Source: Thermodesulfobacteriota bacterium
GTDB lineage: Bacteria; Desulfobacterota; WTBG01; JAGOGO01
DNA: 64,000 bases
Reading direction: 5' to 3'
Assembly: GCA_026625185.1 (NCBI GenBank)
Contig: CP113000.1
Coordinates: 1,623,161-1,687,160 of the forward strand
A model generated the notes under the pieces. That model saw nothing but the letters and a program-made list of their open reading frames with translations. It was not told the origin of the DNA and did no database searches. How positions within the stretch are numbered: the stretch's first letter is position 1; each line of letters begins with the position of its first letter. A program made the position numbers and the translations under genes. Positions 1 through 64,000 of this stretch are shown here, piece after piece.

Positions 1-724
1 AATCATGATCGCTCGGGGAGACCTCGGGGTGGAGATCCCCATTGAGCAGATTGCTGTGGTTCAGAAACGGCTGATGCACCTTGCAAATGTACGCGCAAAG
101 CCTGTCATTACGGCTACCCAGATGCTTGAATCGATGATTGATAACCGCCGTCCGACCAGGGCAGAAGCGACAGATGTGGCAAACGCCATCCTTGACGGGA
201 CGGATGCCGTTATGCTATCTGGAGAGTCGGCTATGGGAAGATATCCGGTCGATGCGGTGGCAATGCTCGCCAAGATTGCGACCGTTGTCGAGCCGCATCG
301 CCCCGCCAACACGGTGAAAGAGCTTTTCCGGGAGACCGACCTCAAGGATAAACTCCGTCCGTCCCATCTCGTTGTCCTGGGCGTTGAGGCCAGTTTGGAA
401 TACGCTTCTCCAACTGCGGTCTTTGTGCCGACGGGCAGCGGTGCGACCGCTCGCAGGATCGCCGGATTTCATCTGCCCGTATGGGTTATCGCGGTCTGTA
501 CCGAGGAGACGACCTACCAGCAGCTCCAGTTCTCATCCGGGGTCTATCCGGTACATGAGAGAAAAGAACCTGCCAACTGGAATACCTATGTCAAACAGTG
601 GGTATATGATTACCATCTGGAGGGGGATTGCGTCATTCTGACTGCAGGCCCTTCACCAAAGCACCCGGAAGCTAATAACCGAATGGAGATCATTGATCTT
701 CGTCCCAAGGCGAAGATAGGTTAG
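1..724 (+). CDS. pyk: Pyruvate kinase, C-terminal portion (5' end lies outside the window)
   Basis: The ORF contains the conserved pyruvate kinase motif M(I/V)ARGDLGVEIP and the downstream TQMLESM(I) and DVANAILDGTDAVMLSGESA segments. The reading frame is open to the window edge. Confidence 0.85.
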   Translation, partial: IMIARGDLGVEIPIEQIAVVQKRLMHLANVRAKPVITATQMLESMIDNRRPTRAEATDVANAILDGTDAVMLSGESAMGRYPVDAVAMLAKIATVVEPHRPANTVKELFRETDLKDKLRPSHLVVLGVEASLEYASPTAVFVPTGSGATARRIAGFHLPVWVIAVCTEETTYQQLQFSSGVYPVHERKEPANWNTYVKQWVYDYHLEGDCVILTAGPSPKHPEANNRMEIIDLRPKAKIG

Positions 725-900
725 GATTTACCAAGCGAGGTTTCTATTTTGATCACGCCAAGAAACATGGATGATTAATCGATGAATGTTATAGACGCCG
801 TTGTTGGCCTCGGGTTTTAAATGGTAGGCAATTCGTTTGTCCGCGAGCAGTGAGCCTCATCCTGTTCTAAAAATAATGAGAGAATCAAGAGGCAATTCCG

Positions 901-3429
901 ATGGCAAAAAAAACCCAAAGCAATTCCGGTAAGAAAAAAACGAGAAACGAACCGTTGCCTAACGGCACCGGTCATGGCACGGCAAGGCCAAAACTTTTAT
1001 CGGAGTTTCTCCGGCATCTTTACTACACGCAGGGAAGGGTTCTTGAGACAGCAACGCCGAACGATCTGTATATGGCACTTGCTAAAACCGTTCGCGATCA
1101 ACTCCTCGAACGCTGGTTGCACACAATCCAAAATTACAATAAGCCCGGTGTTCGAATTGTGAGTTATCTGTCGGCAGAATTTCTCCTCGGACCCCAGCTT
1201 GAGAATAATTTGATCAATCTGTGCATGTATGATGAGGCGAGCCGTGCTATGGAAAATCTTGGGTTGGATCTTAAAAAAATTATTGAACAAGAAGAAGAAC
1301 CGGGGCTGGGAAACGGAGGTCTGGGCAGGCTGGCAGCCTGTTATCTGGATAGCCTTGCCACCCTTGAAATTCCCGCCGTGGGCTATGGAATCCGCTACGA
1401 ATTCGGGATTTTTGATCAGGTTATCCGGGATGGTTGGCAGTTTGAATTTACTGACGAGTGGCTTCGGTTGGGTAACCCCTGGGAGATCCACCGGCCGGAA
1501 ATCGCTTACCATGTCAAATTCGGTGGACATACCGAAGCCGATTACGATGATCAGGGACATTATCGCGTGCGATGGATTCCCGGGCGCGAGGTAAAAGGAA
1601 CGGCCTACGATACTCCCATCGCCGGGTACCAAGTTAACACCTGCAATACCTTGCGGCTGTGGAAGGCAGAGGCAGTGGAGTCTTTTGACTTTCAGGAATT
1701 TAATGTGGGGGACTATTATGGTGCGGTGAATGAGAAGGTCATCTCCGAGACGCTTACCAAAGTGCTCTATCCCAATGACGAGCCCGAAGTCGGCAAAAAA
1801 CTCAGACTCGCTCAGCAATATTTCTTTGTCTCCTGTTCCCTCCAAGACATGTTGAGGTTACACCGCCTGATGGGAAGGAAACCGGAGACCTTTCCTGAGA
1901 AAATCGCCATACAACTTAACGACACTCATCCCTCCATCGCAGTGGCCGAAATGATGAGACTTTTGGTGGACGAATACCAGATCGCATGGGAACACGCGTG
2001 GAATGTGACCCAAAGCACTTTCGGTTATACAAACCATACCTTGCTTCCCGAGGCCCTGGAAACGTGGCCCCTCACCTTGTTTGAGAGCCTTCTTCCCAGG
2101 CACCTTGAGATTATCTACGAGATCAATCGAAGGTTTTTGGACCACGTTCGTGTAAAATACCCGGGTGACGATCAGCGGTGCAGCCGAATGTCTTTGATCG
2201 ATGAGAGAGGGGAGCGGTATGTGCGGATGGCCAACCTGGCCAGTGTGGGCAGTCATGCCATCAACGGGGTGGCAGAACTTCACAGCGAGTTGCTAAAAAG
2301 GGAGGTCCTTCGGGACTTCTATGAATTCATGCCGCAAAAGTTTGCCAACGTAACCAACGGGGTGACCCCACGACGGTTCCTGGTGGTGAGCAATCCAAAG
2401 CTGAGCCGTCTCATTAACAGCAAGATCGGCAACGGCTGGATCAAAAATCTGAAGGAAATGAGCGCCCTTGAACCCTTTGCCGGGGATCCGGATTTTCAGA
2501 AAGCGTGGCAGAGGATCAAGAGGGAAAACAAGCAAGACCTTGCTGCCTTGATTCAGGAGCGCACAGGAATTTCGGTCGATGCAGATTCCCTTTTCGATAT
2601 CCAGGTGAAACGGCTCCATGAATATAAGCGTCAACATCTGAATGTCCTTCACATCATCACCCTTTACAACCGAATTAAACGTGACTTGACGACCAAGGTA
2701 ATCCCCCGTACGTACATCTTCGGAGGCAAGGCTGCGCCGGGCTACTTCATGGCTAAGCTGATAATAAAGCTCATTAACGAAGTAGGAAAGATTGTCAATA
2801 ACGATCCTGATGTTGCCGGCCGCCTGAAGGTGGTTTTCTTTCCGGACTTTAACGTGACGAATGCTAAATACATATATCCGGCCGCCGACCTTTCGGAACA
2901 GATCTCAACAGCGGGCAAAGAGGCATCCGGAACCGGCAATATGAAATTTTCTCTCAACGGCGCGCTAACCATCGGAACCCTCGACGGCGCCAACATTGAG
3001 ATCCGGGAGGAGGTGGGAGCAGATAACTTTTTTCTCTTCGGCCTTACCGCGGAGCAGGTCTACGAGCTGAAGGTTAAAGGCTACCGCCCGAAAGAGTATT
3101 ATAATTCCGATCCAGAGCTTCGAGAGGTCGTGGATCAAATTTATTCCGGATTTTTTTCTGCCGGTGATAAAAACCTTTTCAAACCCTTAGTCGATTCTTT
3201 ATTGTATGGCGATCCTTTTCTCTTGTTCGCCGATTATCGCTCGTATGTTGAAGCCCAGGAGTTGGTGAGCCTCGCTTACCAGGATCAAGCCAAATGGACG
3301 CGGAGGTCGATCCTCAATGTGGCCCGGATTGGTAAGTTCTCCTCGGATCGCTCCATCCAGGAGTACTGTGAAAAAATTTGGAAAGCCCACCCCCTCCCGG
3401 TTGAACTCGGTAAGTACAGAATTGAATAA
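901..3429 (+). CDS. glgP: Glycogen/starch phosphorylase (GT35)
   Basis: The 842-aa ORF has the pyridoxal-phosphate site EASGTGNMKFxLNGALTIGTLDGANIE and the typical N-terminal LAYYSAEFL-like region (SYLSAEFLLG). Confidence 0.9.
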   Translation: MAKKTQSNSGKKKTRNEPLPNGTGHGTARPKLLSEFLRHLYYTQGRVLETATPNDLYMALAKTVRDQLLERWLHTIQNYNKPGVRIVSYLSAEFLLGPQLENNLINLCMYDEASRAMENLGLDLKKIIEQEEEPGLGNGGLGRLAACYLDSLATLEIPAVGYGIRYEFGIFDQVIRDGWQFEFTDEWLRLGNPWEIHRPEIAYHVKFGGHTEADYDDQGHYRVRWIPGREVKGTAYDTPIAGYQVNTCNTLRLWKAEAVESFDFQEFNVGDYYGAVNEKVISETLTKVLYPNDEPEVGKKLRLAQQYFFVSCSLQDMLRLHRLMGRKPETFPEKIAIQLNDTHPSIAVAEMMRLLVDEYQIAWEHAWNVTQSTFGYTNHTLLPEALETWPLTLFESLLPRHLEIIYEINRRFLDHVRVKYPGDDQRCSRMSLIDERGERYVRMANLASVGSHAINGVAELHSELLKREVLRDFYEFMPQKFANVTNGVTPRRFLVVSNPKLSRLINSKIGNGWIKNLKEMSALEPFAGDPDFQKAWQRIKRENKQDLAALIQERTGISVDADSLFDIQVKRLHEYKRQHLNVLHIITLYNRIKRDLTTKVIPRTYIFGGKAAPGYFMAKLIIKLINEVGKIVNNDPDVAGRLKVVFFPDFNVTNAKYIYPAADLSEQISTAGKEASGTGNMKFSLNGALTIGTLDGANIEIREEVGADNFFLFGLTAEQVYELKVKGYRPKEYYNSDPELREVVDQIYSGFFSAGDKNLFKPLVDSLLYGDPFLLFADYRSYVEAQELVSLAYQDQAKWTRRSILNVARIGKFSSDRSIQEYCEKIWKAHPLPVELGKYRIE

Positions 3430-3460
3430 TACCTAATTATGGAGACGGTTATAAAAATAC

Positions 3461-3745
3461 GTGGAGAGCTTTCTTCCCTGCTGGCATGACCTGATTGCGC
3501 CCACGGTGCGCTCAGGAAAGCGAGTCCTCATTGCTGTCCACGGGAATAGTTTGAGGGCTCTGGTGAAGTATCTTGACAACATTCCTGATGATGTAATCCC
3601 TGAGGTCAATATTTCCACCGGGATGCCTCTGGTTTACGAGCTGGAGGACGATCTGAGGCCGATTCGAAACTATTATCTTGGCGATCCTGAAAAAGTGAAA
3701 AAGGCAATGGAAGCTATCGCCAGCCAAGGCAACGTTAAGAAGTAA
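3461..3745 (+). pseudogene. gpmA: 3' fragment of 2,3-BPG-dependent phosphoglycerate mutase (gpmA remnant)
   Basis: The 94-aa ORF opens with GTG and aligns only to the C-terminal third of GpmA ([21 protein letters not shown]...PLVYELD...YYLGD). An in-frame TAA lies 9 nt upstream, so the N-terminal two thirds, including the RHG catalytic motif, are absent. The fragment starts 32 nt after the glgP stop. Confidence 0.7.
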
Positions 3746-3777
3746 ATTCGATACTACTATTGAAGGAGAAAAGAGCA

Positions 3778-4221
3778 ATGAAAATTTTGAGCACCCCGCG
3801 TATGGAACGATGCATTGGTTGTCACTCCTGCTCCCTGGCCTGCGCCCGTTTGGTGTATAAGCATCTATCCTGGAATACTGCGGGGATTCGTATTCATTCG
3901 ACGGGCGGTCTTTCTACCGGATTTGAGGCCAAGCCTTGTCTGGCCTGTAATCCGGCGCCATGTGCCATGGCCTGCCCTACTGGTGCCTTTTCACAGCGAA
4001 ATGGGGGTGGTGTGGTGGTCAATAAGAAGCTGTGCATTCGTTGCGGAGCCTGTGCCGAGACTTGCCCGGTGGATGCCATCTACCTGGATTCGTCCGGTGA
4101 ACCCTTTGTCTGCATTCAGTGCGGTCGTTGTGTGCAATTCTGTCCTCATGACTGCCTTGAAATGGTCGAGGTTCCGACCCATGCGACACTGGACGAGGGA
4201 CAAAAGGAGGTGGGAGTATGA
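3778..4221 (+). CDS. Polyferredoxin, 4x[4Fe-4S], AorA-like electron-transfer subunit
   Basis: Four CxxCxxCxxxCP-type cluster motifs are present (CIGCHSCSLAC, CLACNPAPCAMACP, CIRCGACAETCP, CIQCGRCVQFCP). A GAAGGAG RBS sits before the ATG at 3778. The stop overlaps the AOR start (ATGA). Confidence 0.8.
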   Translation: MKILSTPRMERCIGCHSCSLACARLVYKHLSWNTAGIRIHSTGGLSTGFEAKPCLACNPAPCAMACPTGAFSQRNGGGVVVNKKLCIRCGACAETCPVDAIYLDSSGEPFVCIQCGRCVQFCPHDCLEMVEVPTHATLDEGQKEVGV

Positions 4222-6011
4222 TCCGGGATTGTTTCCGAGTACTCAAGGTTGATCTTTACACCGGCAGGGGTTATATCGAAGAGATCGAAGGCCGCAATAC
4301 TTATGCGGGAGGAAGCGGCCTGGCAGCGTTTTTGTTCAGCCAGCTGGGCTTTTTGGACCGAAGCTGGGATGATCCAGAACAGCCTTTGATTTTCACGATC
4401 GGACCACTCACGGGATACTTCCCGCTTATGAGCAAGGTGGTCTGCGCTTTTAAATCACCTTACCACGATCAATATGCCGAGAGCCACGGGGGGGGGCGGT
4501 CGGCCTTGTCTCTCCGTTTTGCCGACCTGGATGCTCTGGTGATCACCGGAAAGGCCAAACATCCGAGTTGTCTGGTGATAGGATCCAGGACTTTGGAATT
4601 AAACGACGTGCATTATCTCTGGGGAAAAACGGTACAGAGAACCGGTCAAATTTTGCGCCAAATGGCGGGTGGCTCCGGACACCGGTCTATTCTTCGGATT
4701 GGACCGGCGGGAGAGAACCGGTCGGCCATGGCCTGTATCAACGTGGATACTTACCGCCATTTCGGACGTCTCGGGGGTGGAGCGGTTATGGGCGCCAAGA
4801 ACCTTAAAGCTATCGTGATCGTGGGCGACGAATCGTTCGACCTCCCCCCCGGCAAGGAGTATACCCAGCTCTTCCAGAAGATCTACCAGCAGCTCACCGA
4901 AACGAGCATGATGGACAAATATCACAACCTGGGGACGCCCATCAACGTGGGGGTGCTGAACGGGATCCAGGCAATGCCGTGCCGGAACCTCCAGCGCACC
5001 AGCGACGAAAGCATTTCCGGCATCACTGGAGAGACCTTTGCCGATCGCGCACTTCTGCGTAACACCGCCTGTGCGGGATGCCCGGTCGGGTGCATTCACC
5101 TTGGGTTCGTGCGGGAAAAATTCAAGGAACCGAACGAGTATCTCTACCGCCAGGTCACCTATGACCATGAACCCATCTTTGCCATGGGTGCTATGTTAAG
5201 CGTGCTGGATGCCTTTCAGGTTCTGACCCTCCTGGAAGCCTCGGAAAAAGTAGGACTGGATGTAATGTCCGCTGGAGTGGCCTTGGCTTGGGCCACGGAG
5301 GCTTTTGAAAAGGGTCTCATTTCAGAAAAGGAGACCTTGATACCGCTGAAATTCGGTGAAGCCGAAGCCTATTCCCAGGCGGTGAAACACCTGGGTACAG
5401 GTGCCAACGATTTTTACCGGTTGTTAGCCCAAGGGACACTTAAGGCGGCAGAACAATACGGGGGTATGGAGTTCGCCTGTGTCCTCGGTCAAGAGATGGC
5501 GGGATATGCTACCGGTGAAGTATTTTTCATCTCCCAAGCGCTGGGACTGCGTCATTCCCATTTGGACGCCGGAGGATATTCGTACGATCAGAAGCAAAAA
5601 GGAAAAGATGTGGCCCAGGCAGTGGAGTTTTTGGTTCAGGACGAAAAGGCGCGGGTTTTTCTCACTTCCATGGTCTCCTGCCTCTTCGCCCGGGAAGTTT
5701 ACCAAGAAGATACGTTGGTCGATTGCCTTAACGCCGTGGGGTATCAGAGTTTGGCCGAAAATGTTGACTCCGTCTCACGGAGGATCCAACAAATGCGCTG
5801 GCAAATGCGGATAAGAACCGGGTTTGACCCAGAATCCGTAAAGATTCCCGAGCGGTTCAAAGAGGTGGTAACCTGGAGGGGTGCCATGGATAAGAATTAC
5901 CTGGATTCTTTGCAGAAGGTTTACACTAAAAGGATACTGGAGATGGCCAAATTGGAGAAAAGCGTTTTACCCAGAAAGGAGGGAATTAGAAAGGAGGACG
6001 AGCATGCCTAA
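4218..6011 (+). CDS. aor: Tungsten-type aldehyde:ferredoxin oxidoreductase (AOR family, AorB-like)
   Basis: The 597-aa ORF has the AOR N-terminal signature (VLKVDLYTGRG...EEI..R...GGSGLAAFLF) and the AOR_N plus AOR_C architecture. It is translationally coupled to the polyferredoxin. Confidence 0.85.
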   Translation: MIRDCFRVLKVDLYTGRGYIEEIEGRNTYAGGSGLAAFLFSQLGFLDRSWDDPEQPLIFTIGPLTGYFPLMSKVVCAFKSPYHDQYAESHGGGRSALSLRFADLDALVITGKAKHPSCLVIGSRTLELNDVHYLWGKTVQRTGQILRQMAGGSGHRSILRIGPAGENRSAMACINVDTYRHFGRLGGGAVMGAKNLKAIVIVGDESFDLPPGKEYTQLFQKIYQQLTETSMMDKYHNLGTPINVGVLNGIQAMPCRNLQRTSDESISGITGETFADRALLRNTACAGCPVGCIHLGFVREKFKEPNEYLYRQVTYDHEPIFAMGAMLSVLDAFQVLTLLEASEKVGLDVMSAGVALAWATEAFEKGLISEKETLIPLKFGEAEAYSQAVKHLGTGANDFYRLLAQGTLKAAEQYGGMEFACVLGQEMAGYATGEVFFISQALGLRHSHLDAGGYSYDQKQKGKDVAQAVEFLVQDEKARVFLTSMVSCLFAREVYQEDTLVDCLNAVGYQSLAENVDSVSRRIQQMRWQMRIRTGFDPESVKIPERFKEVVTWRGAMDKNYLDSLQKVYTKRILEMAKLEKSVLPRKEGIRKEDEHA

Positions 6012-6075
6012 GGCAAAAGTATTTATATATTTGGAACCGAACCTGAAGCTGGGAAATCCATGATCTTGCTTGGGG

Positions 6076-6504
6076 TCATGGAATTTCTCTCCCGCCGGGT
6101 GGAAAGACTTGGCTTTTTTCGTCCACACATGACACCATCGCTTTATCGGGAGGATTCAGATACAAGCCGACAATATCTCTAGCTTTTTCTACAAAGAAGT
6201 GGTCAGTCGAGAGTTTAAAATGACGTTGTCGATGGGGTTGAAGCCCAAAGGCTTGCCAAATCCGATGCACAGTGGGACGGGATAATTTGGTCTCCTTGGC
6301 TAGGGAACGAAACGTCCAATGAGTCCTATCTTGAGATTTGGTTGGAAGGGTTTTACGAATAAGCATGGCAACTTTTTCATCTGAAATTGATCGAGGCCGA
6401 CCAGGCGCAGCATCTCTGTAAAGCAGTCGGATGACGGTAGTGAAGATTAATCTCCCTAAAATATCACGGCAAAGGTTCGGTGACTTGTTTTTGTTCGTCT
6501 TCAC
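6076..6504 (-). mobile_element. IS630/Tc1-mariner family transposase remnant (N-terminal HTH part only, pseudogene)
   Basis: The sequence matches the IS630 transposase HTH region up to the DEKSQ motif (LSRPTVHRIWQAFGLQPHR...VDEKSQ). The reading frame is lost immediately after that, the DDE domain is absent and no terminal inverted repeats are evident. Confidence 0.7.
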
Positions 6505-6677
6505 GTCAGTGGAGTTGGTCCTGTTCTTTTATTTGACCCATCGCAGATTGGATTTATGTCTCAGAGCATCTCCTGGTTCTGGGGATTGCCCTTACGAGGC
6601 TCCCCCCAAAGGTGCGGGATCACTCGTTGTCTTCCAGTATTGCCGTCATTGTGGCCTAAACCTACCCCTATGCCCAG

Positions 6678-7055
6678 GTGGTGTATCTAGGATGGGTTCA
6701 CGGCAACCCGGCATGGCCCGCGGGTGGTCTGGTGCTGGTGACCTTCGGGGCGTGTCTGAGCTTTGCCAGCCTCATTAGTCTGGGCAGATGGTTCGCCGTT
6801 TGGCCCGCCTTGCGGGGTCTGGCAACAAGAGGCCCATACCGCCTTGTCCGCCATCCGATGTATCTGGCCTATGTGCTTACGGACATTGGGTATAACCTCT
6901 ATGAATATAATTTCGGCACAGTACTGCTGGTGATTACGGGATGGACATCCCTCTTTTACCGCATCCATGCCGAAGAGCGGATGCTCTCTCACGATGTCGG
7001 ATGGTCTGGCTACCTTGCCTTGGTGTTTTACCGTCTTCTTCCCGGCCTTTGGTAG
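6678..7055 (+). CDS. ICMT/PEMT-family membrane methyltransferase, probably 5'-truncated
   Basis: The C-terminal motif is RLVTRGPYRLVRHPMYL...EE..L followed by hydrophobic segments. The ORF opens with GTG, and the frame stays open upstream to about 6537 without a convincing start. It directly abuts the IS630 remnant. Confidence 0.5.
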   Translation: MVYLGWVHGNPAWPAGGLVLVTFGACLSFASLISLGRWFAVWPALRGLATRGPYRLVRHPMYLAYVLTDIGYNLYEYNFGTVLLVITGWTSLFYRIHAEERMLSHDVGWSGYLALVFYRLLPGLW

Positions 7056-7147
7056 GCGGCGGGCAAGAGGAAAGAGGGATGTTTTCTATTAAATATCCTC
7101 CTTGATTATAGGATGGTTATCATTCTTTTCGTATCCTTTCGCAAAGA

Positions 7148-7192
7148 GAACTCCCCCCTTCTCTTGTTAACAGAGAAAAGGGGGGAGTGGTA
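7148..7192. terminator. Long GC-rich hairpin between convergent genes (intrinsic terminator, mainly for the minus-strand gene)
   Basis: The stem is GAACTCCCCCCTT...AAGGGGGGAGT. Read on the minus strand it is followed by the U-rich tract TCTCTTT. Confidence 0.5.
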
Positions 7193-7380
7193 AGCATTCT
7201 TAAAAATTATAAGGATTAATTGCAATAGGAGCCCGGCGTAAAAAGAACCTCAGGATAAGATTGGCGATGTCACTCCCGCCGTCGAGTAGTATCGGCCAAA
7301 ATATTCTGATGGTTGATTCTTCGGCATTCTATCCATTTCGTTCACACCACCTTTGATGAACTCCATTAATTAATTATCTT

Positions 7381-7848
7381 TTATTTTACCAGGGGAATAT
7401 TATCGGCTAAATCATAGCGTTTTACTGCCTGGATTTTGTTTTCCAGCTGATAGTACCGGGCGACCTTTTTTGCCGGAAGTACGGCGCTGAATTTGGGCAA
7501 ATATGATGTTTTCAGCTGGAGCATTTCTTTTTCCAAGGATAAATTTTTTTTCAAAAGCTCGTCTGCTTTTTTATCCGTTAGGGTTTCAAAGTTTTTTGCA
7601 TAGTCAAGAATCAAATCACCAATTTTTTGATTGATTTTTTCCAGGTCCGTCTGATAACGGTCATACACGGGCCAGAATTTAGCATCTTCAGCTTGGGTTA
7701 GTTGCATATTAACCGCAATAAACGCCCGCTTTTGGGCCTTAAGTGCGTCCCGCACTGAATCCATGGTATTCTTGGTAACTTCCTGGGCAAAAGCAGGAAT
7801 AGCGATCAGGCAAATGACCATCACCACAATTATTTTTTTTAATCTCAT
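7381..7848 (-). CDS. Hypothetical secreted/periplasmic helical protein
   Basis: The 155-aa ORF has an N-terminal signal peptide (MRLKKIIVVMVICLIAIPAFA). The coding sequence is AT-rich and I see no recognisable domain. Confidence 0.45.
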   Translation of the reverse strand: MRLKKIIVVMVICLIAIPAFAQEVTKNTMDSVRDALKAQKRAFIAVNMQLTQAEDAKFWPVYDRYQTDLEKINQKIGDLILDYAKNFETLTDKKADELLKKNLSLEKEMLQLKTSYLPKFSAVLPAKKVARYYQLENKIQAVKRYDLADNIPLVK

Positions 7849-8008
7849 GGGCAGCTCCTTTCATGTTTTAAATATCTTGTTAAATCCAGACAAATCTTTG
7901 ATTATTCCACCTTAATGAACCCGGAACACGTTTTGTCGTATTTCCGGTAAGATAGTAAGAAATGTCTGTTGCTACTTAAGTACGTTGAGTTCATCGCGAC
8001 CGTTGCTT

Positions 8009-8248
8009 TCAATCGTCGTGAGTATCCCACTCATCCTTACAATTCTCGAGGCAACTTTTTAAATCAGCTTCTGCCTGATCAAGGCAGTCCTGAAGCTCGT
8101 CAGGTTGTTTATTTTCTGGGTTATTGTATTGTGTCTGGCATTCTTGTGTTGCCCTTTCATAATCCAGATCGCAATCATGTTTGCAATCAGCTCGGGCATT
8201 GAATGCCCAAAAGAGAACGACCATAGCAAAAACAAGTAGCACTCTCAT
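8009..8248 (-). CDS. Small secreted cysteine-rich acidic protein (hypothetical)
   Basis: The internal Met start gives MRVLLVFAMVVLFWAFNARA (signal peptide), then a roughly 58-aa mature part with 6 Cys and the C-terminus DEWDTHDD. Confidence 0.35.
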   Translation of the reverse strand: MRVLLVFAMVVLFWAFNARADCKHDCDLDYERATQECQTQYNNPENKQPDELQDCLDQAEADLKSCLENCKDEWDTHDD

Positions 8249-9484
8249 ATGATACCTCCTATAAATTAAGTTTATTTTGGGTTGAGAGACAAAAAACCAT
8301 TCAACCATCTCTATAAGTGCCCCCTCCTAATTGAATCCTAAGGTAATCTTTGTTGGTGATGGACTAAAAAATCACAAAAAAATATACTACCTTCTTCGAC
8401 GTTTGCTGTATGGTTAAACTTTTTAAGCTAAAGAAAATTTACTTTATCGGGTGATGATTAAATATCATCTGTTTAGAAGAATCTCCATATGTAATTTTTA
8501 AATATATCAAATTGGAGCAAAAAATAAAGGTTTTATGCAACTCCTCCATGGTAGGATTTTTATGACCATCCATAATTTTTTAAAAATTATTTCAATATGT
8601 TATCCTTAGATAGCCGGTTATTATTCGCACCACCCTAACCTTATATTTCGTCAGAAAAATAGCATTTCTCTCCTGAGCCTCTCCTCTGGTGATGGAAAAG
8701 AGGCCATTCTACTGCACGCCAGCGTGCTCGTAAAGGATGCGACGCACCTCCTCAATGGTTTGGGGGTTTGCCTGCTCAAACGGTACCTTAAACCGGTTAT
8801 CCCAGAAATGAGTGCCGCTATTTACCTCCGTCATATTGGTGAGGAATCCCACCCGTGGCTGGGTCCGATGACTACCATCTGGCGCAAGGATGGATTCTTG
8901 CCTGTGGGGTCAAGTTCCCTGACGGCTTTCTCTATCCCCTCCTGCAAATATATTGCTGAAAGGGCAGCACCAATCCCTTCTTTGCGAGAGCGGTTCCGAA
9001 ACCACCATATCTCCAAACCATCAACGGAAACGAAGTTGGTGAGCCGGTATTCGCCAACACTGCGTAAACATTCTGCACTTTTACCTCGGGAATAGTTTCC
9101 ATTACGATTCGTTCTACCTTCACGATCGAACATAAACCTCAAATATAGACCATCTTTGAATCCGGGCTGGCCGTTCTCCACAGATCCCCCTTCAACACCG
9201 GGACCTGTGACTCCGAGAGCACTGGGTGCTATTCAGCTTTGAGGGTGGTTTTGGAAACAGGTGCGTCCGTCGTTGTCTCTCCCGCTGGTAAAAAAAGCGG
9301 GTGGCCGAGAACGCCAAAGATCAGGAACACGATCCAAAACCCATGTCTTAGACAAAATTTTTTCACTTTGTGCCCCCTTATTTATTAAGGCTATTTGTTA
9401 ATCTAAATGCCCACCAGAATTTCTCCATGATTGGTGTCGTTTTTCTTTTCCCTCGGTGATTGGTTAACCTCTGATAATTTTTTC

Positions 9485-10552
9485 CTATCCGGTAGGAATC
9501 GTCACAACGGGAGCGCTTCCTTTTTCTCCGGTCTCCACCAGGGTGAATACGAACATCAGAAAGGAAAAATTTTTTTTGGACCTTAAGTCGCGGTCGTCGA
9601 TCCAGTAATAAGAGTTACGATAGGGGATTTCAACAAAAGCATCGCCGGGTTTTTCCGATGAACTCTGAATTCTGATCAAGGGCAAAATCTTTTCCCCGGA
9701 GATCGCGTTTTCCACACGAGTCGGACTTACCCGCTTCTCCTCCACATGGGCGACCGGAACCTCAATATCCGCAGATATATCCACGAGAACCTCCAAAAGC
9801 GACCGCGTAAGGATCGCGATCTCCTTATCATTTTTGGGAATAGTCCCATACACCACTTTAAAATCATCGGCCTGAGGGGCTAAGCCCAACATCTTCCGAA
9901 CCTCCATACTCAAAGCATCTATCGTCGGGTCCCGCTTCCCCCGAATAACAATCACGGCGGCTTCTTCCTTGTCGGTTTTTTTGAACCTCATCCCGATACC
10001 CCCTGCCGATTGGATACTCCGCATCTTTTCGATCAGAGAATAAAATTCCGGATCAGCGGACCGAGCTCTCGCTTCCCCCCCATAACGATTCCGAATTCCA
10101 TTGATCTCCTGAACCAGCATCCGAAAGACCAGGTCCACCGGATAGCCGGCCTGCATTAGGCTGAGGATGGCTGAGGGAGGAATGGGGGCCATCAGGCTGC
10201 GCGCAAATTTATCTCCCAGAATGGGGGTGTAGGTGATGGTCGGGCGGTCCGCATACTGTCCGGTTGTTCCCACAACCCCAGAAGTGGTCCAGGGTTTGGT
10301 GTTAAGGGTTGCTCCCAAATTGATTTGCCCCGCAATTTGGTACTGGCTGATCACCGAAGAAACGTCCAGAAAAACCGGGGCATCCCCATAACGTAATTTA
10401 ACCAGGTTAAAAAGCATCTGGTGCTTCCACGAATCGGAAATGGCCGTTGTATAATCGAACCGGTCCCGGTCAACTGTGTGAGGCCCGATTCCCGCACAGC
10501 CGGAAAGCAGCAATAATAAACACAACAAAAATGCCTTTAATCGCAACATCAA
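9485..10552 (-). CDS. Hypothetical lipoprotein
   Basis: The 355-aa ORF has a signal peptide with lipobox LLSGC. I recognise no catalytic motif. Confidence 0.55.
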   Translation of the reverse strand: MMLRLKAFLLCLLLLLSGCAGIGPHTVDRDRFDYTTAISDSWKHQMLFNLVKLRYGDAPVFLDVSSVISQYQIAGQINLGATLNTKPWTTSGVVGTTGQYADRPTITYTPILGDKFARSLMAPIPPSAILSLMQAGYPVDLVFRMLVQEINGIRNRYGGEARARSADPEFYSLIEKMRSIQSAGGIGMRFKKTDKEEAAVIVIRGKRDPTIDALSMEVRKMLGLAPQADDFKVVYGTIPKNDKEIAILTRSLLEVLVDISADIEVPVAHVEEKRVSPTRVENAISGEKILPLIRIQSSSEKPGDAFVEIPYRNSYYWIDDRDLRSKKNFSFLMFVFTLVETGEKGSAPVVTIPTG

Positions 10553-10583
10553 AGCCTCCTGTGCCTATATATTATAAGAAGAT

Positions 10584-12068
10584 TCAACTTTTCGGCAGCC
10601 ATGAGGTCAGGACATGAAATCCCCAGGGGGGAAGTTCTACGTACAATCCGGGGTTGCACATCTCGTCTCCACTTCGTTCGTACCTTTGTCCGGTAAAGAG
10701 GTCGGTCATCTGCCATGACGTGCCCATAAGTTCATCCCAGGGAAGCTGCACCCGTCCTTGCGCGCTGGCGTCAGAGAGATTCACGACAACCAGGCATCGT
10801 TCCCCCACACCGTGCCAGCACCATCCCAAAAGGTTCAGGTAGCTTTGATTATCCGGCCAGCCACTTCGGTCACAGAGATGCCAAGTACCTTCACGAATTG
10901 CAGGAACGTTGATAGTGTTTAAAAGTTTTTGGTAGAAGTCTCGAAGATCTGCGTCGATCAGTTCTTCAGGCCTTCGGCCCAGAAATACGGGAAGCTTGAC
11001 TTTTCGTCCGTCAAACTGTCCTTCATGAAAAAGCTTCGCTCCCGGCAAAGTTGAAGTCGTGACCGCAGTCACCCGCTCTTTCTCCGGGGAAAAGGTCGAG
11101 GCTGCCCGGGGCTCATCATGGTTTTCGATGAAGCGGACCAGTTTTTTCTGGTAGGCGAGGTCAGCGCAAAGGTGGAGCCGCACGCTCTCCGCGGTATCGT
11201 GTTCCAGGCGGTCGTACAAGCGCTTGTCGTAACAAAAGTCGAATCCCTGCTGCTGGAGTTCCCATTCGAGGTCCCAATAAGCCTCGGCCATAAAAAGGAA
11301 ATCCGGATGTGCTTTCTTTGTGGAGGAAATCACATCAACCCAGTACTCGGTTGCGGGCCGTTGACCCGCGTGGCTACCCCAGGTACGTTCGAAGATAGAG
11401 TTGATGAGAAGCATCGCCATGTCGCAGCGCAGCCCATCGCACTGGCCGGCGATATCCGAAAGGGTCTCAATCACCTTATCGCGGAGTCCATCTTGAAAGG
11501 CATTCAGTTGCAGCACATCCGGCCACGCCGGAAAGTAAGGATCCCGGCCGCAGGCAAACACCTTTCCTTCCGTCTCAATGAAGGACGCCGGATTGTTCCT
11601 CGCATCATCAGCGCTCCCCTGAACGAAGTATTCAGGATGGTTGATGACCCAGGGATGGTCCGGTGCCACGTGGTTCGGAACGAAATCGAGGATAAGCCTG
11701 ATCCCCCGCTGGGCGAGTTCTCTCCGGGCAATTGCCAGGCCTTCGGGACCTCCCAGGTGTTCGTCAACCACGTATCGTCGCACACAATAAGGAGACCCCA
11801 CGTTATCCTCTGACCGATAATCGGAAAGGGCCCGCCAAAAGTCTTGAAGGAGACCCTGGTTCTGATTCGCAATGGCGATACCCGCAGGGCTTCGCTCCCA
11901 GACACCCATGAACCAGACTGCGTCAACCTTCAAATCGGCGATGCCGTCCCACTTCTCTCGCGGTACCTCGTCTAAAGTTACCGGACTTTTGTATTCCTGG
12001 CTCAATTCCTCCAGCCAAACCCAGGTATTGATTTCATAGATAACCGGATGTTTCGGCCATGGGTTCAT
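10584..12068 (-). CDS. GH13 alpha-amylase-family glycoside hydrolase
   Basis: All four conserved GH13 regions are present: DFVPNHV (I), GLRCDMA (II, nucleophile Asp), MAEAYWD (III, catalytic Glu) and FIENHDE (IV). Confidence 0.8.
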   Translation of the reverse strand: MNPWPKHPVIYEINTWVWLEELSQEYKSPVTLDEVPREKWDGIADLKVDAVWFMGVWERSPAGIAIANQNQGLLQDFWRALSDYRSEDNVGSPYCVRRYVVDEHLGGPEGLAIARRELAQRGIRLILDFVPNHVAPDHPWVINHPEYFVQGSADDARNNPASFIETEGKVFACGRDPYFPAWPDVLQLNAFQDGLRDKVIETLSDIAGQCDGLRCDMAMLLINSIFERTWGSHAGQRPATEYWVDVISSTKKAHPDFLFMAEAYWDLEWELQQQGFDFCYDKRLYDRLEHDTAESVRLHLCADLAYQKKLVRFIENHDEPRAASTFSPEKERVTAVTTSTLPGAKLFHEGQFDGRKVKLPVFLGRRPEELIDADLRDFYQKLLNTINVPAIREGTWHLCDRSGWPDNQSYLNLLGWCWHGVGERCLVVVNLSDASAQGRVQLPWDELMGTSWQMTDLFTGQRYERSGDEMCNPGLYVELPPWGFHVLTSWLPKS

Positions 12069-14821
12069 TTCTTCACCTCACCTTCAGATTTTCCACGAAT
12101 GAATGTCCCAACCTTGCCGGCCTCAAGCAGCTTTTGGGGATCGAGAAGTCCAAAGAGCTGGATCAGCTTGGCGACCACTCCGGTCCATCCCGTCTGGTGG
12201 CTTGCGCCCAGGCCCGCGCCGTTGTCGCCGTGGAAGTATTCGTAGAAGAGGATATGATCACGCCAGTGGGGGTCGGACTGCAATTTCTCCGTGCCGCCGT
12301 AGAGGGGGCGCTTACCCTGTTCATTACGCAGGAAGATTCGAGTGAGGCGGTCGGCGATCTCCTTACTCACCTCGAAAAGGTTCATCAGCCTGCCTGAACC
12401 GGTCGGGCACTCGATCTTGAAGTTGTCGCCGTAATACAGGTAGAAGCTCAGTAGCGCCCGGATAATCATCGCGTTAACCGGCATCCAGATTGGCCCTCGC
12501 CAGTTGGAATTGCCGCCGAACATGCCGGTGTTCGACTCGGCCGGCAAATAGTCCACCCGGTACTCATGTCCCTCGACATGGAAGATGAAGGGGTGCTTCT
12601 CGTGGAACTTGGAGAGTGAGCGGATACCGTAGGGGCTTAGAAACTCATTCTCGTCGAGCATTTTCGAGAGAATCCGCCGGAGTCGCTCCGGGTTGACTAG
12701 GGCAATGATCCCCCGGTCGGCCACGCCGAGATGACCCGGGCCGGTAGGGTGGATGGTCTCCAAGAGTTCGGGAATGCGGCGCACACGTTTCAGGAGCAAA
12801 GCCAGCGCCCGCGGGACGCGCTCCCGCTGCCACTCTTCGACAACCGTGGTAGCACACAGGGGCAGGAGTCCCACCATGGAGCGCACCTTGAGCCGCGTGG
12901 CGCTGCCGTCGGGAAGGCACAGGAGGTCGTAGTAGAAGCCGTCCTCCTCGTCCCACATGCCATCTTGGCCGGGACGGTTCATGGCATAGGCGATATAGTA
13001 GAAGTGCTCTGCGAACTTCAGGACCATGTCCTCGTAGGTGTGGTCATGAGCGGCAAGCTCAACCGCGAGCTCCAGCATGTTTTGGCTGAAAAAGGCCATC
13101 CAGGCCGTGCCGTCCGCCTGCTCAAGGTGACCGCCGGTGGGAAGCGGGGCGCTGCGATCGAAGACGCCGATGTTGTCGAGGCCGAGGAAGCCCCCCTCGA
13201 ACACGTTTTTGCCGAACCGGTCCTTGCGGTTCACCCACCAAGTGAAGTTCAGCAGCAGTTTATTGAACGCAGCCCTGAGGAAATCGAAATCGGTCTCGCC
13301 GCGCAGGGCCTGCTCGGTGCGGTGGAGAAAAAGTGTCGCGAAGGCGTGGACCGGGGGGTTCACGTCGCTAAAGTTCCACTCATAGGCGGGCATCTGTCCG
13401 CTGGGGTGCAGATAGACGCCCTTGAGCATCAGTTTCATCTGCTCCTTGGCGAAGTCCGGATCAACGATCGTGATCGGCAGCGTGTGGAAAGCCAGGTCCC
13501 AGGCCGCATACCACGGATACTCCCACTTGTCGGGCATGGAGATGATGTCCTCGTTCAGCATGTGGAACCACTCAGAGTTGCGGGCGTTTTTATAGCCGGT
13601 ATGGAGGGGGTTGGAGTGGTGTTCGTCCAGCCAGTTGTCACCGTCGAAGAAGAAGAACTGTTTGGTCCAAAGCATGCCGGCGATCGCCTGGCGCATCACG
13701 TTGGCCGCGTCTTCACTCACTGATGGCGGGGTGACCGACCGGTAAAACTCATCAGCTTCACGGAGCCGGTCAGCAAAGACTTTATCAAAATCCTTGCCAA
13801 AGGGTTTGCTTTTCTGGTCCGGAAAACTGTGGGAGAGCCGCAGGCGAATCATTTCGGCCTGACCGGCGCCGACATTGATCCGGTAGTGCGCCGCGACCTT
13901 GGTGCCCTGCTTGCCGGGGTTTACTGCCTCCTGCCGGCCTAGCACCACGCAGTCGTTGATGCCGTCCTTGACGTAGGGGCTCTCGTTCTTTTGCCCGAAA
14001 AGCCGCTCGTGGTTGGTTTCGTTCTCGGTGAAGAGCAGCGGCACAACTCCTTCGCAGGAAAGGATGAATTCACCCAGCAGCGGATGAGCCGCCGCGGCCG
14101 CGCTCGCGCCTGCCGGTGACTTGATCTGCTTGATGCTTGGTTTCGAGGGGGATCGGTTGGATTCGGCAATCCACAGCGACCAGTCATTCCGGAACCACAG
14201 AGTGGGCAGGAGATGCAATTCAGCCGCTTCCGGCCCTCGGTTAATTGCGATAATCTTAATCAGGATGTCCTCTGGGTCAGCCTTGGCATACTCGACGAAA
14301 ACGTCGAAGTAGCGGCCGTCATTGAAGACGCCGGTATCGAGAAGCTCGTACTCCATTTCGTTCCGGGAGCGGGATTTGTTGGTTGCCACCAGATCATGAT
14401 AAGGATAGGCCGACTGGGGATACTTGTAGAGGTATTTCATGTACGAGTGGGTCGGCGTGCTGTCGAGGTAGAAGTAGTACTCCTTTACATCCTCTCCGTG
14501 GTTGCCCTCGCTGTTGGTGAGGCCGAAGAGCCGCTCCTTGAGAATGGGGTCCTTGCCGTTCCAGAGGGCCAGGGCAAAGCAGAGGTGCTGCTTGTCATCG
14601 GAAATGCCGGCGATGCCGTCTTCGCCCCAGCGGTAGGCTCGCGAGCGGGCATGATCATGGGTGAAGAAGTTCCAAGCATCGCCGTTCTCGCTGTAATCTT
14701 CACGAACCGTTCCCCATTGTCTTTCACTCAGGTAGGGCCCCCATTTTTTCCAGGGGATGTTCTTCTGCCGAGCTTCCTCAAGCCTATCTTGTTCCCTTTC
14801 TTTATCAGATATATTCGTCAT
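12065..14821 (-). CDS. Six-hairpin (clan GH-G, GH63/MGH1-like) glycoside hydrolase
   Basis: The 918-aa ORF has the C-terminal [19 protein letters not shown] motif typical of GH63/GH37-type (alpha/alpha)6 glycosidases. Its stop overlaps the GH13 start (ATGA), so the two are translationally coupled. Family assignment is from motif memory only. Confidence 0.55.
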
Positions 14822-15008
14822 TTTTCTCTCCAGTCTTTATAAACCGTTGCATTATATCTGGCTACACCATACTCGTTTTTCTTCGGGCGTCTACCTTTCC
14901 TTATTGATTTTCTTTCACAATATTTAAAAAACAAATACAGTTATCACTGTATTTTGAACTCAAAAATACTGTATTTTCGAAAATTAATATTGTGCCCCCC
15001 CCATTTAT

Positions 15009-16358
15009 CTATCGACCAACAAAGTAAAACATACCCAAAACGTATAGAGCAGCTACCGCTAACTGGCAGAGAGTAACCGGAATGCCGTAGCGCATAAAAG
15101 TTACGAAAGAAACCGGCTTGCCGTTGGCCGCGCAGATACCGGTGCTCACTACGTTGGCGGATGCGCCGATCAGGGTGGCGTTGCCTCCCAACGTTGCAGC
15201 GAACATCATGGCCACGAACACCGGGATCGCTCGGGCGGGCCAGTCAATAAACGTGGGATCTAACGCCAGGTCAGGAACAAGCTGGGCGATCACCATGTAT
15301 CCTTTCACCATGAGCAGCATTGCCGCCACTATGGGAATATTGGCGAGCAAACTCGATGAAAAACCCACTCCTCCAATTATGATCAATGAAATGAGCACCA
15401 GATTGGTGCCAAACCAGGTGTAAAGATTCTGCGATAAAGTTTCCAGGATTCCGGTCTTGGTAAATGCCTGCACCAGACAGAATAAGCAGGTGAGGAAAAT
15501 AATCGTTTGCCAGTCAATGTCTTTCAGGACGTTGGTGAGCGGCTCGACTTTTGCGGCATAAATGACGAGCAGTGCCAGAGTCGCGGCGATGATCGCCACC
15601 CCCGGCGGTACAATCTTCCACGGAACCTTATCCCCGAAAATGAAAAGAAGCACCATCACCAGAAGCACCATGAGCGAAAACGCCGCAAACCAGGGTCGCT
15701 CCAAAGGTTTTGCCCGGAGATTCACGGGCAATGGCCGTCGCACCTGCCATATGTTCTTCATGAGCTTGGGCATAAGAGGAATAATGGAGAGGAGCGCGAG
15801 CAACCCTCCCAGACTCACCTTCTGCAGGTACCCACTGAATGTCATGCCGATTGAACTCCCCACCAGAAACGTGGCCGGGTCTCCCACCAGGGTGAGCATG
15901 CCGGCGGAGTTGCTGATGATGGCGGTCACCAACAGGGGGCCGACAAAATCAATTTCCAGGGCGGTGGCAACCCGGATGATGATGGGAGCAAGAATGATTA
16001 CGGTGGTGGCATTGGGGAGCACGGCACAGAGAGGAGCGACCAGGACAAACAGACCCAGAAGAAACCGCTTACCGCTTCCTCTGGTGGCCCGCAAAAAGGC
16101 GGTGCCAATGTACTCAAAAATACCGGTTGGGACGAGGGTGCGGGCCACCACCATGCCTCCAAAAAGCAGCGCAATCGTTCCCTCGGCTGTCTTGCTAATC
16201 GAAATCACATCCTCAGCGGTAAAGATTCCCAGCACAATTAGCGTGCTCACCCCCATCAGAGCCGCAAGCATCATGTCTATCAGGTCAAAGGCGATCAGCA
16301 GGATGACACTGGCAAAAACAATCAGGGTTATCGTTGCAGGAAAATCAAATGGTCCCAT
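15009..16358 (-). CDS. ArsB/NhaD-superfamily ion transporter permease
   Basis: The protein has roughly 12 TMs and NhaD/ArsB-like repeats. The start is set at the internal Met (MGPFDFP), which is preceded by an AAGGAAG RBS. The longer ORF would overlap the upstream gene. Confidence 0.65.
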   Translation of the reverse strand: MGPFDFPATITLIVFASVILLIAFDLIDMMLAALMGVSTLIVLGIFTAEDVISISKTAEGTIALLFGGMVVARTLVPTGIFEYIGTAFLRATRGSGKRFLLGLFVLVAPLCAVLPNATTVIILAPIIIRVATALEIDFVGPLLVTAIISNSAGMLTLVGDPATFLVGSSIGMTFSGYLQKVSLGGLLALLSIIPLMPKLMKNIWQVRRPLPVNLRAKPLERPWFAAFSLMVLLVMVLLFIFGDKVPWKIVPPGVAIIAATLALLVIYAAKVEPLTNVLKDIDWQTIIFLTCLFCLVQAFTKTGILETLSQNLYTWFGTNLVLISLIIIGGVGFSSSLLANIPIVAAMLLMVKGYMVIAQLVPDLALDPTFIDWPARAIPVFVAMMFAATLGGNATLIGASANVVSTGICAANGKPVSFVTFMRYGIPVTLCQLAVAALYVLGMFYFVGR

Positions 16359-16384
16359 CGGTTCTGTCTTCCTTGAGTGTTGGT

Positions 16385-17443
16385 TTATTGGAACGGTGGG
16401 GCATAAAGCAAGCCGCCGTCTTTCCATAACCGGTTTATGCCCCGCTCAATTTTTAACCCGCTGTCTTTTCCCAAATTCCGCTCATAAATTTCCCCATAGT
16501 TACCCACCGCGGCAATGATGTTTGCAACCCAATCGGGTTTTAGTCCCAGTGTTTTACCACGTTCTCCGCTGTAGTTAATTAACCACCGGACTTGGGGGTC
16601 AGTGGAGGTTCTCTGAAGGGTTCGAACATTTGTGCTGGTGACCCCGAGTTCCTCGGCTTCAATAAGGGCAAAAAGCACCCATCTCACCAGCGTTAACCAG
16701 TCTTCGTCACCACGGCGCACTGCCGGAGCAAGAGGCTCCTTGGAAATTTCACCGGATAGGATTTTGTAACGCTTTATACCGTCGGGAACCGCTGCCCGCA
16801 GTACTGCCAGCACTGAACGCTCGGCAGTACAGGCCTGGCAACGCTCTGTTTTCATAGCTTCACCTAATTCTTTCTGGGAATCAACTACCACGGGAGTATA
16901 TTTTATACCCCTTTTCGAAAAAATATCCGCCAAATTTGAAATAAAAGTTGTTCCCTTCTCCACACAGATCGTCATGCCGTTTAAGTCTTCTATACGTTTT
17001 ACTTTTTTTTTGCTGGCCGGCACCCCAAACGCCTGACCGTCATAGAAATAAACACCGGGGAACTTGATCCCGATTCCTGCCTCGCGGCCGAAGGTCCACG
17101 TGGTGGTGTGGGCAAGAAGGTCAATCTTATTCGAAAGCAGGACCGGGAACCGTTGTGGTGCGCTTAAGGGAACAAACCTCACTTTTGCGGCATCACCCAA
17201 TACCGCCACCGCTACTGCCCGGCAGAAATCAACATTGAATCCACGCCACTCGCCGCCTTGGTCCTGGTAAGCAAAACCCAGCAATTTTTCCGTCACCCCG
17301 CAGCGTATTACCTTGTTTTTGCGAATGCGGTTCAAGGTATCGCCGGCCAAGGCAAATGAAGTAATCAAGGATCCCAGTAACGTAATTAGGCAGGCGGTTA
17401 CAATGATTTTTCTGCAGCTTGAACGATTTTTGATTTCAGCCAT
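16385..17443 (-). CDS. Amino-acid ABC transporter periplasmic binding protein (AapJ/BztA-like), orphan
   Basis: The ORF has a signal peptide and a family-3 SBP fold, similar to the general L-amino-acid binding protein. No cognate permease or ATPase gene is adjacent. Confidence 0.65.
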   Translation of the reverse strand: MAEIKNRSSCRKIIVTACLITLLGSLITSFALAGDTLNRIRKNKVIRCGVTEKLLGFAYQDQGGEWRGFNVDFCRAVAVAVLGDAAKVRFVPLSAPQRFPVLLSNKIDLLAHTTTWTFGREAGIGIKFPGVYFYDGQAFGVPASKKKVKRIEDLNGMTICVEKGTTFISNLADIFSKRGIKYTPVVVDSQKELGEAMKTERCQACTAERSVLAVLRAAVPDGIKRYKILSGEISKEPLAPAVRRGDEDWLTLVRWVLFALIEAEELGVTSTNVRTLQRTSTDPQVRWLINYSGERGKTLGLKPDWVANIIAAVGNYGEIYERNLGKDSGLKIERGINRLWKDGGLLYAPPFQ

Positions 17444-17686
17444 CTTTAGACTCCGAAATTACAAATTAATTCATTAATTCAATTTTGGAAGGAAGTTTTT
17501 CTGCCACTCCAACTCCGACCTTTTCCAGCTCATTTACTGTGAATTTGAAAAAATATTCAACCATATATTACCATCGAAAAGGTTGATTTCTAATGGTCTG
17601 TGGCCGTTAAAATCCTATCACTGATTGTGGAATCTAAATCCACATCACCTCGGCGCAGTTTCGCCGTTGCGTTCCCTTACACCACC

Positions 17687-18283
17687 TTATTTACCGGCAG
17701 CTTGTTCAAAAGTCCGGACAACACTGGCGATGTCTTCGCTCAGGCGCACCAGAGCACGGCTGTGGGCGGCAACCAGAGCAGCATAGCCGCTGGCCTGCAC
17801 GGACTCACGAACGGTTGTGCGCCCGGCCCGCGATTGATTCTCTTTCCGGGCACGCACTGTCCACAGGGCATCGAGGGTTGCCGCTTCGCCGGGCACCGAT
17901 TCGAAACGAAGGGTGTCAATCACGACCCGATAGGATGCGTCGGCAGCCGATGACTGGGGAAACACGGTCACGCTTGGCGTCCCGAGCGCCGAGGCAAGGT
18001 TTTCGGCAACCACCCGTGCGATCTCGCTTTGCAGCGGCGCGGCCCAGCGGTTAAACTCGTCGAAGGTAACTTGGTTGGCCCCGGTCTGCAGCACGATCTG
18101 GGGGCGGTCGACGACAGCAGGTACGGTAACCGGGCCAACAGAGATGGAGTAGCTTGCTGTGCCAGCAGCCGGTTTTGCTCCTGAGCTTAGGGTGTAAAAT
18201 TGGGACGACGGTGTGGAAGCGCAGCCCATCATCACTTCAGCAAGCGCGCAGAAGATAACAAGAGAGAGGAGTCTTTTTATCAT
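17687..18283 (-). CDS. pqiC: PqiC/YmbA-family ABC-transport auxiliary lipoprotein
   Basis: The lipobox is MMGC, followed by the family hallmark SSQFYTL. The gene is about 200 aa and its start overlaps the pqiB stop. Confidence 0.75.
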   Translation of the reverse strand: MIKRLLSLVIFCALAEVMMGCASTPSSQFYTLSSGAKPAAGTASYSISVGPVTVPAVVDRPQIVLQTGANQVTFDEFNRWAAPLQSEIARVVAENLASALGTPSVTVFPQSSAADASYRVVIDTLRFESVPGEAATLDALWTVRARKENQSRAGRTTVRESVQASGYAALVAAHSRALVRLSEDIASVVRTFEQAAGK

Positions 18284-19905
18284 GGTTTCTCCTTTGTCTT
18301 CCCGCGGATCAGGGCCTCGGGATGACGCTCAAGATAGTCAGTGAAAACACGGATCGCCTGCGCGGCGCGGGTCATCTCCTGCAAAGCATCACGCAGATCC
18401 TGCTGCACCGGGGTATCCTTGCCAACCAGGTTGGCATTTGTGCTTTCCAGTACGCGCTTGAGGTCTTCCAGGACGGTCTTCAGCTCAGGAGTGATTTCCG
18501 TGTCGGCGCGCTTCAGTGTCTGGTCAGTCGTCGCTATGAGCTTCTTCAGGTTAACGCCGATGGCCTCGAGGGGCATCTTGTCGATCTTGGCCAGTATGCT
18601 GTTGATCTTATTCTGCAGATCCTGCAGTCCGCCCGGCATCACCGGGAGTTCGGGTGGGGACTTTGTCCAGTTGATCTTAATCTTGGGAGCATCAGGGAAA
18701 AAATCAAAGGCCACATAGAGTTGTCCGGTCACGAGACTTCCGCTCCGCAGTTGCGCCCGTAAGCCCCGGTCAACTATTTTTTGCATCACAGCGCGGCGCT
18801 CTGATTCCTGCTGGGTCTTCTCATCAAAAGCCTTCGATTTCTCAGTCAACAACATCCGCATGCGCATCGGATAGAGCGCAACATCAACGCGCGGGCGGAG
18901 ATTATCCGTCGCGGGGTTGTAATCGAGACCGACCGCGGTAACCTCACCAACCGGCAATCCGAAAAAGGTAACGGGGGCGCCGACAGAGAGTCCGCGAACC
19001 GGCTCGTTGAAATATAGGACGTAGGGCTGAACAATCGTCTCGTGCTTGGCGGTTGCATCCGTGTGGTTATCGTAAAGCGTAAAAACGGAGCCTTCTGTGG
19101 CCGGCTTTTCATCTTGAGCCGAGGAAGGCGCTTCAAAGGCGATCCCTCCGATGAGCAGCGAAAGCACCGACTGAGTTTCAACAGTGATGCCGTTTGCCCC
19201 TAACGATACGTCGACGCCGCTTGCCTGCCAGAAACGCGTGGCGGGGGTGACATAGGTGTCGTAGGGTGCGTTCACGAAAACCTTAATATTGACCGATCTG
19301 CCGTCCGCGGCCAAGTCGTAACCGATGATTTGTCCCACGTTCAGGCGGCGGTAGTAAAGAGGAGAGCCGATCCCCAAAGAACCGAGGTTGTCGGCCTGCA
19401 GCACAAACCGTCGGCCCGGCTCATCGATTTTAATCGCCGGCGGCACTTCGAGGCCGATAAAATTCCGCCTGGCCTTTTTCGATTTTCCCACATCGAACCC
19501 GATGTAGTTGCCCGACAGGAGCGTGCCGATGCCGGAGATCCCGCTGAGTGTGACGCGCGGTTTCTCGATCCAGAATTTGGCGTCCTCGACGATGAGGCCA
19601 GCGGCGCTCTTGTCGATCTTTGCCGTCACCACCACCTTTGCGAAGTCTTTCGAGAGCTTTACTGTCTTCACCTGTCCGATGTTGACGTCCTTGTATCTGA
19701 TGTAGGTCTTTCCCTCCTCGACTCCCTCGGTCGTCTTGAAGACGATGCTGATCGTCGGTCCTTCACTGAGAATCCGCTGGACCGCGATACCGAGGGCAAC
19801 CAGGGCTGCCAGGATGGGGATGATCCACACGACGGAGAACCGCCGGCGTTTTTTGGGTTCGGCCAAGGCTTGTGGAATATTTTTTAGATCAACGTTTTCA
19901 GTCAT
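18280..19905 (-). CDS. pqiB: PqiB (multi-MCE-domain intermembrane transport protein)
   Basis: The protein has an N-terminal TM anchor, tandem MCE domains and a C-terminal helical region. The start is set at MTENVDL, which is preceded by a GAGGAGG RBS. Confidence 0.8.
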   Translation of the reverse strand: MTENVDLKNIPQALAEPKKRRRFSVVWIIPILAALVALGIAVQRILSEGPTISIVFKTTEGVEEGKTYIRYKDVNIGQVKTVKLSKDFAKVVVTAKIDKSAAGLIVEDAKFWIEKPRVTLSGISGIGTLLSGNYIGFDVGKSKKARRNFIGLEVPPAIKIDEPGRRFVLQADNLGSLGIGSPLYYRRLNVGQIIGYDLAADGRSVNIKVFVNAPYDTYVTPATRFWQASGVDVSLGANGITVETQSVLSLLIGGIAFEAPSSAQDEKPATEGSVFTLYDNHTDATAKHETIVQPYVLYFNEPVRGLSVGAPVTFFGLPVGEVTAVGLDYNPATDNLRPRVDVALYPMRMRMLLTEKSKAFDEKTQQESERRAVMQKIVDRGLRAQLRSGSLVTGQLYVAFDFFPDAPKIKINWTKSPPELPVMPGGLQDLQNKINSILAKIDKMPLEAIGVNLKKLIATTDQTLKRADTEITPELKTVLEDLKRVLESTNANLVGKDTPVQQDLRDALQEMTRAAQAIRVFTDYLERHPEALIRGKTKEKP

Positions 19906-19918
19906 TTTCCTCCTCTTG

Positions 19919-21211
19919 TTAATTGCTGGAATCCCAGATCGTTCGGGGATCGAAGCATTCGGCTGCAATCATGGTTAGTATGACCACTGCCGCGAAAAAA
20001 AGTACCCCGGCTCCGGGCTTAATCGACATCAAGGGTTGTAGTTGAATGAGGGCGACGGTAAAGGTGACGACGAAAACGTCAAGCATAGACCATCGCCCCA
20101 CAAATTCTACCAGCCGGTAGAGACGCAGCCGCTCCTGCCGTCCTTCGATCGAACGAAGCTGGACCGTGATGAGCAAATAGGCCAGCGCCATAATCTTGGC
20201 AAGCGGAATCATCACGCTCGCAATCAATACGATCAGCGCCAGATGCCACGATCCGGTCTTATAGAGCAGGACGACGCCACTCAGGATGGTATCATCTTCG
20301 GAAGAACCCAGTGTGGTCGATACCATCACTGGCAGTACGTTCGCCGGGATATAACAAATCAAGGCTGCGATGATGAGCGCCCAAGTCCGTTGGATAGAAT
20401 TGTTCCGTCGCAGGGCAAGTTCCTCGCCGCAACGCGGGCACTGTCCGGGCTCATTGATATCGAACGGTCTTGACAGAAGCCCGCAAGCCTCGCACGATAC
20501 AAGTCCCAGTTTGATTCCCGTCAGCACGTCGGCACTTTTAGATGCGCTCTCTGCGGTAACCGTCGATGAGCCGCCGGAAACCAAATCCGGCATTTCACCG
20601 TTGGCCCACTCAACGCGCTGCCAAACTTCATGCGGATCGAAACTGACCGTCATTGCAGCAACCAGCACCACAAGTGTGCCGGCGGCAAACATTCCGATCC
20701 CGGGAGTCACCGTCGCCAGTTCCGCGATCTTGATTAATGCCACCAAGATGCCGAGCATCATCACCTCGACCATCGCCCAGGACTGGTGCCACTCGGACCA
20801 GCGAAGAAGTCTGCCGATCCACCATGGCGCCGGAGTCCGTCGGGCAGAAAGCAGGACGGTGAACATAATTCCGATATAAACGGCGGGGGCAACCACCGTG
20901 CAGAAAATAACGATCATGGCCGTGATCTGCTGACCTCGAAGCCACATTTCTATGGCGCCACCGAGAATCGTCGTACTTGCCTTCCGCCCCGCCACCGAAA
21001 GTTCCATCAACGTCGGTGCGTTGGCAACGATAAGGACGATGGCTGCGGCAACCGCAAAGGCCAATGTCCGCTCCAAGGAATAGGGCTTGCTGGCGGCAAT
21101 TGTGTGGCCGCAACGGGGGCAGCGAGCTCTCCCGCCGTGTGGCAGGGCGGGGATGCGCTGCAATAGGTCGCATTCCGGACAGGCTACCAGATTTTCAGCC
21201 AATCGGGTCAC
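19919..21211 (-). CDS. pqiA: PqiA (paraquat-inducible protein A family, integral membrane)
   Basis: The protein has two PqiA repeats, each preceded by a zinc-ribbon-like CxxC...CxxC motif (CPECDLL...CPRCGH and CEACGLL...CPRCGE). Confidence 0.8.
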   Translation of the reverse strand: MTRLAENLVACPECDLLQRIPALPHGGRARCPRCGHTIAASKPYSLERTLAFAVAAAIVLIVANAPTLMELSVAGRKASTTILGGAIEMWLRGQQITAMIVIFCTVVAPAVYIGIMFTVLLSARRTPAPWWIGRLLRWSEWHQSWAMVEVMMLGILVALIKIAELATVTPGIGMFAAGTLVVLVAAMTVSFDPHEVWQRVEWANGEMPDLVSGGSSTVTAESASKSADVLTGIKLGLVSCEACGLLSRPFDINEPGQCPRCGEELALRRNNSIQRTWALIIAALICYIPANVLPVMVSTTLGSSEDDTILSGVVLLYKTGSWHLALIVLIASVMIPLAKIMALAYLLITVQLRSIEGRQERLRLYRLVEFVGRWSMLDVFVVTFTVALIQLQPLMSIKPGAGVLFFAAVVILTMIAAECFDPRTIWDSSN

Positions 21212-21358
21212 TGTACTTCTCCGTTTGTGCCCGGGGTAAGGCTGAAAATGCTTAAAGTGGCTTTTATTTTAATGAGTTTTTTCACTTTTCTTTAGAAAAA
21301 TTTTGTGGAATAAAACTCCCGGTGCGAGTTTGTTAATCCCGGATATGCGAGTGCGTTT

Positions 21359-22030
21359 TTACTTGGCAGCGTGAAATTCATCCAATCGCGTTTTTAGCCG
21401 TCCGGCCCAGAACTTGAACGCTTCCTCCGCGCTGCCGAACTTGGTGAAACTGTCAACCTTGGCACCGGCTCTGCGGTCAACGCCCGCAGCGATTCGCTTA
21501 TTGGTCTGAGAATCCAGAAGCTCAAATTCCATGCTGATCTCTCCGACACCAGCGCTTTTTCCGGTAAGTCCTTTCTTGACAAGACCAATGGCAATCCCTG
21601 CCGGCACGACCGAGGTGACAACGTTGAGAGTCCGGATCGGCAGCTGCAGGTCGGTTATGGCCACCCTCACCCTCATGACATCCGGAGCAGGTTCGCTGAC
21701 GAGCGGATAAGCGTCTCCGAGGACATCGATCACTGCCCGGTTGTATTTATCGGCCAGTTCTTTCATTTCATCAGGATCAATAGCTTGATTCTCCGCGTCT
21801 TGCTTGAAATAAAAGACCACCTGGTCCAGCATTATTTTATTGTATTGCTTAAAATTAACACCCTCCTTCACGTATACCTGGGCAACCCCACCTTTGGGGC
21901 CTGGCTTTAACTGGGAATAATCACTCAGGAATCCTGAATATTCTTTTACTTTTAATCCGGCGTAAGGGGTGCCAAGTGACAGGCAAAGGGTGATCAGGGT
22001 TATTAAGAAAATTCTCGATACCTTTTTCAT
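21359..22030 (-). CDS. Hypothetical secreted protein (DUF3313-like?)
   Basis: The 223-aa ORF has a signal peptide. The YSGFLSDYSQL motif is reminiscent of DUF3313 lipoproteins, but that assignment rests on memory only. Confidence 0.45.
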   Translation of the reverse strand: MKKVSRIFLITLITLCLSLGTPYAGLKVKEYSGFLSDYSQLKPGPKGGVAQVYVKEGVNFKQYNKIMLDQVVFYFKQDAENQAIDPDEMKELADKYNRAVIDVLGDAYPLVSEPAPDVMRVRVAITDLQLPIRTLNVVTSVVPAGIAIGLVKKGLTGKSAGVGEISMEFELLDSQTNKRIAAGVDRRAGAKVDSFTKFGSAEEAFKFWAGRLKTRLDEFHAAK

Positions 22031-22138
22031 AGGTGTTCTCCTTTTTTTAAAAACAAATAATTGATTTTATTGGTTAACCTTACAAAGTTTATTTTTGGGT
22101 TAGATGATTCCTTATGGCTGACCAGTGCTACCTGATCA

Positions 22139-22465
22139 CTAATTTTCGTCCTCATCATTTCTTGCCTCATTCGCCTCTGAGGATTCGGTTGTGTAGTAAT
22201 TTATATCTGATTTTTTGCTGAGCAGATTTATTGCTCCAACCAAAACCTTATATCTGTGCGACCGTAAATGTTTGTCGAGCGCCTCCTGATTAGCCCACTT
22301 TTCTCTCAAAATGAAACGGCTCTCATCCTCGGTATCTTGATAAAAAGAGCAGCCCTGACACCCCGTTACATTTCGAATTTCACTCACCAAGGTTTTCAAA
22401 GTCTGCATCAGCTCATTACGCTTGGTGGGCAGTACATCAACTCTGGCGGTTCTAATGATCATCAA
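22139..22465 (-). CDS. ABM-domain (antibiotic biosynthesis monooxygenase-like) small protein
   Basis: The 108-aa ORF has the ferredoxin-like ABM fold pattern (ARVDVLP...F...E.W). Confidence 0.55.
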   Translation of the reverse strand: MMIIRTARVDVLPTKRNELMQTLKTLVSEIRNVTGCQGCSFYQDTEDESRFILREKWANQEALDKHLRSHRYKVLVGAINLLSKKSDINYYTTESSEANEARNDEDEN

Positions 22466-22533
22466 TTATTTCTCCAAAAGAGGAGGTTAAAATGATGTTT
22501 GGGACAGCACAACATTTGACGGCTTAGTAAAAA

Positions 22534-22695
22534 GTCCCGCCTTACGGTGGGGGATAAAGAACTGAAGCGCGCTATCTGTCCCGCTTTGGCGGAATTGCGT
22601 CCCGCCTTGCGGGATCATCTGGGGCGCACAGGTAAGTACGCCTTATTCCGTCGGATTTGCTCGCCTTGTCCCGCTCGGAGCGGGACAACTTTTTA
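22534..22695 (+). ncRNA. Candidate small RNA: four successive hairpins sharing the 5' arm GTCCCGC, the last being an intrinsic terminator
   Basis: GTCCCGC occurs at 22534, 22578, 22599 and 22668, each followed within 3-4 nt by its complement. The last copy is GTCCCGCT-CGGA-AGCGGGAC followed by AACTTTTT. No plus-strand CDS lies upstream. Confidence 0.4.
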
Positions 22696-22934
22696 CTGTG
22701 CCGTCTGATTTTCGATTTTTTACGGCCTCATCAAATTTAGCGTTACCAATGCCATTTTTTTGAAAAAATGGTCATGGTTCTCATTGATTAGTACATTTTA
22801 CGTGCCAGCTACAGAGATTTCATACTAAAAGAATAAGCCTTTAGTTTCGAAGTGTTAATAATAAAAAAAGAAAACTGAATTTTTTCCGAGACCAGGTGTG
22901 AGTGTGGTATTTCGTAAAAGTGCGAAATATCATA

Positions 22935-22963
22935 TTGACAGGGCACGGAAGAAATATTAAAAT
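22935..22963 (+). promoter_or_regulatory. Candidate sigma-70 promoter upstream of the sigma-54 activator gene
   Basis: TTGACA (22935-22940), a 17-nt spacer and TAAAAT (22958-22963). It lies about 200 nt upstream of the activator start. Confidence 0.3.
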
Positions 22964-23169
22964 ATTTATAATTGTATTCTTTATACCCTTTTTTATAAAA
23001 GGGGTATACTTTATCTGCTCCCTTTTTTGGTAATAAATTTTAAAAGGAATTTTTTACCAGGCATCCCTTCATCTCTACCAGAGCATTTTATGAATCCTAC
23101 ATCAGCGAGAGTCGGTTCTCGAAACACCTACCCCATAAACCATGTGGCTATATTCTCGGTAACATCATC

Positions 23170-25089
23170 ATGCGACAAGAGGAGACTTGTGTGCCGGTGA
23201 AGGCCATACGGGAACTCACTTTTGACGTTGTGCCTGACCCGATCGCAATCCTGGATAAGGAATATCGGATTGTCCAGGTGAACAAGGCCATGGCAAAACG
23301 TCTTGGGGCTACGCCGGAGAAATGCATCGGACAGTATTGTTATGCGTGTATACATGACGCAGCGGAACCGCCTGTGTTCTGTCCCCATAACCGACTGCTA
23401 CAGGATGGTCAGGAACATACCGCTGAGGTATATGAACCACATTTAGGGGGTCATTTTCTCGTTACGGTCTCGCCTCTTTTTAATGACCAAAGAGAGCTTA
23501 TCGGCAGTATCCATATAGCCCATGACATTACTGAACGTAAGCGAACAGAGGAAATGCTAAAAAAGGCCCATGATGCACTGGAGCTAAAAGTACAAGAACG
23601 GACTGCAGAGCTTATAAGAGCAAACAGGCAACTGGAGAAAACGGTAGGGGAACTTAAGCTGACTGAGGAAAAGTTGCGGAAAAAGGAGATGAGTCTGACA
23701 GCCGCGCAGCGAATCGCCCAGGTCGGCAACTGGGATTGGGACATTGAGACCAACGATCTCTACTGGTCTGACGAGGTTTATCGAATCTTCGGCCTCACGC
23801 TCCAAGAGTTTGGCGCTACCTACGATGCCTTCCTCGAATTGGTTCATCCGGATGATCGGGAGGTGGTTAAGGAGGCGGTCAACCGGTCCCTGAAGAATTC
23901 AAATGTGCCCTACAATATCGAGCACCGGGTGCTGCGGCCCGATGATATTGAGCATATTGTTCACGAACGGGGCGAAGTAATGTTTAATGAAAAGGGCAAG
24001 CCGATTCGCATGGTTGGTGTGGTGCATGATATCACCGACCTGAAGGAAACGGAAAACAAACTCCGGCATGCGTTGGATGAAGTTCAGAATTTAAAAGAGA
24101 AGATTGAGGCAGAAAACATTTACCTTCAGAAGGAGGTCAAGGGGGAGAAGGGCTTTGACGAGATTATCGGAAAGAGCAACGTGCTGAATTATGTCTTTTT
24201 CAGGGTTAAGCAAGTGGCGGGAACTGTTTCAACCGTTTTGCTCCTTGGCGAGACCGGCACGGGAAAGGAGCGCATTGCTCACGCCATTCATAACCGGAGC
24301 CCGCGGAAAGAAAAAATATTTGTCACGGTTAATTGCGCCGCGCTTCCCTCAAACATTATCGAAAGCGAACTTTTTGGGCGTGAAAAAGGGGCTTTTACCG
24401 GATCACATGCCAAGCAGATCGGTCGGTTTGAATTGGCGCATGGAGGTACGATCTTTCTCGATGAGGTTGGCGAACTTCCCCTGGAACTTCAATCCAAACT
24501 GCTCAAGGTGGTGCAGGATGGAGAGTTTGAGAGACTTGGCAACCCTCGCACCACCAAGGTGGATGTTCGGATTATTGCTTCCACCAACCGTAACTTGGAG
24601 GATATGGTTCAAAAAGGCCGGTTTCGGGAGGATCTTTACTATCGCCTCAATGTTTTTCCCATCACCATACCTCCTCTCCGGCAGCGCAAAGACGATATTC
24701 CTCTGCTGGTCGAACATTTCACCAAACATTTTTCCCAAAAACACGGAATAAAAATTAAAAAAATTCCTAAGGACGTTTTAACAAACCTCAAGGATTATTC
24801 GTGGCCCGGCAACGTGCGGGAGTTGCAAAACGTGATTGAGCGAGCAGTAATTACGAGTCGAGACGGTGTCCTGCGGGTTGAAAAACCGGCATTTTCTATT
24901 TCCGGGCCAGAGGATATTAAGCCCCTCGATGACTTGGAACGGGACTACATTCACAAAGTTTTAGAAAAAACTAAAGGGAGAATTGCGGGGACCCAGGGTG
25001 CCGCAATCCTTTTGGGAATGAATCCCAGTACTCTTCGTTCACGCCTTATCAAACTGGGGATCAAAAAGCGCGGATTTCGGTCGGCATAG
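23170..25089 (+). CDS. PAS-domain sigma-54-dependent transcriptional activator (Fis-family HTH)
   Basis: Two N-terminal PAS/PAC regions are followed by an AAA+ sigma-54 interaction domain (GETGTGKE, ESELFGREKGAFTG, GAF motif) and a C-terminal Fis-type HTH. An alternative GTG start at 23191 has a GAGGAG RBS. Confidence 0.85.
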   Translation: MRQEETCVPVKAIRELTFDVVPDPIAILDKEYRIVQVNKAMAKRLGATPEKCIGQYCYACIHDAAEPPVFCPHNRLLQDGQEHTAEVYEPHLGGHFLVTVSPLFNDQRELIGSIHIAHDITERKRTEEMLKKAHDALELKVQERTAELIRANRQLEKTVGELKLTEEKLRKKEMSLTAAQRIAQVGNWDWDIETNDLYWSDEVYRIFGLTLQEFGATYDAFLELVHPDDREVVKEAVNRSLKNSNVPYNIEHRVLRPDDIEHIVHERGEVMFNEKGKPIRMVGVVHDITDLKETENKLRHALDEVQNLKEKIEAENIYLQKEVKGEKGFDEIIGKSNVLNYVFFRVKQVAGTVSTVLLLGETGTGKERIAHAIHNRSPRKEKIFVTVNCAALPSNIIESELFGREKGAFTGSHAKQIGRFELAHGGTIFLDEVGELPLELQSKLLKVVQDGEFERLGNPRTTKVDVRIIASTNRNLEDMVQKGRFREDLYYRLNVFPITIPPLRQRKDDIPLLVEHFTKHFSQKHGIKIKKIPKDVLTNLKDYSWPGNVRELQNVIERAVITSRDGVLRVEKPAFSISGPEDIKPLDDLERDYIHKVLEKTKGRIAGTQGAAILLGMNPSTLRSRLIKLGIKKRGFRSA

Positions 25090-25292
25090 CGCATTACTCC
25101 TTACTTCATGACGGTAATGAAACCTTGATTTTTTGGACGTGCGGGATACTGTCGGAAACGATGCGATATTTCATAGTGTTACACTATGTGGGTTTTTCTC
25201 TGCTTTTTTTGAAGAGAATAAATATATTAATTTTGTGTATAACCCATGTAATATTGTAAGCTTAGCCACTGGCACCAGAAGGCTGCCAGGGT

Positions 25293-25307
25293 TGGCACGG
25301 ATGTTGA
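25293..25307 (+). promoter_or_regulatory. Candidate sigma-54 (-24/-12) promoter for the mlaE-like operon
   Basis: TGGCACG-GATG-TTGA matches the TGGCACG-N4-TTGC consensus except for the last base. It lies about 50 nt before the start codon, directly downstream of the sigma-54 activator gene. A second TGGCAC lies 23 nt upstream. Confidence 0.4.
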
Positions 25308-25359
25308 TACTACTTAAAAAACTAAACAGAAAGCATTGAAAAATGAATCAGGAGAACTT

Positions 25360-26514
25360 ATGGAGAACGCACGCTTCGAAAACGCCGGCCGGGGTGAATT
25401 AGACCTGAGTCAGCCAACTCACGATGCGTTGCTCATAAGCTTTTACGGAATTTGGGAAATGGGGAATGACCTGCCTTCTGCGGAAGAGGCCCTAAACAAA
25501 ATTGAAACCGCAAGCGCTATCCGCCGCGTTTCCTTCGAGGCCCAAAATCTTTCGGGTTGGGATACAGGCCTTCTAACGTTTCTCATCAAGGTAATTGACA
25601 CCTGTACGCAGAAAACTATCCTGATAGATATGACCGGACTCCCGCAGGGGGTACAGCGGTTATTAGCTCTTGCCTCCGCAGTTCCCGAGCGGGCAGGAGC
25701 GCGCAAGGAAACCACCCAGGAACCTTTTTTGAGCCGGATAGGAACGGCAACCATTGAATTTGGGCGTTCCTTACCGGAGCTTTTGGCTTTTATCGGGGAA
25801 GCGTTTATGGCATTCCTGAAATTATTTACCGGAAAGGCAAGGTTTCAGCGACATGATCTTTGGCTCATCATCCAGCAAACCGGGGTCCAGGCGCTTCCCA
25901 TTGTCTCATTGATCTGCCTCCTCGTTGGCCTGATCCTTGCTTTTGTGGGTGCGGTACAGCTGCGCATGTTCGGGGCCCAGATTTATGTTGCTGACCTGGT
26001 GGGTATCGGGATGGTTCGCGTACTGGGGGCGGTCATGACGGGGGTTATTATGGCAGGCCGAACCGGGGCCGCTTTTGCCGCCGAATTGGGCACCATGCAG
26101 GTAAACGAAGAGATTGACGCGCTGCGAACCTTAGGCATTCCTCCGATGGAATTTTTGGTGCTGCCCCGGATGCTGGCTTTAATGCTCATGATGCCGCTCC
26201 TGTGTCTGTATGCCGACCTGATGGGATTGCTGGGTGGCTTAATTGTCGGGGTGGGCATGCTGAATTTGAATCTGATGGAGTATATTAATGAGACCCGGTC
26301 AATAGTGGACTTGACGAATCTTTGTATCGGTATATTCCACGGCGGCGTTTTTGGTGTCCTGGTGGCTTTGTCTGGTTGTCTTCGGGGCATGCAGTGCGGA
26401 CGGAGCGCTTCCGCTGTTGGCCAGGCCACCACGTCGGCCGTGGTAACGAGTATTGTGTGCATTGTGGTCGCAACCGCGGTTATTACGCTGATTTGTGATG
26501 TGCTGAAAATATGA
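25360..26514 (+). CDS. mlaE: MlaE-family ABC permease with N-terminal STAS (MlaB-like) domain
   Basis: The C-terminal half has the MlaE/Ttg2B permease TMs. The N-terminal roughly 120 aa is a soluble STAS-like segment. The ATG at 25360 is preceded by an AGGAGA RBS. Confidence 0.7.
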   Translation: MENARFENAGRGELDLSQPTHDALLISFYGIWEMGNDLPSAEEALNKIETASAIRRVSFEAQNLSGWDTGLLTFLIKVIDTCTQKTILIDMTGLPQGVQRLLALASAVPERAGARKETTQEPFLSRIGTATIEFGRSLPELLAFIGEAFMAFLKLFTGKARFQRHDLWLIIQQTGVQALPIVSLICLLVGLILAFVGAVQLRMFGAQIYVADLVGIGMVRVLGAVMTGVIMAGRTGAAFAAELGTMQVNEEIDALRTLGIPPMEFLVLPRMLALMLMMPLLCLYADLMGLLGGLIVGVGMLNLNLMEYINETRSIVDLTNLCIGIFHGGVFGVLVALSGCLRGMQCGRSASAVGQATTSAVVTSIVCIVVATAVITLICDVLKI

Positions 26515-26577
26515 AATAAACCATTTAGATGCGGGATTCGTGATCCAGGATTCGGGATGCAAAGGGAAGGAGGGAAG

Positions 26578-26970
26578 ATGAGTTATACGAAGCTGGAAAT
26601 TTGGCAATTGGCTCAGGATTTGTCAATTGAAATTCATAGAATGACGGTCGAGCTATTGCCAAAGTTCGAACGGTATGAAGAAGGGGCGCAGATTCGGCGT
26701 TCTATTAAATCAGTGCGTTCTAACATAGTGGAAGGATATGGACGACCACGATACAAACAGGAATTCATACGTTTTTTGACTTATGCCCATGCCTCCTGCG
26801 ATGAGACGCTGGATCTCCTTAAAACTCTTTACCAACCAGGATCCTTGGCAGATGTTGAACTTTATCAAAAACTTTTTGAAAGGATTAATCTGTTAGGGCG
26901 GAAACTTTACTTCTTTATCAAGGGCGTTGATTTACAACACCAATCTGTCAGAGATGACAGGAAAAAATGA
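26578..26970 (+). CDS. Four-helix-bundle protein (TIGR02436 / 23S rRNA-IVS protein / Avd-like family)
   Basis: The ORF shows the family pattern ([18 protein letters not shown]...[16 protein letters not shown]...Y.EF..FL..A.AS..E). It is inserted between mlaE and mlaF. Confidence 0.65.
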
Positions 26971-27061
26971 GGCGCTGATGAAGAGAAGCAGAATTTATCC
27001 CGTATCTCGTATCCTGTATCTTATATCGAGCATCTCCTATTTTAACTTAATGTAATGTATT

Positions 27062-27823
27062 ATGAATTGTTTGGTACCACACATAACCGTCAAAGACCTC
27101 ACCATGGCTTACGGTGATTTTGTGCTCCAGCGGGACATGAACTTTGTCGTGAACCGGGGAGATATATTTATTATTATGGGGGGGAGTGGATGCGGCAAGA
27201 CCACCTTATTGCGTAACCTGGTGGGTTTAAAAGAACCCGCTCGCGGCCAGGTTTTTTATGGTGAGGTAAGTTTTTGGGAAAGCGATCAAGAAGAGCAGGG
27301 ACGCATCATGCGGCAGTTTGGCATCCTGTACCAAAGCGGCGCGCTCTGGACTTCGATGACCCTGTCTGAAAACATAGCTCTTCCCTTGCGGGAGTATACT
27401 GATTTAAATGAGGCGGCGATTCGGGAAATCGCTTCCCTCAAACTTTCTCTGGTAGGGCTTAAAGGGTTTGAAGATTTTTATCCTTCCGAGATCAGCGGCG
27501 GCATGCGTAAACGTGCCGGCCTAGCGCGCGCCATGGCACTGGACCCGGAAATTCTTTTTTTTGATGAGCCCTCGGCCGGGCTTGATCCTATCAGCTCCCG
27601 GCTTTTGGATGACCTGATTCTCGAAATCCGGGAGAGCCTCGGGGCAACTATTGTCGTGGTTAGCCACGAACTGCCAAGTATTTTTGCCATTGGAAATAAC
27701 TCTATCTATCTCGATGCAGAGGCTAAGACCATCATTGGCAGTGGGAATCCAAAAAAAATGCTTGAAGAGTCTCAGAATCCAATTGTTCGAGCGTTTCTGA
27801 CGCGGGGGGAACAAAAAGTCTAA
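27062..27823 (+). CDS. mlaF: MlaF-like ABC transporter ATP-binding protein
   Basis: Walker A is GGSGCGKTT, the ABC signature is LSGGMRKRAGLARA and Walker B is ILFFDEP. Confidence 0.8.
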   Translation: MNCLVPHITVKDLTMAYGDFVLQRDMNFVVNRGDIFIIMGGSGCGKTTLLRNLVGLKEPARGQVFYGEVSFWESDQEEQGRIMRQFGILYQSGALWTSMTLSENIALPLREYTDLNEAAIREIASLKLSLVGLKGFEDFYPSEISGGMRKRAGLARAMALDPEILFFDEPSAGLDPISSRLLDDLILEIRESLGATIVVVSHELPSIFAIGNNSIYLDAEAKTIIGSGNPKKMLEESQNPIVRAFLTRGEQKV

Positions 27824-27967
27824 GAGTCGCAAAGTGAGTCGCAAGGTCGAAAGGTCTCAGAGTCCCAAAGTTGTAGAATTAGGTTTTTCCCCTTAGACCG
27901 TTAGACCCTTAAGACCATGTGACTCTTTGACCTTGACTGAAGAAGAATAACATTAATGAGGTTAGGT

Positions 27968-28921
27968 ATGAGTAAAAAAGCGAGCAAAACCTTAATTGGG
28001 GCCTTTGTGGTTGGTGCCTTGGTGTTGGCGGTGATCGGGATTTTGCTTTTCGGGTCCGGTCAGTTTTTTTCCGAGAGTAAAACGTATGTGCTTTTTTTTA
28101 GGGGGTCGGTGAAAGGGCTCAATGTCGGCGCGCCGGTCAGTTTTCGTGGGGTCAAGGTTGGTCAGGTTACGGATATTAAAGCTCGCATTGATCCCCGTGA
28201 CTATGCTCTGAGTATAGCAGTCTATATAAAAACTAACCCCGGTTGGCTTACGCCGGTCGCTGAAGAAAAAACCCTGGATATGATACTCTCAAGCTTTGAG
28301 CGGGGAAAAATTCTTCAAGATTTGGTGACTAAAAAAGGTCTCCGCGCCCAGCTTCAACTGCAAAGCCTGGTGACCGGATTGCTGGAAATCGAATTTGACT
28401 TTTATCCTGATACTCCGATTACCTTGCTGGGTACTGAACCAAATGTCTCTGAGCTTCCTACCATTCCGTCAGATATGGAAAAGCTGCAGATGACACTCAG
28501 CAAATTTATTGCAAAGTTTGACAACCTTCCCATCGACGAATTTGTTAAGCGGCTCACGGATATCGCGGCAGGAGTTGATCGCCTGATAAATTCCCCTCAA
28601 ACCGAAGAGAACGTCCGTTCTTTCAATGCGACCCTAAAGGGATTACAGAGGTTGGTTGGCAATTTAAATAATCAGGTAAATCCGATGTCAACAAACATCC
28701 AGGAAAGTTTTAAGGCCGCCAAAGCGGCTCTTGAGCAAGCTCAAAAAACACTTGCCGCCGTTGAAGGTGTGACTGGAGATGCATCTTCATTGCGTTACCA
28801 AATGGGCGAAGCGCTCGAACAGATTTCTGATGCAGCACGTTCCCTTCGAGTGACGGCTGAGTATTTAGATCAACACCCTGAAGCGTTAATTCGCGGGAAA
28901 AAAGAATCAGGAGGAAAGTGA
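27968..28921 (+). CDS. mlaD: MlaD/MCE-domain protein (single MCE domain, N-terminal anchor)
   Basis: The protein has a TM anchor, one MCE domain and a helical C-terminus (the TAEYLDQHPEALIRGK tail is shared with PqiB at 18280). A GAGGT RBS precedes the ATG. Confidence 0.75.
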   Translation: MSKKASKTLIGAFVVGALVLAVIGILLFGSGQFFSESKTYVLFFRGSVKGLNVGAPVSFRGVKVGQVTDIKARIDPRDYALSIAVYIKTNPGWLTPVAEEKTLDMILSSFERGKILQDLVTKKGLRAQLQLQSLVTGLLEIEFDFYPDTPITLLGTEPNVSELPTIPSDMEKLQMTLSKFIAKFDNLPIDEFVKRLTDIAAGVDRLINSPQTEENVRSFNATLKGLQRLVGNLNNQVNPMSTNIQESFKAAKAALEQAQKTLAAVEGVTGDASSLRYQMGEALEQISDAARSLRVTAEYLDQHPEALIRGKKESGGK

Positions 28922-28922
28922 T

Positions 28923-29549
28923 ATGGAGAAAAGATTTTGCTTTCCGGTAGGATGCATTATGTTAGGTGTTTGGGTTTTGCTCCTCAGTGGATGTGGCCAC
29001 ACGCAACCGTCCCGATTCTATCTTTTGCAATCCATACCGGGCATGGAGAAGGACAAGCACGCTGCTACCAACGGACAGAGCCTTACGATCTGTGTGGGTC
29101 CGGTCATGATCCCCAAATACCTTGATCGTCCTCAAATCGTAACCACGACAAAGACAAGCGAGCTTAAGCTGGCTGAGTTTGACCGGTGGGCAGAGCCATT
29201 CAAGGACAACTTTTCTCGTGTTCTGACGGAAAATCTCTCGGAGGCCTTGGAGACGGATCGGGTCGCTGTCTTTCCCCGGGAAAGCGCTGCATCTTCTGAT
29301 TATCAGATAATAGTAACGGTTATCCGTTTTGATGGTGAGTCCGGGGGCAATGCGGTTTTAAGTGCCCGCTGGAGTATTTATGGAGAGGGTGGGAAGAAAG
29401 AACTTTTTTCGAAAAAATCGGATCTCAGCGAGCCAGCAGGGGTGCAAGGGTATGAAGCATTGGTGTCTGCCCAGAGCCGGATGATTGCGGGATTGAGCAA
29501 GGAAATCGCGGGAGCGATAAAAGCACTTGGGCAAGGCAAGACTCCTTAA
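28923..29549 (+). CDS. PqiC/YmbA-like auxiliary lipoprotein (paralog of the 17687 gene)
   Basis: The lipobox is LLSGC followed by the SRFYLL motif. The ATG comes directly after the mlaD stop. Confidence 0.7.
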   Translation: MEKRFCFPVGCIMLGVWVLLLSGCGHTQPSRFYLLQSIPGMEKDKHAATNGQSLTICVGPVMIPKYLDRPQIVTTTKTSELKLAEFDRWAEPFKDNFSRVLTENLSEALETDRVAVFPRESAASSDYQIIVTVIRFDGESGGNAVLSARWSIYGEGGKKELFSKKSDLSEPAGVQGYEALVSAQSRMIAGLSKEIAGAIKALGQGKTP

Positions 29550-29707
29550 CGATCAAACGAACAACCGGCCCAGGGATGATTTTACGGAAACCAAAAACAA
29601 TCTGGCTCGGAAGACCGATATATCGTGATCAGGTATAAGAAGTAGCGAACGGATTGCGGATTGAAGAGATGTTCATAAAAAAGCGAGGTTAAGAGAGAAA
29701 ATAATCA

Positions 29708-29941
29708 ATGACTTTTCGAAGAGGCTTTGCTGCAATTTCATTTTGGCTTGCGTTACCTTTTGGAATAGCCGGTGGTATTTTCATGGCAATTAAGGCAAGG
29801 AACCCCTTTGTGTTTATTCTGGGCTTTATGGTTGGTCTGGTCTTTATTATGGCGGTCTATGTTTTAATTGCCCTTATCCTGGCGCCCGCGGTTAAGATCT
29901 TTTGTGAAAAATTCAAAAGAAAAAAAGAACAAAACACTTAA
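29708..29941 (+). CDS. Small two-TM membrane protein (hypothetical)
   Basis: The 77-aa ORF has two hydrophobic helices and a basic C-terminus. Confidence 0.35.
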   Translation: MTFRRGFAAISFWLALPFGIAGGIFMAIKARNPFVFILGFMVGLVFIMAVYVLIALILAPAVKIFCEKFKRKKEQNT

Positions 29942-30304
29942 GGGATTTAATACGTCTGTGAACCTTTTCCCCCCTATCCCTGTTATTTAAAGTTTTTGCG
30001 TAATATCGCACCTGTCCTTAAAATTCTACGAAATATCAAAGGTATTTTCCTGATACAACTTCCCTTCTGCCTATTATAATCATGATAACTATTTAATATT
30101 GAGGTGTTATTTTTGCACGATTAATTATCAAGGTTCACGGCACAAAATTTGTATTGTCTTATTAAACTGCGATTAATATGAGGGTTCTCTTTCAAATGTC
30201 ATTCCTACATAAGCAGAAATCCAGAACCAAACGAAGTTAAGAGACTCCCACCTTCGAGGGTGTGAGAGAATGGAAATTGATTAGAGGTACCAATGAATTA
30301 ATGA

Positions 30305-32053
30305 ATGAAAGGAAATGGTGATATTATGCCCGATAAAATTTATCGTATTAATATGACCGATTTGAAGGTTACGAATGAAGAAGTACCGGAACAATGGAAA
30401 GGGCTGGGGGGCAGGGGTTTGACTTCCACAATTGTGGCTCAGGAAGTAAAGCCCACCTGTCATCCTTTGGGAAAGTACAATAAGCTGATAATTGCACCGG
30501 GGTTGCTAACCGGAACAGCGGCGGTCAACTCTGGGAGGCTTTCGGCTGGTGCTAAAAGTCCGCTGACCGGGACAATCAAAGAAAGTAATGCTGGTGGAAC
30601 TGCTGCCCAGTTTTTTGCCCGATTGGGCATTAAGGCACTTATTATTGAAGGTCTGCCCCAGAAAGACACCTTTTACAGCCTTCATGTGGATAAGAGCGGA
30701 GTTACGATTCAGGAAGACACGGAATTCGCAGGCAAAGGGAATTATGAAGTAATGCAAATGGTTCAAAAAAAGTACGGAGAAAAGATTGGTATACTATCCA
30801 TCGGACCGGCAGGGGAAATGCGGATGGCCGCAGCCAATATTTCGGTGAAGGATCCTGATGGAACTATTCGCAGCCTGGGGCGGGGAGGACTGGGGGCGGT
30901 CATGGGTTCAAAAAAGATAAAGTTCATTACCATTGATGATACGGATGGCCCCGGTGTCCAGATTGCTGATCCGGAAAAATTCAAAACCGCTTCCCGCACG
31001 TTTGCCAAGGGGGTTATTGCCCATCCGGTGAGCGGCGAATCACTCAAGCTTTACGGCACCGATGTGCTGGTAAACATCTTAAACGAAGCCGGCGGCCTGC
31101 CAACGGAAAATTTCCGCTATGGTCAATTCCCTGGTCATGAAAAAATAAGCGGTGAAACGGTATATGAGACGATCCTGAGCCGGAAAGGCAACCCAAGCCA
31201 TATCTGCCATCGGGGATGTGTCATCAGATGTTCTCAGGTTTACAATGATAAAAATGGCAATTATGTTACTTCGGGCTTTGAATATGAAACGATCTGGGGC
31301 TTTGGCGCCAACTGCAATATAGATGACCTGGATATCATCGCGGAAGCTGATCATGTTATGGACGATGTCGGGGTTGACTCAATAGAAACCGGGGTGGCGA
31401 TGGGCGTTGCCATGGAAGCCGGGATCATTCCCTTTGGCGACGGGGCCGGAGTTCTGAGGTTGTTGAAAGAAATCGGCACTGGTACTCCCCTGGGCAGAAT
31501 TCTCGGCTCCGGGGCTGAAGGAGTCGGGAAAACATATGGTATCACCAGAGTACCGGTGGTGAAGGGCCAGGGGCTTTCCGCCTATGACCCGCGATCAATA
31601 AAAGGTATGGGCATTACCTATGCGACGTCAACCATGGGCAGTGATCATACCGCCGGTTACTGTGTTCCGGTAAACATCCTGAACGTTGGGGGTTTTGTTG
31701 ATCCTCTGAAAAAGGAAGGGCAGGTAGAGCTCTCAAGAAGGCTGCAGATAGGTACTGCATTATTGGATAGCACTGGTCTTTGTCTCTTCGTTGCCTTTTC
31801 TGTCTTAGACAATCTGGACTTATTTCAAGCTATGATGGACATGATAAATGCCAAATATGGTCTCAGCATGACGATCGATAATGGAAGAGCACTGGGTAGA
31901 AAAATCCTTCGCACCGAGCATGAATTCAATTTGGCTGCAGGGTTCACCAACAAGGATGACCGGCTCCCGGAATTTTTCGAGGAACCGGTGCCCCCGCACA
32001 ATGCGGTGTGGGATTTCACTGACGAAGAGATTGATTCATTCTGGAATTTCTGA
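30305..32053 (+). CDS. aor: Aldehyde:ferredoxin oxidoreductase, second paralog (tungsten AOR family)
   Basis: The ORF has the AOR N-terminal signature (YRINMTDLKVT.EEVPE...GGRGLTS) and full AOR length. An alternative start at M8 (30326) is possible. Confidence 0.85.
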   Translation: MKGNGDIMPDKIYRINMTDLKVTNEEVPEQWKGLGGRGLTSTIVAQEVKPTCHPLGKYNKLIIAPGLLTGTAAVNSGRLSAGAKSPLTGTIKESNAGGTAAQFFARLGIKALIIEGLPQKDTFYSLHVDKSGVTIQEDTEFAGKGNYEVMQMVQKKYGEKIGILSIGPAGEMRMAAANISVKDPDGTIRSLGRGGLGAVMGSKKIKFITIDDTDGPGVQIADPEKFKTASRTFAKGVIAHPVSGESLKLYGTDVLVNILNEAGGLPTENFRYGQFPGHEKISGETVYETILSRKGNPSHICHRGCVIRCSQVYNDKNGNYVTSGFEYETIWGFGANCNIDDLDIIAEADHVMDDVGVDSIETGVAMGVAMEAGIIPFGDGAGVLRLLKEIGTGTPLGRILGSGAEGVGKTYGITRVPVVKGQGLSAYDPRSIKGMGITYATSTMGSDHTAGYCVPVNILNVGGFVDPLKKEGQVELSRRLQIGTALLDSTGLCLFVAFSVLDNLDLFQAMMDMINAKYGLSMTIDNGRALGRKILRTEHEFNLAAGFTNKDDRLPEFFEEPVPPHNAVWDFTDEEIDSFWNF

Positions 32054-32093
32054 GAAACGTTTTGGCAGTTCAATTTTCGGAAACAGGTTATTC

Positions 32094-32312
32094 ATGAAGG
32101 TTAAATTATTTGCAGCATTCCGTGACGGAAGATTTAAAGAAAAAGAGTGGGGCTATTTTGACGGTATTACCGTGGGATCTATTCTGGAAGCGCTCAATAT
32201 TAATAAGAAGGAAGCGGGGGTATTATTAGTTAACTCCCGCCATGCAGAAACAAATTATAGACTGGGAAAAGGGGATACCCTTTCTCTTTTTCCGGTCATC
32301 GGGGGTGGATAG
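32094..32312 (+). CDS. moaD: MoaD/ThiS-family ubiquitin-like sulfur carrier (C-terminal GG)
   Basis: The 72-aa ORF runs MKVKLFAAFRD...GDTLSLFPVIGGG, showing the beta-grasp pattern and a terminal Gly-Gly. The ATG at 32094 is in frame within the longer ORF in the track. Confidence 0.65.
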   Translation: MKVKLFAAFRDGRFKEKEWGYFDGITVGSILEALNINKKEAGVLLVNSRHAETNYRLGKGDTLSLFPVIGGG

Positions 32313-32389
32313 AAAGAAATTAGTTATCTGAAATAATAAAGTCTTAAGAATGAAGGTTCTTTAATAACTTTCAGCTCAACGAGGAAGCG

Positions 32390-34711
32390 ATGAAAAAAGG
32401 ATTGTCAAAGATACTAATGCTTAGTGTTGTGTGTTTTGGGGTCTTCTACTTGTGCGCAAACAGCTTTGCAATTACGATTAATGAGGTAAAACCAGGAGAA
32501 GATGTCTTCGCATATATCACCAGAGTCAAAAGGGGCTTTAATCAGACCCTTTATCAGCAGGTGATCGGTGCTTCCAATGCTTTCAAAGAAGGCGATGAAA
32601 CTATTGGGGTGGCGGCCGATGATGAATCGACCCGGCAACATGCCCGGACGCTTTTGGCAAACACGAAGATCAAAGACCTCTATGAGCACCCTCTCCTTGC
32701 CGACGACCTGCAGAAGCTGATCTGGCAAACCACCGATCAGGCCCAGTACAAGAAGGTTAAAGACTGGACCATGGGACAGCTGAAAGAATTTCTTTTAACC
32801 AAACCTGAGGCAGAGATCAAGGGCATCATGCATGGCTTGACCAGTGATGCGATTGGGTGTGTCCCCAAGCTGATGAGCAATGAAGAGTTAATCGCCATTG
32901 ATCAAAAGATATTCAACCCCTTGCCGGGAACCAAGATGGGGGCAAAAGGGTACTTGAGTGCCCGCATACAGCCCAATTCGCCCACTGACAACCCCGATGA
33001 TATTGTCTGGGAGGTGTTTGACGCGTTTTCCTATGCCACTGGCGATATCGTTATCGGAACCAACCCGGTGGACAGTCAGGTAGAGAGTGTAGCCACCGTG
33101 GAGAAAGCGCTCAAGGATGTGGTCGATACTTTCAAGCTTCAGGAGGTCGTTCCCTGGTGTGTGCTTTCCCATATCGATGTCCAGGCAGAGGTTAGTAAGA
33201 AGTATCCGGGAACGGTTGAGACCATGTTCCAGAGCCTCGCCGGAACAGATGATTGCAACAAGACCTTTGATGTCACGGTTGAGAAGATAATGAATTATGC
33301 AAAATCCAAGAAAGGAGAGAGATACGGGCTCTACTTTGAGACCGGTCAGGGCTCTGAATTTACCAACGGCGCGGCCAAAGGGGCTGACATGATGGTGCTG
33401 GAATCCCGGAAGTACGGCTTTAGCCGGGCGGCACAGATGGAACTGGCTAAAGTCCAGCCTCAAGGGGCGTGGCTCCACGTCAATGATGTGGCCGGATTCA
33501 TCGGGCCCGAGGTCTTCAGGACCCGCGAGCAACTTGTGAGATGCTGCCTGGAAGATATCGCCATGGGTAAACTCCACGGATTAACCATTGGTCTTGATAT
33601 TTGTTCAACCCTGCACATGACCGTCAGCCTCGATGATCTCAATTGGTGCCAGGACCAGATCATGCCGGCCAACCCTGCTTACTTGATGAGCCTGCCCACC
33701 AAGAATGACCCCATGTTGAGCTATCTGACCACGTCGTTTCAGGATCATGTCCGCCTGAGGGAAAAATTCGGCCTTAAAGTGAACGATCCCATGTGGGCTT
33801 TCTATAAGCTGATCGGGATTGTGGACAAGAACAACAAGTACACGAAGAATTTTGGCGATCCAATCTGGGTGTACTACCAGTACCGGCTGGCCAAGGGGGA
33901 CAAGCGTTCCAAAGAAGCAATTTATGCTGAAGGAAAGAAGAAGATCAAGGAAGTTGAGGCGAGAGGCGTTGATCTGGCAATCGGTCACGGCAAGGATTTA
34001 TGGGATCTCAATCCGCAACTGGCGGCCAAGGTAAAAACCTACTACGACGATGCCAAGATATCCCTCTGGGCCGAGCTTACTCCTGCCTTTATCAAGACAA
34101 TCCCCAATGCCCTGCAGGTCAGCACCCTGTCCAAGGATCGGGAGGACTATATCCTCCATCCGGCCAGCGGCGAGAAACTGAGCCCGGAATCCGTCTCTGC
34201 CCTTGAAAAGCTCAGGGACTCATGGGCAGGAATGGAGCCGAATGCGCAGATCGTGATTTCCGATGGCCTGAACGCCAAGGCCATTATGGATGATGGGCAT
34301 CTTGCACCTTACCTGGAAGAAATCCGGATGCTGCTGACCAGTGCCGAAGCTGTTGGGAGCGGAAAGACCGCTATTGTGAGCGAAAAGAACATCGTCTTCA
34401 CCAGCGGCAGGGTACGGGCCGGGTATGAGATCGGCTGCATGCTCTTTGGGAAATCAGATCCGAAAAAGCTGAAGGGGATTATTCACATCATCGGGGAGCG
34501 GCCGGGGACCATGCACCATTCCTATTCGGTGTATATCACCGTTGCCAAAGGAGAGGCATGGGCTCAAAAGAAGATTGATCACGATATTACGAAACTCGTA
34601 TGCAACATAGCAGATACAGCCTTACCTCCGAAAGAAGCGGCCAAGGAGACCCTCACCATAATAAGGGAAATGGTTGCGAAGCAGGCTCCTTCCAGCCGAA
34701 GCTCCCAGTGA
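32390..34711 (+). CDS. eutBC: Single-chain ethanolamine ammonia-lyase (EutB heavy + EutC light chain fusion) with N-terminal hydrophobic extension
   Basis: Residues about 30-480 align to EutB (LTSDAIGCVPKLMSN, GTFSARLQPNSPTDNPDD, GDIVIGTNPV, LYFETGQGSE, VAGFIGPE, MGKLHGLTIGLD, NDPMLSYLTTSFQD). Residues about 560-740 align to EutC (QIVISDGLNA...HIIGERPG). A GAGGAAG RBS precedes the start. The first 26 aa (MKKGLSK + ILMLSVVCFGVFYLCANSFA) are signal-peptide-like. Confidence 0.8.
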   Translation: MKKGLSKILMLSVVCFGVFYLCANSFAITINEVKPGEDVFAYITRVKRGFNQTLYQQVIGASNAFKEGDETIGVAADDESTRQHARTLLANTKIKDLYEHPLLADDLQKLIWQTTDQAQYKKVKDWTMGQLKEFLLTKPEAEIKGIMHGLTSDAIGCVPKLMSNEELIAIDQKIFNPLPGTKMGAKGYLSARIQPNSPTDNPDDIVWEVFDAFSYATGDIVIGTNPVDSQVESVATVEKALKDVVDTFKLQEVVPWCVLSHIDVQAEVSKKYPGTVETMFQSLAGTDDCNKTFDVTVEKIMNYAKSKKGERYGLYFETGQGSEFTNGAAKGADMMVLESRKYGFSRAAQMELAKVQPQGAWLHVNDVAGFIGPEVFRTREQLVRCCLEDIAMGKLHGLTIGLDICSTLHMTVSLDDLNWCQDQIMPANPAYLMSLPTKNDPMLSYLTTSFQDHVRLREKFGLKVNDPMWAFYKLIGIVDKNNKYTKNFGDPIWVYYQYRLAKGDKRSKEAIYAEGKKKIKEVEARGVDLAIGHGKDLWDLNPQLAAKVKTYYDDAKISLWAELTPAFIKTIPNALQVSTLSKDREDYILHPASGEKLSPESVSALEKLRDSWAGMEPNAQIVISDGLNAKAIMDDGHLAPYLEEIRMLLTSAEAVGSGKTAIVSEKNIVFTSGRVRAGYEIGCMLFGKSDPKKLKGIIHIIGERPGTMHHSYSVYITVAKGEAWAQKKIDHDITKLVCNIADTALPPKEAAKETLTIIREMVAKQAPSSRSSQ

Positions 34712-34827
34712 GGAGAGCATGTGTTATCGGGTTAAGAAAATGATAGTGATTCTCAATTAAGCTAAATTGCTTACTATGGACACTAAAAATAGGGATCGAA
34801 TTATAGGTCAGGTGAGAGGATCTTAAA

Positions 34828-36723
34828 GTGAATGTTTTAATTTTTCTGATAGTGTTTCCGCTGGTTATCTCAGTGTTGGCGTTAGCACTCCCGCGTGGTC
34901 TTCTTATCAAAAGGATTATTGGGGTGATCGCCAATGTAGTTCTGTGTGCGGTACCAATCTATCTTCTGGTCACGTATCTTGATAAGGGTCCTGCCTATTT
35001 CCACCTTGAGAGCCATCTGATCAATAATTCCATGCTTGTGGTGGAAATTCTCATCGCAGCCTATATAATTTATATTTCCATCCGGGCAAAAAGATACCTT
35101 CCCGTGCTGCTTGTTTTTCTACAATCAGTGATTATGCTTAGTTTCGAGTTTACCTCCGGTAGGGGGATGCAGATTGAGCACAGCCTGTTCGTGGATAAGT
35201 TCTCCATCATCATGGCTTTGATCGTGGGTTGTATCGGAAGCGCCATCTGTCTTTACGCAATCGGATATATCCCGGAATATCACGAACACTACAAGGAGGT
35301 GAAAGCAAGGCCCAGGTATTTCTTTTTCCTCATGTACCTCTTCCTGTCCGCCATGTTTGGCATCGTTTTCTCCAATAACCTCATGTGGATCTATTTCTTC
35401 TGGGAAATTACCACGCTCTGTTCATTTTTGCTGATCGGCTATAAAAACGACCAGGCATCCCAGGAGAGCGCATTCAGAGCACTCATCATGAATCTACTGG
35501 GAGGAGTTGTTTTCGCGGTCGGCCTTGTCTACCTGTACCATTCCTCCCAAGTCATGGAATTAAATAAATTGATTCAGCTCGATAAGGGCTACGTATTAAT
35601 TCCGGCCGTGTGCATTGCCTTTGCCGGCCTGGTAAAATCAGCCCAATTCCCGTTTTCCTCCTGGCTGACGGGCGCCATGGTGGCACCGACACCAGTGTCA
35701 GCGTTGCTGCATTCGAGCACGATGGTAAAAGCGGGGGTCTATATCATCCTGAGAGTGGCCCCGGTGTTAGAGAACACTGTAGCAGCAAAAATGCTCATGC
35801 TCATCGGCGGGGTCAGTTTTCTGATTACCGCTTTCATTGCCATTTCTCAGAGCAATGCCAAAAAGGTGCTCGCCTACTCGACCATTTCCAACCTTGGGTT
35901 GATCGTCGCCTGTGCAGGAATTAATACCTATTCGGCAGTATGGGCAGCGATTCTGCTGATTATTTTTCATGCGGTAGCAAAGTCGCTCCTCTTTCTCTGT
36001 GTGGGGATTATCGAGTACAAGCTTGGCAGCCGTGATATAGAGGATATGGACTATCTGATCATGCGAATGCCCAAGCTCACCGCAATCATGATGACCGGCA
36101 TGGCCGGGATGTTTCTTGCTCCTTTTGGCATGATCATAGGCAAGCTCGCCACGCTGAAAGCATTTGTCGATTCCAATCCGGGGATGGCAATAATTTTAGC
36201 CTATGGAAGCGGGGCCACGGTCTTTTTCTGGATTAAATGGATGGGCAAAATTATTTCCATTAAACATGGCGTCTTTAAGGTCATGGAAGACCGGGTCAGC
36301 CGCTGGGAATGGATTACCCTGGGCATATTGGCCATTTCGACGGTGGCGGCATGCATTGGGTTTCCTCTCATCGCATTCCGCCTGGTGGACCCCTTTATCC
36401 TGGAGGTCTTTGGAAAAACCGTTATCGTTGATCCATTTAGTGTCTATATGATTCTCCTCATGATGGTTGGCCTGTTAATCCTTCTTCCCCTTGGTCTTTT
36501 TTTCTTTGGATTCGTCAATAAAGGATATAAGAGGGTCGGAACCTATCTTGGCGGCGCCAATATTGACGATGTCACTTTTGAAGGGGCCATGGAATCTTCC
36601 CAGACAATTGAGCTCAAGAATTACTATCTGGAAAAATTCTTTGGAGAAAACGTTTTATTCAATGCCGGGGTTTTTATTTCGTTAATATTGTTGGTCATCA
36701 TGTTTGGAGTTGCAATCATATGA
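34828..36723 (+). CDS. echA: Ech hydrogenase subunit A (NuoL/MrpA-like antiporter membrane subunit)
   Basis: The 631-aa polytopic protein of the complex I antiporter-like family starts with GTG behind a GGTGAGAGGA RBS. It is the first gene of a six-gene ech block. Confidence 0.7.
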   Translation: MNVLIFLIVFPLVISVLALALPRGLLIKRIIGVIANVVLCAVPIYLLVTYLDKGPAYFHLESHLINNSMLVVEILIAAYIIYISIRAKRYLPVLLVFLQSVIMLSFEFTSGRGMQIEHSLFVDKFSIIMALIVGCIGSAICLYAIGYIPEYHEHYKEVKARPRYFFFLMYLFLSAMFGIVFSNNLMWIYFFWEITTLCSFLLIGYKNDQASQESAFRALIMNLLGGVVFAVGLVYLYHSSQVMELNKLIQLDKGYVLIPAVCIAFAGLVKSAQFPFSSWLTGAMVAPTPVSALLHSSTMVKAGVYIILRVAPVLENTVAAKMLMLIGGVSFLITAFIAISQSNAKKVLAYSTISNLGLIVACAGINTYSAVWAAILLIIFHAVAKSLLFLCVGIIEYKLGSRDIEDMDYLIMRMPKLTAIMMTGMAGMFLAPFGMIIGKLATLKAFVDSNPGMAIILAYGSGATVFFWIKWMGKIISIKHGVFKVMEDRVSRWEWITLGILAISTVAACIGFPLIAFRLVDPFILEVFGKTVIVDPFSVYMILLMMVGLLILLPLGLFFFGFVNKGYKRVGTYLGGANIDDVTFEGAMESSQTIELKNYYLEKFFGENVLFNAGVFISLILLVIMFGVAII

Positions 36724-37601
36724 ACAGTATTTCTGAGATCATCCAATCCTGGAGTATCATTGAAAGGATGCTGGCCTTTTTCCTGCTTGCGCCCATTGCG
36801 GGTGGCGTACTGGCCGGTATTGACCGGAAATTGAGCGCACGGTTGCAGGGCAGATATGGCCCCCCGGTGAGGCAGCCTTTTTTTGATGTTCTAAAACTTT
36901 TCCAAAAAGAGCGGATCCTCGTTAACAAATTTCAGAACTTTCCGATAGTGCTCTTTTTTCTGTTTACGGTTTTTTCCGGCGCTCTTTTCTTTTCCGGTGC
37001 GAGTATCCTTTTGGCAATCTTCAGTTTAGCCCTGGCCGGAACTTTTTTTATCCTGGGTGGATTTTCGGTCAGTTCCCCGTATAGCCACCTTGGCGCTGAG
37101 CGCGAATTGATTCAGATGATGTCATACGAACCCATGGTCATTCTTGTGGCGGTCGGCATGTACCAGGTGACGGGAAGCTTTACGGTTGCGGACATTGTCC
37201 AACACCAGGCGTCGCTGATTCTTTACCTTCCCGGGGTGTTCGCGGGCTTTGTTTATATCCTCACCATTAAGTTCCGAAAATCTCCTTTTGACCTTTCCAT
37301 GTCTCATCATGCGCACCAGGAACTGGTGAGGGGGATCACTACCGAATTTTCCGGTCCTGCCCTGGGCCTCATAGAGATTACTCATTGGTATGAAAATGTG
37401 CTTCTCTTGGGCATGGTATACCTCTTTTTTGCCTTTAATCCCTGGCTGGCCATCGTTGCGTCACTGGGAACGTATTTGTTTGAAATTATTATTGATATGA
37501 ATTATGCCCGATTTAAGTGGCAGCTTACGTTCTGGAGTTCATGGTTGTTTACGGCTGTGGCCGGGGTTTCAAATATTATTGTGCTTTGTTTTTTGAAATG
37601 A
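36720..37601 (+). CDS. echB: Ech hydrogenase subunit B (NuoH/HycD-like membrane subunit)
   Basis: The ORF has the NuoH-family motif (GGVLAGIDRKLSARLQGRYGPP) and its start overlaps the echA stop. Confidence 0.8.
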   Translation: MNSISEIIQSWSIIERMLAFFLLAPIAGGVLAGIDRKLSARLQGRYGPPVRQPFFDVLKLFQKERILVNKFQNFPIVLFFLFTVFSGALFFSGASILLAIFSLALAGTFFILGGFSVSSPYSHLGAERELIQMMSYEPMVILVAVGMYQVTGSFTVADIVQHQASLILYLPGVFAGFVYILTIKFRKSPFDLSMSHHAHQELVRGITTEFSGPALGLIEITHWYENVLLLGMVYLFFAFNPWLAIVASLGTYLFEIIIDMNYARFKWQLTFWSSWLFTAVAGVSNIIVLCFLK

Positions 37602-37619
37602 CTTGGGAGAACAAAAAAC

Positions 37620-38105
37620 ATGGGTTGGTTTAAAAAATCGCCGTGGCTTCTTCATTATAACGCGACCAGCTGTAACGGGTGCGATATTGAGATTATTGCC
37701 TGCCTGACCCCTTTGTACGATCTGGAGCGGTTTGGTATTATCAACACCGGAAACCCAAAACACGCTGACATCCTGGCGGTCACCGGGTCGGTCAATGAGA
37801 AGAGCAAGCAGATTCTGAAAAATCTTTATGATCAAATGCCGAATCCCAAGGTAGTCGTGGCGGTAGGCCTTTGCGCCATTTCCGGATGCGTTTTTCAGGA
37901 CTGCTACAATGTGCTGGGAGGAGCCGACAAGGTGTTGCCGGTAGATGTGTATGTTCCGGGATGTTCTGCGCGGCCGGAATCGATTATCGACGGAGTACTT
38001 CAGGCGTGTGAGATTCTTGAAGAGAAATACGCCCAGCAGAAAAAAGCAAAGCAATCATCACCAAAATCACAAACAAATCAACGGCAAGGTTTTAACCATG
38101 AGTGA
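37620..38105 (+). CDS. echC: Ech hydrogenase small subunit (NuoB-like, proximal [4Fe-4S])
   Basis: The Cys ligand pattern CNGC...GxCAxxGC...PGC fits the NuoB/HycG family. Confidence 0.85.
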   Translation: MGWFKKSPWLLHYNATSCNGCDIEIIACLTPLYDLERFGIINTGNPKHADILAVTGSVNEKSKQILKNLYDQMPNPKVVVAVGLCAISGCVFQDCYNVLGGADKVLPVDVYVPGCSARPESIIDGVLQACEILEEKYAQQKKAKQSSPKSQTNQRQGFNHE

Positions 38106-38544
38106 ACCGCAGGAAATCATTCTTATCGAAAAAAATAATTTACTGGGAATTGTGTCTGACCTCTTTGCAGAGGGCTACCGACTTGTGCAGATCGGCTGCA
38201 CCACACTCCAGAGCGCCTATGAACTTAACTATTCTTTTGATAAAGAGTACCATTTTAAAAATCTGCGGTTTACCGTGGCACCGGAAGAAGAGATCCAAAG
38301 CATCAGCGTTATCTATCCAAATGCCTTTCTGTATGAAAATGAAATTCATGACCTTTTTGGCCTTACCATCAAAAACATAACCATTGACTACCAGGGGAAG
38401 CTTTACCGAACTGCCCTTAAGGTTCCTTTTAGCATTGAGAATTGTCCGGTGCCCGAGCCCCCAAAACCAAAGAAAGAAACTCCTCCAGAACCGCCGGAAA
38501 GCCAAAAACAAAATTCGGCAGACACTAAACCGCAAGAGGATTAA
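38098..38544 (+). CDS. echD: Ech hydrogenase subunit D (NuoC-like)
   Basis: The ORF has the NuoC 30-kDa family core and a Pro/Lys-rich C-terminus. Its ATG overlaps the echC stop (ATGAGTGA). Confidence 0.7.
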   Translation: MSEPQEIILIEKNNLLGIVSDLFAEGYRLVQIGCTTLQSAYELNYSFDKEYHFKNLRFTVAPEEEIQSISVIYPNAFLYENEIHDLFGLTIKNITIDYQGKLYRTALKVPFSIENCPVPEPPKPKKETPPEPPESQKQNSADTKPQED

Positions 38545-38558
38545 AGGAGTAAACGTCT

Positions 38559-39638
38559 ATGGCGCATAAGAATATCATCCCTTTTGGTCCCCAACATCCC
38601 GTACTTCCGGAACCGATCCATTTTGATCTCGTAACTGAAGATGAAAAGATTGTTGATGCTATCCCTTCGATAAGTTACGTCCACCGCGGGCTGGAACGAC
38701 TTGTAGAAAAAAGAGATTTTATTGATTTCGTGCATATTGCCGACCGGATTTGCGGCCTGTGCAGCTTTATGCACTGTATGGGATATTGCCAGGCAGTGGA
38801 AGAGGTTATGGGTATCCAGGTGCCGGAACGTGCTCTGTACCTCAGATCCATATGGGCGGAGCTGGCGCGGATACATAGTCATATCTTCTGGCTCGGTGTT
38901 TCTGCCGACGCTTTTGGTTATGAAAGCCTTTTTATGCAATCCTTGCGTCTCCGGGAATTGGTGCTTGATATCATTGAAGAAACCACCGGCGGAAGGGTCA
39001 TCTTTGGCTCCTGCAAGGTGGGTGGGGTGAGGAGAGACATCGATAGCGAAACTTTAAAGGGGCTTGTTGCTAGGTTGACAAATATGAAAGCCGATTTGGA
39101 TGAACTCACTTCCGTCTTTATTAATGATTATTCCATTCAGCACCGATTGGTGGGGGTAGGATTTTTTTCCAAAGAAGATGCCTATACTCTTGGGTGTGTT
39201 GGCCCCATGGCCCGGGCGAGCGGTTTCGCTCTTGACATGCGAACTCTTGGGTATGCTGCCTATAAGTTCCTGGAGATAGAACCGGTCGTGGAATACGGGG
39301 GAGACTGTTATGCCCGATGCCTCGTGCGAATTCGGGAAATTTTCCAATCCATGGATTTAATCCGTCAGGCAGCCGGAAAAATTTCCGAAGGGCCTATTGA
39401 TGTCAAGGTGAAGGGCACGCCGAATGGCGAGTATTTTTCCCGGGTCGAACAGCCTCGGGGTGAAGTGATTCATTACGTCAAAGGGAATGGTTCAAAATTT
39501 CTCCAGCGGTTCCGGGTGAGAGTCCCAACATTCACCAATATCCCAGGGATGATCAAAGTATTGAAAGGTTCTCAGGTGGCTGATGTCCCGAATATTATTT
39601 TGACCTTGGATCCGTGTATCAGCTGCACAGAAAGGTAA
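38559..39638 (+). CDS. echE: Ech hydrogenase large subunit (group 4 [NiFe] catalytic subunit, NuoD-like)
   Basis: The NiFe-binding N-terminal RICGLCS and C-terminal DPCISCTER motifs are present. At 359 aa it matches known EchE length. Confidence 0.85.
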   Translation: MAHKNIIPFGPQHPVLPEPIHFDLVTEDEKIVDAIPSISYVHRGLERLVEKRDFIDFVHIADRICGLCSFMHCMGYCQAVEEVMGIQVPERALYLRSIWAELARIHSHIFWLGVSADAFGYESLFMQSLRLRELVLDIIEETTGGRVIFGSCKVGGVRRDIDSETLKGLVARLTNMKADLDELTSVFINDYSIQHRLVGVGFFSKEDAYTLGCVGPMARASGFALDMRTLGYAAYKFLEIEPVVEYGGDCYARCLVRIREIFQSMDLIRQAAGKISEGPIDVKVKGTPNGEYFSRVEQPRGEVIHYVKGNGSKFLQRFRVRVPTFTNIPGMIKVLKGSQVADVPNIILTLDPCISCTER

Positions 39639-39650
39639 GGCAATAAGAAC

Positions 39651-40043
39651 ATGAGATCGTTTACTATGACAAAAACGGTGGTCAAGAACCTGGTCAAGGG
39701 ACCCGCAACCCTCATGTACCCGAAAAAAAAGAGGTTTTTTACTAAGATTACCAGGGGAAGCGTAGAAATTGATATCCAGAAATGCATTTTCTGCGGGATA
39801 TGCAGCAAACGGTGTCCAACCTACGCCATTGTTGTCACCAAAGTCACCAAAGAATGCAAAGAATGGGAGATCGACCGCCTCAAATGCTGCGCCTGCAATC
39901 TTTGTGTTGAAGTCTGTCCGAAAAAGTGTCTCTCGATGACCAACCAGTATACCCCGCCAGCAAGAGATAGAACGGCAGGGATCCATAAACAAATTTTCAC
40001 CGGCCCTGAAATCCTTACGGGAAAGGAAGAGGAGCATTCCTAA
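39651..40043 (+). CDS. echF: Ech hydrogenase subunit F (NuoI-like 2x[4Fe-4S])
   Basis: Two ferredoxin cluster motifs are present (CIFCGICSKRCP and CCACNLCVEVCP). Confidence 0.8.
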   Translation: MRSFTMTKTVVKNLVKGPATLMYPKKKRFFTKITRGSVEIDIQKCIFCGICSKRCPTYAIVVTKVTKECKEWEIDRLKCCACNLCVEVCPKKCLSMTNQYTPPARDRTAGIHKQIFTGPEILTGKEEEHS

Positions 40044-40150
40044 CAGGGCCAGAATTAAAGAAATTATTTGCAAATCAATTAAATATATTTTAAAATTGCA
40101 AAATAAAACTGTTATCAAAAACTGGCTAAGAAGAAGCAAGGGGAAAAACA

Positions 40151-40345
40151 ATGGCAAAAACGGTGGTTATCGATACGCCCGAATGCACGGCATGCGGAAC
40201 CTGTGTGGAGATATGTCCGGAAGTTTTTGCACTTGAGGATGGAGCTGAGGCTGCGACCGTAATCCAACCCACCGGCGGGCCGGAAGACTCTATCCAGGAG
40301 GCGATTGGTAGCTGCCCTACCTCGTGTATTCACTGGCAGGATTAG
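40151..40345 (+). CDS. fdx: Small monocluster ferredoxin
   Basis: The 64-aa ORF has the pattern CTACGTCVEICP...CP.SCI, like single-cluster [4Fe-4S]/[3Fe-4S] ferredoxins. Confidence 0.75.
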   Translation: MAKTVVIDTPECTACGTCVEICPEVFALEDGAEAATVIQPTGGPEDSIQEAIGSCPTSCIHWQD

Positions 40346-40533
40346 TTCCCGGACTGTCTTTTTTTCTTAATAATCTTACCTTCAATCTTGGGCGTGTGCT
40401 GGTTGTGTTTTTGTCTATCCTTATTACCGGCCAGGTTACCGGTGACGGAGAATCAAATTGGCTCAAAGGAGTGCAGCTCCTTGCGGTCTATGTGATTTTA
40501 GGTATTGTTTTCTTTTTTAGTGTCGGAGAATGA
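40324..40533 (+). pseudogene. C-terminal remnant of a Ca2+:H+ (CAX/ChaA-family) antiporter
   Basis: The last 45 aa (ITGQVTGDGESNWLKGVQLLAVYVILGIVFFF) match the conserved CAX C-terminal helix. The N-terminal roughly 280 aa are absent, and the fragment overlaps the fdx 3' end. Confidence 0.5.
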
Positions 40534-40577
40534 TTAAAACAAACAATGAGGAAACCCATTTATTTTGGTTATGACTC

Positions 40578-41261
40578 ATGAAATGGGCAGATAATTTTTT
40601 CGGATACTTCCGAAGAATCCGTTTTATTTTTCTCTTTTTCTTCCTGCTGCTTTGCATCGGCATAATGCCTCTTTTGACCGAGTGGGGGTTCGGCTATGTA
40701 TCAGAAATTTTACAGGTGATTCTTGCCCTCACCCTCATCGCCTCCTTGATCACCATTGTTAGGGAGCGTCTCTTGTCTGGTTTATTTGTCATTGTATTTG
40801 TGATGGCGGTTCTTAAGTTGTTGTATCTTTTGCTTCATTTCAATGTTTTCCTGCCTACGAGTCAAGGGCTCCAGGTATTTTTTTGTTTGATAGCGGTCGT
40901 CCTGATTTTACGGTTTATCATGCAGGTGAAAACGGTCGATAACGATGTTGTTTTTGCTGCGTTAAGCGTTTATCTTTTATTCGGTCTCATTTTTGGTTTC
41001 ATTTATTTCATGGTAGAAGGACTGTCGCCCGGTTCTCTTGTCCACAACGTGACAAGCGCTTCTCTTGAAGGAGGTATCCGCTTAAGTCAAGCCGTTTATT
41101 TCAGTTTCGTTACCCTCGCGACATTAGGGTATGGTGATATAATACCAGCGAACGACATAATAAGGTCCCTGGCAATCATACAAACAATGTGCGGTCAGGT
41201 TTATCTGGTGGTATTGGTTGCCCGTCTGGTAACCCTTTATGGAGGGTCTTATAAACGATAA
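40578..41261 (+). CDS. Potassium channel (two-TM pore domain, TLGYGD selectivity filter)
   Basis: The TLATLGYGDIIP filter motif is flanked by TM helices and preceded by additional N-terminal TMs. Confidence 0.7.
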   Translation: MKWADNFFGYFRRIRFIFLFFFLLLCIGIMPLLTEWGFGYVSEILQVILALTLIASLITIVRERLLSGLFVIVFVMAVLKLLYLLLHFNVFLPTSQGLQVFFCLIAVVLILRFIMQVKTVDNDVVFAALSVYLLFGLIFGFIYFMVEGLSPGSLVHNVTSASLEGGIRLSQAVYFSFVTLATLGYGDIIPANDIIRSLAIIQTMCGQVYLVVLVARLVTLYGGSYKR

Positions 41262-41337
41262 AAAAATAAAGAGACCTTTTAAGAATCGCTCGTAATGAGT
41301 GATTAGGATAATCACCTATAGTTTTGAGGTTAACAAA

Positions 41338-42552
41338 ATGAAATCATTTCCCGTCACGCGTTCTTCTTTTTTGTTTGTATTCCTAATTATTTTTTATTTG
41401 GTGGGTTCTTTTTTTGCCGGCTGCAAAAAAAGCCCTCAGACCGGGTCTCCACCGCCAGACGTTGAAGTCGTTTCGGTTCAGCAAAAGGATGTTCCTATTT
41501 ATACTGAGTGGGTTGGCACAATGGATGGATTGGTGAATGCCACCATCCGGGCCCAGGTTTCGGGTTATCTCATCAAACAGAACTACCAGGAAGGCGAATT
41601 GGTCAGAAAAGGGCAGGTGCTCTTTGAAATCGATCCGCGATCGTTCCAGGCGGCGTTGGCGCAGGCTCAAGGGGAACTCGCCCGGCAGGAGGCAGCTCAT
41701 GAGAATGCGAGCCTCACTTTAGCGAGAGTAAAACCCCTTGCGGAGCAGAATGCGCTGAGCAAAAGAGACCTTGACAACGCAACGAGCACCGAACTGGCGA
41801 CTCAGGCATCAGTTTTCGCTGCCAAGGCAGCAGTGCAAAAGGCGGAGTTGGATCTTGAATTCACGCGGATCACCTCCCCTATTGACGGCATCGCGGGGAT
41901 TGCCAAAGCCCAGCTTGGCAACCTAGTGGGACCGGGAGCAAGCGAGGAATTGACCACCGTTTCCACCGTTGATCCTATCAAGGTTTACATTCAGTTGAGC
42001 GAACAACAGTATTTGAAAAGCAGACAAGCACTGGAGGCGCGCGAGGCGCAAGCCCGAGAGGTTCCTCTTCAACTAATTCTTGCGGACGGGAGTGTATACC
42101 CTCACCAGGGGCAATTCTCCCTGGCAGACCGTCAGGTGGATGTGACCACGGGAACGCTTAAGGTCGCCACCCTCTTCCCTAATCCGGGGAATCTCCTCCG
42201 TCCAGGCCAGTTTGGTCGGGTCTGCGCACAATTGGAAGTTAAGAAAGGTGCGCTGCTCGTGCCCCAGCGGGCTGTAACGGAAATGCAAGGAAAATATCTA
42301 GTCGCGGTCATAGAGAAGGACAATAAGGTCGATGTCAGGCCGGTGCAGGTCGCGGAGAAAATAAGTTCGGACGTCATAATTTCCCAGGGGCTGAAATTCG
42401 GCGAGAAAGTTGTGGCTGAGGGAATACAGAAGGTAAAATCGGGACAAATGGTTATTCCCAAGCCTTTCGCTCCCGAGAAACCGACTGTCGCTTCGGGAGA
42501 TTCCGGTAGGACGGAGGCGAAACCTTCCCCGGCTCCAATGAAAAAGAGGTAA
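41338..42552 (+). CDS. RND efflux periplasmic adaptor (membrane fusion protein), copy 1
   Basis: The protein has lipobox AGC, the HlyD/biotin-lipoyl-like hairpin (VLFEIDPRSFQAALAQAQGELA) and a beta-barrel C-terminus. Confidence 0.8.
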   Translation: MKSFPVTRSSFLFVFLIIFYLVGSFFAGCKKSPQTGSPPPDVEVVSVQQKDVPIYTEWVGTMDGLVNATIRAQVSGYLIKQNYQEGELVRKGQVLFEIDPRSFQAALAQAQGELARQEAAHENASLTLARVKPLAEQNALSKRDLDNATSTELATQASVFAAKAAVQKAELDLEFTRITSPIDGIAGIAKAQLGNLVGPGASEELTTVSTVDPIKVYIQLSEQQYLKSRQALEAREAQAREVPLQLILADGSVYPHQGQFSLADRQVDVTTGTLKVATLFPNPGNLLRPGQFGRVCAQLEVKKGALLVPQRAVTEMQGKYLVAVIEKDNKVDVRPVQVAEKISSDVIISQGLKFGEKVVAEGIQKVKSGQMVIPKPFAPEKPTVASGDSGRTEAKPSPAPMKKR

Positions 42553-42558
42553 GGCACT

Positions 42559-45500
42559 ATGTCGAAGTTCTTCATCAACAGACCAATCGTGGCCATGGTC
42601 ATTTCCATACTGATGGTCATCGTCGGCCTCGTCGCTGCTACGGGGCTCCCCATCGCTCAGTTCCCGAACATTGTTCCTCCGGCGATCCAAGTAAACGCTA
42701 CTTACACCGGGGCTGACGCCCTTACTGTTGAGCAGTCGGTTGCCACGCCCATCGAGCAGCAGATGTCCGGGGTCGACAACCTGGACTACATGTACTCCAT
42801 CAACACCAACAACGGGATGATGACCCTTTACAACTACTTCAACCTGAAAACCGAGGCCAACACCGACCAGATTCTCTCCCAGATGCGGCAGAATCAGGCA
42901 CAGTCGCAGCTTCCCAAGGATGTCGTTGATTATGGGGTGACGGTGCAGAAATCCACCTCGTCGCCCCTCATCATGTTCGCCCTTTACTCCCCCAACGGGA
43001 CCTACGATGCCGTCTTCCTCGCAAACTATTCCTACATCAACATCAACGACCAGATGACCCGGATCAAGGGGATCGCCAGCGTCACGGTATACGGTGTCGG
43101 CCAATACGCCATGCGGCTCTGGGTCAAGCCGGACCAGCTCGCCAAGTTAAACATCACTATTCCGGAGATCATGAACGCGGTCAAGGCCCAGAATACCGTC
43201 AACCCATCAGGCATGGTGGGCGCCGAGCCGGTACCGAAAGGCCAGGAGTTTACCTACTCCGTTCGGTCCCAGGGAAGACTCCAGACCGAGGAGCAGTTCG
43301 GTGACATCGTGCTCCGTGCTAATCCCGACGGCTCCATTGTCAGGGTCAGGGACGTGGCGCGCATCGCGCTGGGGTCCCAGACTTACAACGTGCAAAGTCG
43401 CTTCAACGGCAAGCCGTGCGCCCTCATCGCCCTCTTCCAGATGCCTGGAACCAACGCTCTGGATGCCGCCAACGGCACCAAAAAGCTGATGGAGGAGCTG
43501 AAGAAGAGCTTCCCGCCCGATCTAGACTATGAGGTAACGCTGGATACCACTTTGGCAGTTACTGAAGGAATGCAGGAGATGAAAAAGACCTTTTTCGAGG
43601 CTCTCTTCCTCGTTGTTCTGGTCGTCTTCGTCTTCCTCCAGGGGTGGCGGGCGACCCTTATTCCGCTCCTGGCAGTACCGGTCTCGTTGGTGGGGACCTT
43701 TGCGGTCTTTCCCCTCCTCGGCTTTTCGATCAATACGCTGTCCCTCTTCGGCCTTATCCTCGCTATTGGCCTGGTAGTGGACGATGCCATCGTCGTGGTT
43801 GAGGCCGTGGAGCACCACATTGAGCACGGCCTCTCGCCCAAGGATGCGGCACTCAAGGCCATGGAGGAGGTCTCAGGCCCGGTCATCGCCATTGCCATTA
43901 TTCTCGCGGCGGTCTTTGTCCCGACCGCCTTCATCCCCGGCATCACCGGCCAGCTTTACCAGCAGTTCGCGGTGACCATCGCTGTCTCGGTAATCCTCTC
44001 CGCTTTCAACGCCCTCTCCCTCTCCCCGGCGCTCTGCGCGCTGCTGCTGAAGCCCAAGAAGAAGGGTGCCGGTCCGCTCCAGAAGTTCTACGACTGGTTC
44101 AACCGGGTCTTCGGCCGGGCCACCGACGGCTACGTGGGAATCTGCGGCGTCGCCGTTCGGAAGAGTTTAATTAGCTTCCTCTTATTAGGGGGGGTCACGG
44201 TCCTGGCTGGGGTATCGGGCAAAGCCATCCCCACCAGCTTCCTCCCGGACGAGGACCAAGGGTTCATCTTTGCCGGCGTGCAGCTGCCCGACGCCGCCTC
44301 GCTCCAGCGGACCCGCGAGGTAGCCCGGCAGGCCGAAGAAATCATCATGAAGACCCCGGGCGTCAATTACTGCTCCTCGATTATCGGTTACAACATGCTC
44401 AGCCAGGTGCAGAACACTTATAGCGCTTTCTTCTTCATTTCCCTTGAGGAATGGTCCACTCGGAAGGAGCCGGAAGCGCAGTATGAGGCAATCAAGGCGT
44501 CGATCTCGAAGAGGATGGCCGGCATTCCCGGTGCCATCGGTTTCGCCTTCCCGCCGCCAGCAATCATGGGGGTTGGCACCTCGGGTGGGGTCACTTTTAT
44601 CCTTCAGGACCGGGCCGGCAAGGACATCGGTTTTCTTGCCGAGAACACGCAAAAGTTCATCGAAGAGGCCAAAAAACGACCCGAGCTGGCGCGCGTCACC
44701 ACCACCTTCCTCCCCACCGTGCCACAACTCTATGTGGATGTAGATCGGGACAAGGTGCTCAAGCAGGGGGTCAACATCTCAGATATGTATAAAGTCCTGC
44801 AATGCTTCATGGGGAGTGGCTTCATCAACTACTTTAACCGGTTCGGCCGCCAGTGGCAGGTATTCCTACAGGCCGAGGGGGACTACCGGACCAACATTGA
44901 AAACATAGGCCAGTTCTACGTGCGCAACAGCGACGGGAAATCGGTTCCGCTCTCGGCACTCACCTCGGTTCGCAACATCACCGGGCCGGAATTTACCATG
45001 CGCTACAATCTCTACCGTTCAGCCCAGATCAATGCCTCGGCGTCCCCGGGGTATAGTTCGGCACAGGCCATGCAGGCGCTCGAGGAGGTCTTCGCCCAGA
45101 CCATGCCGCGCGAAATGGGGTACGACTATAGCGGCATGTCATTCCAGGAGAAGAAAGCCCAACAGGGGGTCTCGCCGGCGGTGATCTTCGCCTTCTCGTT
45201 TCTCTGTGTCTTCTTGATCCTGGCGGCCCAGTACGAGAGCTGGTCGCTGCCGTTCTCGGTACTTCTCGGAACACCCATTGCAGTGGCCGGGGCTTTCGGC
45301 GGACTTTTAATGCGACACTTTGAAAATAACGTCTATGCCCAGATCGGTCTGGTCATGCTGATCGGCCTGGCGGCCAAGAACGCAATCCTGATCGTCGAGT
45401 TTGCCAAGATGGAGTATGAGAAGGGCAAGCCGCTGGTCGAAGCGACCCTTGAGGGGGCGCGGCTCCGGCTTCGGCCCATCCTGATGACCTCCTTCGCCTT

Positions 45501-45711
45501 TATCCTCGGCTGTGTGCCGCTGGCTATCGCCAGTGGGGCCGGTGCGATATCGCGCCAGGTCATGGGCACGGCGGTCATCGGCGGCATGCTGGCGGCCTCC
45601 TTCATCGCCATCTTCCTCATACCGGTTACCTTTTATGTCGTGGAAAAAATCTCCCATCGAGGCACTCATTCGGATTCTTCAATGAACAAGGAGGATAAAC
45701 CTCATGGGTAA
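42559..45711 (+). CDS. RND multidrug efflux permease (HAE1/AcrB family), copy 1
   Basis: The 1050-aa ORF has 12 TMs and two large periplasmic loops. The N-terminus MSKFFINRPIVAMVISILMVIVG is AcrB-like. Confidence 0.85.
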   Translation: MSKFFINRPIVAMVISILMVIVGLVAATGLPIAQFPNIVPPAIQVNATYTGADALTVEQSVATPIEQQMSGVDNLDYMYSINTNNGMMTLYNYFNLKTEANTDQILSQMRQNQAQSQLPKDVVDYGVTVQKSTSSPLIMFALYSPNGTYDAVFLANYSYININDQMTRIKGIASVTVYGVGQYAMRLWVKPDQLAKLNITIPEIMNAVKAQNTVNPSGMVGAEPVPKGQEFTYSVRSQGRLQTEEQFGDIVLRANPDGSIVRVRDVARIALGSQTYNVQSRFNGKPCALIALFQMPGTNALDAANGTKKLMEELKKSFPPDLDYEVTLDTTLAVTEGMQEMKKTFFEALFLVVLVVFVFLQGWRATLIPLLAVPVSLVGTFAVFPLLGFSINTLSLFGLILAIGLVVDDAIVVVEAVEHHIEHGLSPKDAALKAMEEVSGPVIAIAIILAAVFVPTAFIPGITGQLYQQFAVTIAVSVILSAFNALSLSPALCALLLKPKKKGAGPLQKFYDWFNRVFGRATDGYVGICGVAVRKSLISFLLLGGVTVLAGVSGKAIPTSFLPDEDQGFIFAGVQLPDAASLQRTREVARQAEEIIMKTPGVNYCSSIIGYNMLSQVQNTYSAFFFISLEEWSTRKEPEAQYEAIKASISKRMAGIPGAIGFAFPPPAIMGVGTSGGVTFILQDRAGKDIGFLAENTQKFIEEAKKRPELARVTTTFLPTVPQLYVDVDRDKVLKQGVNISDMYKVLQCFMGSGFINYFNRFGRQWQVFLQAEGDYRTNIENIGQFYVRNSDGKSVPLSALTSVRNITGPEFTMRYNLYRSAQINASASPGYSSAQAMQALEEVFAQTMPREMGYDYSGMSFQEKKAQQGVSPAVIFAFSFLCVFLILAAQYESWSLPFSVLLGTPIAVAGAFGGLLMRHFENNVYAQIGLVMLIGLAAKNAILIVEFAKMEYEKGKPLVEATLEGARLRLRPILMTSFAFILGCVPLAIASGAGAISRQVMGTAVIGGMLAASFIAIFLIPVTFYVVEKISHRGTHSDSSMNKEDKPHG

Positions 45712-47206
45712 GCTTATTAATGAACAGATCTCCTTCACAATTGCACTTCTTATGTTTTTTATGGTCGCTTGTGCTATTGGTCCTGATTACCAAAGGCCGA
45801 AGGTAGATATTTCGCAAGCCTGGCGTTTTGAGGAAAAAGAAGCTTTGGATGTTGCCAATACTGCCTGGTGGGAGCAGTTCAATGACCCGGTTTTAAATGA
45901 ATTGATTCAGATTGCCCTCAAAGAAAATAAAGACCTGATGGTTGCTTCAGCACGGATCGAGGAGTTTATCGGCCGCTACCGCACCACCCGCTCCTATTTG
46001 TTTCCCAAAATTAACGCCCAAGCAGTGGGGGGAAGATCCCGTGCAACCGAGGAAGGGCCTTCTCCGTTGTCACCGAGCATTGAAAATCCTTCTGACTTTT
46101 TTCAAGGGTTTTTCTTTGGAAGTTGGGAAATTGACCTCTGGGGAAAGCTGCGGCGGGCCAAGGAAGCAGCCCGGGCTGATTTGCTGGGCACCGAAGAAGG
46201 TCGGCGAGGAGTGATTTTAACTCTGGTGGCCGCGGTGGCCAATGGCTATATTAACCTGCGAGACTTAGACCGGGAGCTGGAGATTTCCAAGCGCACTGCC
46301 ACGACCCGTGACGGAACCTATAAGATGTTTAAGCTTCGTTTCGAAGCCGGTGTCATTTCTGAGCTTGAGCTCAGCCAGGTAAAATCAGAATACGAGGCGG
46401 CCCTGGCCGCCATCCCGCAGTTTGAAAAGGCCATTGCCCAGCAGGAGAATGCCTTAAGCATTTTACTCGGCCGTAATCCTGGGGTTATTACCCGGGGAAA
46501 GATGATTGATGAGTTAGCTCTGCCTGTAGTTCCCCAAGGGGTTCCTTCCGATGTGCTCGACCGGCGGCCGGATATTCGGCAGGCGGAACAAGATCTCATT
46601 GCTGCCAATGCACGAATTGGTGTTGCTAAGGCAGCGTATTTCCCCAGCATCTCCCTGACGGGAGATTATGGTTATGCCAGTACGGAACTTTCAAATTTGT
46701 TTGATGGTCCGGCGAAGGCCTGGAGCTGGACTGCGCCCATTGTTGCTCCCATCTTTACTGCCGGACAAATTTCCGGCGAAGTAAAGGCAGCAAATGCTAT
46801 GCAGCAACAGGCTCTTTTTCGTTACCAGCAGGTGATACAAAATGCTTTTCGCGAAGTGGATGATTCGCTCATTGACCAAAACAAAACAAGGGAGCAACTT
46901 GGTGCTCAAGGAAGGCAAGTAGAGGCTTTGCGCCAATATGCTCGATTAGCGCGGCTGCGTTTTGATGAAGGGTATACTAGCTATATTGAGGTGCTTGATG
47001 CGGAGCGGAGCCTTTTTGATGTTGAGCTTTCCTATACTCAAACCCAGGCTACCGTGTTTCAGGCGCTCGTAAATCTTTACAAGTCAATGGGTGGTGGTTG
47101 GGTGAACGAGGCAGATAAGCTGACGATTGACATGTCTGGTACAGGGAAGCCGGCTCAGGAAACTCTTTGGGAGCGGATGAAAGGGGCACTGCAACTCATA
47201 AATTAA
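45704..47206 (+). CDS. Outer-membrane efflux lipoprotein (NodT/OprM family), copy 1
   Basis: The protein has a lipobox (MVAC) followed by IGPDYQRP, and tandem TolC-like repeats. Its start overlaps the RND stop. Confidence 0.8.
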   Translation: MGKLINEQISFTIALLMFFMVACAIGPDYQRPKVDISQAWRFEEKEALDVANTAWWEQFNDPVLNELIQIALKENKDLMVASARIEEFIGRYRTTRSYLFPKINAQAVGGRSRATEEGPSPLSPSIENPSDFFQGFFFGSWEIDLWGKLRRAKEAARADLLGTEEGRRGVILTLVAAVANGYINLRDLDRELEISKRTATTRDGTYKMFKLRFEAGVISELELSQVKSEYEAALAAIPQFEKAIAQQENALSILLGRNPGVITRGKMIDELALPVVPQGVPSDVLDRRPDIRQAEQDLIAANARIGVAKAAYFPSISLTGDYGYASTELSNLFDGPAKAWSWTAPIVAPIFTAGQISGEVKAANAMQQQALFRYQQVIQNAFREVDDSLIDQNKTREQLGAQGRQVEALRQYARLARLRFDEGYTSYIEVLDAERSLFDVELSYTQTQATVFQALVNLYKSMGGGWVNEADKLTIDMSGTGKPAQETLWERMKGALQLIN

Positions 47207-47224
47207 ACCGTCTCTGTTTCTTTT

Positions 47225-47343
47225 TTAGGTATTACCCGTAGCTTCATATACCAAGTCTAAAGTGCGCTGAACGCCCAGGGTTGATGCTACTTCACAACCC
47301 GGCGCCCTACCTTGATATGCCAGCCTTCTTCTCTCGATTCAAT
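47225..47343 (-). repeat. Duplicated 3'-end fragment of trmB (last ~39 codons), copy of 53799-53917
   Basis: The sequence is near-identical at nucleotide level to the 3' end of the intact trmB at 53799. It encodes ...HIKVAPGCEVASTLGVQRTLDLVYEATGNT*. Confidence 0.6.
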
Positions 47344-47651
47344 GTCGTTTTGTCTTTCCGCCTTAACACCCCTTCCTGTCTGCTGTCATTTGTGATCATG
47401 GCAGTCACTTTCGATCTTATTGAGTGAATATCTCCCGGAAAATCAGTATCCCTCACAGGACGAAAACCCGACATTTATTTTTATTTTATTTTTTAAATAA
47501 ATATGAAATAATAGCCGAAAAAAAAGGACACGATTATCCCAATGATATGACTATCATTTTCGGTAAGGGGAGGTTATTAAGGCTTCACGGGTTTTTTGTT
47601 TTCAAAAGGTGCAGATTATAGCCCAAAACCAAATTTTTTCCGAGGGGTAAT

Positions 47652-47722
47652 GATAAAAAATTGTGTGGCAGGTTTATCTGGTGGTGTTGGTTGCCCGTCT
47701 GGTAACACTTTTTAGAGGGTCT
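47652..47722 (+). repeat. Duplicated 3'-end fragment of the K+ channel gene (copy of ~41193-41263)
   Basis: CAGGTTTATCTGGTGGTGTTGGTTGCCCGTCTGGTAAC is repeated with few changes. It marks the left boundary of the second copy of the RND operon. Confidence 0.6.
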
Positions 47723-47813
47723 CCGAAATGATAAAAAAAGCAGAGGAACTGTTTGAGAAACCCTTTTAAAAAAAATTTGTTTGAATAACCACCCCTACTT
47801 TGAGGTTAACACC

Positions 47814-49037
47814 ATGAAATCATTTTCCATCCTGCGATCTTCTTTTTTGTTCGTCTTTTTAATTAGTTATTGTTTGGTGTTTTTCCTTTTTCCCGGCTGC
47901 AAAAAAGCAGACGTATCCCAGGCACGGCCGCCTGCACAGGTGTCGGTTATTAAGATCGAACTCAAAGACATGCCGGTGAGCCTCGAGTTCGTAGGCCAGA
48001 CCCAGAGCTCGCACCAAGTGGAGATCCGGGCGCGGGTAAACGGTTTTCTTGACGAACGAACGTACGTTGAAGGAACCCTTGTCCATGACGGCGATGTTAT
48101 GTTCAGGATGGACCCGAAACCTTACCAGGCGCAACTGCAGGCGGCACAGGGCGAGCTCGCCCAACAGCAGGCGCGACTGACCACGGCCCGGGCAAACCTC
48201 GCGAGGGTCAAACCGCTCGTTGAGCAGGACGCTTTGTCGCAAAAGGATCTCGATGACGCTACGGGCCAGGAACAGACTGCCGCAGCAGCCGTGGAATCGG
48301 CCAAGGCCAACGTAGAGGAAACCAAGCTCAATCTGGGGTACACAACGATAATCACACCGGTGACCGGACTTTCGAGCTATGCCCGCGTGCAGGACGGCGC
48401 TTACGTCAACCAGTCGAACAGTCTTCTTACCTATGTCTCTCAGATTGATCCGATATGGGTTACCTTCAGTCTGTCGGAGAACGATGTTCTCAAATCTCGC
48501 AGTGAGGCGGAACGTGGCCAGCTTGTGTTGCCGAAGGAAGATGCCTATGAAGTGGAGGTCGAGCTTGGGGATGGTTCGATATTTCCCGAGAGAGGTCGCA
48601 TTACCTTCGCAGACGCGGAATATAACCAGCAAACAGGCACGTTCCTGCTTCGGGCCACCCTTCCGAATCCCAAAGGCCATTTGCGGCCTGGGCAGTTTGT
48701 CCGCGTGCACATCCTGGGCGTCATACGGCCGAAAGCGATCCTCGTCCCTCTACGTGCCGTACAGCAGGGGGACAAAGGCCACTTCATCTGGGTGGTGAAT
48801 AAAGAGGGCAAGGCTGAGCAAAGGCCGGTAGTAGTGGGCGATTGGATGGGAAATAACTGGTTCATCAACGAGGGACTCATTGCCGGCGACCAGGTGGTCG
48901 TTGATGGTGGCCTCACCTTGCGGCCCGGCGATCCGGTTACGGTTAAGTCCCAGATGTCCACCGTGGAATCTGCCCCCGGCAGCGCTGTTCTGAAAGCAGA
49001 CGCTGGGAAAACCGAACCTACCATGAGCCAAAAATAA
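47814..49037 (+). CDS. RND efflux periplasmic adaptor, copy 2
   Basis: The signal peptide and the sequence upstream of the ATG are almost identical at nucleotide level to copy 1. The protein body is only moderately similar. Confidence 0.8.
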   Translation: MKSFSILRSSFLFVFLISYCLVFFLFPGCKKADVSQARPPAQVSVIKIELKDMPVSLEFVGQTQSSHQVEIRARVNGFLDERTYVEGTLVHDGDVMFRMDPKPYQAQLQAAQGELAQQQARLTTARANLARVKPLVEQDALSQKDLDDATGQEQTAAAAVESAKANVEETKLNLGYTTIITPVTGLSSYARVQDGAYVNQSNSLLTYVSQIDPIWVTFSLSENDVLKSRSEAERGQLVLPKEDAYEVEVELGDGSIFPERGRITFADAEYNQQTGTFLLRATLPNPKGHLRPGQFVRVHILGVIRPKAILVPLRAVQQGDKGHFIWVVNKEGKAEQRPVVVGDWMGNNWFINEGLIAGDQVVVDGGLTLRPGDPVTVKSQMSTVESAPGSAVLKADAGKTEPTMSQK

Positions 49038-49052
49038 GGGAGGGACCGGGTA

Positions 49053-52000
49053 ATGACGTTTTCCAAATTCTTCATCGAGCGGCCGATTTTCGCTACGGTC
49101 GTTTCTTGTATCATCGTGATTGCCGGACTGGTGGCAATGAAAGCCCTACCGGTGGCCATGTATCCAACGATCACGCCGGTCACGGTCCAGGTGACGACAA
49201 CCTATCCCGGGGCTGACTCGAAGACGGTCGGCGATTCAGTGGCGGCACCTATTGAAGCCCAGATCAACGGCGTCGACAACATGCTTTACATGACATCAAC
49301 CAGTTCCAACACAGGACAGATGACGATAACGGTCTACTTTACGCTGGACACGGATCCTGACATCGCTCAGGTACTGGTGCAGAACCGCGTCAACCTCGCC
49401 ATGCCGCAACTTCCTGAAGCCGTCACCCAGTACGGGGTCTCGGTGCAGAAAAAATCATCTTCTCCCTTGATGGTCATTTCGGTTTTCAACCGGGACGGTC
49501 GGTACAGCCCGGAATATGTGACCAACTATGCCAATGTCTATGTTCTGGATGCAATCAAGCGGGTGAACGGCGCCGGGCAGGCTCAGATTTTAGGTATGCC
49601 GGACCAGGCCATGCGTATCTGGATGAATCCGGACCGGATGGCCTCCATGTCAATCACGACGACCGATATCCAGAATGCTATCTCCAGGCAGAATGCGTTG
49701 TTCGGGGCGGGTCAGGTGGGTCAGCAGCCGGGTGACAAGGACGTGCAGTTGACGTTCCCCGTTGTGACTCAGGCCCCGTTTATGAAGCCTTCAGAATATG
49801 AAGACATCATTCTCCGCGCTAACCCGGACGGAAGCGCCATCGTGCGTGTCAAAGATGTTGCCCGCGCTGAAGTCGGCCGCAGACAGTATATTGATGACAA
49901 TAAGCTGAATGGAGCGCCGGCAACTCCGATCATGGTCTACCAGCAGCCCGGGGCAAACGGGCTTGAGGTTTCCAAACAGGTTCGCAAGGTGATGGAAGAC
50001 CTGAAGGCGACGATGCCCGAAGGCATTGAGTACGTCATAGCGCTTGATAATACCGATTTCGTGCGCATCTCCATCAAAGAGGTAATCCATACCCTTTTTG
50101 AAGCGGTACTGCTGGTGATTCTGGTCGTTTACTTCTTCCTGCAGAGTTTTCGTTCCACTTTCATCTGCATAGTCGCTATTTTGGTTTCGTTGATCGGCAC
50201 TTTCGCCGGTATGCTCGCGCTCGGTTTTTCCATCAATCTTCTGACGCTTTTCGGCCTCGTGCTGGCTATCGGGATGGTGGTGGATGATGCGATTGTCGTG
50301 GTGGAAAACGTGGAGCGAATCATGACCAAGGAGCACATTTCCGTTAAACAGGCCACGATCATGGCCATGGAGCAGATAAGCACCGCGCTTATCGCTGTTG
50401 TTCTCGTAATGGCTTCGGTCTTTATCCCCGCTGCGTTTCTTCCCGGAACCACCGGGCAACTTTATAAGCAGTTCGCCATAACCATCATTATTTCTGTAAC
50501 CATCTCCGGATTTGTGGCTCTCACCCTGAGCCCCGCGATGTGCGGCCTCCTGCTGAAGCCCAGCACGCCCTCGCAGCGCGGTATCATGGGAGCGGTCAAC
50601 CGTTTTTTTGCCTGGTTCAACCGGGGATTCCACCGCTTTACGCTCGGCTTCGGGGATGCGGTGGTACTCATGATCAAACGGACGACTATCGCTTTTATAC
50701 TCCTTGTCTTTTTCATTTATGCGCTGGCGCACCTGTTCCGCACAACCCCGACCGCCTTTGTGCCCAACGAAGACCAGGGGTATGTGATGGGGCAGCTTAT
50801 CATGCCCGACTCTGCCAGTGTGAACCGCACGGTTCAGACCTCCAGCCATATAGAGGGGTTGTTCGCGAAAAGTCCCGCAGTCGAATACCGAACGGTTATC
50901 AACGGCTACAGCTTAATCGACGCCCAGTTCAAGTCCAATGTGGCAACTTTCTTCATTAAGTTCAAAGACTTCGAGGAGCGTTATTCTTCCCTGGCCCGTG
51001 CCCGCACTGAAAACGCCCGCGCCGTCCTGAGAGGGGTAGCCGACGGCGCGCGGGCAATTGAAACCGGCCGCTTCATCCCGATACCGCCGCCGGCCATTCC
51101 GGGGATCGGCACCACGGGCGGTTTTGAGTTCTGGATCCAGGACAAGGGGGCAGGAGATCCGGCGCGTCTGAACGAGATCACCCAGCAGTTTCTGGCTAAG
51201 GCTCGCACACGACCAGAGCTTGCCGGCCTGAACACCACGTTCCGATCCGCATCCCAACAGTTGCGGGCTGAAGTCGACCGATCCAAGGCAGTGCTCCTCA
51301 GAGTGCCGATATCCGATGTGTATAGCGCCCTGCAGGGTCAGTTCGGTTCGATTGCGGTGAGCCAGTTTAATCAGTACAGCCGCGTCTGGAATGTTATCCT
51401 TCAGTCCGATGCCCCCTACCGTCGGACTCCTAACGACATCACCAAGCTTTACACAAGATCAAATGACGGCAATATGGTCCCGCTTTCGGCTCTGGTGACT
51501 ACCAGGTACGTTACCGGCCCCGACCTGGTGCCGCATTTCAACGGATTCCCTGCTGCCCAGATCACCGGTGACGCTGCGCCCGGCTATAGTTCAGGTACGA
51601 CAATTAAGGCAATGGAGGAAGTCGCCAAGGAGGTGCTTCCCGCAGGATATGGTTTCTCCTGGTCAGGCATGGCTTTTGAGGAAAAGCAATCGGGCGGGAC
51701 CTCAGCCAACGCCTTTATCTTCGGGATCATCATCGTCTTCTTGGTGCTTGCAGCCCAGTTTGAGTCATGGATCCTACCCGGCGCTGTGTTGACAGCGGTG
51801 CCGTTCGGCATCCTTGGCGCCCTGGTCTTTAACTGGCTCCGCGGCCTCAACAATGATGTTTATTTCCAGATCGGGCTTTTGGTGCTGATTGGCCTCGGCG
51901 CCAAGAACGCAGTTTTGAGGGTTGCCTTTGCCGTGGATCTGCGCAAGCAGGGTCTGTCGGTCATGGACGCCACAATCCAGGCTGGCGAGGAGCGGCTGCG

Positions 52001-52295
52001 GCCGATCGTTATGACCTCGCTCGCGTTCATCTTCGGCGTGCTTCCGCTAGCCATTGCCACGGGTGCCGGCGCTAATGCTCGTCACTCTATCGGCACTGGT
52101 ATCATGGGTGGCATGATTGGTGAGACCACCCTGGCCATGCTCTATGTGCCGCTTTTCTTTTATCTCTTCGATACTCTCTCCGAACGGTCGGCAAAAAAAA
52201 AGGAAGCGAAGTCTTCATTCGAACCGTCGCCCGGGGCTACACCTGTCGGCAGCACCCAAGAGGGGCCAGTCCCCGACATAGAGGGGGGTAACTAA
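49053..52295 (+). CDS. RND multidrug efflux permease (HAE1 family), copy 2
   Basis: The 1080-aa ORF is an AcrB-like paralog of the 42559 gene. Confidence 0.85.
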   Translation: MTFSKFFIERPIFATVVSCIIVIAGLVAMKALPVAMYPTITPVTVQVTTTYPGADSKTVGDSVAAPIEAQINGVDNMLYMTSTSSNTGQMTITVYFTLDTDPDIAQVLVQNRVNLAMPQLPEAVTQYGVSVQKKSSSPLMVISVFNRDGRYSPEYVTNYANVYVLDAIKRVNGAGQAQILGMPDQAMRIWMNPDRMASMSITTTDIQNAISRQNALFGAGQVGQQPGDKDVQLTFPVVTQAPFMKPSEYEDIILRANPDGSAIVRVKDVARAEVGRRQYIDDNKLNGAPATPIMVYQQPGANGLEVSKQVRKVMEDLKATMPEGIEYVIALDNTDFVRISIKEVIHTLFEAVLLVILVVYFFLQSFRSTFICIVAILVSLIGTFAGMLALGFSINLLTLFGLVLAIGMVVDDAIVVVENVERIMTKEHISVKQATIMAMEQISTALIAVVLVMASVFIPAAFLPGTTGQLYKQFAITIIISVTISGFVALTLSPAMCGLLLKPSTPSQRGIMGAVNRFFAWFNRGFHRFTLGFGDAVVLMIKRTTIAFILLVFFIYALAHLFRTTPTAFVPNEDQGYVMGQLIMPDSASVNRTVQTSSHIEGLFAKSPAVEYRTVINGYSLIDAQFKSNVATFFIKFKDFEERYSSLARARTENARAVLRGVADGARAIETGRFIPIPPPAIPGIGTTGGFEFWIQDKGAGDPARLNEITQQFLAKARTRPELAGLNTTFRSASQQLRAEVDRSKAVLLRVPISDVYSALQGQFGSIAVSQFNQYSRVWNVILQSDAPYRRTPNDITKLYTRSNDGNMVPLSALVTTRYVTGPDLVPHFNGFPAAQITGDAAPGYSSGTTIKAMEEVAKEVLPAGYGFSWSGMAFEEKQSGGTSANAFIFGIIIVFLVLAAQFESWILPGAVLTAVPFGILGALVFNWLRGLNNDVYFQIGLLVLIGLGAKNAVLRVAFAVDLRKQGLSVMDATIQAGEERLRPIVMTSLAFIFGVLPLAIATGAGANARHSIGTGIMGGMIGETTLAMLYVPLFFYLFDTLSERSAKKKEAKSSFEPSPGATPVGSTQEGPVPDIEGGN

Positions 52296-52296
52296 C

Positions 52297-53724
52297 ATGC
52301 GTCGAACGCTGATCGTTTCTCTATTGGTCGCCGTCTATTTTGCAGGTTGCATGCTCGGCCCCGACTATAAACGTCCCGGGGTCACGACTCCGCAGTCTTT
52401 TGAGTACCAGCCTCAGGAGGTGGCTGAGACTGCCAATACCGAATGGTGGAAACAGTTCGATGACCCGGTGCTTGACCAGTTCATCGCCGAGGCTCTGGCC
52501 AACAACAAAAGTGTGAAGATCGCGGCTGCCAATGTGGAGCAGGCAGCGGGTCTATTGATGACCACCCGCGCAGATCTTTTTCCGCAGGTGAATTACAGCG
52601 CCTCAACTACTCGTGAACGTTCCTCCGAAAACAACATTACCCCCGCACCCCTTAAAAATCCATTTAACAGCCGACAAATTCTGGGAGGCGTTACCTGGGA
52701 GATCGACCTCTGGGGTCGGATACGGCGGCTCACTGAGGCGGCACAGGCCGAGCTTTTCGCGAGCGACGAGGCGCGGCGCGGGGTTATTCTTTCCCTGGTT
52801 GCCGAAGTTGCGACTTCGTATATCCAGCTATGCGCCTTTGATGAGCAACTTGCGATTTCACAACGCACGCTCAAGACCTACGAAGATTCTCTGAGACTCT
52901 TCGAACTGCAGCACAGGTATGGCCAGGTTTCAAAGATGACGGTTGAACAGTCACGCTCGCAGTATGAAACTGCGGCAGCGACCATTCCGCAGATCGAAAG
53001 TCAGGTCGTGCAAACCGAAAATGCCCTCTCCATCCTTCTCGGGCGTAACCCGGGGACCATCACGCGAGGGCGCAAGCTGGCAGAACTCGCCATGCCCCCG
53101 GTCCCCGCGGGCTTGCCGTCGCAACTGCTCGAACGACGTCCCGACATCCTTCAGGCTGAACAGAATTTAATCGCGGCGAATGCGCAGATAGGCGCTGCTA
53201 AAGCGCTCTACTTTCCCACTATCTCGCTGACCGGTGCATTCGGAAGGTCCAGCAGTGAGCTGTCTGACATCTTCAAGGGGGCTAGCAAGACCTGGAGCTA
53301 TAGCGGATCGATTATCGGACCAATCTTTACCGCGGGCGCTATCAGGGGTCAGGTAAAGCAAGCGGAAGCAGCCCAGAAGGCAGCGCTCTCGGCGTACGAG
53401 CAGACCATTCAGAACTCTTTTGCCGACACCGAGAATGCGCTCGTCTCCCGAGAGAAACTGGAAGAGCAGCTTACCGCTGAACAGAAGCGGGTAGGGGCTT
53501 ACCAGGAATACAGCCGCCTTGCGTGGCTCAAATACAACGGAGGTTATACGGACTATCTCGACGTGCTCTATGCTGAAACGCAGCTTTTTCCGGCAGAGCT
53601 GAGCCTTGCACAGACGCAGGCAGCGACGTTAACCAGCCTCGTGAACATTTACAAGGCCATGGGAGGCGGTTGGGTGAACGAAGCAGATAAGCTGACGATT
53701 GACATGGCGGGTGGAGGGAAGTAG
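52297..53724 (+). CDS. Outer-membrane efflux lipoprotein (NodT family), copy 2
   Basis: The protein has lipobox FAGC and GPDYKRP. The C-terminal GGGWVNEADKLTIDM is shared with copy 1. Confidence 0.8.
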   Translation: MRRTLIVSLLVAVYFAGCMLGPDYKRPGVTTPQSFEYQPQEVAETANTEWWKQFDDPVLDQFIAEALANNKSVKIAAANVEQAAGLLMTTRADLFPQVNYSASTTRERSSENNITPAPLKNPFNSRQILGGVTWEIDLWGRIRRLTEAAQAELFASDEARRGVILSLVAEVATSYIQLCAFDEQLAISQRTLKTYEDSLRLFELQHRYGQVSKMTVEQSRSQYETAAATIPQIESQVVQTENALSILLGRNPGTITRGRKLAELAMPPVPAGLPSQLLERRPDILQAEQNLIAANAQIGAAKALYFPTISLTGAFGRSSSELSDIFKGASKTWSYSGSIIGPIFTAGAIRGQVKQAEAAQKAALSAYEQTIQNSFADTENALVSREKLEEQLTAEQKRVGAYQEYSRLAWLKYNGGYTDYLDVLYAETQLFPAELSLAQTQAATLTSLVNIYKAMGGGWVNEADKLTIDMAGGGK

Positions 53725-53798
53725 GGTTAGGAAACTTTTTGAGAGCGGGTAAAAAAGGAGTACTACAACTCATACATTAAACCGTCTCGGTTTCACTT

Positions 53799-54857
53799 TT
53801 AAATGTCACCCGCGGCTTCATAGACCAAATCTAAAGCGCGCTGCACCCCCACGGTTGATGCTACTTCACAACCAGGCGCTACTTTGATATGCCAGCTTTC
53901 TTCTCGTGATTCAATGGCGATCCAAAAATCCTGAGTAAAAAGATCTTCCACGACAATAACGCGAACCATTCCCCTTTGACGGTTGTGGTCAAAAAGAAAG
54001 TCTTGGAATTTGACTACTATCTCACCTCGTTCGTCCTTCGGGGAAAATTTTTCCGGATCAAAATGGTTAAGGGAATAGGTTCTCAAGGCCGCCTCCTTTT
54101 TTTCTGATATTTCCCGGTGTTCGAGTTTTACTAAATTTATTTCAAAAAATTTATTTTGTCCTTTTTCTTGCCATTTGCGCTCATACTTGGTATTGAATTG
54201 TGGGCAAGAAATTTTTGTCTCCACCGTAAAACCTGTTCCGGGTAATTGTTCGAGAACCCAATTAAAATAAGGTTCACAGTCGGTAACAATGTGCACCGCT
54301 CGCTTGTCCATTAAGCGATTATTAAGCAGGTTTAAAAAATTATGTGAAAAAAGACGATTACGTTCATGATGCCGTTTGGGCCACGGCATGGGAAAAAGCG
54401 AGCATACGTAGTCTACCGATTGGGGCCTGAAAAGTCGATCAAAGGCCACCCGACTGTCTATTTGCAGGAGCCGAACATTGCTCAATCCTGCGTGCGCAAT
54501 CTGGCGCAAACCTCTTCGTATGGAACCCCACTTAAGTTCCATTCCCACGAAGTTTTTTTCTGGGGAAGAGAGCGCCTGCCGCGTCAAGAACTCCCCATTG
54601 CCAAACCCGATTTCAACCTCCAACAATGCTTTTCGCCCAAAAATGTTTGCCCACTCCAGCGGGTGTTCTTTTGTTTGCCACAGAAGGTAAGGTCGGAGAG
54701 AAAGATAACGCTTTTTCATCTTTAAAAATATTTTGTTGACATTCGCTATTATATCGGTGATTTCATAGCAAAAGGGTTGCAAGGCTGAAATAAATAAGGA
54801 TTGTGGAGATATCCGTGATTGCCAAAGTGACCGGTCCGGCTGCGATTTTGGGATCAA
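53799..54857 (-). CDS. trmB: tRNA (guanine-N7)-methyltransferase TrmB with ~120-aa C-terminal extension
   Basis: The SAM motif LEVEIGFGNGEF and the TrmB core are present. The annotated start overlaps the mgtE 3' end by 95 nt. An internal Met (MKKRYLS, 54719) would remove the overlap. Confidence 0.65.
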   Translation of the reverse strand: MIPKSQPDRSLWQSRISPQSLFISALQPFCYEITDIIANVNKIFLKMKKRYLSLRPYLLWQTKEHPLEWANIFGRKALLEVEIGFGNGEFLTRQALSSPEKNFVGMELKWGSIRRGLRQIAHAGLSNVRLLQIDSRVAFDRLFRPQSVDYVCSLFPMPWPKRHHERNRLFSHNFLNLLNNRLMDKRAVHIVTDCEPYFNWVLEQLPGTGFTVETKISCPQFNTKYERKWQEKGQNKFFEINLVKLEHREISEKKEAALRTYSLNHFDPEKFSPKDERGEIVVKFQDFLFDHNRQRGMVRVIVVEDLFTQDFWIAIESREESWHIKVAPGCEVASTVGVQRALDLVYEAAGDI

Positions 54858-55737
54858 GTTTCATTTTGTGCAAAAGCGTCGGAACACTCAGCCCCAAAAT
54901 GCTTCCGGCGCAAATCGTCAGGAGAATGCTGCTTCCAATTGATACTGCTGCCATTCCAGCCCCGTACCAGAGCCACACAATCAGACCCACCGTGAAGCCG
55001 CAGGCTGCCCCAAGCAGGAGCGCCGTCACGATTTCGCGCCAAAATTCCCTTATATACCATCGCAGAGTCGGACGTCTCGCACGCAAGGCATGAATCGCCA
55101 CTGTCATTGACTGAGTGCCGACACTATCGCCCAGCCCCAACATCAGTGTCAGGAAAAACGCCAGCACAAGAGCTTTAGCCAGCGTTAATTCGTAGGCGCT
55201 GGTGAGCAAAGCACAAATCGTTCCACTTGTGAGGGTGGCCATCAGCCACGGAAGCCGAAAATGGACCGCACGGACCGGCGAGGCCTCCTGTACCTGTTTG
55301 ACGCGAAGGCCGATGTTTTCAAAAAGCTCCTCCATCTGCTCCCGTTCGGACAGGTCGAAGACCTCGTCTGAAAACATGCTGACATCAACCACGCCTACGA
55401 TATGCCTTTGCTGGTCAACAACCGGAAACGCTAAAAGCCTGTGAATAGAAAAGAACTCGCATGCCTCTAATACCGTCGCCGTCTGCGGAATCGTTGCCAC
55501 ACGTCTAATCATTACCTCAGAGAGGCGCTGTTCCAAAGGTGCGATGAGTAAACGCCGAGTCGGTACTACACCCACTAAAACATCCTCGTCGTTCACCACA
55601 TAGAAATAGACAATTCTTTCGCCCAGTCCATGTGAGCGAATGTCATCCAAGGCCTTGTTAACAGTAGAATTCTCATGCAACGTTGCCGCGTCCTTGCGCG
55701 CCACGGTCATAATTGACTGATTCATATGGTTTATCAT
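54763..55737 (-). CDS. mgtE: MgtE-family Mg2+ transporter (CBS pair + MgtE TM domain, no MgtE_N domain)
   Basis: Tandem CBS domains are followed by five TM helices that include the MgtE motif (LGLGDSVGTQS). Confidence 0.7.
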   Translation of the reverse strand: MINHMNQSIMTVARKDAATLHENSTVNKALDDIRSHGLGERIVYFYVVNDEDVLVGVVPTRRLLIAPLEQRLSEVMIRRVATIPQTATVLEACEFFSIHRLLAFPVVDQQRHIVGVVDVSMFSDEVFDLSEREQMEELFENIGLRVKQVQEASPVRAVHFRLPWLMATLTSGTICALLTSAYELTLAKALVLAFFLTLMLGLGDSVGTQSMTVAIHALRARRPTLRWYIREFWREIVTALLLGAACGFTVGLIVWLWYGAGMAAVSIGSSILLTICAGSILGLSVPTLLHKMKLDPKIAAGPVTLAITDISTILIYFSLATLLL

Positions 55738-55769
55738 GGTGATCGTCCTCCGAAAAAACAGGCAGTGTT

Positions 55770-58751
55770 TTAAAGCGGTATCTTGGTTATATTGTTTTTG
55801 AGTTCATTCAGTTGATCACCGGCAGCTTCAATTGCTTTCTCATTTGACATCACGACCGCGTAGCCATTATCAAACTGGTTCATCAGTTTCTCCGCCGCCA
55901 ACGCAAGGGACGTGCGATTAACGGACAAGATATACTCCCGCCGTTTCTGTCTCAGGTCATCAGTGATGCCATAAAGCTTTCGTTTGAAATTGGTGAAGCC
56001 TTTTTCTCCGGGGTCGAGGGGTTTTTCATCTTTTCCGACACTGCCGATAATAGCTTTTTCGATCTGGTCAGCATCAATGTTTCCCTGGTAAGCGTAGTCG
56101 AGTGAGTCACGAAAAGCATTAAGAGTGTCAATAATATTGGGGTCGCGATAGGAGGAGAAAATAAAAACCCCTTCAGTTCCCTGGGGGACGGCAAAAGCTC
56201 CATAGGCGCCACCCCGCATTCGTATTTTTTCCCAGAGATAACCGGTCCGCAGAAAATGGGAAAGCACTGCTTCATATCCATTTTCAGGACTGCCAAAACG
56301 AGCTCCATACATTGCTTTAGCCACATATCCGACCGGGGACGTGATGATTAAAGATTCAACCTTGGTTGGGTCTTTTTCTTCTTTCGTCGATTGGCGCACA
56401 CGATCGGAAGAAGCTTTTTTCGGCAAGGAAGTGACGATCGACTCAAGCTCACCCCGTACCTCCTTAAACGAAGATTCTTCCGCGGTTACATTTATGGTGG
56501 CGTTGGTGCTGGTAAAAAGCATTTTTCTTATTTTTTTTAAGGTGGCAATGACAGCATCCGAGTTTTTTTCTAAACCAGAGGCAAGCTCAGAGAGAAAGAA
56601 AAGTTGGTCTATTCCTTCAAAGTGCTCTTGAATTTTTATGGCCGGAGAAAGCCGGCTTCCTGCTCGGGTGGAAACAAACTGGTGGCCATGCGGTATGACT
56701 GCGGCTTTAAACTCGTTTTTGATTTCGAGGATAAGGTCTTTCACGCGTTCTTGGTCGTCAAAATCAGCTTCGATTAAAAGCCGTTTGAGGAGATCAATGG
56801 TCTCATGCAGGTTTTCTTTGAGAGTTCTGATCCGAAAAAATATATGCGCTTTTTTATTCAGTGGTTGATGAATGTCTCCGCTGGCCGCAAGTTGATAGGT
56901 GAAACCACCGGTATACAAAGAGAGAAGCTGGGCTACCTTATCATAGGTGATGCCCGGAAGACCGGAACCGCAGATGGCTTTACCCAATAAGGGAAGGAAG
57001 GTGAGAGAGCCTTCGGCAAGACTGTGGGTGTCGAAGGCAACGTCCACATAGATAACCCCATTGGTAAAAATATTATGAAAATAAGAGTAAACCCCCTGGG
57101 AAAGCACAATCTGTTTGCTCGGCACGACTTCTACCTTTCGAGGAAGGTCCTGAAGCTTAAGAAAAGGTATTTTGTTGATCATCTCAGGTGGATCGGGTTC
57201 TTCCTGAAATTGTCGAAGCTCCTTGAGCGAGAGCACCAGCGCTTTTTTTTCTTGGGCGCTGAGGTTATTCTCAGCGTTTGTAAGCCATTGGTTTAATCGC
57301 GCCCCTTCTCGGTGCAGGTGTTCCGGGTCCGGCCGGACGATGAGCGTGCTTCGGTGGGGATTATCAACAAAGTGCTCTTCGATCAGATGAGTGAAGAATT
57401 TTTTATCTTCACCAATCGTTTGTTTCAGCTTTTTCATCCATTTGTTAAATTCCAGCGTAGTTTCGGGTTCGCCATCATGGAGCCATCCGCGAAAGGTTTT
57501 TCTCATTAACCGAAGCGCATAGGGTTCCATGCCGCCTTTAATTTCACGATTCCGAAACTCGACTCTCTGGATTGCCGCTTGCAGGATTTGTTCATCAAGT
57601 GCATTATCCCGCAGGTTCTCTAAAGTTTTGATAATAAGCGCTTCAGTTTTTCCCGCACAGTCAGGGTCGGTTCCGCGGATGCCGGCAGTAAATACCAGTT
57701 CCTTAAGTTCCGTTTCCAAACCGGTTGAAGGAGACAAATCTTCTCCGAGCTTGGATTCAACCAGAGCCTTTCTCAAGGGAGAACCGGCATTGCCCACCAA
57801 AACTTCCGATAAGACCTCGAGCGCGATTACCCGGAAAGGATCGGTGACCGGGACGGTAAGCCAGTTAACGGTAATATTCGTTTTTTTGTTAACCGGATCT
57901 CCTTCTTTTATGGGATAGGTTATTTCCAGGCTTCTGGGGGAAGACCATCGTGGCTCAAGCGGGATGTTTGATGGTATGGTGAGACGGGAAAATTGAGATA
58001 AGAAATTTTCCTGCAAGAAGGCTAAATGCTTTACGGTCGGGATATTGCCATAGAGAAAAATTTTGCAGTTGGAAGGATGGTAGTATTGTTTATGAAAATT
58101 AACAAAAGCCTCATAAGTGAGTTCAGGAATATGCACCGGGTCGCCGCCGGAATCGAACCCGTAGGGTGTTCCCGGGAAAAGTGATTGATACGACCAGTCA
58201 GCGGTCAAAGCCTCCGGGCTGGAATATTTACCCTGCATTTCATTATAAACCACGCCGACAATTTTTAGACCGCTGGTTGCGTCGTCAATGGTTTTAAATT
58301 CCAGGTGATGCCCTTCCTGTTTAAACAATTCTTGTTTTAAAAGAGGGGAAAAAACCGCATCTCCGTAAACCAGCATCAGGTTAAAGAGGTCTTTCTCATT
58401 CATGCTGCTCGCGGGATACACGGTCTTGTCCGGGAAGGTAAAGGCATTAAGAAAAGTTTGCATGCTTCCTTTGAGAAGGGTGACAAAAGGATCTTTTATG
58501 GGGAAGCGGCGAGAGCCGGCTAAAACCGAATGTTCTAAAATATGCGGAAGCCCGGTGTTGTCATAAGGAGGGGTCCGAAACGTAAATGAGAACAGATTTT
58601 CCTGGTCTTTATTATAGAGGTGATATACCTCAGCGCCGGTTTCACAATGTATCAATCGAATGCCGGTTGACCGGTATTCGGGAAGCTCTTTTTGAGAAAT
58701 AACCTGAAAGCCGTAATAAATTTTCCCTTCGTCCAATTCGTGAGTGGCCAC
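55770..58751 (-). CDS. M16C (PreP/insulinase-like) zinc metallopeptidase
   Basis: The inverted zincin motif HILEHSVLAGS (HxxEH) is present and the protein is about 990 aa, typical of the presequence-protease family. Confidence 0.75.
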   Translation of the reverse strand: MATHELDEGKIYYGFQVISQKELPEYRSTGIRLIHCETGAEVYHLYNKDQENLFSFTFRTPPYDNTGLPHILEHSVLAGSRRFPIKDPFVTLLKGSMQTFLNAFTFPDKTVYPASSMNEKDLFNLMLVYGDAVFSPLLKQELFKQEGHHLEFKTIDDATSGLKIVGVVYNEMQGKYSSPEALTADWSYQSLFPGTPYGFDSGGDPVHIPELTYEAFVNFHKQYYHPSNCKIFLYGNIPTVKHLAFLQENFLSQFSRLTIPSNIPLEPRWSSPRSLEITYPIKEGDPVNKKTNITVNWLTVPVTDPFRVIALEVLSEVLVGNAGSPLRKALVESKLGEDLSPSTGLETELKELVFTAGIRGTDPDCAGKTEALIIKTLENLRDNALDEQILQAAIQRVEFRNREIKGGMEPYALRLMRKTFRGWLHDGEPETTLEFNKWMKKLKQTIGEDKKFFTHLIEEHFVDNPHRSTLIVRPDPEHLHREGARLNQWLTNAENNLSAQEKKALVLSLKELRQFQEEPDPPEMINKIPFLKLQDLPRKVEVVPSKQIVLSQGVYSYFHNIFTNGVIYVDVAFDTHSLAEGSLTFLPLLGKAICGSGLPGITYDKVAQLLSLYTGGFTYQLAASGDIHQPLNKKAHIFFRIRTLKENLHETIDLLKRLLIEADFDDQERVKDLILEIKNEFKAAVIPHGHQFVSTRAGSRLSPAIKIQEHFEGIDQLFFLSELASGLEKNSDAVIATLKKIRKMLFTSTNATINVTAEESSFKEVRGELESIVTSLPKKASSDRVRQSTKEEKDPTKVESLIITSPVGYVAKAMYGARFGSPENGYEAVLSHFLRTGYLWEKIRMRGGAYGAFAVPQGTEGVFIFSSYRDPNIIDTLNAFRDSLDYAYQGNIDADQIEKAIIGSVGKDEKPLDPGEKGFTNFKRKLYGITDDLRQKRREYILSVNRTSLALAAEKLMNQFDNGYAVVMSNEKAIEAAGDQLNELKNNITKIPL

Positions 58752-58963
58752 AATCGCTCCTTTTTTTCATTAAAAAAATATGGTAACAGACAAAAAAAAC
58801 AACATACCATATTTGCTGGCTGATTACTACCCGACAGGAAAGGAAGTGGAATTTTTTAAATTTGGTTGACTTTTTTAAAAATTTAGTTAATAAATCAGGG
58901 AAAAACCAACCGGGGAGTATCAGTCCAATGGTTTCATTTAATAAAGCACAAAAATAAATAAGG

Positions 58964-58999
58964 CCAACTCGCCGGAGAAAAAGGCGAGGGGGCTTTTTT
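58964..58999 (+). terminator. Orphan intrinsic-terminator-like hairpin in long intergenic region
   Basis: GCCAACTCGCC-GGAGAAAAA-GGCGAGGGGGC is followed by TTTTTT. No plus-strand gene lies upstream. Confidence 0.35.
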
Positions 59000-59140
59000 G
59001 TTTGTAAATCCCCTCTAACTCCCCTTTAAAAAATGGTAGTACCTCTTCTTCATCCTCCTTTTCTAAAGGAGGATTGAGGAGGATTTTATTGGCGTCTTAT
59101 ACGGATCAATATAATTGTTGTTAGCCTCGAGAAACACTTT

Positions 59141-59725
59141 ATGCGTATTAGCATTCTTGCCATTGCAATGATCGGTGGTCTCGTTGTTGGTAACGCCTCA
59201 GGACAATGCCCGACCCCTGGAGCCCCACAGGCGAACATAAGTCAAATCGAAGCAGGGGAATATAAGGTTGTGTTCGTCGCAACCAACGGGAGATGGGAGG
59301 GTGAAATAGCATCTGGTACCCTGGTTCTTCGCAAAACCTCCCCTTATGACCGCTCACCCCGAACAGGAGAAAAAGCCCAGGATCATCAGATTGCTCCGCT
59401 ATTCGGTTGGCTTGATGCCGATCTGTCGAGTGTTGGCGCACCAATTATGCCCGATAAGGTTGTGCCTTCGCCACAATCTCGAGACCCTGTCTACCCTGGA
59501 GTCCTTGTGCTTTCAATCGATTGGGGAAAAGACTATCCGCCGGGCACGCCTGTTTTGACAGTTTCAACCCTATCCAATCTTAGAAATGGCATACTATGGA
59601 CAGATGGTGCGGGTATAGGACTCTGGGTTCACTCCGTGACCCCTGAAGGTTTTTCCGGCCTGTGGCGAGAGTGGGGAATAGTTGTTGGCGGACGTGGCCA
59701 TTTCTGTGCAACGAAAACTAAATAG
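59141..59725 (+). CDS. Hypothetical secreted protein
   Basis: The 194-aa ORF has a signal peptide (MRISILAIAMIGGLVVGNASG) and a Gly/Pro-rich mature part. The RBS is weak. Confidence 0.4.
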   Translation: MRISILAIAMIGGLVVGNASGQCPTPGAPQANISQIEAGEYKVVFVATNGRWEGEIASGTLVLRKTSPYDRSPRTGEKAQDHQIAPLFGWLDADLSSVGAPIMPDKVVPSPQSRDPVYPGVLVLSIDWGKDYPPGTPVLTVSTLSNLRNGILWTDGAGIGLWVHSVTPEGFSGLWREWGIVVGGRGHFCATKTK

Positions 59726-60081
59726 GACTTAATAGCCATATGCACCGGATTAGCGAAATAAGGCGTTTCGCCTCCCGGTTATGCTGGCGTTAAACACGCA
59801 CTAAACTTGACCGCCTACCTCTATAATCCTGTTCTTTTCGAGGCATTGTAGGAATCGGCCACTTCGACAGGCTAATGGTGACACCTTAAAGATAACAGCA
59901 TCGAATGCTCAGAATACTAAACCGAGAATTTCTATAATGCGAAGAAGATAGTTGCCTAACTATCTTAAAATTCTAAAATTTTTTTACCTCAAATTTTTCC
60001 TTGGAAAAATAATTTGACAGCCCAAAAAAATAAAGTAACTTAAATTTATAACCTGGAATCATTCCGAATTGCAGAAAATCC

Positions 60082-60498
60082 ATGAAAACATCCATTATCA
60101 AAAAGATGAAGGAGCAGGGTTTTAAAATTACTCCCCAACGAGCAGCTATTATTGAGGTATTAGCTGACGAAACCCTGCACCATCCGGGAGCGAACGATAT
60201 TTATCGGCAGGCCAGAAAAAAAACTAAACGCCTGGGTTTATCCACCGTCTATGCTACGCTTAATGAACTTTGCCGGCTTGGCATAATCAAGATGTTGGAA
60301 TTTGATAAAAAGGAAAATCGTTATGAAGGAAATATTAACCCTCATATCAATTTGATTTGTAAAAATTGCAACCGGATTTTGGATTACAACCTTCCCGTTT
60401 CTATTGATCCCAAAGAATTTCTTAAAAAATCCCGATTTTGGGTTACGGACACGAGGCTTGAATACTACGGTTATTGCCGGGAGTGTAGAAAAAAATGA
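60082..60498 (+). CDS. perR: Fur-family regulator, probably peroxide-responsive (PerR-like)
   Basis: The ORF has a winged helix (KITPQRAAIIEVL), the structural CxxC...CxxC pair (CKNC...CREC) and His-rich regulatory site residues. It lies immediately upstream of katG. Confidence 0.65.
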   Translation: MKTSIIKKMKEQGFKITPQRAAIIEVLADETLHHPGANDIYRQARKKTKRLGLSTVYATLNELCRLGIIKMLEFDKKENRYEGNINPHINLICKNCNRILDYNLPVSIDPKEFLKKSRFWVTDTRLEYYGYCRECRKK

Positions 60499-60630
60499 GC
60501 ATTGATCAGATCGGGTTTTTTCAAAAGCAGAGGTTTCAAGCTGAAAGGATAATACGCTAATTTTTTGGCCTTTTTAACTGGAACCATTCCAGATTAACCA
60601 TTTTAGATAAATCAAACACGAAAGGAGTAG

Positions 60631-62799
<2,169 letters not shown>

Positions 62800-62942
62800 G
62801 GAGGGATAGGTTCGAGGAACGAGGGTTGAGGAGCGAGGTGTTGAATCGTGAAACGTAAAAACTAATAGTGCGCTATGCGCACCCTACGTAACTGCATGAA
62901 GTTTAGGCCACTCGCCAGCGGGGTGTGTTCTTTGATGAGAGA

Positions 62943-62985
62943 AGTTGTAGGGGCGACCGGCCGGTCGCCCCTACAACTATTTTTG
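62943..62985. terminator. Bidirectional intrinsic terminator between katG and the convergent TonB-dependent receptor gene
   Basis: A perfect 18-bp stem (AGTTGTAGGGGCGACCGG / CCGGTCGCCCCTACAACT) is followed by ATTTTTGG. Confidence 0.7.
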
Positions 62986-62986
62986 G

Positions 62987-64000
62987 TTAAAAAGAGAGCT
63001 TTACTCCTCCAAACGCGGAAATTCCCGCGGTATCGTAACCTTTTATTTCCTGATAGTGCTCGTTGAAAAGGTTTTCAATCCTCGAGAACAATTGAAAATG
63101 CTCATTGATGGTATAAGTCCCCGCAAGATCAACCCGGGTATAGGATTTTACCATTTCATTTTCGGGCCACCAGTAATTCAGCCGTCGTCCAATGTGATTC
63201 GCACTGAGCGTTGTCTGAAATTTTTTAAAAACATAATTGACCGACATACCGGCTTTGTTTTTCGGGCGGTTCAGCAACTGTCCACCATTTGTTTTATCTC
63301 TGGTTTCGGTGCGGGTATAGTTGGCAGAGATAGTGAGATTTTCTAAAGGATTAACAGCAACTTCAACTTCGTACCCTTTTGCTTTAGCTTTGTTTAGGTT
63401 TATATACGTACTGGTATAGTCAGGATAGGTGTAATAGGTTATGTAGTCTTCATAATCATTATGAAAATAAACAAAACTAAAACGGCATCGTTCATCAAAC
63501 AACGTTTGTTCTATGCCCACATCAAAGCTTTTACTTTCTTCAGGGTTGAGATTTGGGTTTCCCCCTAAAAACCCATAATCTACGATGGCCGGGGCATACA
63601 GCTGATAGAGGGTCGGAGCCTTGAAGCCGGTGCCCCAGGTTCCTTTAAATTTAGTGCCGGTTTGGTGGACAAGATACGCCAAAGCAACTTTATAGGTGGT
63701 TTCGGTCCCGAACATCTCGTGGTCATCAACGCGGACACCTCCGGTTAAAAAAAGCTGGTCGAACAGCTTGAGCTGGTTCTGAAAATACCAGGCTTTGTTG
63801 TCAATTGTTTTTTTGGGAAACACGGACACTCCCCAGTTGTCAGCATAAAATGATTCTCCGGTCTCTTCCTTGTATTCAAACCCCGCGGTGATCACGTCAA
63901 AATCGCCGAGATACCAGTTGTTCTGCCATTCACCTTTAATGTTTGACGCGTCATACCAGCCTTTGGCTGAATAGAAGGGTTCATGGTCGTCCGGTTTATC
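62987..64000 (-). CDS. TonB-dependent outer-membrane receptor, C-terminal beta-barrel part (5' end beyond window)
   Basis: Beta-barrel strand periodicity is visible, and the terminal aromatic residue (…GGVKLSF) fits the TBDT C-terminal signature. The frame stays open upstream to the window edge (…KGWYDASNIKGEWQNNWYLGDFDVITAGFEY). Confidence 0.7.
   Translation of the reverse strand, partial: DKPDDHEPFYSAKGWYDASNIKGEWQNNWYLGDFDVITAGFEYKEETGESFYADNWGVSVFPKKTIDNKAWYFQNQLKLFDQLFLTGGVRVDDHEMFGTETTYKVALAYLVHQTGTKFKGTWGTGFKAPTLYQLYAPAIVDYGFLGGNPNLNPEESKSFDVGIEQTLFDERCRFSFVYFHNDYEDYITYYTYPDYTSTYINLNKAKAKGYEVEVAVNPLENLTISANYTRTETRDKTNGGQLLNRPKNKAGMSVNYVFKKFQTTLSANHIGRRLNYWWPENEMVKSYTRVDLAGTYTINEHFQLFSRIENLFNEHYQEIKGYDTAGISAFGGVKLSF

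Follow-up and report, generated by a model that had tools for sequence, protein, structure and literature searches.

Ethanolamine ammonia-lyase (EAL) has already been linked genomically to aldehyde:ferredoxin oxidoreductase (AOR). Pelobacter carbinolicus, which grows on ethanolamine, has two fused copies of the EAL genes (eutBC1 and eutBC2) and no eutA; aorA2 (Pcar_0456) lies in its eutBC cluster, with SBP genes nearby (PMC3543383). Pcar_0456 is an acetaldehyde-oxidising enzyme that is induced by tungsten (PMC4275255), and in Thermacetogenium phaeum the AOR of the eut cluster is induced on ethanolamine only (PMC6436200). The locus described here shares the EAL-AOR linkage with both clusters, and with P. 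carbinolicus it shares the EutB-EutC fusion and, in related clusters, a nearby SBP gene. In contrast to our findings below, neither paper (PMC3543383, PMC6436200) mentions an Ech hydrogenase among the cluster genes or a lyase with an export signal, and T. phaeum uses a microcompartment (BMC). Ethanolamine catabolism without shell proteins is also known from the short, EatR-regulated eutBC-eat-aldehyde dehydrogenase operon of Pseudomonas aeruginosa (PMC5821096). Operons of the Pseudomonas aeruginosa type encode EutB and EutC as two proteins and add an ethanolamine permease and an NAD-dependent aldehyde dehydrogenase, all of them cytoplasmic, whereas the present block has no permease, carries a fused lyase with a signal peptide, and has AOR and Ech in place of the dehydrogenase.

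On the hydrogenase side, formate hydrogenlyase of E. coli (FdhF and HycBCDEFG, group 4a [NiFe]) likewise connects a soluble molybdo/tungstopterin dehydrogenase through a poly-Fe-S subunit to a complex-I-like, H2-evolving membrane hydrogenase, and our EchE has HycE among its top two PDB matches. The block differs in having an AOR-family aldehyde oxidase instead of formate dehydrogenase and a minimal six-subunit Ech; a free ferredoxin may form the link in this genome, whereas relatives fuse the dehydrogenase covalently to the Fe-S subunit. The CO dehydrogenase-Ech system of hydrogenogenic carboxydotrophs (CooS/CooF and CooMKLXUH, group 4c) also ties a low-potential oxidoreductase genetically and physically to an energy-converting hydrogenase and couples H2 evolution and ion translocation to the oxidation of a donor with a very low potential, but the donor in our block would be lyase-made acetaldehyde, and the input enzyme and its cofactor (W/Mo-pterin) differ. 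In Pyrococcus furiosus, a small single-cluster ferredoxin is reduced by AOR and reoxidised by a membrane-bound group 4 hydrogenase (MBH), and the window, by which we mean the whole 64,000-nt stretch analysed, encodes the same three part types (an AOR matching 1AOR with E 5e-83, a hydrogenase with MbhL as best match, and a Fer4_13 ferredoxin). However, the P. furiosus genes are dispersed and its aldehydes come from amino-acid catabolism, while here one cluster includes an aldehyde-making lyase and a hydrogenase of the Ech type, which lacks the Mrp module.

We read the block, with a probability of roughly 60 %, as a pathway from ethanolamine to acetate, NH4+ and H2 in which an AOR-fed Ech would be the sole energy-conserving step and the lyase would be exported. 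The initial annotation knew of no operon that couples EAL, AOR and Ech; the EAL-AOR linkage has been noted before (PMC3543383, PMC6436200), and no paper that we found in the searchable literature describes an AOR-linked group 4 hydrogenase, an EchF::AOR fusion or an export signal on the lyase.

Gene content of the block

In this uncultured anaerobe, ten adjacent genes on the + strand (30305-40345) encode AOR, a MoaD/ThiS-like protein, a fused EutBC, EchA-F and a 64-aa ferredoxin. Their content was matched by Pfam and NCBIfam profiles, which bears out the set of functions and the strand originally assigned.

29942-30304, +, AT-rich 363-nt stretch 5' of AOR, presumed promoter region (motif search)
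30305-32053, +, tungsten/molybdopterin-family AOR (Pfam AFOR_N 216 bits, AFOR_C 255 bits)
32094-32312, +, ThiS/MoaD-like protein, 72 aa, C-terminal GG (Pfam ThiS 35.5 bits)
32390-34711, +, fused EutB-EutC EAL, 773 aa (both Pfam domains in a single ORF)
32390-32470, +, putative Sec-like signal peptide of EutBC, residues 1-27, MKKGLSKILMLSVVCFGVFYLCANSFA followed by ITI (sequence features, homologues)
34828-36723, +, EchA, NuoL/MrpA-like antiporter-type membrane subunit (Proton_antipo_M, Proton_antipo_N)
36720-37601, +, EchB, NuoH-like membrane subunit (Pfam NADHdh; 4-nt overlap with echA)
37620-38105, +, EchC, NuoB-like [NiFe] hydrogenase small subunit (Oxidored_q6, E 3e-31)
38098-38544, +, EchD, NuoC-like subunit (Complex1_30kDa; 8-nt overlap with echC)
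38559-39638, +, EchE, group 4 [NiFe] large subunit (NiFeSe_Hases, Complex1_49kDa)
39651-40043, +, EchF, NuoI-like 2x[4Fe-4S] subunit (Fer4 families)
40151-40345, +, single-cluster ferredoxin, 64 aa (Fer4_13, E 9e-16)
40324-40533, +, CAX (Na_Ca_ex) C-terminal remnant, outside the module (protein match to L109)

The family assignment of the AOR is firmly established: it matched PDB 9mqx (E 1.6e-90) and 1AOR, and three clustered Cys, a distal Cys and the EYE and DH motifs all line up. Its true start is likely the ATG at 30326, which would give 575 aa and match the length of homologues. In 49 of 70 informative metagenome loci, a homologue of the MoaD-like protein is encoded no more than 500 nt downstream of AOR; the protein is a general, conserved downstream companion of AOR genes, probably with a role in pterin cofactor maturation.

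EutB and EutC had been taken for two genes, but a single 773-aa ORF carries both domains (EutB NF011649 649 bits, cut-off 554; Pfam EutC 103 bits). The AF2 model of EutBC (pLDDT 89.8, pTM 0.88) superimposed on 3ABO with TM 0.90 for chain A and 0.72-0.75 for chains B/D. All five residues that contact substrate in E. coli EutB are kept, and the corresponding positions R192, Q194, N225, E317 and D403 vary little or not at all among 35 homologues. The identity of this clade to characterised EutB is only about 30-40%.

A Pfam scan of all ORFs of at least 150 aa found no gene for BMC shell, EutN, aldehyde dehydrogenase or PduL, in agreement with the initial annotation; tblastn with approximate EutM, PduA and EutN query sequences gave a best E of 0.9.

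A probable export signal on the fused lyase

The N-terminus of EutBC has an n-region of +3, an h-region of 15 residues and an SFA/I site, and a strong Shine-Dalgarno sequence (GAGGA) stands 5 nt upstream of the ATG at 32390, where this signal starts. In the AF2 model, the first 25 residues are an isolated helix (pLDDT <50), detached from the fold. The window's EutBC has no twin arginine; among the 120 closest homologues, 84 carry an RRxFL Tat motif at the same position and about 22 a Sec-like signal. The signal is wholly lost in three close homologues (P0027, P0030, P0031), and more distant fused EutBC proteins have none. Tat motifs were also found in EutBC of Bradyrhizobium, Sinorhizobium, Microvirga, Planctomycetaceae and Aquiflexum, and homologue N-termini were matched by TIGR01409 and PF10518, with one match above cut-off. 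AOR and the hydrophilic Ech subunits carry no signal peptide.

Because of this signal peptide, the lyase is probably exported, and the periplasm would replace the microcompartment, instead of the compartment-free reaction proposed earlier. The N-in topology of the signal would place the enzyme outside, and the family-wide Tat motif with AxA sites in several phyla argues that export is ancestral and under selection. Since the signal in the window is Sec-like, we would expect either unfolded export with periplasmic cofactor loading or a membrane anchor. It counts against export that, outside the cytoplasm, an AdoCbl radical enzyme would have no ATP for adenosylation or for EutA-type reactivation, and that canonical EAL assembles into a hexamer of about 500 kDa. 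Reductive dehalogenases, whose cobamide-containing catalytic subunits bear twin-arginine signals and are active on the outer side of the membrane, resemble such a lyase as Tat-exported corrinoid enzymes, although their corrinoid does reductive rather than adenosyl-radical chemistry. To our knowledge, no exported AdoCbl-dependent isomerase or eliminase has been described, and our searches found none.

Probable coupling of AOR to the Ech hydrogenase

The echA gene has a GTG start with a GAGAGG Shine-Dalgarno sequence, and EchC lacks a Tat signal. RICGLCS and DPCISC, the two Ni-binding motifs, are present in EchE, which stops at DPCISCTER without a C-terminal extension; its best PDB matches were MbhL (6cfw_L) and HycE (7z0s_E), and JGI labels it 'ech hydrogenase subunit E'.

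One lineage has EchF and AOR joined in a single polypeptide (P0121, P0122, P0270 and others). Ten such full-length proteins, 689-718 aa long, come from separate assemblies; their linkers have diverged, and the AOR start Met is lost in most. One of the loci, L111, is an intact Illumina-type contig with the order echABCDE-echF::aor-eutBC. The fusion argues that AOR is a dedicated electron-input module of Ech, as formate dehydrogenase is in formate hydrogenlyase, and it demonstrates direct coupling for these relatives. Their EchE is about 80% and their AOR about 77-79% identical to the window proteins; since the window AOR is separate from EchF, direct docking in this genome would be an extrapolation from them. 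The 64-aa ferredoxin is a candidate shuttle from AOR to Ech. In L007 and L110 a homologue of it is the last gene of the cluster, in L005, L030 and L036 one follows AOR-EutBC, and the fusion-type clusters L021 and L111 lack it.

Gene order in relatives

The synteny comparison that the initial annotation had suggested found AOR, EutBC and Ech co-located in nine or more further genomes or contigs, in four gene orders and in lineages that include Syntrophorhabdus, Thermodesulfovibrionales and Thermodesulfobacteriota MAGs. The window's own order, AOR-(MoaD)-EutBC-EchABCDEF-Fd, recurs in L007 and L110; EchABCDEF-SBP-AOR-EutBC was found in L006 (Syntrophorhabdus), L015/L022 and L113, EchABCDE-EchF::AOR-EutBC in L021/L109, L111 and L108, and AOR-EutBC-Fd in L005 (Thermodesulfovibrionales), L030 and L036. 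The SBP gene of related clusters is an orphan. EutBC stands next to AOR only in the closest AOR clade: this was so for 6/10 loci with AOR at least 77% identical and for 0/70 loci whose AOR is more distant (Fisher p = 7e-7). Ech of this clade also occurs apart from AOR: four EchE homologues were sampled on long contigs, and two of them (L112, L115) lie among glycolysis genes without AOR or EutBC nearby, while L114 has AOR-Ech without EutBC. In many genomes the fused EutBC is a stand-alone gene (e.g. L008-L014, L024-L026). Flanking PK, K+ channel (Ion_trans_2) and RND genes are common to several AOR-EutBC-Ech loci, so part of the synteny may reflect common descent. Taken together, co-location, AOR-clade adjacency and the EchF::AOR fusions support a functional module of EAL, AOR and Ech, as had been suggested.

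Proposed pathway and alternative readings

In the pathway that we propose, EutBC would cross the inner membrane via its Sec-like signal, or via Tat in most relatives, and, judging from the signal peptides, would split ethanolamine into acetaldehyde and ammonium in the periplasm. Uncharged acetaldehyde would re-enter the cytoplasm by diffusion, where the tungsten-type AOR would turn it into acetate; acetaldehyde is the presumed substrate given the lyase linkage and the Pelobacter AORs in the same family. Electrons would enter Ech via EchF, by direct docking or through the 64-aa ferredoxin, and Ech would make H2 from protons while translocating ions, a property of its family. Since no acetyl-CoA would be formed, there would be no substrate-level ATP, and the roughly -32 kJ/mol of acetaldehyde + H2O to acetate + H2 (E0' -580 mV vs -414 mV) would have to be conserved chemiosmotically. 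The energy-conserving role first suggested for the block is supported, and Ech alone would fill it. Such a purely chemiosmotic pathway suits H2-scavenged, syntrophic settings, and the gene set points to life on ethanolamine in which acetate, ammonia and H2 are made while ions are pumped.

The same pathway could run wholly in the cytoplasm without a compartment, with the hydrophobic N-terminus of EutBC as a non-exported membrane tether (e.g. beside Ech) or a relic. We give this a modest chance, as AdoCbl supply and repair are cytoplasmic, the window's signal lacks a twin arginine, and signals are missing from P0027, P0030, P0031 and the more distant fused EutBC; the charged n-region, 15-residue h-region and SFA/I site nevertheless describe an N-in export signal, and the Tat motif with AxA sites spans several phyla. 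Another vicinal amino alcohol (e.g. 2-amino-1-propanol or 1-amino-2-propanol) might feed the same architecture, with AOR oxidising the matching aldehyde, given that EAL turns over 2-aminopropanols (PDB 5ysr is such a complex), that AORs have broad aldehyde ranges, and that the clade is distant from characterised EutB. The five conserved substrate contacts leave this only a slim chance, as does growth on ethanolamine by P. carbinolicus, which has no EAL genes other than fused eutBC copies.

It is unlikely that the block holds no dedicated pathway but three independent functions, namely an exported nitrogen-scavenging lyase, an AOR for general aldehyde detoxification and a housekeeping ferredoxin:H+ Ech, inherited in a rearrangement-prone region. 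The Ech loci L112 and L115, the AOR-Ech locus L114, the solitary EutBC genes and the shared PK, Ion_trans_2 and RND flanks would fit it, whereas an EchF::AOR fusion kept through sequence divergence, adjacency in four gene orders in different lineages, and the clade-specific EutBC adjacency would not. Highly improbable is a reverse module, in which Ech spends H2 and the ion gradient on ferredoxin reduction, AOR reduces carboxylic acids to aldehydes, and the lyase is unrelated. Ech and AOR are both reversible, and such acid reduction has been proposed for acetogens, with the AOR route discussed in PMC6436200, but neither the block nor its relatives contain an alcohol dehydrogenase to draw off the aldehyde, and this AOR clade is linked most tightly to a lyase that yields aldehyde irreversibly.

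Edges and composition of the block

Spacing between genes from AOR through the ferredoxin was -8 to +116 nt, and terminator-like sites were not commoner than chance (16 observed vs 14.4 +/- 4.1 in shuffled sequence); co-transcription is plausible. The block had been started at 29708, with a 77-aa ORF (29708-29941) that we rejected as a member, as it lies 363 nt from AOR and has no family match; it was seen only in copies of the same genome. In the stretch between them, a weak sigma-54-like site with 2 mismatches, CGGCACAAAATTTGTA at 30138-30153, may serve as a lead only, the frequency of such matches in the window being at chance level. No Rfam riboswitch was found in the region upstream of AOR.

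The initial annotation gave the block a lower GC content than its neighbours, but at 0.477 it equals the upstream 6 kb (0.482), and only the downstream RND genes are richer (0.547). Across relatives, the PK / Ech / K+ channel / RND neighbourhood is shared and repeatedly rearranged and is not a discrete island, which, with the matching upstream GC, makes the insertion formerly inferred a weak case. The CAX remnant at 40324-40533 is real: searched alone against Pfam it had no match, and it aligned with residues 309-357 of the L109 Na_Ca_ex protein (47% identity, 49 aa, E 8e-15), a full-length reference of 363 aa of which the matched part is the final 49 residues. This remnant is a mark of rearrangement at the right edge of the block.

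Gene content and boundaries of the block

The initial annotation had read the region as a possible compartment-free module that turns ethanolamine into acetate, NH3 and H2. Pfam and NCBIfam profile searches confirmed its gene content, all of it on the plus strand between 30305 and 40345.

Genes of the block, as assigned by Pfam and NCBIfam profiles
30305-32053, plus strand: AOR-family enzyme (aldehyde:ferredoxin oxidoreductase, AFOR_N and AFOR_C domains), first gene of the block
32094-32312, plus strand: 72-aa ThiS/MoaD-like protein with a C-terminal GG
32390-34711, plus strand: ethanolamine ammonia-lyase (EAL), EutBC
34828-40043, plus strand: six Ech subunits (EchA to EchF), NuoL-, NuoH-, NuoB-, NuoC-, NuoD/[NiFe]- and NuoI-like
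40151-40345, plus strand: 64-aa single-cluster ferredoxin, last gene of the block

The junctions from AOR through the ferredoxin gene are tight (-8 to +116 nt), as had been described. Terminator-like hairpins in the block were no commoner than in shuffled sequence, and promoter-like sites were somewhat enriched (29 vs 17.3 +/- 4.3) with none of them compelling as a point at which the block would be split; co-transcription is plausible. The 77-aa ORF at 29708-29941, formerly counted as a member, lies 363 nt from AOR, belongs to no family and was seen only in copies of the same genome, and we no longer include it. EutB and EutC, previously taken as two genes, form one 773-aa ORF. Horizontal insertion had been proposed from a lower GC content and a CAX remnant at the right edge; however, the GC content of the block is equal to that of the upstream flank (0.477 vs 0.482), and the argument was dropped. 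The segment at 40324-40533 is indeed the tail of a CAX gene, but it marks a local rearrangement, not an island.

The reported absence of shell, EutE and PduL genes was borne out, since no BMC-H/EutN shell protein, EutE/aldehyde dehydrogenase, EutD/PduL or EutA was found among the Pfam-annotated genes of the 64 kb, and tblastn of the 64 kb with EutM, PduA and EutN shell-protein sequences gave a best E of 0.9. On gene content within the 64 kb, the block is not a microcompartment (BMC)-type eut operon.

For regulatory elements, an Rfam search for riboswitches or leader RNAs before AOR and eutBC had no hit in the window at gathering thresholds, and nothing relevant at E <= 1 over 29500-30400; in contrast to the Pelobacter aorA genes, the block shows no Moco or cobalamin riboswitch. 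We rejected a sigma-54 promoter for the block, because the sole site before AOR (30138-30153) has GT for GC at -12 and such matches occur about as often as expected by chance. Compared with this weak site, a better -24/-12-like site (TGGCACAGAATTCGCA) lies 83 nt before the cluster of L113 (L numbers denote the homologous loci compared). The window also encodes a PAS-domain sigma-54 enhancer-binding protein at 23170-25089 (plus strand), 5 kb upstream of the block. Its homologues (49-51% identity) stand divergently beside AOR genes in L045, L055, L059 and L060, an arrangement that suggests sigma-54 control of this AOR family.

The window sequence recurs identically in contigs of several JGI metagenomes, one of them 1.6 Mb long, and the AOR, EchE and a near-identical EAL are filed at NCBI under a Thermodesulfobacteriota bacterium MAG (e.g. 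WAC06195.1, WAC06201.1).

A fused ethanolamine ammonia-lyase with an export signal

The EutB domain scored 649 bits with NCBIfam NF011649 (cut-off 554) and E 2e-147 with Pfam EutB. The EutC domain reached 103 bits with Pfam (gathering score 25.8), and the NCBIfam EutC equivalog gave only 73 bits against a cut-off of 230 on the same protein. Both folds are present in the AlphaFold model (pLDDT 89.8, pTM 0.88), which superimposes on E. coli EAL 3ABO_A with a TM of 0.90 and an rmsd of 2.2 A, while its EutC fold matches 3ABO_B/D and 7XRM_B with TM 0.72-0.75. The substrate-binding residues of E. coli EutB, which from the 3ABO structure we take to be R160, Q162, N193, E287 and D362, align with R192, Q194, N225, E317 and D403 of EutBC, each of them invariant or at least 90% conserved among 35 homologues. 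Instead of the canonical two-subunit, cytoplasmic or BMC layout, the enzyme is a single polypeptide with an N-terminal signal peptide. Judged from the sequence, this is an architectural variant which leaves the predicted assignment as an AdoCbl-dependent EAL unaffected. We speculate that the fusion may serve as a single export unit, with the cofactor held between the two domains.

Signal peptides were judged from n-, h- and c-region features, the RRxFL motif and Tat-signal HMMs. The N-terminus of the window EutBC, MKKGLSKILMLSVVCFGVFYLCANSFA/ITI (the slash marking the predicted cleavage site), has an n-region that is basic and K-rich, a hydrophobic core of 15 residues and a small-x-small site (SFA/I); a GAGGA Shine-Dalgarno sequence lies 5 nt upstream of the signal-peptide ATG, and the signal region forms a detached low-confidence helix in the AlphaFold model. 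The 120 closest homologues listed are all fused, with lengths of 723-801 aa. Among these 120, a twin-arginine (RRxFL-type) motif followed by an A-x-A-type site is present in 84 (e.g. MKRRDFLKLCAAG..., ...SRRKFLAMMGAAGVTLAAY...), a Sec-like signal resembling that of the window in about 22, and no signal in three; most others outside the Tat and Sec groups are 5'-truncated gene calls. The Tat motif also occurs in EutBC copies of Bradyrhizobium, Sinorhizobium, Microvirga, a planctomycete and Aquiflexum. Tat-signal HMMs match these N-termini, one above its curated cut-off (TIGR01409, 19.9 bits against 16.7 for the Geobacteraceae EutBC, 12.7-13.9 for other copies). Distant fused EutBC, below about 45% identity, carry no signal, nor do the AOR and the hydrophilic Ech subunits. 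Homologues of the EutBC and EchE clades number thousands in public metagenomes, with one 90%-identity cluster of 900 members.

From these N-terminal features, the lyase of the window is probably exported. Export has its difficulties: a periplasmic adenosyl-radical enzyme would have no ATP-dependent adenosylation or reactivation; with the Sec-like signal of the window, the cofactor would need to be loaded after export; and canonical EAL is a large hexamer, which counts as a weak point. In P. carbinolicus, where EAL is encoded by fused eutBC copies, eutA is absent, which is at least consistent with a periplasmic lyase. No description of a Tat signal, signal peptide or periplasmic location for EAL was found in a literature search that excluded most subscription journals, and neither fusion nor export of the enzymes comes up in a 2018 review of ethanolamine utilisation (PMC5821096).

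In the aerobe Bradyrhizobium, a zinc alcohol dehydrogenase gene, a possible acetaldehyde sink, lies directly upstream of the Tat-signal EutBC (L014, 8753-9775); the gene context of Tat-EutBC in Bradyrhizobium and Sinorhizobium was otherwise uninformative.

Linkage of the lyase, AOR and Ech in other genomes

Three independent scans were anchored on EutBC, on AOR and on EchE. In the EutBC scan, AOR and/or Ech lay within 10 kb in 6 of 19 genome loci, which belong to a Syntrophorhabdus MAG, a Thermodesulfovibrionales MAG and several Thermodesulfobacteriota/'delta proteobacterium' MAGs; elsewhere EutBC stood alone among envelope genes. The AOR scan covered 80 metagenome loci. Of 70 informative cases, 49 have a MoaD-like gene behind AOR, making the AOR-MoaD pair a general AOR feature. 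EutBC adjoins AOR in 6 of the 10 loci with an AOR that shares at least 77% identity with that of the window, against 0 of the 70 where AOR is more distant (Fisher p = 7e-7). The EchE scan covered four homologues on long contigs and returned one Ech-SBP-AOR-EutBC cluster (SBP, solute-binding protein), one AOR-Ech cluster without EutBC, and two loci with Ech alone beside glycolysis genes. An Ech clade exclusive to AOR was accordingly rejected, and because two of the four loci sampled lack AOR, our confidence in the overall explanation is lowered.

The synteny search proposed in the initial annotation found the cluster in four arrangements.

Arrangements of the linked genes (Fd, ferredoxin; EchF::AOR, fusion protein)
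AOR-(MoaD)-EutBC-EchABCDEF-Fd: window, L007, L110
EchABCDEF-SBP-AOR-(MoaD)-EutBC: L006 (Syntrophorhabdus), L015/L022, L113
EchABCDE-EchF::AOR-EutBC-SBP: L021/L109, L111, L108
AOR-EutBC-Fd: L005 (Thermodesulfovibrionales), L030, L036

Many linked loci share their flanks (PK, K+ channel, RND efflux), which means that common descent contributes to this synteny.

Some variation around these arrangements was also recorded. In L114 (4546-11475), an orthologous Ech follows immediately after AOR and EutBC is missing. The Ech orthologues of L112 and L115 have no AOR and lie between a pyruvate kinase gene and genes for GAPDH or Mla proteins, with the EchF of L112 seemingly truncated to 48 aa. An orphan PotD-like periplasmic SBP (SBP_bac_8) with its own signal peptide, lacking ABC transporter partners, is encoded inside Ech-AOR-EutBC clusters of other lineages (L006, 6887-7993; L111, 9927-11123; L113, 11531-12673) and is missing from the window cluster; the eutBC genes of P. 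carbinolicus are likewise flanked by SBP genes (PMC3543383). L007, the closest cluster with the gene order of the window, has an extra 64-aa ferredoxin copy between echD and echE (16068-16244), besides the one after echF. MAG MFD02809.bin.1.75 carries two Ech-AOR-EutBC clusters, and its Tat-type EutBC copy (L015) looks intact. The Sec-type EutBC of L022 (10001-11345) has in-frame stops near the 5' end and is either a pseudogene or an assembly error.

AOR as a putative module of the Ech hydrogenase

The AOR aligns over its full length with the solved AORs 9mqx and 1AOR, including the [4Fe-4S] cysteines (C..C...C plus a distal C) and the EYE and D-H motifs (catalytic Glu/His). AORs of Geobacteraceae and Desulfuromonadaceae match the AOR part of the L021 EchF::AOR query at 70-71% identity. 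By analogy with the same-family Pelobacter enzymes Pcar_0456 and Pcar_0665, which are tungsten-induced (PMC4275255), the window AOR would contain tungsten and be specific for acetaldehyde.

The Ech comprises two membrane subunits (NuoL- and NuoH-like) and four hydrophilic ones (NuoB-, C-, D- and I-like) in echABCDEF order with tight junctions. EchE bears the Ni-binding motifs RICGLCS and DPCISCTER-stop and has no C-terminal extension; like the Ech and CooH large subunits, it ends three residues past the second motif. Its closest solved relatives are MbhL and HycE, and its KO-based name at JGI is 'ech hydrogenase subunit E'. These features predict a group 4e enzyme with ferredoxin-dependent H2 evolution and ion translocation.

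In the third arrangement (L021/L109, L111 and L108), EchF and AOR share one reading frame. We suspected an assembly artefact, since the L021 assembly is error-prone and its eutBC is frameshifted. This was ruled out by nine further full-length fusions, differing linkers and the intact contig L111. The 90%-identity cluster of the fusion has 60 members, at least nine of them full-length (689-718 aa) and from separate contigs, and the architecture recurs in a second cluster, at 83% identity. The linkers vary from one sequence to the next, and the initiator Met of AOR is gone from most of the fusions. L111 carries an intact echA-B-C-D-E-echF::aor-eutBC operon with a Tat-type EutBC of 792 aa. Such persistence through divergence is strong evidence that in this Ech the Fe-S subunit would take its electrons directly from the AOR, in a relation resembling those of FdhF to HycB-F in formate hydrogenlyase and of CooS/CooF to the Coo hydrogenase.

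The window itself encodes AOR and EchF separately, along with a ferredoxin, and attachment of AOR to Ech is predicted by analogy with the covalent fusion of its relatives. The ferredoxin gene accompanies the non-fused first and fourth arrangements and is lacking from the fusion type, a pattern that fits a ferredoxin shuttle where there is no fusion, although the second arrangement shows neither feature. AOR to ferredoxin to membrane hydrogenase is the classic Pyrococcus scheme. The earlier interpretation is revised in that the AOR is considered a probable module of the Ech.

Proposed pathway and its implications

On the basis of the family identities, the conserved linkage, the fusion in relatives and the conserved signal peptides documented above, we propose that the exported lyase would deaminate ethanolamine outside the cytoplasm, and that acetaldehyde would diffuse inward to be oxidised to acetate by AOR. 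Electrons would reach the [NiFe] site through EchF or through the 64-aa ferredoxin, and Ech would evolve H2 and translocate ions. The E0' of H+/H2 is -414 mV. For acetate/acetaldehyde, a value of -580 mV has been quoted (PMC4275255). From these values, the step from acetaldehyde to acetate plus H2 comes to about -32 kJ/mol at standard state and becomes more favourable when H2 is low. Since the AOR route bypasses acetyl-CoA, as pointed out for T. phaeum (PMC6436200), the Ech step would be the sole site of energy conservation.

In this proposal, a widespread EutB-EutC fusion would allow one Tat or Sec signal to export a self-contained, cofactor-holding unit, and in several anaerobic lineages the acetaldehyde would be captured at the inner face by an AOR built into Ech, an 'aldehyde hydrogenlyase'. 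We hold only tentatively, with a probability of about 0.4, that the exported AdoCbl-EAL clade and the AOR-bearing Ech together make life on ethanolamine possible by purely chemiosmotic means and without a BMC, and extend group 4 [NiFe] hydrogenases to a new class of substrate.

Parts of this picture have precedents. BMC-free eut loci are already known (PMC5821096). In P. carbinolicus, fused eutBC genes without eutA and aorA2 (Pcar_0456) were reported in 2012 within one 43-gene cluster (PMC3543383), and Pcar_0456 was later found to be a tungsten-induced acetaldehyde-oxidising enzyme (PMC4275255). In T. phaeum, the AOR of a BMC-type eut cluster is induced only on ethanolamine (PMC6436200). Of the coupling of EAL, AOR and Ech, which the initial annotation did not know as a defined operon, the EAL-AOR part has thus been noted before. 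The literature searched, which excludes most subscription journals, yielded no description of Ech in an EAL-AOR cluster, of an EchF::AOR fusion or of any AOR-linked group 4 hydrogenase. Overall, the earlier interpretation is partly supported, and is revised in that EutB and EutC form a single, probably exported protein whose link with AOR had precedents.

The electron-donating partners currently known for group 4 hydrogenases are formate dehydrogenase, CO dehydrogenase and free ferredoxin, and ethanolamine catabolism is explained today by microcompartments or cytoplasmic short operons. If true, the EchF::AOR fusion would add aldehydes as a directly coupled substrate of group 4 hydrogenases and, with only six or seven proteins, offer a simple setting in which to study how Ech conserves energy. 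An exported, fused B12 lyase that works independently of EutA would deal with acetaldehyde toxicity in a third way. It would also be the first adenosyl-radical enzyme for which a periplasmic role is proposed, raising testable questions of cofactor loading and repair. As no substrate-level ATP would be formed, the pathway predicts H2-dependent, syntrophic ethanolamine turnover, which Syntrophorhabdus-like and Thermodesulfobacteriota organisms would carry out in sediments and digesters. The interest lies chiefly in hydrogenase bioenergetics, B12 enzymology and anaerobic ethanolamine turnover.

Other genes in the window

A second AOR paralogue of a different type (597 aa, 4218-6011, plus strand) has its own Fe-S partner, a 153-aa poly-[4Fe-4S] protein (3760-4221, plus strand) whose gene precedes and overlaps it; the pair adjoins glycogen phosphorylase and pyruvate kinase genes. 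Two patches of low GC (7001-9000 and 22001-23000, 0.40-0.41 vs 0.50 for the window) were noted, and ORFs without a Pfam family lie within the first patch (7381-7848) and just downstream of it (9485-10552).

Upstream of the block are two lipid-transport-type systems, one at 17687-22030 (minus strand; PqiA, triple-MlaD PqiB and PqiC with a DUF3313 lipoprotein) and one at 25336-29549 (plus strand; MlaE-MlaF-MlaD-auxiliary lipoprotein), the latter with a '23S rRNA intervening sequence protein' gene at about 26557-26970 between mlaE and mlaF. MlaE/F-like genes also occur downstream of AOR homologues (L045, L055, L060) and beside Ech (L112).

The cluster is followed by an Ion_trans_2 K+ channel and an RND efflux system (MFP, AcrB-like, OEP) at 40578-47206 (plus strand), and a second RND system lies at 47781-53724. 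RND genes are likewise found just downstream of the EutBC/Ech cluster or of stand-alone EutBC or Ech in L024, L110, L111, L114 and L115, and a K+ channel adjoins the stand-alone EutBC of a Geobacteraceae MAG (L026). Towards the window end, a TonB-dependent receptor fragment (62987-63895) is preceded by a KatG-type catalase-peroxidase gene (721 aa, 60634-62799, plus strand), in a genome otherwise equipped for strictly anaerobic metabolism.

What the first reader, a model, noticed from the sequence alone, without database searches (positions are those of the whole stretch)
32390..34711. Single-polypeptide EutB-EutC fusion carrying a signal-peptide/signal-anchor-like N-terminus
Ethanolamine ammonia-lyase is normally two separate cytoplasmic chains, EutB of about 450 aa and EutC of about 290 aa. 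Here both are fused in one 773-aa ORF with a roughly 75-aa linker. Alignment shows about 26 extra N-terminal residues (MKKGLSK + a 20-residue hydrophobic stretch ending SFA) that look like a Sec signal peptide or membrane anchor, not like the amphipathic BMC encapsulation peptides. Export of an AdoCbl radical enzyme would be odd. A more plausible function is a membrane tether near the Ech complex.
Basis: seen in the sequence. Interest (0 to 1): 0.7.

Follow-up and report, generated by a model that had tools for sequence, protein, structure and literature searches.

The report
Export-signal-bearing fused ethanolamine ammonia-lyase
This gene encodes a one-chain version of the vitamin-B12-dependent enzyme ethanolamine ammonia-lyase that carries a secretion signal, as do hundreds of relatives in at least five bacterial phyla, so this normally intracellular radical enzyme probably works outside the cytoplasm.

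Summary
ORF 32390-34711 (+) encodes a 773-aa EutB-EutC fusion, and the start codon cannot be moved past its hydrophobic N-terminus. The EAL fold is confirmed and six substrate-binding residues are conserved.

The N-terminus has Sec signal-peptide anatomy: three Lys, a 16-residue hydrophobic core, then S-F-A. Relatives settle how to read it. Of the 120 closest fused homologs (75-100% identity), 85 carry a canonical twin-arginine RRxFL motif and about 20 carry Sec-like signals. In 120 Bacteroidota-type homologs, most carry a Tat-like motif and about half a lipobox-like cysteine by pattern. Signal-less members of the clade are eukaryotic.

The best reading is therefore an exported periplasmic EAL. 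Its product acetaldehyde would diffuse back to the cytoplasmic aldehyde:ferredoxin oxidoreductase and Ech-type hydrogenase encoded around it.

Charge distribution predicts N-in/C-out, orthologs carry Tat signals, and Ech adjacency does not track signal type.

The fusion was noted once, in the Pelobacter carbinolicus genome paper. I found no report of the export signals. Open problems are the AdoCbl supply in the periplasm and reactivation without EutA. No signal-prediction software or experiment was available.

The parts
32381..32387 (+). Shine-Dalgarno-like GAGGAAG, ending 3 nt upstream of the start codon
   Evidence: Read from the sequence.
32390..32470 (+). Predicted Sec-type (SPase I) signal peptide, residues 1-27: n-region MKKGLSK (+3), h-region ILMLSVVCFGVFYLCA, c-region NSFA. 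Predicted cleavage is after Ala27.
   Evidence: Rule-based features. pLDDT is below 50 and the segment is a lone helix in the AF2 model. This region shows 29% pairwise identity against 83% for the mature part. Homologs carry Tat, Sec or lipoprotein signals at the same place. Cleavage was not tested.
32471..32551 (+). Conserved mature N-terminal segment, residues 28-54 (ITINEVKPGEDVFAYITRVKRGFNQTLY). Residues 28 to about 38 extend beyond the start of canonical EutB; by the alignments, residues from about 39 correspond to the canonical EutB N-terminus.
   Evidence: Alignment A1 shows F40 and F50 invariant and G36, E37, D38 nearly invariant. pLDDT is about 91 for residues 31-50.
32552..33847 (+). 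EutB (large subunit) domain, residues 55-486, a TIM barrel. It carries substrate-binding residues R192, Q194, N225, E317, D403 and M433.
   Evidence: Pfam PF06751, E 2e-147. NCBIfam EutB scores 649 bits against a cutoff of 554. Aligns to 3abo_A and 2qez. Foldseek TM 0.85 to 3abo_A. Residue conservation.
33848..33994 (+).
   Evidence: 76% mean pairwise identity over 487-558. Helices at 491-501, 508-524 and 542-560 with high pLDDT.
33995..34687 (+). EutC (small subunit) domain, residues 536-766, with the VISDGLN and IGERPG motifs.
   Evidence: Pfam PF05985, E 2e-29. Aligns to E. coli EutC chains 3any_B and 3abo_B. Foldseek TM 0.71 to 3abo_B. It falls below the NCBIfam EutC equivalog cutoff, 73 bits against 230.
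30305..32053 (+). Aldehyde:ferredoxin oxidoreductase (AOR) with no signal peptide; the presumed cytoplasmic consumer of acetaldehyde.
   Evidence: Pfam AFOR_N and AFOR_C. AOR lies directly upstream of eutBC in L002, L011, L017, L018, L023 and L026 as well.
32094..32312 (+). 72-aa ThiS/MoaD-like protein ending in Gly-Gly.
   Evidence: Pfam ThiS. Start placed at MKVKLF. Called as a 72-aa gene on the public contig L022.
34828..40043 (+). Six-gene Ech-type membrane-bound [NiFe] hydrogenase cluster: NuoL-like, NuoH-like, NuoB-like, NuoC-like, NuoD/NiFe large subunit, and 2x[4Fe-4S] subunits.
   Evidence: Pfam hits. Gene calls on L022. The same AOR-eutBC-Ech order occurs in L023 at 80% EutBC identity.
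23170..25089 (+). PAS-domain sigma-54 activator; a possible regulator of the AOR-eutBC-ech genes.
   Evidence: Pfam. A similar regulator sits next to AOR-eutBC in L026. The link is inferred only.
30138..30153 (+). Weak sigma-54 -24/-12-like element, CGGCACAAAATTTGTA, ending 151 nt upstream of the AOR start codon.
   Evidence: It has 2 mismatches to TGGCAC-N5-TTGCW. Similar elements lie upstream of AOR in L026 (1 mismatch) and L023 (2 mismatches). At this stringency chance matches are common.

Best explanation
The gene encodes a single-chain, catalytically competent ethanolamine ammonia-lyase that is exported across the cytoplasmic membrane.

Proposed mechanism in this organism:
1. The Sec pathway recognises the N-terminal signal (MKKGLSK, a 16-residue hydrophobic core, then NSFA).
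2. Signal peptidase I probably cleaves after Ala27.
3. The 746-aa mature protein folds in the periplasm and binds adenosylcobalamin there.
4. It splits ethanolamine into NH4+ and acetaldehyde.
5. Acetaldehyde crosses the membrane by diffusion.
6. The cytoplasmic tungsten-type aldehyde:ferredoxin oxidoreductase encoded just upstream oxidises it to acetate.
7. The Ech-type hydrogenase encoded just downstream re-oxidises the reduced ferredoxin, making H2 and ion-motive force.

Fusing both subunits would let one signal peptide carry the whole enzyme.

Shown here: the fusion, the fold, the active-site residues, the signal-peptide anatomy, conservation of export signals across the clade, and the gene neighbourhood.

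Inferred only: actual export, cleavage, periplasmic cofactor loading, the substrate, and the metabolic coupling.
For: Enzyme identity.
- EutB and EutC domains are present.
- The sequence aligns to solved E. coli and Listeria EAL chains.
- The AF2 model has pTM 0.80 and matches 3abo_A (TM 0.85) and 3abo_B (TM 0.71).
- R160, Q162, N193, E287 and D362 (E. coli numbering) are invariant in 240 exported-type homologs. The M392 position is Met or Ile.

The signal is real.
- No alternative start codon is available.
- The N-terminal segment is the single most hydrophobic stretch of the protein.
- The n-region is +3 and the flank after the core is -2.
- S-F-A or C-G-A precedes the conserved mature N-terminus.
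- The signal region is 29% identical between homologs, against 83% for the mature enzyme. That is the pattern expected of a signal peptide.

The clade carries export signals.
- 85 of the 120 closest homologs have R-R-x-F-L (F in 78 of 85, L in 80 of 85) followed by a hydrophobic stretch.
- About 20 have Sec-like signals. Most of the remainder are visibly truncated gene calls.
- Genome loci from Thermodesulfovibrionales, Syntrophorhabdus, Geobacteraceae, Desulfobacteraceae, Bradyrhizobium, Sinorhizobium, Microvirga and Planctomycetaceae carry RR motifs. The two Aquiflexum loci have SRKTFL.
- Among the 120 Bacteroidota-type homologs, 100 match an RK or RR motif. By a loose pattern, 61 have a Cys in lipobox-like context at the end of the hydrophobic core.
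- Three signal-less members of the clade that could be traced are eukaryotic.
- More distant unfused or fused EutB sequences start directly in the enzyme core.

Context.
- The window has outer-membrane genes, so there is a periplasm. It has no detectable eutA, eutH or BMC shell genes.
- An acetaldehyde-consuming enzyme lies next to eutBC in many loci. It is AOR in the window, L002, L011, L017, L018, L023 and L026, and Zn-ADH in L010, L024 and L025.
- Related loci add a secreted solute-binding protein and a Gcw_chp outer-membrane barrel.
Against: - No signal-peptide predictor (SignalP, TatP, DeepTMHMM) could be run. The assignment rests on rules and on comparison with homologs.
- No member of the clade has been localised experimentally, as far as the searchable literature shows.
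- To my knowledge, AdoCbl is made in the cytoplasm. A Sec substrate crosses unfolded, so the cofactor would have to be acquired in the periplasm, and no route is known.
- EAL is prone to suicide inactivation, and its reactivase EutA needs ATP, which the periplasm lacks.
- The downstream enzymes (AOR, Ech) are cytoplasmic or membrane-bound, so the pathway would be split across the membrane.
- Three close homologs (P0027, P0030, P0031) have no hydrophobic N-terminus.
- Many loci have no AOR or Ech (L020, L021, L027). The metabolic coupling therefore holds only for a subset.
Confidence: 0.7

Rival explanations
1. The N-terminus is an uncleaved signal anchor. The enzyme is translocated but stays tethered to the outer face of the cytoplasmic membrane. 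In Bacteroidota-type relatives it would be lipid-anchored through the conserved Cys.
For: The hydrophobic core of 16 residues is long for a signal peptide. About half of the 120 Bacteroidota-type homologs carry a lipobox-like Cys by pattern, which implies membrane attachment in that lineage. The topology argument is the same as for the best explanation.
Against: A small-x-small motif (SFA, CGA) lies 3-4 residues after the core, just before the conserved mature sequence. That is typical of SPase I cleavage. Tat-type relatives also have A-x-A-type endings.
Confidence: 0.15
2. One reading: the hydrophobic N-terminus tethers a cytoplasm-facing enzyme to the membrane next to the Ech complex.
For: eutBC lies between the AOR and ech genes in the window and in L023. 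A cytoplasmic site would fit the known cytoplasmic synthesis of AdoCbl (my own knowledge).
Against: The positive n-region and acidic C-flank predict N-in/C-out. 85 of 120 orthologs carry Tat export motifs, and many Bacteroidota-type homologs carry a lipobox-like Cys. Ech adjacency occurs with both signal types and is absent in other Sec-type loci. EAL has no redox step to share with Ech.
Confidence: 0.05
3. The protein is exported but is not primarily an ethanolamine enzyme. It would deaminate another vicinal amino alcohol present in the periplasm, or serve nitrogen scavenging rather than energy metabolism.
For: The EutC part scores below the NCBIfam equivalog cutoff. The Met392 position is Ile in 95 of the 120 close homologs. 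Many loci have no aldehyde-handling neighbour. E. coli EAL also accepts 2-amino-1-propanol (PDB 5ysr title).
Against: Five substrate-binding residues are invariant and the sixth is conservative. AOR or ADH neighbours fit acetaldehyde as the product. Pelobacter carbinolicus, which has two such fused genes, grows on ethanolamine (PMC3543383).
Confidence: 0.1
4. The feature is an annotation or assembly artefact: a wrong start codon, or two genes joined by a frameshift.
For: Nothing beyond the general possibility. Some nanopore-derived loci (L011, L017, L018) do show frameshifts that split the gene.
Against: There is no alternative start. The identical protein is on an independent public contig. 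More than 240 full-length fused homologs carry N-terminal signals.
Confidence: 0.01

Closest known systems
Canonical two-subunit ethanolamine ammonia-lyase EutB/EutC of E. coli, Salmonella and Listeria (PDB 3ABO, 2QEZ)
   Same: It shares the two domains and the fold: TM 0.85 for the EutB part and 0.71 for the EutC part. It also shares the substrate-binding residues R160, Q162, N193, E287, D362 and M392.
   Different: It is one polypeptide instead of two. It has only about 31% identity to E. coli EutB. It has an N-terminal export signal where canonical EutB has none. No eutA, eutH or BMC shell genes are nearby.
Fused EutBC1/EutBC2 of Pelobacter (Syntrophotalea) carbinolicus (Pcar_0491, Pcar_0467), Aklujkar et al. 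2012, PMC3543383
   Same: [quoted passage not shown] It reports an AOR in the same gene cluster, neighbouring periplasmic binding proteins, and no eutA in the genome. This matches what is seen here.
   Different: The paper assumes uptake of ethanolamine and does not mention a signal peptide on EutBC. I could not retrieve the Pcar sequences to check their N-termini.
Tat-exported corrinoid enzymes: reductive dehalogenases (RdhA/PceA). This comparison rests on my own knowledge and was not tested here.
   Same: They are a precedent for a corrinoid-containing enzyme carrying a twin-arginine signal and working on the outer face of the cytoplasmic membrane.
   Different: They use a different fold and different chemistry (Co(I) and Fe-S reductive dehalogenation, not AdoCbl radical elimination). 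I know of no Sec-type variants.
NosZ nitrous-oxide reductase clade I (Tat) versus clade II (Sec). This comparison rests on my own knowledge and was not tested here.
   Same: It is a precedent for one periplasmic cofactor enzyme whose lineages switch between Tat and Sec signals, with the cofactor inserted after export.
   Different: It is a copper enzyme with dedicated periplasmic maturation factors. No comparable maturation genes were identified next to eutBC.

Membership tests
Ethanolamine ammonia-lyase (EutB + EutC) | EutB large-subunit domain | tested here: met
   Pfam PF06751, E 2e-147. NCBIfam NF011649 scores 649 bits against a cutoff of 554.
Ethanolamine ammonia-lyase (EutB + EutC) | EutC small-subunit domain | tested here: inconclusive
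   Pfam PF05985 scores 103 bits against a cutoff of 25.8, which is met. The NCBIfam equivalog NF003971 scores 73 bits against a cutoff of 230, which is not met. The fold matches 3abo_B with TM 0.71.
Ethanolamine ammonia-lyase (EutB + EutC) | Substrate-binding residues Arg160, Gln162, Asn193, Glu287, Asp362 and Met392 (E. coli numbering; the residue list is from my own knowledge of the E. coli structure papers) | tested here: met
   All six are present in the window protein: R192, Q194, N225, E317, D403, M433. Five are invariant in 240 homologs. The sixth is Met or Ile.
Ethanolamine ammonia-lyase (EutB + EutC) | Two separate subunits encoded by adjacent genes | tested here: not met
   It is a single 773-aa ORF. 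The fusion is shared by more than 240 homologs.
Ethanolamine ammonia-lyase (EutB + EutC) | AdoCbl-dependent deamination of ethanolamine | not testable with these tools
   This needs an enzyme assay.
Sec-type (SPase I) signal peptide | Positively charged n-region, hydrophobic h-region, and small residues at -3 and -1 | tested here: met
   MKKGLSK (+3), ILMLSVVCFGVFYLCA, then N-S-F-A followed by I. These are rule-based features only.
Sec-type (SPase I) signal peptide | Score from a trained predictor, and experimental cleavage | not testable with these tools
   SignalP, DeepTMHMM and Phobius were not available.
Twin-arginine (Tat) signal peptide | S/T-R-R-x-F-L-K motif before the h-region | tested here: not met
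   The window protein has K-K-G-L-S-K and no RR. The motif is present in 85 of the 120 closest homologs.
Lipoprotein (SPase II) signal | Lipobox [LVI][ASTVI][GAS]C | tested here: not met
   The window protein has F-Y-L-C, which does not fit. By a loose pattern, a lipobox-like Cys is found in 61 of the 120 Bacteroidota-type homologs and by eye in most of the rest.
BMC encapsulation peptide / eut microcompartment enzyme | Amphipathic N-terminal helix, together with BMC shell genes in the locus | tested here: not met
   The N-terminal segment is uniformly hydrophobic. The larger ORFs (mostly 150 aa or more) scanned against Pfam gave no eut accessory family.

The most novel reading that the evidence does not exclude
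A whole multi-phylum clade of fused EutBC enzymes works outside the cytoplasm. To my knowledge this would be the first extracytoplasmic adenosylcobalamin-dependent radical enzyme. Its members reach the periplasm through Tat, Sec or lipoprotein routes. The Sec-type members, including this one, must bind AdoCbl after export. That would imply a usable periplasmic AdoCbl pool and operation without the ATP-dependent reactivase. Fusion of the two subunits would be the adaptation that lets a single signal peptide export the enzyme.
Probability: 0.5. Interest if true: 0.85.

Novelty: new variant of a known kind. Interest (0 to 1): 0.7.

Why it matters
To my knowledge, AdoCbl-dependent eliminases are treated as cytoplasmic or microcompartment enzymes. 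They depend on cytoplasmic cofactor synthesis and on ATP-driven reactivation.

A conserved, widespread exported form would raise two questions. The first is how a B12 radical enzyme is loaded and kept active in an ATP-free compartment. The second is whether exogenous or recycled AdoCbl is used directly in the periplasm.

It would also offer a different solution to acetaldehyde toxicity: making the aldehyde outside the cytoplasm rather than inside a protein shell.

Finally, it would change how ethanolamine use is inferred from genomes of soil, sediment and marine bacteria. In Desulfobacterota, Nitrospirota, rhizobia, Bacteroidota and Planctomycetota, these genes are currently annotated simply as 'EutB'.

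In the window itself, the genes suggest a compact route: ethanolamine to acetate, H2 and NH4+, with energy conserved through AOR and Ech.

Tried and rejected
- Alternative start codon or frameshift: rejected.
- BMC targeting peptide: rejected. The segment is uniformly hydrophobic and the window has no shell genes.
- Lipoprotein signal in the window protein: the lipobox does not fit.
- Cobalamin riboswitch or any other Rfam family in the window: none found.
- Homologs in the window of the SBP_bac_6 and Gcw_chp neighbours seen in related loci: none.
- Single Tat-to-Sec switch: an NJ tree of the mature parts places Sec-type sequences at several positions among Tat-type ones. Branches are very short and the tree has no support values. 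I therefore take it only as a hint of repeated switching or recombination.
- Literature searches for Tat, signal-peptide or periplasmic EAL gave nothing relevant apart from the Pelobacter genome paper. The Tsoy et al. 2009 comparative-genomics paper was not in the library.
- A sigma-54 promoter for the operon: only weak 1-2-mismatch matches were found, and these are not distinguishable from chance in the window.
Full report
**Observation.** The ORF at 32390..34711 (+) exists as described and encodes 773 aa. Pfam places EutB at residues 55-486 (E 2e-147) and EutC at 536-766 (E 2e-29). NCBIfam's EutB model scores 649 bits against a cutoff of 554. The EutC equivalog model scores only 73 against 230, so the small-subunit part is divergent. 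The start codon is secure. ATG 32390 sits 3 nt downstream of GAGGAAG. The frame opens 12 codons upstream with no other start. The only in-frame starts before residue 58 lie inside the hydrophobic segment. The identical protein is on an independent public metagenome contig with the same neighbours.

**Enzyme identity.** The protein aligns to the solved heavy chains of Listeria (2QEZ, E 2e-68) and E. coli (3ABO, E 3e-62), and to E. coli light chains. An AlphaFold2 model built on 51 homologs has pTM 0.80. Foldseek finds 3abo_A (TM 0.85) and 3abo_B (TM 0.71), followed by diol and glycerol dehydratases. The substrate-binding residues of E. coli EutB are Arg160, Gln162, Asn193, Glu287, Asp362 and Met392; that list is from my own knowledge of the structure papers. 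They correspond to R192, Q194, N225, E317, D403 and M433. Five of the six are invariant in 240 homologs, and the sixth is Met or Ile. It is predicted helical with high confidence, so it is a structured connector rather than a loose tether.

**The N-terminus.** Residues 1-27 read MKKGLSK / ILMLSVVCFGVFYLCA / NSFA. This is the most hydrophobic stretch of the whole protein. It has a +3 n-region, and the following 15 residues are net -2. A small-x-small motif comes just before the sequence that is conserved in all homologs. In the structure model it is a lone, low-confidence helix. Relative to E. coli EutB the protein has about 38 extra residues. Of these, 27 make up this signal-like part. The rest belong to a conserved mature segment.

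**Relatives decide the reading.** The 120 closest database proteins are all fused EutBC of 723-801 aa at 75-100% identity.
- Their N-termini are 29% identical on average, against 83% for the mature EutB part.
- 85 of them carry R-R-x-F-L (Phe in 78 of 85, Leu in 80 of 85; Ser is the commonest residue before RR and Lys the commonest after FL). A moderately hydrophobic stretch and an A-x-A-type ending follow. This is the canonical twin-arginine signal.
- About 20, including the window protein and its nearest relatives, have no RR and a more hydrophobic core. Mean maximal hydropathy for the 26 sequences the script classed as Sec-like is 2.54, against 2.03 for the Tat class. That is the Sec pattern.
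- Most of the others are visibly truncated gene calls. Three (P0027, P0030, P0031) have no signal.

**Taxonomic spread.**
- Genome contigs show the same gene in Thermodesulfovibrionales, Syntrophorhabdus, Geobacteraceae, Desulfobacteraceae, Bradyrhizobium, Sinorhizobium, Microvirga, Aquiflexum and Planctomycetaceae. Nearly all carry RR motifs; the two Aquiflexum loci read SRKTFL.
- A second search seeded with a Bacteroidota-type representative returned 120 proteins whose named members are Bacteroidota (Algoriphagus, Echinicola, Aquimarina, Leeuwenhoekiella and others). By pattern, 100 of them match an RK or RR motif. 61 have a cysteine in lipobox-like context at the end of the hydrophobic core (LFNSC, LNGC), and a similar Cys (FQAC, FSRC) is visible by eye in most of the rest. 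This looks like a Tat-type lipoprotein signal.
- In the 50%-identity representative library, three signal-less members of the clade that could be traced are eukaryotic: Paratrimastix, Anaeramoeba and Andalucia.
- More distant fused or unfused EutB sequences begin directly in the enzyme core.

Across at least five bacterial phyla, then, this clade keeps an export signal while freely changing its type. That is hard to explain unless the protein is exported.

A tether holding a cytoplasm-facing enzyme next to Ech would need an N-out orientation. That contradicts the positive n-region and acidic flank, and it is incompatible with the Tat and lipoprotein-like signals in orthologs. Ech adjacency also does not follow signal type. 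It is seen with Sec-type genes (window, L023) and with Tat-type genes (L002, L011, L017). It is missing at another Sec-type gene (L020).

**Neighbourhood and likely physiology.** In the window, the genes run on one strand in this order:
- AOR (30305-32053);
- a 72-aa MoaD/ThiS-like gene (32094-32312);
- eutBC;
- six Ech-type hydrogenase genes (34828-40043);
- a K+-channel-like gene;
- an RND efflux pump.

A MAG locus at 80% EutBC identity has the same AOR-eutBC-Ech order, followed by a ferredoxin gene and an RND pump. AOR also lies directly upstream of eutBC in L002, L011, L017, L018 and L026. In alphaproteobacterial loci a zinc alcohol dehydrogenase takes that place. These neighbours fit acetaldehyde as the product. 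Neither AOR nor ADH has a signal peptide, so the aldehyde would have to diffuse inward.

Related loci also encode a secreted SBP_bac_6 binding protein and a Gcw_chp outer-membrane barrel. The window has no homologs of these. The window encodes outer-membrane proteins, so the organism has a periplasm. It shows no eutA, eutH or shell genes. Other loci (L020, L021, L027) show no aldehyde-handling context. In those organisms the enzyme may serve mainly to release ammonia.

**What is known.** The fusion was noted in the Pelobacter carbinolicus genome paper. That paper also recorded an AOR in the cluster, neighbouring periplasmic binding proteins and the absence of eutA. It assumed uptake of the substrate and did not mention a signal on EutBC. 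Eight full-text searches found nothing on Tat-, Sec- or periplasm-located EAL. From my own knowledge, there are two precedents. Tat export of a corrinoid enzyme is known for reductive dehalogenases. Tat/Sec switching of a periplasmic cofactor enzyme is known for NosZ clades I and II. I know of no exported AdoCbl radical enzyme.

**Open problems and limits.**
- No trained signal predictor and no experiment were available.
- The supply of AdoCbl in the periplasm is unexplained, especially for Sec-type members.
- Reactivation without ATP is unexplained.
- A distance tree suggests more than one Tat/Sec switch, but it has no support values.

**Verdict.** It is a new variant of a known enzyme family and, as far as I could find, undescribed. 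Interest is 0.7.

Noticed in passing
window 41299-47206 (also 47781-53724); L002, L004, L005, L006, L013, L017, L018, L020, L023: An RND efflux pump (MFP, AcrB-type transporter, and usually an OEP) lies next to or near the fused eutBC in about ten loci, in different gene orders. This suggests more than inherited synteny. No explanation was found.
   Followed up: partly
window 23170-25089 and 30138-30153; L026 2676-4292 and 6021-6036; L023 457-472: A PAS-domain sigma-54 activator sits near AOR-eutBC in the window and in L026. Weak -24/-12-like elements lie upstream of AOR in three loci. The matches have 1-2 mismatches and are not statistically distinguishable from chance.
   Followed up: partly
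P0123, P0126, P0127, P0122 (representative library): The fused clade includes eukaryotic proteins without bacterial signals: Paratrimastix pyriformis, Anaeramoeba flamelloides and Andalucia godoyi. One 1110-aa member, P0122, has a roughly 400-aa N-terminal extension that looks like C2 domains by eye.
   Followed up: partly
P0121, P0284-P0402; L012, L015: Bacteroidota-type versions combine a Tat-like SR[KR]xFL motif with a Cys at the end of the hydrophobic core, usually followed by D/N-F. The enzyme there would be a Tat-type lipoprotein.
   Followed up: partly
L001 8158-10144; L002 6887-7993 and 12256-13233; L013 8961-9803: In related Desulfobacterota and Nitrospirota loci, eutBC is accompanied by a secreted SBP_bac_6 (PotD-like) binding protein with no adjacent ABC permease. 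A Gcw_chp outer-membrane barrel is also present. Both are absent from the window.
   Followed up: partly
L010 8753-9775; L024 6777-7799; L025 6875-7897: In alphaproteobacterial-type loci, a 340-aa zinc alcohol dehydrogenase lies directly upstream of the Tat-type eutBC. This is a different acetaldehyde sink from the AOR seen in the anaerobes.
   Followed up: no
window residue 433 of the ORF (33686-33688): The position equivalent to E. coli EutB Met392 is Met in the window protein and in all 120 Bacteroidota-type homologs. It is Ile in 95 of the 120 closest homologs.
   Followed up: no
P0027, P0030, P0031: Three close homologs (84-85% identity) start MSDQRLKRETMSIEEATISIEVKLREDVF and have no hydrophobic segment. 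They may be a secondarily cytoplasmic variant or a mis-assembled 5' end.
   Followed up: no
window 5-724, 901-3429, 4218-6011; L021: The window also encodes pyruvate kinase, glycogen phosphorylase and a second AOR. Glycogen phosphorylase and pyruvate kinase also flank eutBC in a Syntrophobacteraceae MAG (L021). This hints at the taxonomic neighbourhood of the window.
   Followed up: no
window 17687-21211 (-) and 25336-29549 (+): Two Mla/Pqi-type lipid-transport gene sets lie upstream of the AOR-eutBC-ech genes: PqiA, MlaD and an auxiliary lipoprotein in one; MlaE, an ABC ATPase, MlaD and an auxiliary lipoprotein in the other. A 23S-rRNA-IVP-family gene (26557-26970) sits inside the second set. 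Any link between phospholipid traffic and ethanolamine supply is speculation.
   Followed up: no

Follow-up and report, generated by a model that had tools for sequence, protein, structure and literature searches.

Tandem RND efflux operons with shared edges and diverged interiors at a variable locus of a Thermodesulfobacteriota genome

Two complete tandem MFP-RND-OMF operons (41338-47206 and 47814-53724) lie in the window, the 64,000-nt stretch of a Thermodesulfobacteriota bacterium genome analysed here, between an intact K+ channel gene (K_a) and an intact trmB (Table 1). The gene content given in the initial annotation, that is, a K+ channel, two sets of MFP, RND and OMF genes, and trmB, is borne out by Pfam and TIGR family matches. 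Relatives were collected by exact-protein look-ups of homologues and comprise a few lineages, represented by short contigs from metagenomes (L numbers). K_a is equal in length to its orthologues in L102 and L104 (81-82% aa identity), and OMF2 stops 18 codons earlier than both OMF1 and the L095 OMF2 in a comparison of C-termini. No tRNA genes were found in the whole window by a tRNA scan, used as a test for an integrase-type island.

Each operon encodes a full-length permease of the AcrB/AcrD/AcrF family, with PF00873 spanning 1-1028 of RND1 and 3-1040 of RND2 (the NF000282 cut-off is 1250 bits), and includes a cognate adaptor and outer-membrane factor, with genes that abut or overlap. The proton-relay residues, TM4 Asp-Asp and TM10 Lys, are present in both permeases (VVDDAIVVVE and GL(A/G)AKNA(I/V)L in a pairwise alignment), their positions being assigned via the motif and not a structure. 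Purifying selection acts on both pumps (dN/dS ~0.03-0.26); RND2 shares 90% aa identity with its L095 orthologue at a dN/dS of ~0.09, and OMF1 shares 89% with the L102 OMF. Given purifying selection, full-length family matches and conserved DD/K motifs, both operons are probably functional and complete HAE1-type tripartite RND efflux systems. Equivalog-level matches to named pumps were found for neither operon, all scores at that level falling far under the cut-offs. The pumps themselves are ordinary: like HAE1 systems of the AcrAB-TolC/MexAB-OprM type, they comprise a lipoprotein adaptor, a 12-TM RND permease and a NodT-family OMF in the order MFP-RND-OMF. Unlike that type, the operons in the window have no adjacent TetR-type or two-component regulator, and a K+ channel gene lies 76 nt upstream.

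Table 1 Genes, shared edges and junction features of the tandem locus
Feature	Position	Strand	Basis or description
K_a, intact K+ channel gene (227 aa, Ion_trans_2)	40578-41261	+	Pfam PF07885; upstream flank of operon 1
5' edge, copy 1	41171-41432	+	Last ~90 nt of K+ channel gene, leader, MFP1 signal peptide to lipobox GCKK
MFP1, periplasmic adaptor lipoprotein (operon 1)	41338-42552	+	TIGR01730, 251-252 bits
RND1, HAE1-type RND permease (operon 1)	42559-45711	+	PF00873 full length; NF000282, 1274 bits
OMF1, NodT-family outer-membrane lipoprotein (operon 1), 500 aa	45704-47206	+	TIGR01845, 387 bits
3' edge, copy 1	47066-47347	+	OMF C-terminal motif LVNLYKSMGGGW and tail, spacer, trmB 3' fragment
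t', trmB pseudogene fragment	47225-47347	-	Last ~39 codons including the stop codon; frame-shifted by a 2-nt insertion
Illegitimate junction	47340-47350	.	trmB (~120 nt before stop) joined to K+ channel upstream region; three-way comparison of window, trmB and L095 spacer
K_b upstream (promoter-side) region	47348-47639	+	Now directly 5' of operon 2; homology to L095 upstream spacer
Delta-K_b, internally deleted K+ channel pseudogene	47640-47734	+	First ~7 codons joined to last ~24
5' edge, copy 2	47646-47908	+	K+ channel 3' end, leader, MFP2 signal peptide
MFP2, adaptor lipoprotein (operon 2)	47814-49037	+	TIGR01730, 267 bits
RND2, HAE1-type RND permease (operon 2), 1080 aa	49053-52295	+	NF000282, 1270 bits
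OMF2, NodT-family outer-membrane lipoprotein (operon 2), 475 aa	52297-53724	+	TIGR01845, 405 bits
3' edge, copy 2	53638-53919	+	OMF2 C-terminus, spacer, 3' end of intact trmB
Intact trmB (306 aa)	53799-54719	-	TIGR00091 and PF02390; orthologues 68-85%; downstream flank

The two operons are similar at their edges and diverged between them, as the initial annotation had noticed. The 5' edges (41171-41430 and 47646-47906) share 76.5% nt identity (E 1e-47) and the 3' edges (47066-47347 and 53638-53919) 82.7% (E 4e-79). In a sliding-window global alignment of the copies, the edges range from 76 to 88% and the interior is at ~50%, with no interior 280-nt window above 66%; overall, edge identity is 79.7% versus 51.7% for the interior (chi2 157, p 4e-36). 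This profile, which the initial annotation had proposed as a check, is not uniform, and a simple recent duplication is not indicated. The best two-breakpoint partition falls at 41432, immediately past the lipobox of MFP, and at 47065, where the YKxMGGGW motif of the OMF C-terminus lies, and in a multi-genome alignment type-specific MFP sequence begins directly after TGCAAAAAA. The 5' edge copy 1 contains a leader of 76 nt with an RBS, and the 3' edge copy 1 an intergenic spacer of 18 nt (47207-47224). Between copies 1 and 2, protein identity is 42% for MFP, 43% for RND and 51% for OMF; by these divergences, the interiors are ancient paralogues (42-51%), and the frame that they share, made up of the 5' and 3' edges, is much younger.

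Fragments of both flanking genes are retained between the operons, as the initial annotation had stated, and realignment alters their extent and nature. The trmB 3' fragment of copy 1, described as 119 nt at 47225-47343, is present and reaches 47347 with a 2-nt insertion. Its identity to the 3' end of the window's own trmB is 84%; with the L101 fragment, and with the 3' ends of trmB in L093 and L095, it reaches 90-91%. Bootstrap support for the position of the fragment among trmB 3' ends is weak (26-79%), and Tajima's relative-rate test, applied to 121 nt of it, was not significant (p 0.09-1.0). The fragment joins the K+ channel upstream spacer at a microhomology common to trmB and that spacer (CAAT(G/T)TCG, 7/8 nt), and the junction is identical in L101. 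The sequence that follows, 47348-47639, does not represent unique filler: it shows homology to what precedes the intact K+ channel gene in L095 (L095 3569-3883 versus window 47340-47660, 72% identity) and is 91-97% identical to L101. The K+ channel remnant of copy 2 had been read as a bare 3' fragment at 47652-47722. The remnant is there, but an L095-like upstream region followed by the first ~7 and last ~24 codons identifies it as a K+ channel gene with an internal deletion, preceded by an upstream region of its own. The start codon is mutated from ATG to CCG at 47640, the deletion join lies at ~47661/47662 (the last ~24 codons being 47662-47734), and L101 has the same deletion. We infer that the K_b upstream region is a putative promoter of operon 2. 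Neither leader yielded a promoter or terminator consensus above shuffle expectation, and an Rfam scan of 40000-55000 at E <= 1 gave no match.

Relatives fill the slot between the K+ channel gene and trmB in different ways. L095-L100 and L109 carry the Mla operon, an intact K+ channel gene and operon 2 only, and the L095 and L096 contigs run on past operon 2 into trmB and PreP. L102 carries a hydrogenase cluster, a Na/Ca exchanger, the K+ channel gene, operon 1 only and an intact trmB, and L093 and L094 have an operon-1-type OMF adjoining an intact trmB. In L090 and L087, trmB adjoins the Mla operon without a pump. L101 (~84% identity to the window) has the same tandem and is colinear across the junction. 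Five slot states are therefore represented, namely no pump, operon 1, operon 2, both operons, and operon 1 adjoining trmB, as expected of a variable locus. Both donor-like (L102, L093: operon 1 and intact trmB) and recipient-like (L095, L109: intact K+ channel gene and operon 2) arrangements exist. L095 lacks the 17.4-kb segment 29929-47340 of the window, to which K_a, operon 1 and t' belong, and the L095 spacer resumes at window 47340; the contigs of operon-1-only relatives end short of the region upstream of the AFOR/hydrogenase cluster. Searches based on trmB were less productive: the genome-contig collection gave two distant TrmB matches only (29-36%), and a search of metagenome contigs with a TrmB alignment and generic peptide patterns gave <=53% identity at best among the matches listed.

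Each interior also has its own orthologues. MFP2 orthologues share 80-94% identity and MFP1 orthologues 73-90% (for example, P0242 82% and P0244 76%), and all close orthologues of both interior types carry the signal peptide MKxF..RxSFLF..GCKK. Orthologues of either type at <=75% have unrelated signal peptides and lie in unrelated contexts (L106, L107). The edges include an RBS, a signal peptide, a lipobox and an OMF C-terminal motif, all of which are expected to be functional, and the tail motif GGGWV.EAD is widely conserved among OMFs, so the similarity might reflect constraint on promoter or operator, leader, export signal and terminator without shared ancestry of the frame. This is hardly credible, because the similarity is at the nucleotide level, synonymous positions included, and runs through non-functional trmB and K+ channel pseudogene fragments and intergenic spacer, whereas the signal peptides of distant orthologues are unrelated for both pump types, and the scans described above returned neither a promoter consensus nor an Rfam element. 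The distribution of GGGWV.EAD, which is not type-specific, also led us to drop the idea, drawn from OMF C-terminal tails, that type 2 was the original owner of the 3' edge.

That metagenome assembly merged two strains with different cassettes at one locus into a chimera has a negligible probability. The window does come from a metagenome-assembled genome, and relatives with each cassette exist, but three assemblies from different metagenome samples, one of them a 1.6-Mb contig, are 100% identical over 40578-49500, and L101 has the same junction at ~84% identity. Moreover, the K_b internal deletion and the trmB fragment at the junction could not be created by a collapse of two alleles.

To explain the mosaic, the initial annotation had offered either an old duplication with later homogenisation of the edges or replacement of the interior by a diverged homologue. 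In the first, a tandem operon duplication would have diverged in place while repeated gene conversion kept the edges similar, which would account for edges far more similar than interiors and for a K+ channel 3' remnant with a within-genome identity (87.9%, 66 nt) slightly above that to orthologues. Gene conversion would also leave within-genome similarity above that between orthologues, but the window's edge copies 1 and 2 (W1 and W2) are 76-79% identical at the 5' edge and 83.6% at the 3' edge, whereas W1 is 92-94% identical to the orthologous edges of L104 and 92.5% identical to those of L101 copy 1, and L101's own two edge copies are 72% alike. In 5' edge bootstraps, W1 groups with L101 copy 1 (98%) and with L104 (100%), and W2 with L101 copy 2 (91%), while W1 and W2 group in <=10%. 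Homogenisation is rejected since within-genome edge copies never group in these trees. In addition, the distant orthologues of each interior lie outside the frame, which argues that the interiors did not diverge within it, and single-cassette relatives with intact flanks exist. We consider this explanation very improbable. The second is supported in substance, as each interior has its own orthologues and the distant ones lack the shared edges. Tandem paralogues with similar ends should not be assigned to gene conversion by default; here, relatives reversed that reading.

Synonymous divergence is patchy along the locus. Values of 0.12-0.3 in operon-1 and hydrogenase blocks stand against 0.5-0.9 in trmB, PreP and operon 2, the backbone being sampled by few genes (trmB, PreP and parts of the Mla operon only). 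Specifically, dS is 0.55-0.86 for trmB, 0.80-0.89 for PreP and 0.45-0.76 for operon 2. Among the low values, dS is 0.14 for RND1 between the window and L104, 0.24 for OMF1 between the window and L102, 0.13 for the 3' end of OMF1 between the window and L101, and 0.12-0.26 for the hydrogenase genes upstream of operon 1 between the window and L102; for RND1, the window and L102 differ by a dS of 2.0. Sliding identity between the window and L101 is 91-98% over 46724-47600, then ~83% in operon 2 and 81% in trmB, with the drop inside the 5' edge. This patchiness indicates that exchange between lineages has probably occurred repeatedly.

The initial annotation had also described the locus as one unit duplicated in tandem. 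The frame is indeed duplicated by one illegitimate junction, but the operons are not duplicates of each other, since relatives carry each singly; rather than being mutual closest relatives with uniform divergence, the copies have interiors and edges that are closer to those of other genomes. A form of this description that allows for later replacement is an in situ tandem duplication of [K+ channel upstream spacer - K+ channel gene - operon - trmB 3' end] in a common ancestor, through an unequal or illegitimate crossover of sister chromosomes, with one interior replaced afterwards and single-cassette relatives arising by homologous deletion between repeated spacers or 3' edges. The junction at 47340-47350 does link the two ends of the unit, the trmB 3' part on the right and the K+ channel upstream spacer on the left, which is a signature of tandem duplication; the junction and the K_b deletion are common to two diverged lineages, the window and L101, and direct-repeat deletions could regenerate both single-cassette layouts. 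Against this, at least one extra event (the interior replacement) and several independent precise losses are needed, and the trmB fragment, like the 3' edge of copy 1, falls inside present-day diversity and not outside it (90-91% to L093 and L095; with L093 at 86% bootstrap). The junction block shared with L101 is 91-98% identical, versus 81-84% for operon 2 and trmB, and a neutral pseudogene region less diverged than genes under selection argues against simple co-inheritance, as does the dS contrast between operon-1 blocks and backbone. In situ duplication is on balance unlikely, though far from implausible.

Because each operon occurs by itself in relatives, in the same slot and with intact flanks, the tandem is better read as a recombinational fusion of two alternative forms of one variable locus than as one operon duplicated and then diverged, a reading to which we give a probability of roughly 0.55. 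For this fusion we infer the following direction and order of events. Near the base of the clade, one interior would have replaced the other inside the frame, with one breakpoint just past the lipobox of MFP and the other at the conserved YKxMGGGW motif of OMF, giving two alternative cassette forms. A single illegitimate join of trmB to the K+ channel upstream spacer, by the 7-of-8-nt microhomology, would then have produced the tandem. Most likely, DNA with [K+ channel gene a - operon 1 - trmB] integrated beside a resident [spacer - K+ channel gene b - operon 2 - trmB] by homology-facilitated illegitimate recombination, in which one end is homologous and the other is joined illegitimately; an illegitimate end with short microhomology, as this process predicts, is what the junction presents. 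The redundant K+ channel copy would then have decayed through internal deletion and loss of its start codon, which would have placed operon 2 directly behind the upstream region of that copy. Homologous recombination, for which edges and flanks would be available as homology arms, may later have carried parts of operon 1 and the block with the junction between lineages.

Such a fusion would be a natural example of two deeply diverged efflux systems coming to lie side by side without duplication and divergence, through recombination between alternative locus forms with breakpoints in the first and last genes, and the flanking-gene fragments would be the record left. More tentatively, the frame might be kept as a portable scaffold that supplies expression and export signals and homology arms for swapping or stacking whole RND pump interiors between lineages. 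If so, the locus would rank as an 'efflux-pump cassette locus', similar in kind to capsule loci or T6SS effector-immunity arrays, through which uncultured anaerobes could change their efflux repertoire rapidly; should swapping of pump interiors within a conserved frame prove common, efflux capacity could turn over quickly in a way missed by gene-content surveys.

Parallels exist in other variable loci. The mtr (mtrRCDE) efflux locus of Neisseria gonorrhoeae is mosaic, having been acquired from commensal Neisseria (PMC6083905). As in mosaic mtr, where interspecies homologous recombination generates mosaic blocks, the MFP1, RND1 and OMF1 blocks of the window differ sharply in nearest relative and dS. 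Neisseria alleles replace each other at ~8% or more divergence and form no tandem, whereas the two interiors here (~43-51% protein identity) share a frame and are stacked by an illegitimate junction. T6SS effector-immunity modules and Rhs C-terminal tips are displaced or stacked by homology-facilitated illegitimate recombination (PMC5361080, with its references de Vries & Wackernagel 2002 and Prudhomme et al. 2002). As in that stacking, a conserved stretch would serve as anchor while the other end is illegitimate, a new module is added beside the old, fragments or orphans of earlier genes remain, and close relatives differ in the module at the same slot. Here the stacked units are whole tripartite pump operons of 6 kb rather than toxin-immunity pairs, and a single stacking event is involved, for which the anchor side is proposed and the illegitimate end is read from sequence. 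Capsule and O-antigen loci and replacement-type flexible genomic islands hold deeply diverged alternative gene sets between conserved flanks. The clade of the window likewise has alternative diverged contents in the same slot; unlike in those loci, the conserved arms extend into coding sequence, namely the signal peptide of the first cassette gene and the OMF C-terminus of the last, and the cassettes are homologous pumps rather than unrelated biosynthetic sets.

Two tandem RND efflux operons, each with an MFP, an RND and an OMF gene (operon 1 and operon 2), are framed by two pairs of direct repeats: a 5′ pair (41171-41430 versus 47646-47906; 76.5% identity, E 1e-47) and a 3′ pair (47066-47347 versus 53638-53919; 82.7% identity, E 4e-79). 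Gene content and these repeats confirm the initial annotation of tandem operons carrying fragments of the flanking genes, including a trmB 3′ fragment in copy 1, and the arrangement is 100% identical across three assemblies, each from a different metagenome sample. Its further claim of similar edges around diverged bodies also holds in sliding windows of a global alignment. Edges are 76-88% identical and the sequence between them ~50% (pooled, 79.7% versus 51.7%; chi2 157, p 4e-36), a two-breakpoint partition fits best at 41432 and 47065, and no interior 280-nt window exceeds 66% identity. Protein identity between the operons is 42% (MFP), 43% (RND) and 51% (OMF).

Features of the tandem efflux locus (positions in the window)
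Feature	Coordinates	Strand	Remark
K+ channel gene (K_a)	40578-41261		
MFP1	41338-42552		
RND1	42559-45711		
OMF1	45704-47206		
trmB fragment	47225-47347		
MFP2	47814-49037		
RND2	49053-52295		
OMF2	52297-53724		
trmB	53799-54719	minus	convergent to operons

Both operons encode complete HAE1-type tripartite systems. RND1 and RND2 score 1274 and 1270 bits against NF000282 (cut-off 1250) and retain the TM4 DD and TM10 K motifs, both adaptors match TIGR01730 and carry lipoboxes, and both outer-membrane factors match TIGR01845; named-pump equivalog profiles matched neither operon. With dN/dS of ~0.03-0.26 against orthologues, both operons are under purifying selection. A TAG terminates OMF2 18 codons before the point where OMF1 and the OMF2 of contig L095 (493 aa) stop (window 53722-53778), and a TAA ends OMF2 of contig L101 at this position; the additional tail (..PAQETLWERMKGALQLIN) seems to be dispensable.

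Loci related to that of the host, an uncultured Thermodesulfobacteriota bacterium, were gathered from metagenomic contigs by homologue searches with TrmB, MFP2 and MFP1 and by exact-protein look-ups. Among them, five states occur at the slot that separates the Mla operon from trmB, with operon 1 alone, operon 2 alone, neither or the tandem. Without a pump, trmB adjoins Mla (L090, L087). Operon 2 alone follows Mla and an intact K+ channel gene, K_b, in one lineage (L095-L100) and in a second represented by L109, a contig that ends within MFP2; L095 additionally has orf77 and a spacer after Mla, and L095 and L096 run on into trmB and PreP. Operon 1 alone lies in L102 between an EutBC-hydrogenase cluster, a Na/Ca exchanger and K_a on one side and intact trmB on the other, and L104 and L105 show the left half of this layout. 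L093 and L094 have an operon-1-type OMF adjoining intact trmB. The tandem itself, with the identical junction and identical K_b deletion, recurs in L101, which is ~84% identical to the window.

Relative to L095, the window carries 29929-47340 as extra sequence, comprising AFOR, ThiS, EutBC, a hydrogenase-like cluster, ferredoxins, K_a, operon 1 and the trmB fragment. Its first part (29929-40353), which L095 lacks between orf77 and the K+ channel, runs from AFOR and ThiS through a fused EutB/EutC (773 aa) and an Mbh/Ech-like membrane hydrogenase to a ferredoxin cluster. Its identity to L102 is 90.5%, synonymous divergence in the hydrogenase genes (0.12-0.26) is far below that of backbone genes, and this part seems to move together with K_a and operon 1. 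In the distant relative L107 (5941-14922), the same three gene families are adjacent in another order: an AFOR gene, an operon-2-type pump and a different Ion_trans_2 K+ channel (~33% to K_a). At 40372-40533 only the 3′ part of a Na+/Ca2+ exchanger gene is left, with ~0.9 kb deleted between 40353 and 40372. L102 (8141-9196, 351 aa) and L103 carry the whole gene, and in L104 a large ORF at this position, truncated where the contig ends, is presumably its counterpart. The trmB-PreP interval is a second small variable slot. It holds a short MgtE-like gene in the window (54763-55737, minus strand; CBS pair and TM domain without the N-terminal domain, TIGR00400 positions 139-447), a KefB-like Na+/H+ exchanger-TrkA gene in L102, and nothing in L095, L090 or L087.

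An old duplication with later homogenisation of the edges, one of two origins first proposed, is contradicted by the edges themselves, which are no closer within the genome than between genomes. The two window copies (W1 and W2) share 76-79% identity at the 5′ edge and 83.6% at the 3′ edge, and the two copies in L101 are 72% alike; W1 is 92-94% identical to L104, 92.5% to L101 copy 1 and 86% to L095, an operon-2 locus. In neighbour-joining trees with bootstraps, W1 groups with L101 copy 1 (98%) and with L101 copy 1 and L093 (86%) at the 3′ edge, and W1 with L104 (100%) and W2 with L101 copy 2 (91%) at the 5′ edge; W1 and W2 group together in ≤10%. The 3′ edges track genome lineage rather than cassette type: between L095 (operon 2) and L093 (operon 1) they are 89% identical, and trmB 93%.

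The other proposed origin, replacement of the interior by a diverged homolog, is largely borne out, as each type has its own orthologues and distant ones lack the signal peptide of the frame. For MFP2 there are many orthologues at 80-94%, and for MFP1 several at 73-90%. The signal peptide MKxF..RxSFLF..GCKK is common to all of these close orthologues, whichever their type; those of either type at or below about 75% have unrelated ones, and the distant orthologues checked, one per type (L106, L107), lie in unrelated genomic context. Type-specific sequence begins directly after the lipobox codons in a six-genome alignment and is limited at the 3′ end by the LVNxYKxMGGGW motif. Because the signal peptide is common to close orthologues only and type-specific sequence starts after the lipobox, the interiors diverged long before the clade. 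The frame is specific to the clade, and a single interior swap inside it explains the common edges. The main rival reading, which we consider unlikely, is that the frame was duplicated in situ in an ancestor and then underwent interior replacement and differential loss.

The K+ channel remnant described in copy 2 is present, not as a bare 3′ fragment but as an internally deleted gene (Delta-K_b) with its own upstream region, since its first and last codons are fused behind L095-like upstream sequence. Upstream of the intact channel gene in L095, positions 3569-3883 align with window 47340-47660 at 72%, and filler is thus ruled out for the stretch between the flank fragments. In the window, the first ~7 channel codons come next, their start codon changed to CCG at 47640, and they run straight into the last ~24 codons at about 47661/47662. 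What is actually new is the junction between the trmB fragment and the channel upstream spacer at 47340-47350, with 7/8-nt microhomology between trmB (...TTCAATGTCG/ATCCAA) and spacer (...CCAATTTCG/CTTTGTC). The K_b upstream region may now drive operon 2; scans of the operon leaders and locus for promoter consensus and Rfam elements found nothing. TrmB of this clade (~306 aa) has a conserved ~70-aa C-terminal extension past Methyltransf_4 (Pfam match ending near residue 190/306), and the duplicated fragment falls inside it.

Synonymous divergence from the relatives is uneven along the window: 0.55-0.86 for trmB, 0.80-0.89 for PreP and 0.45-0.76 for operon 2 genes. Operon 1 is itself mosaic (within 41500-45600), with sharp block boundaries in sliding identity. 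RND1 diverges by 0.14 from L104 versus 2.0 from L102 (protein identity 72%), and OMF1 by 0.24 from L102 (89%) and, at its 3′ end, by 0.13 from L101; the MFP1 block 41571-41800 is ~90% identical to L102 and 56-65% to L104, the reverse of RND1. Identity to L101 is 91-98% over 46724-~47600, drops inside the 5′ edge of copy 2, and is ~83% in operon 2 and 81% in trmB. As the neutral junction is less diverged than adjacent selected genes, the junction block probably moved between lineages by recombination; a relative-rate test on the 121-nt trmB fragment was not significant. The window trmB is an outlier (80-84% nucleotide identity to L090, L093, L095, L101 and L102, which are mutually 86-93%), so the window backbone may represent the lineage that diverges most among them, although parts of the window operon 1 match theirs at 93-99%.

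Our preferred reading, at a probability of roughly 0.55, is that a single recombination-prone locus existed in two alternative cassette forms, which one illegitimate join brought together. Most likely, a related lineage would have supplied a [K_a - operon 1 - trmB′] segment that integrated next to the [spacer - K_b - operon 2 - trmB] already present, in a manner like homology-facilitated illegitimate recombination (mechanism summarised in PMC5361080); the redundant K_b would then have decayed, and blocks would have been exchanged onward since. This is no new kind of system; it is a new, well-documented example of known recombination processes on an efflux locus. Both pumps belong to the HAE1 RND family. 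The interspecific mosaic mtr locus of Neisseria (PMC6083905) is a parallel for the mosaic blocks, and displacement of T6SS effector-immunity modules and of Rhs tips (PMC5361080) is one for the stacking that leaves fragments behind.
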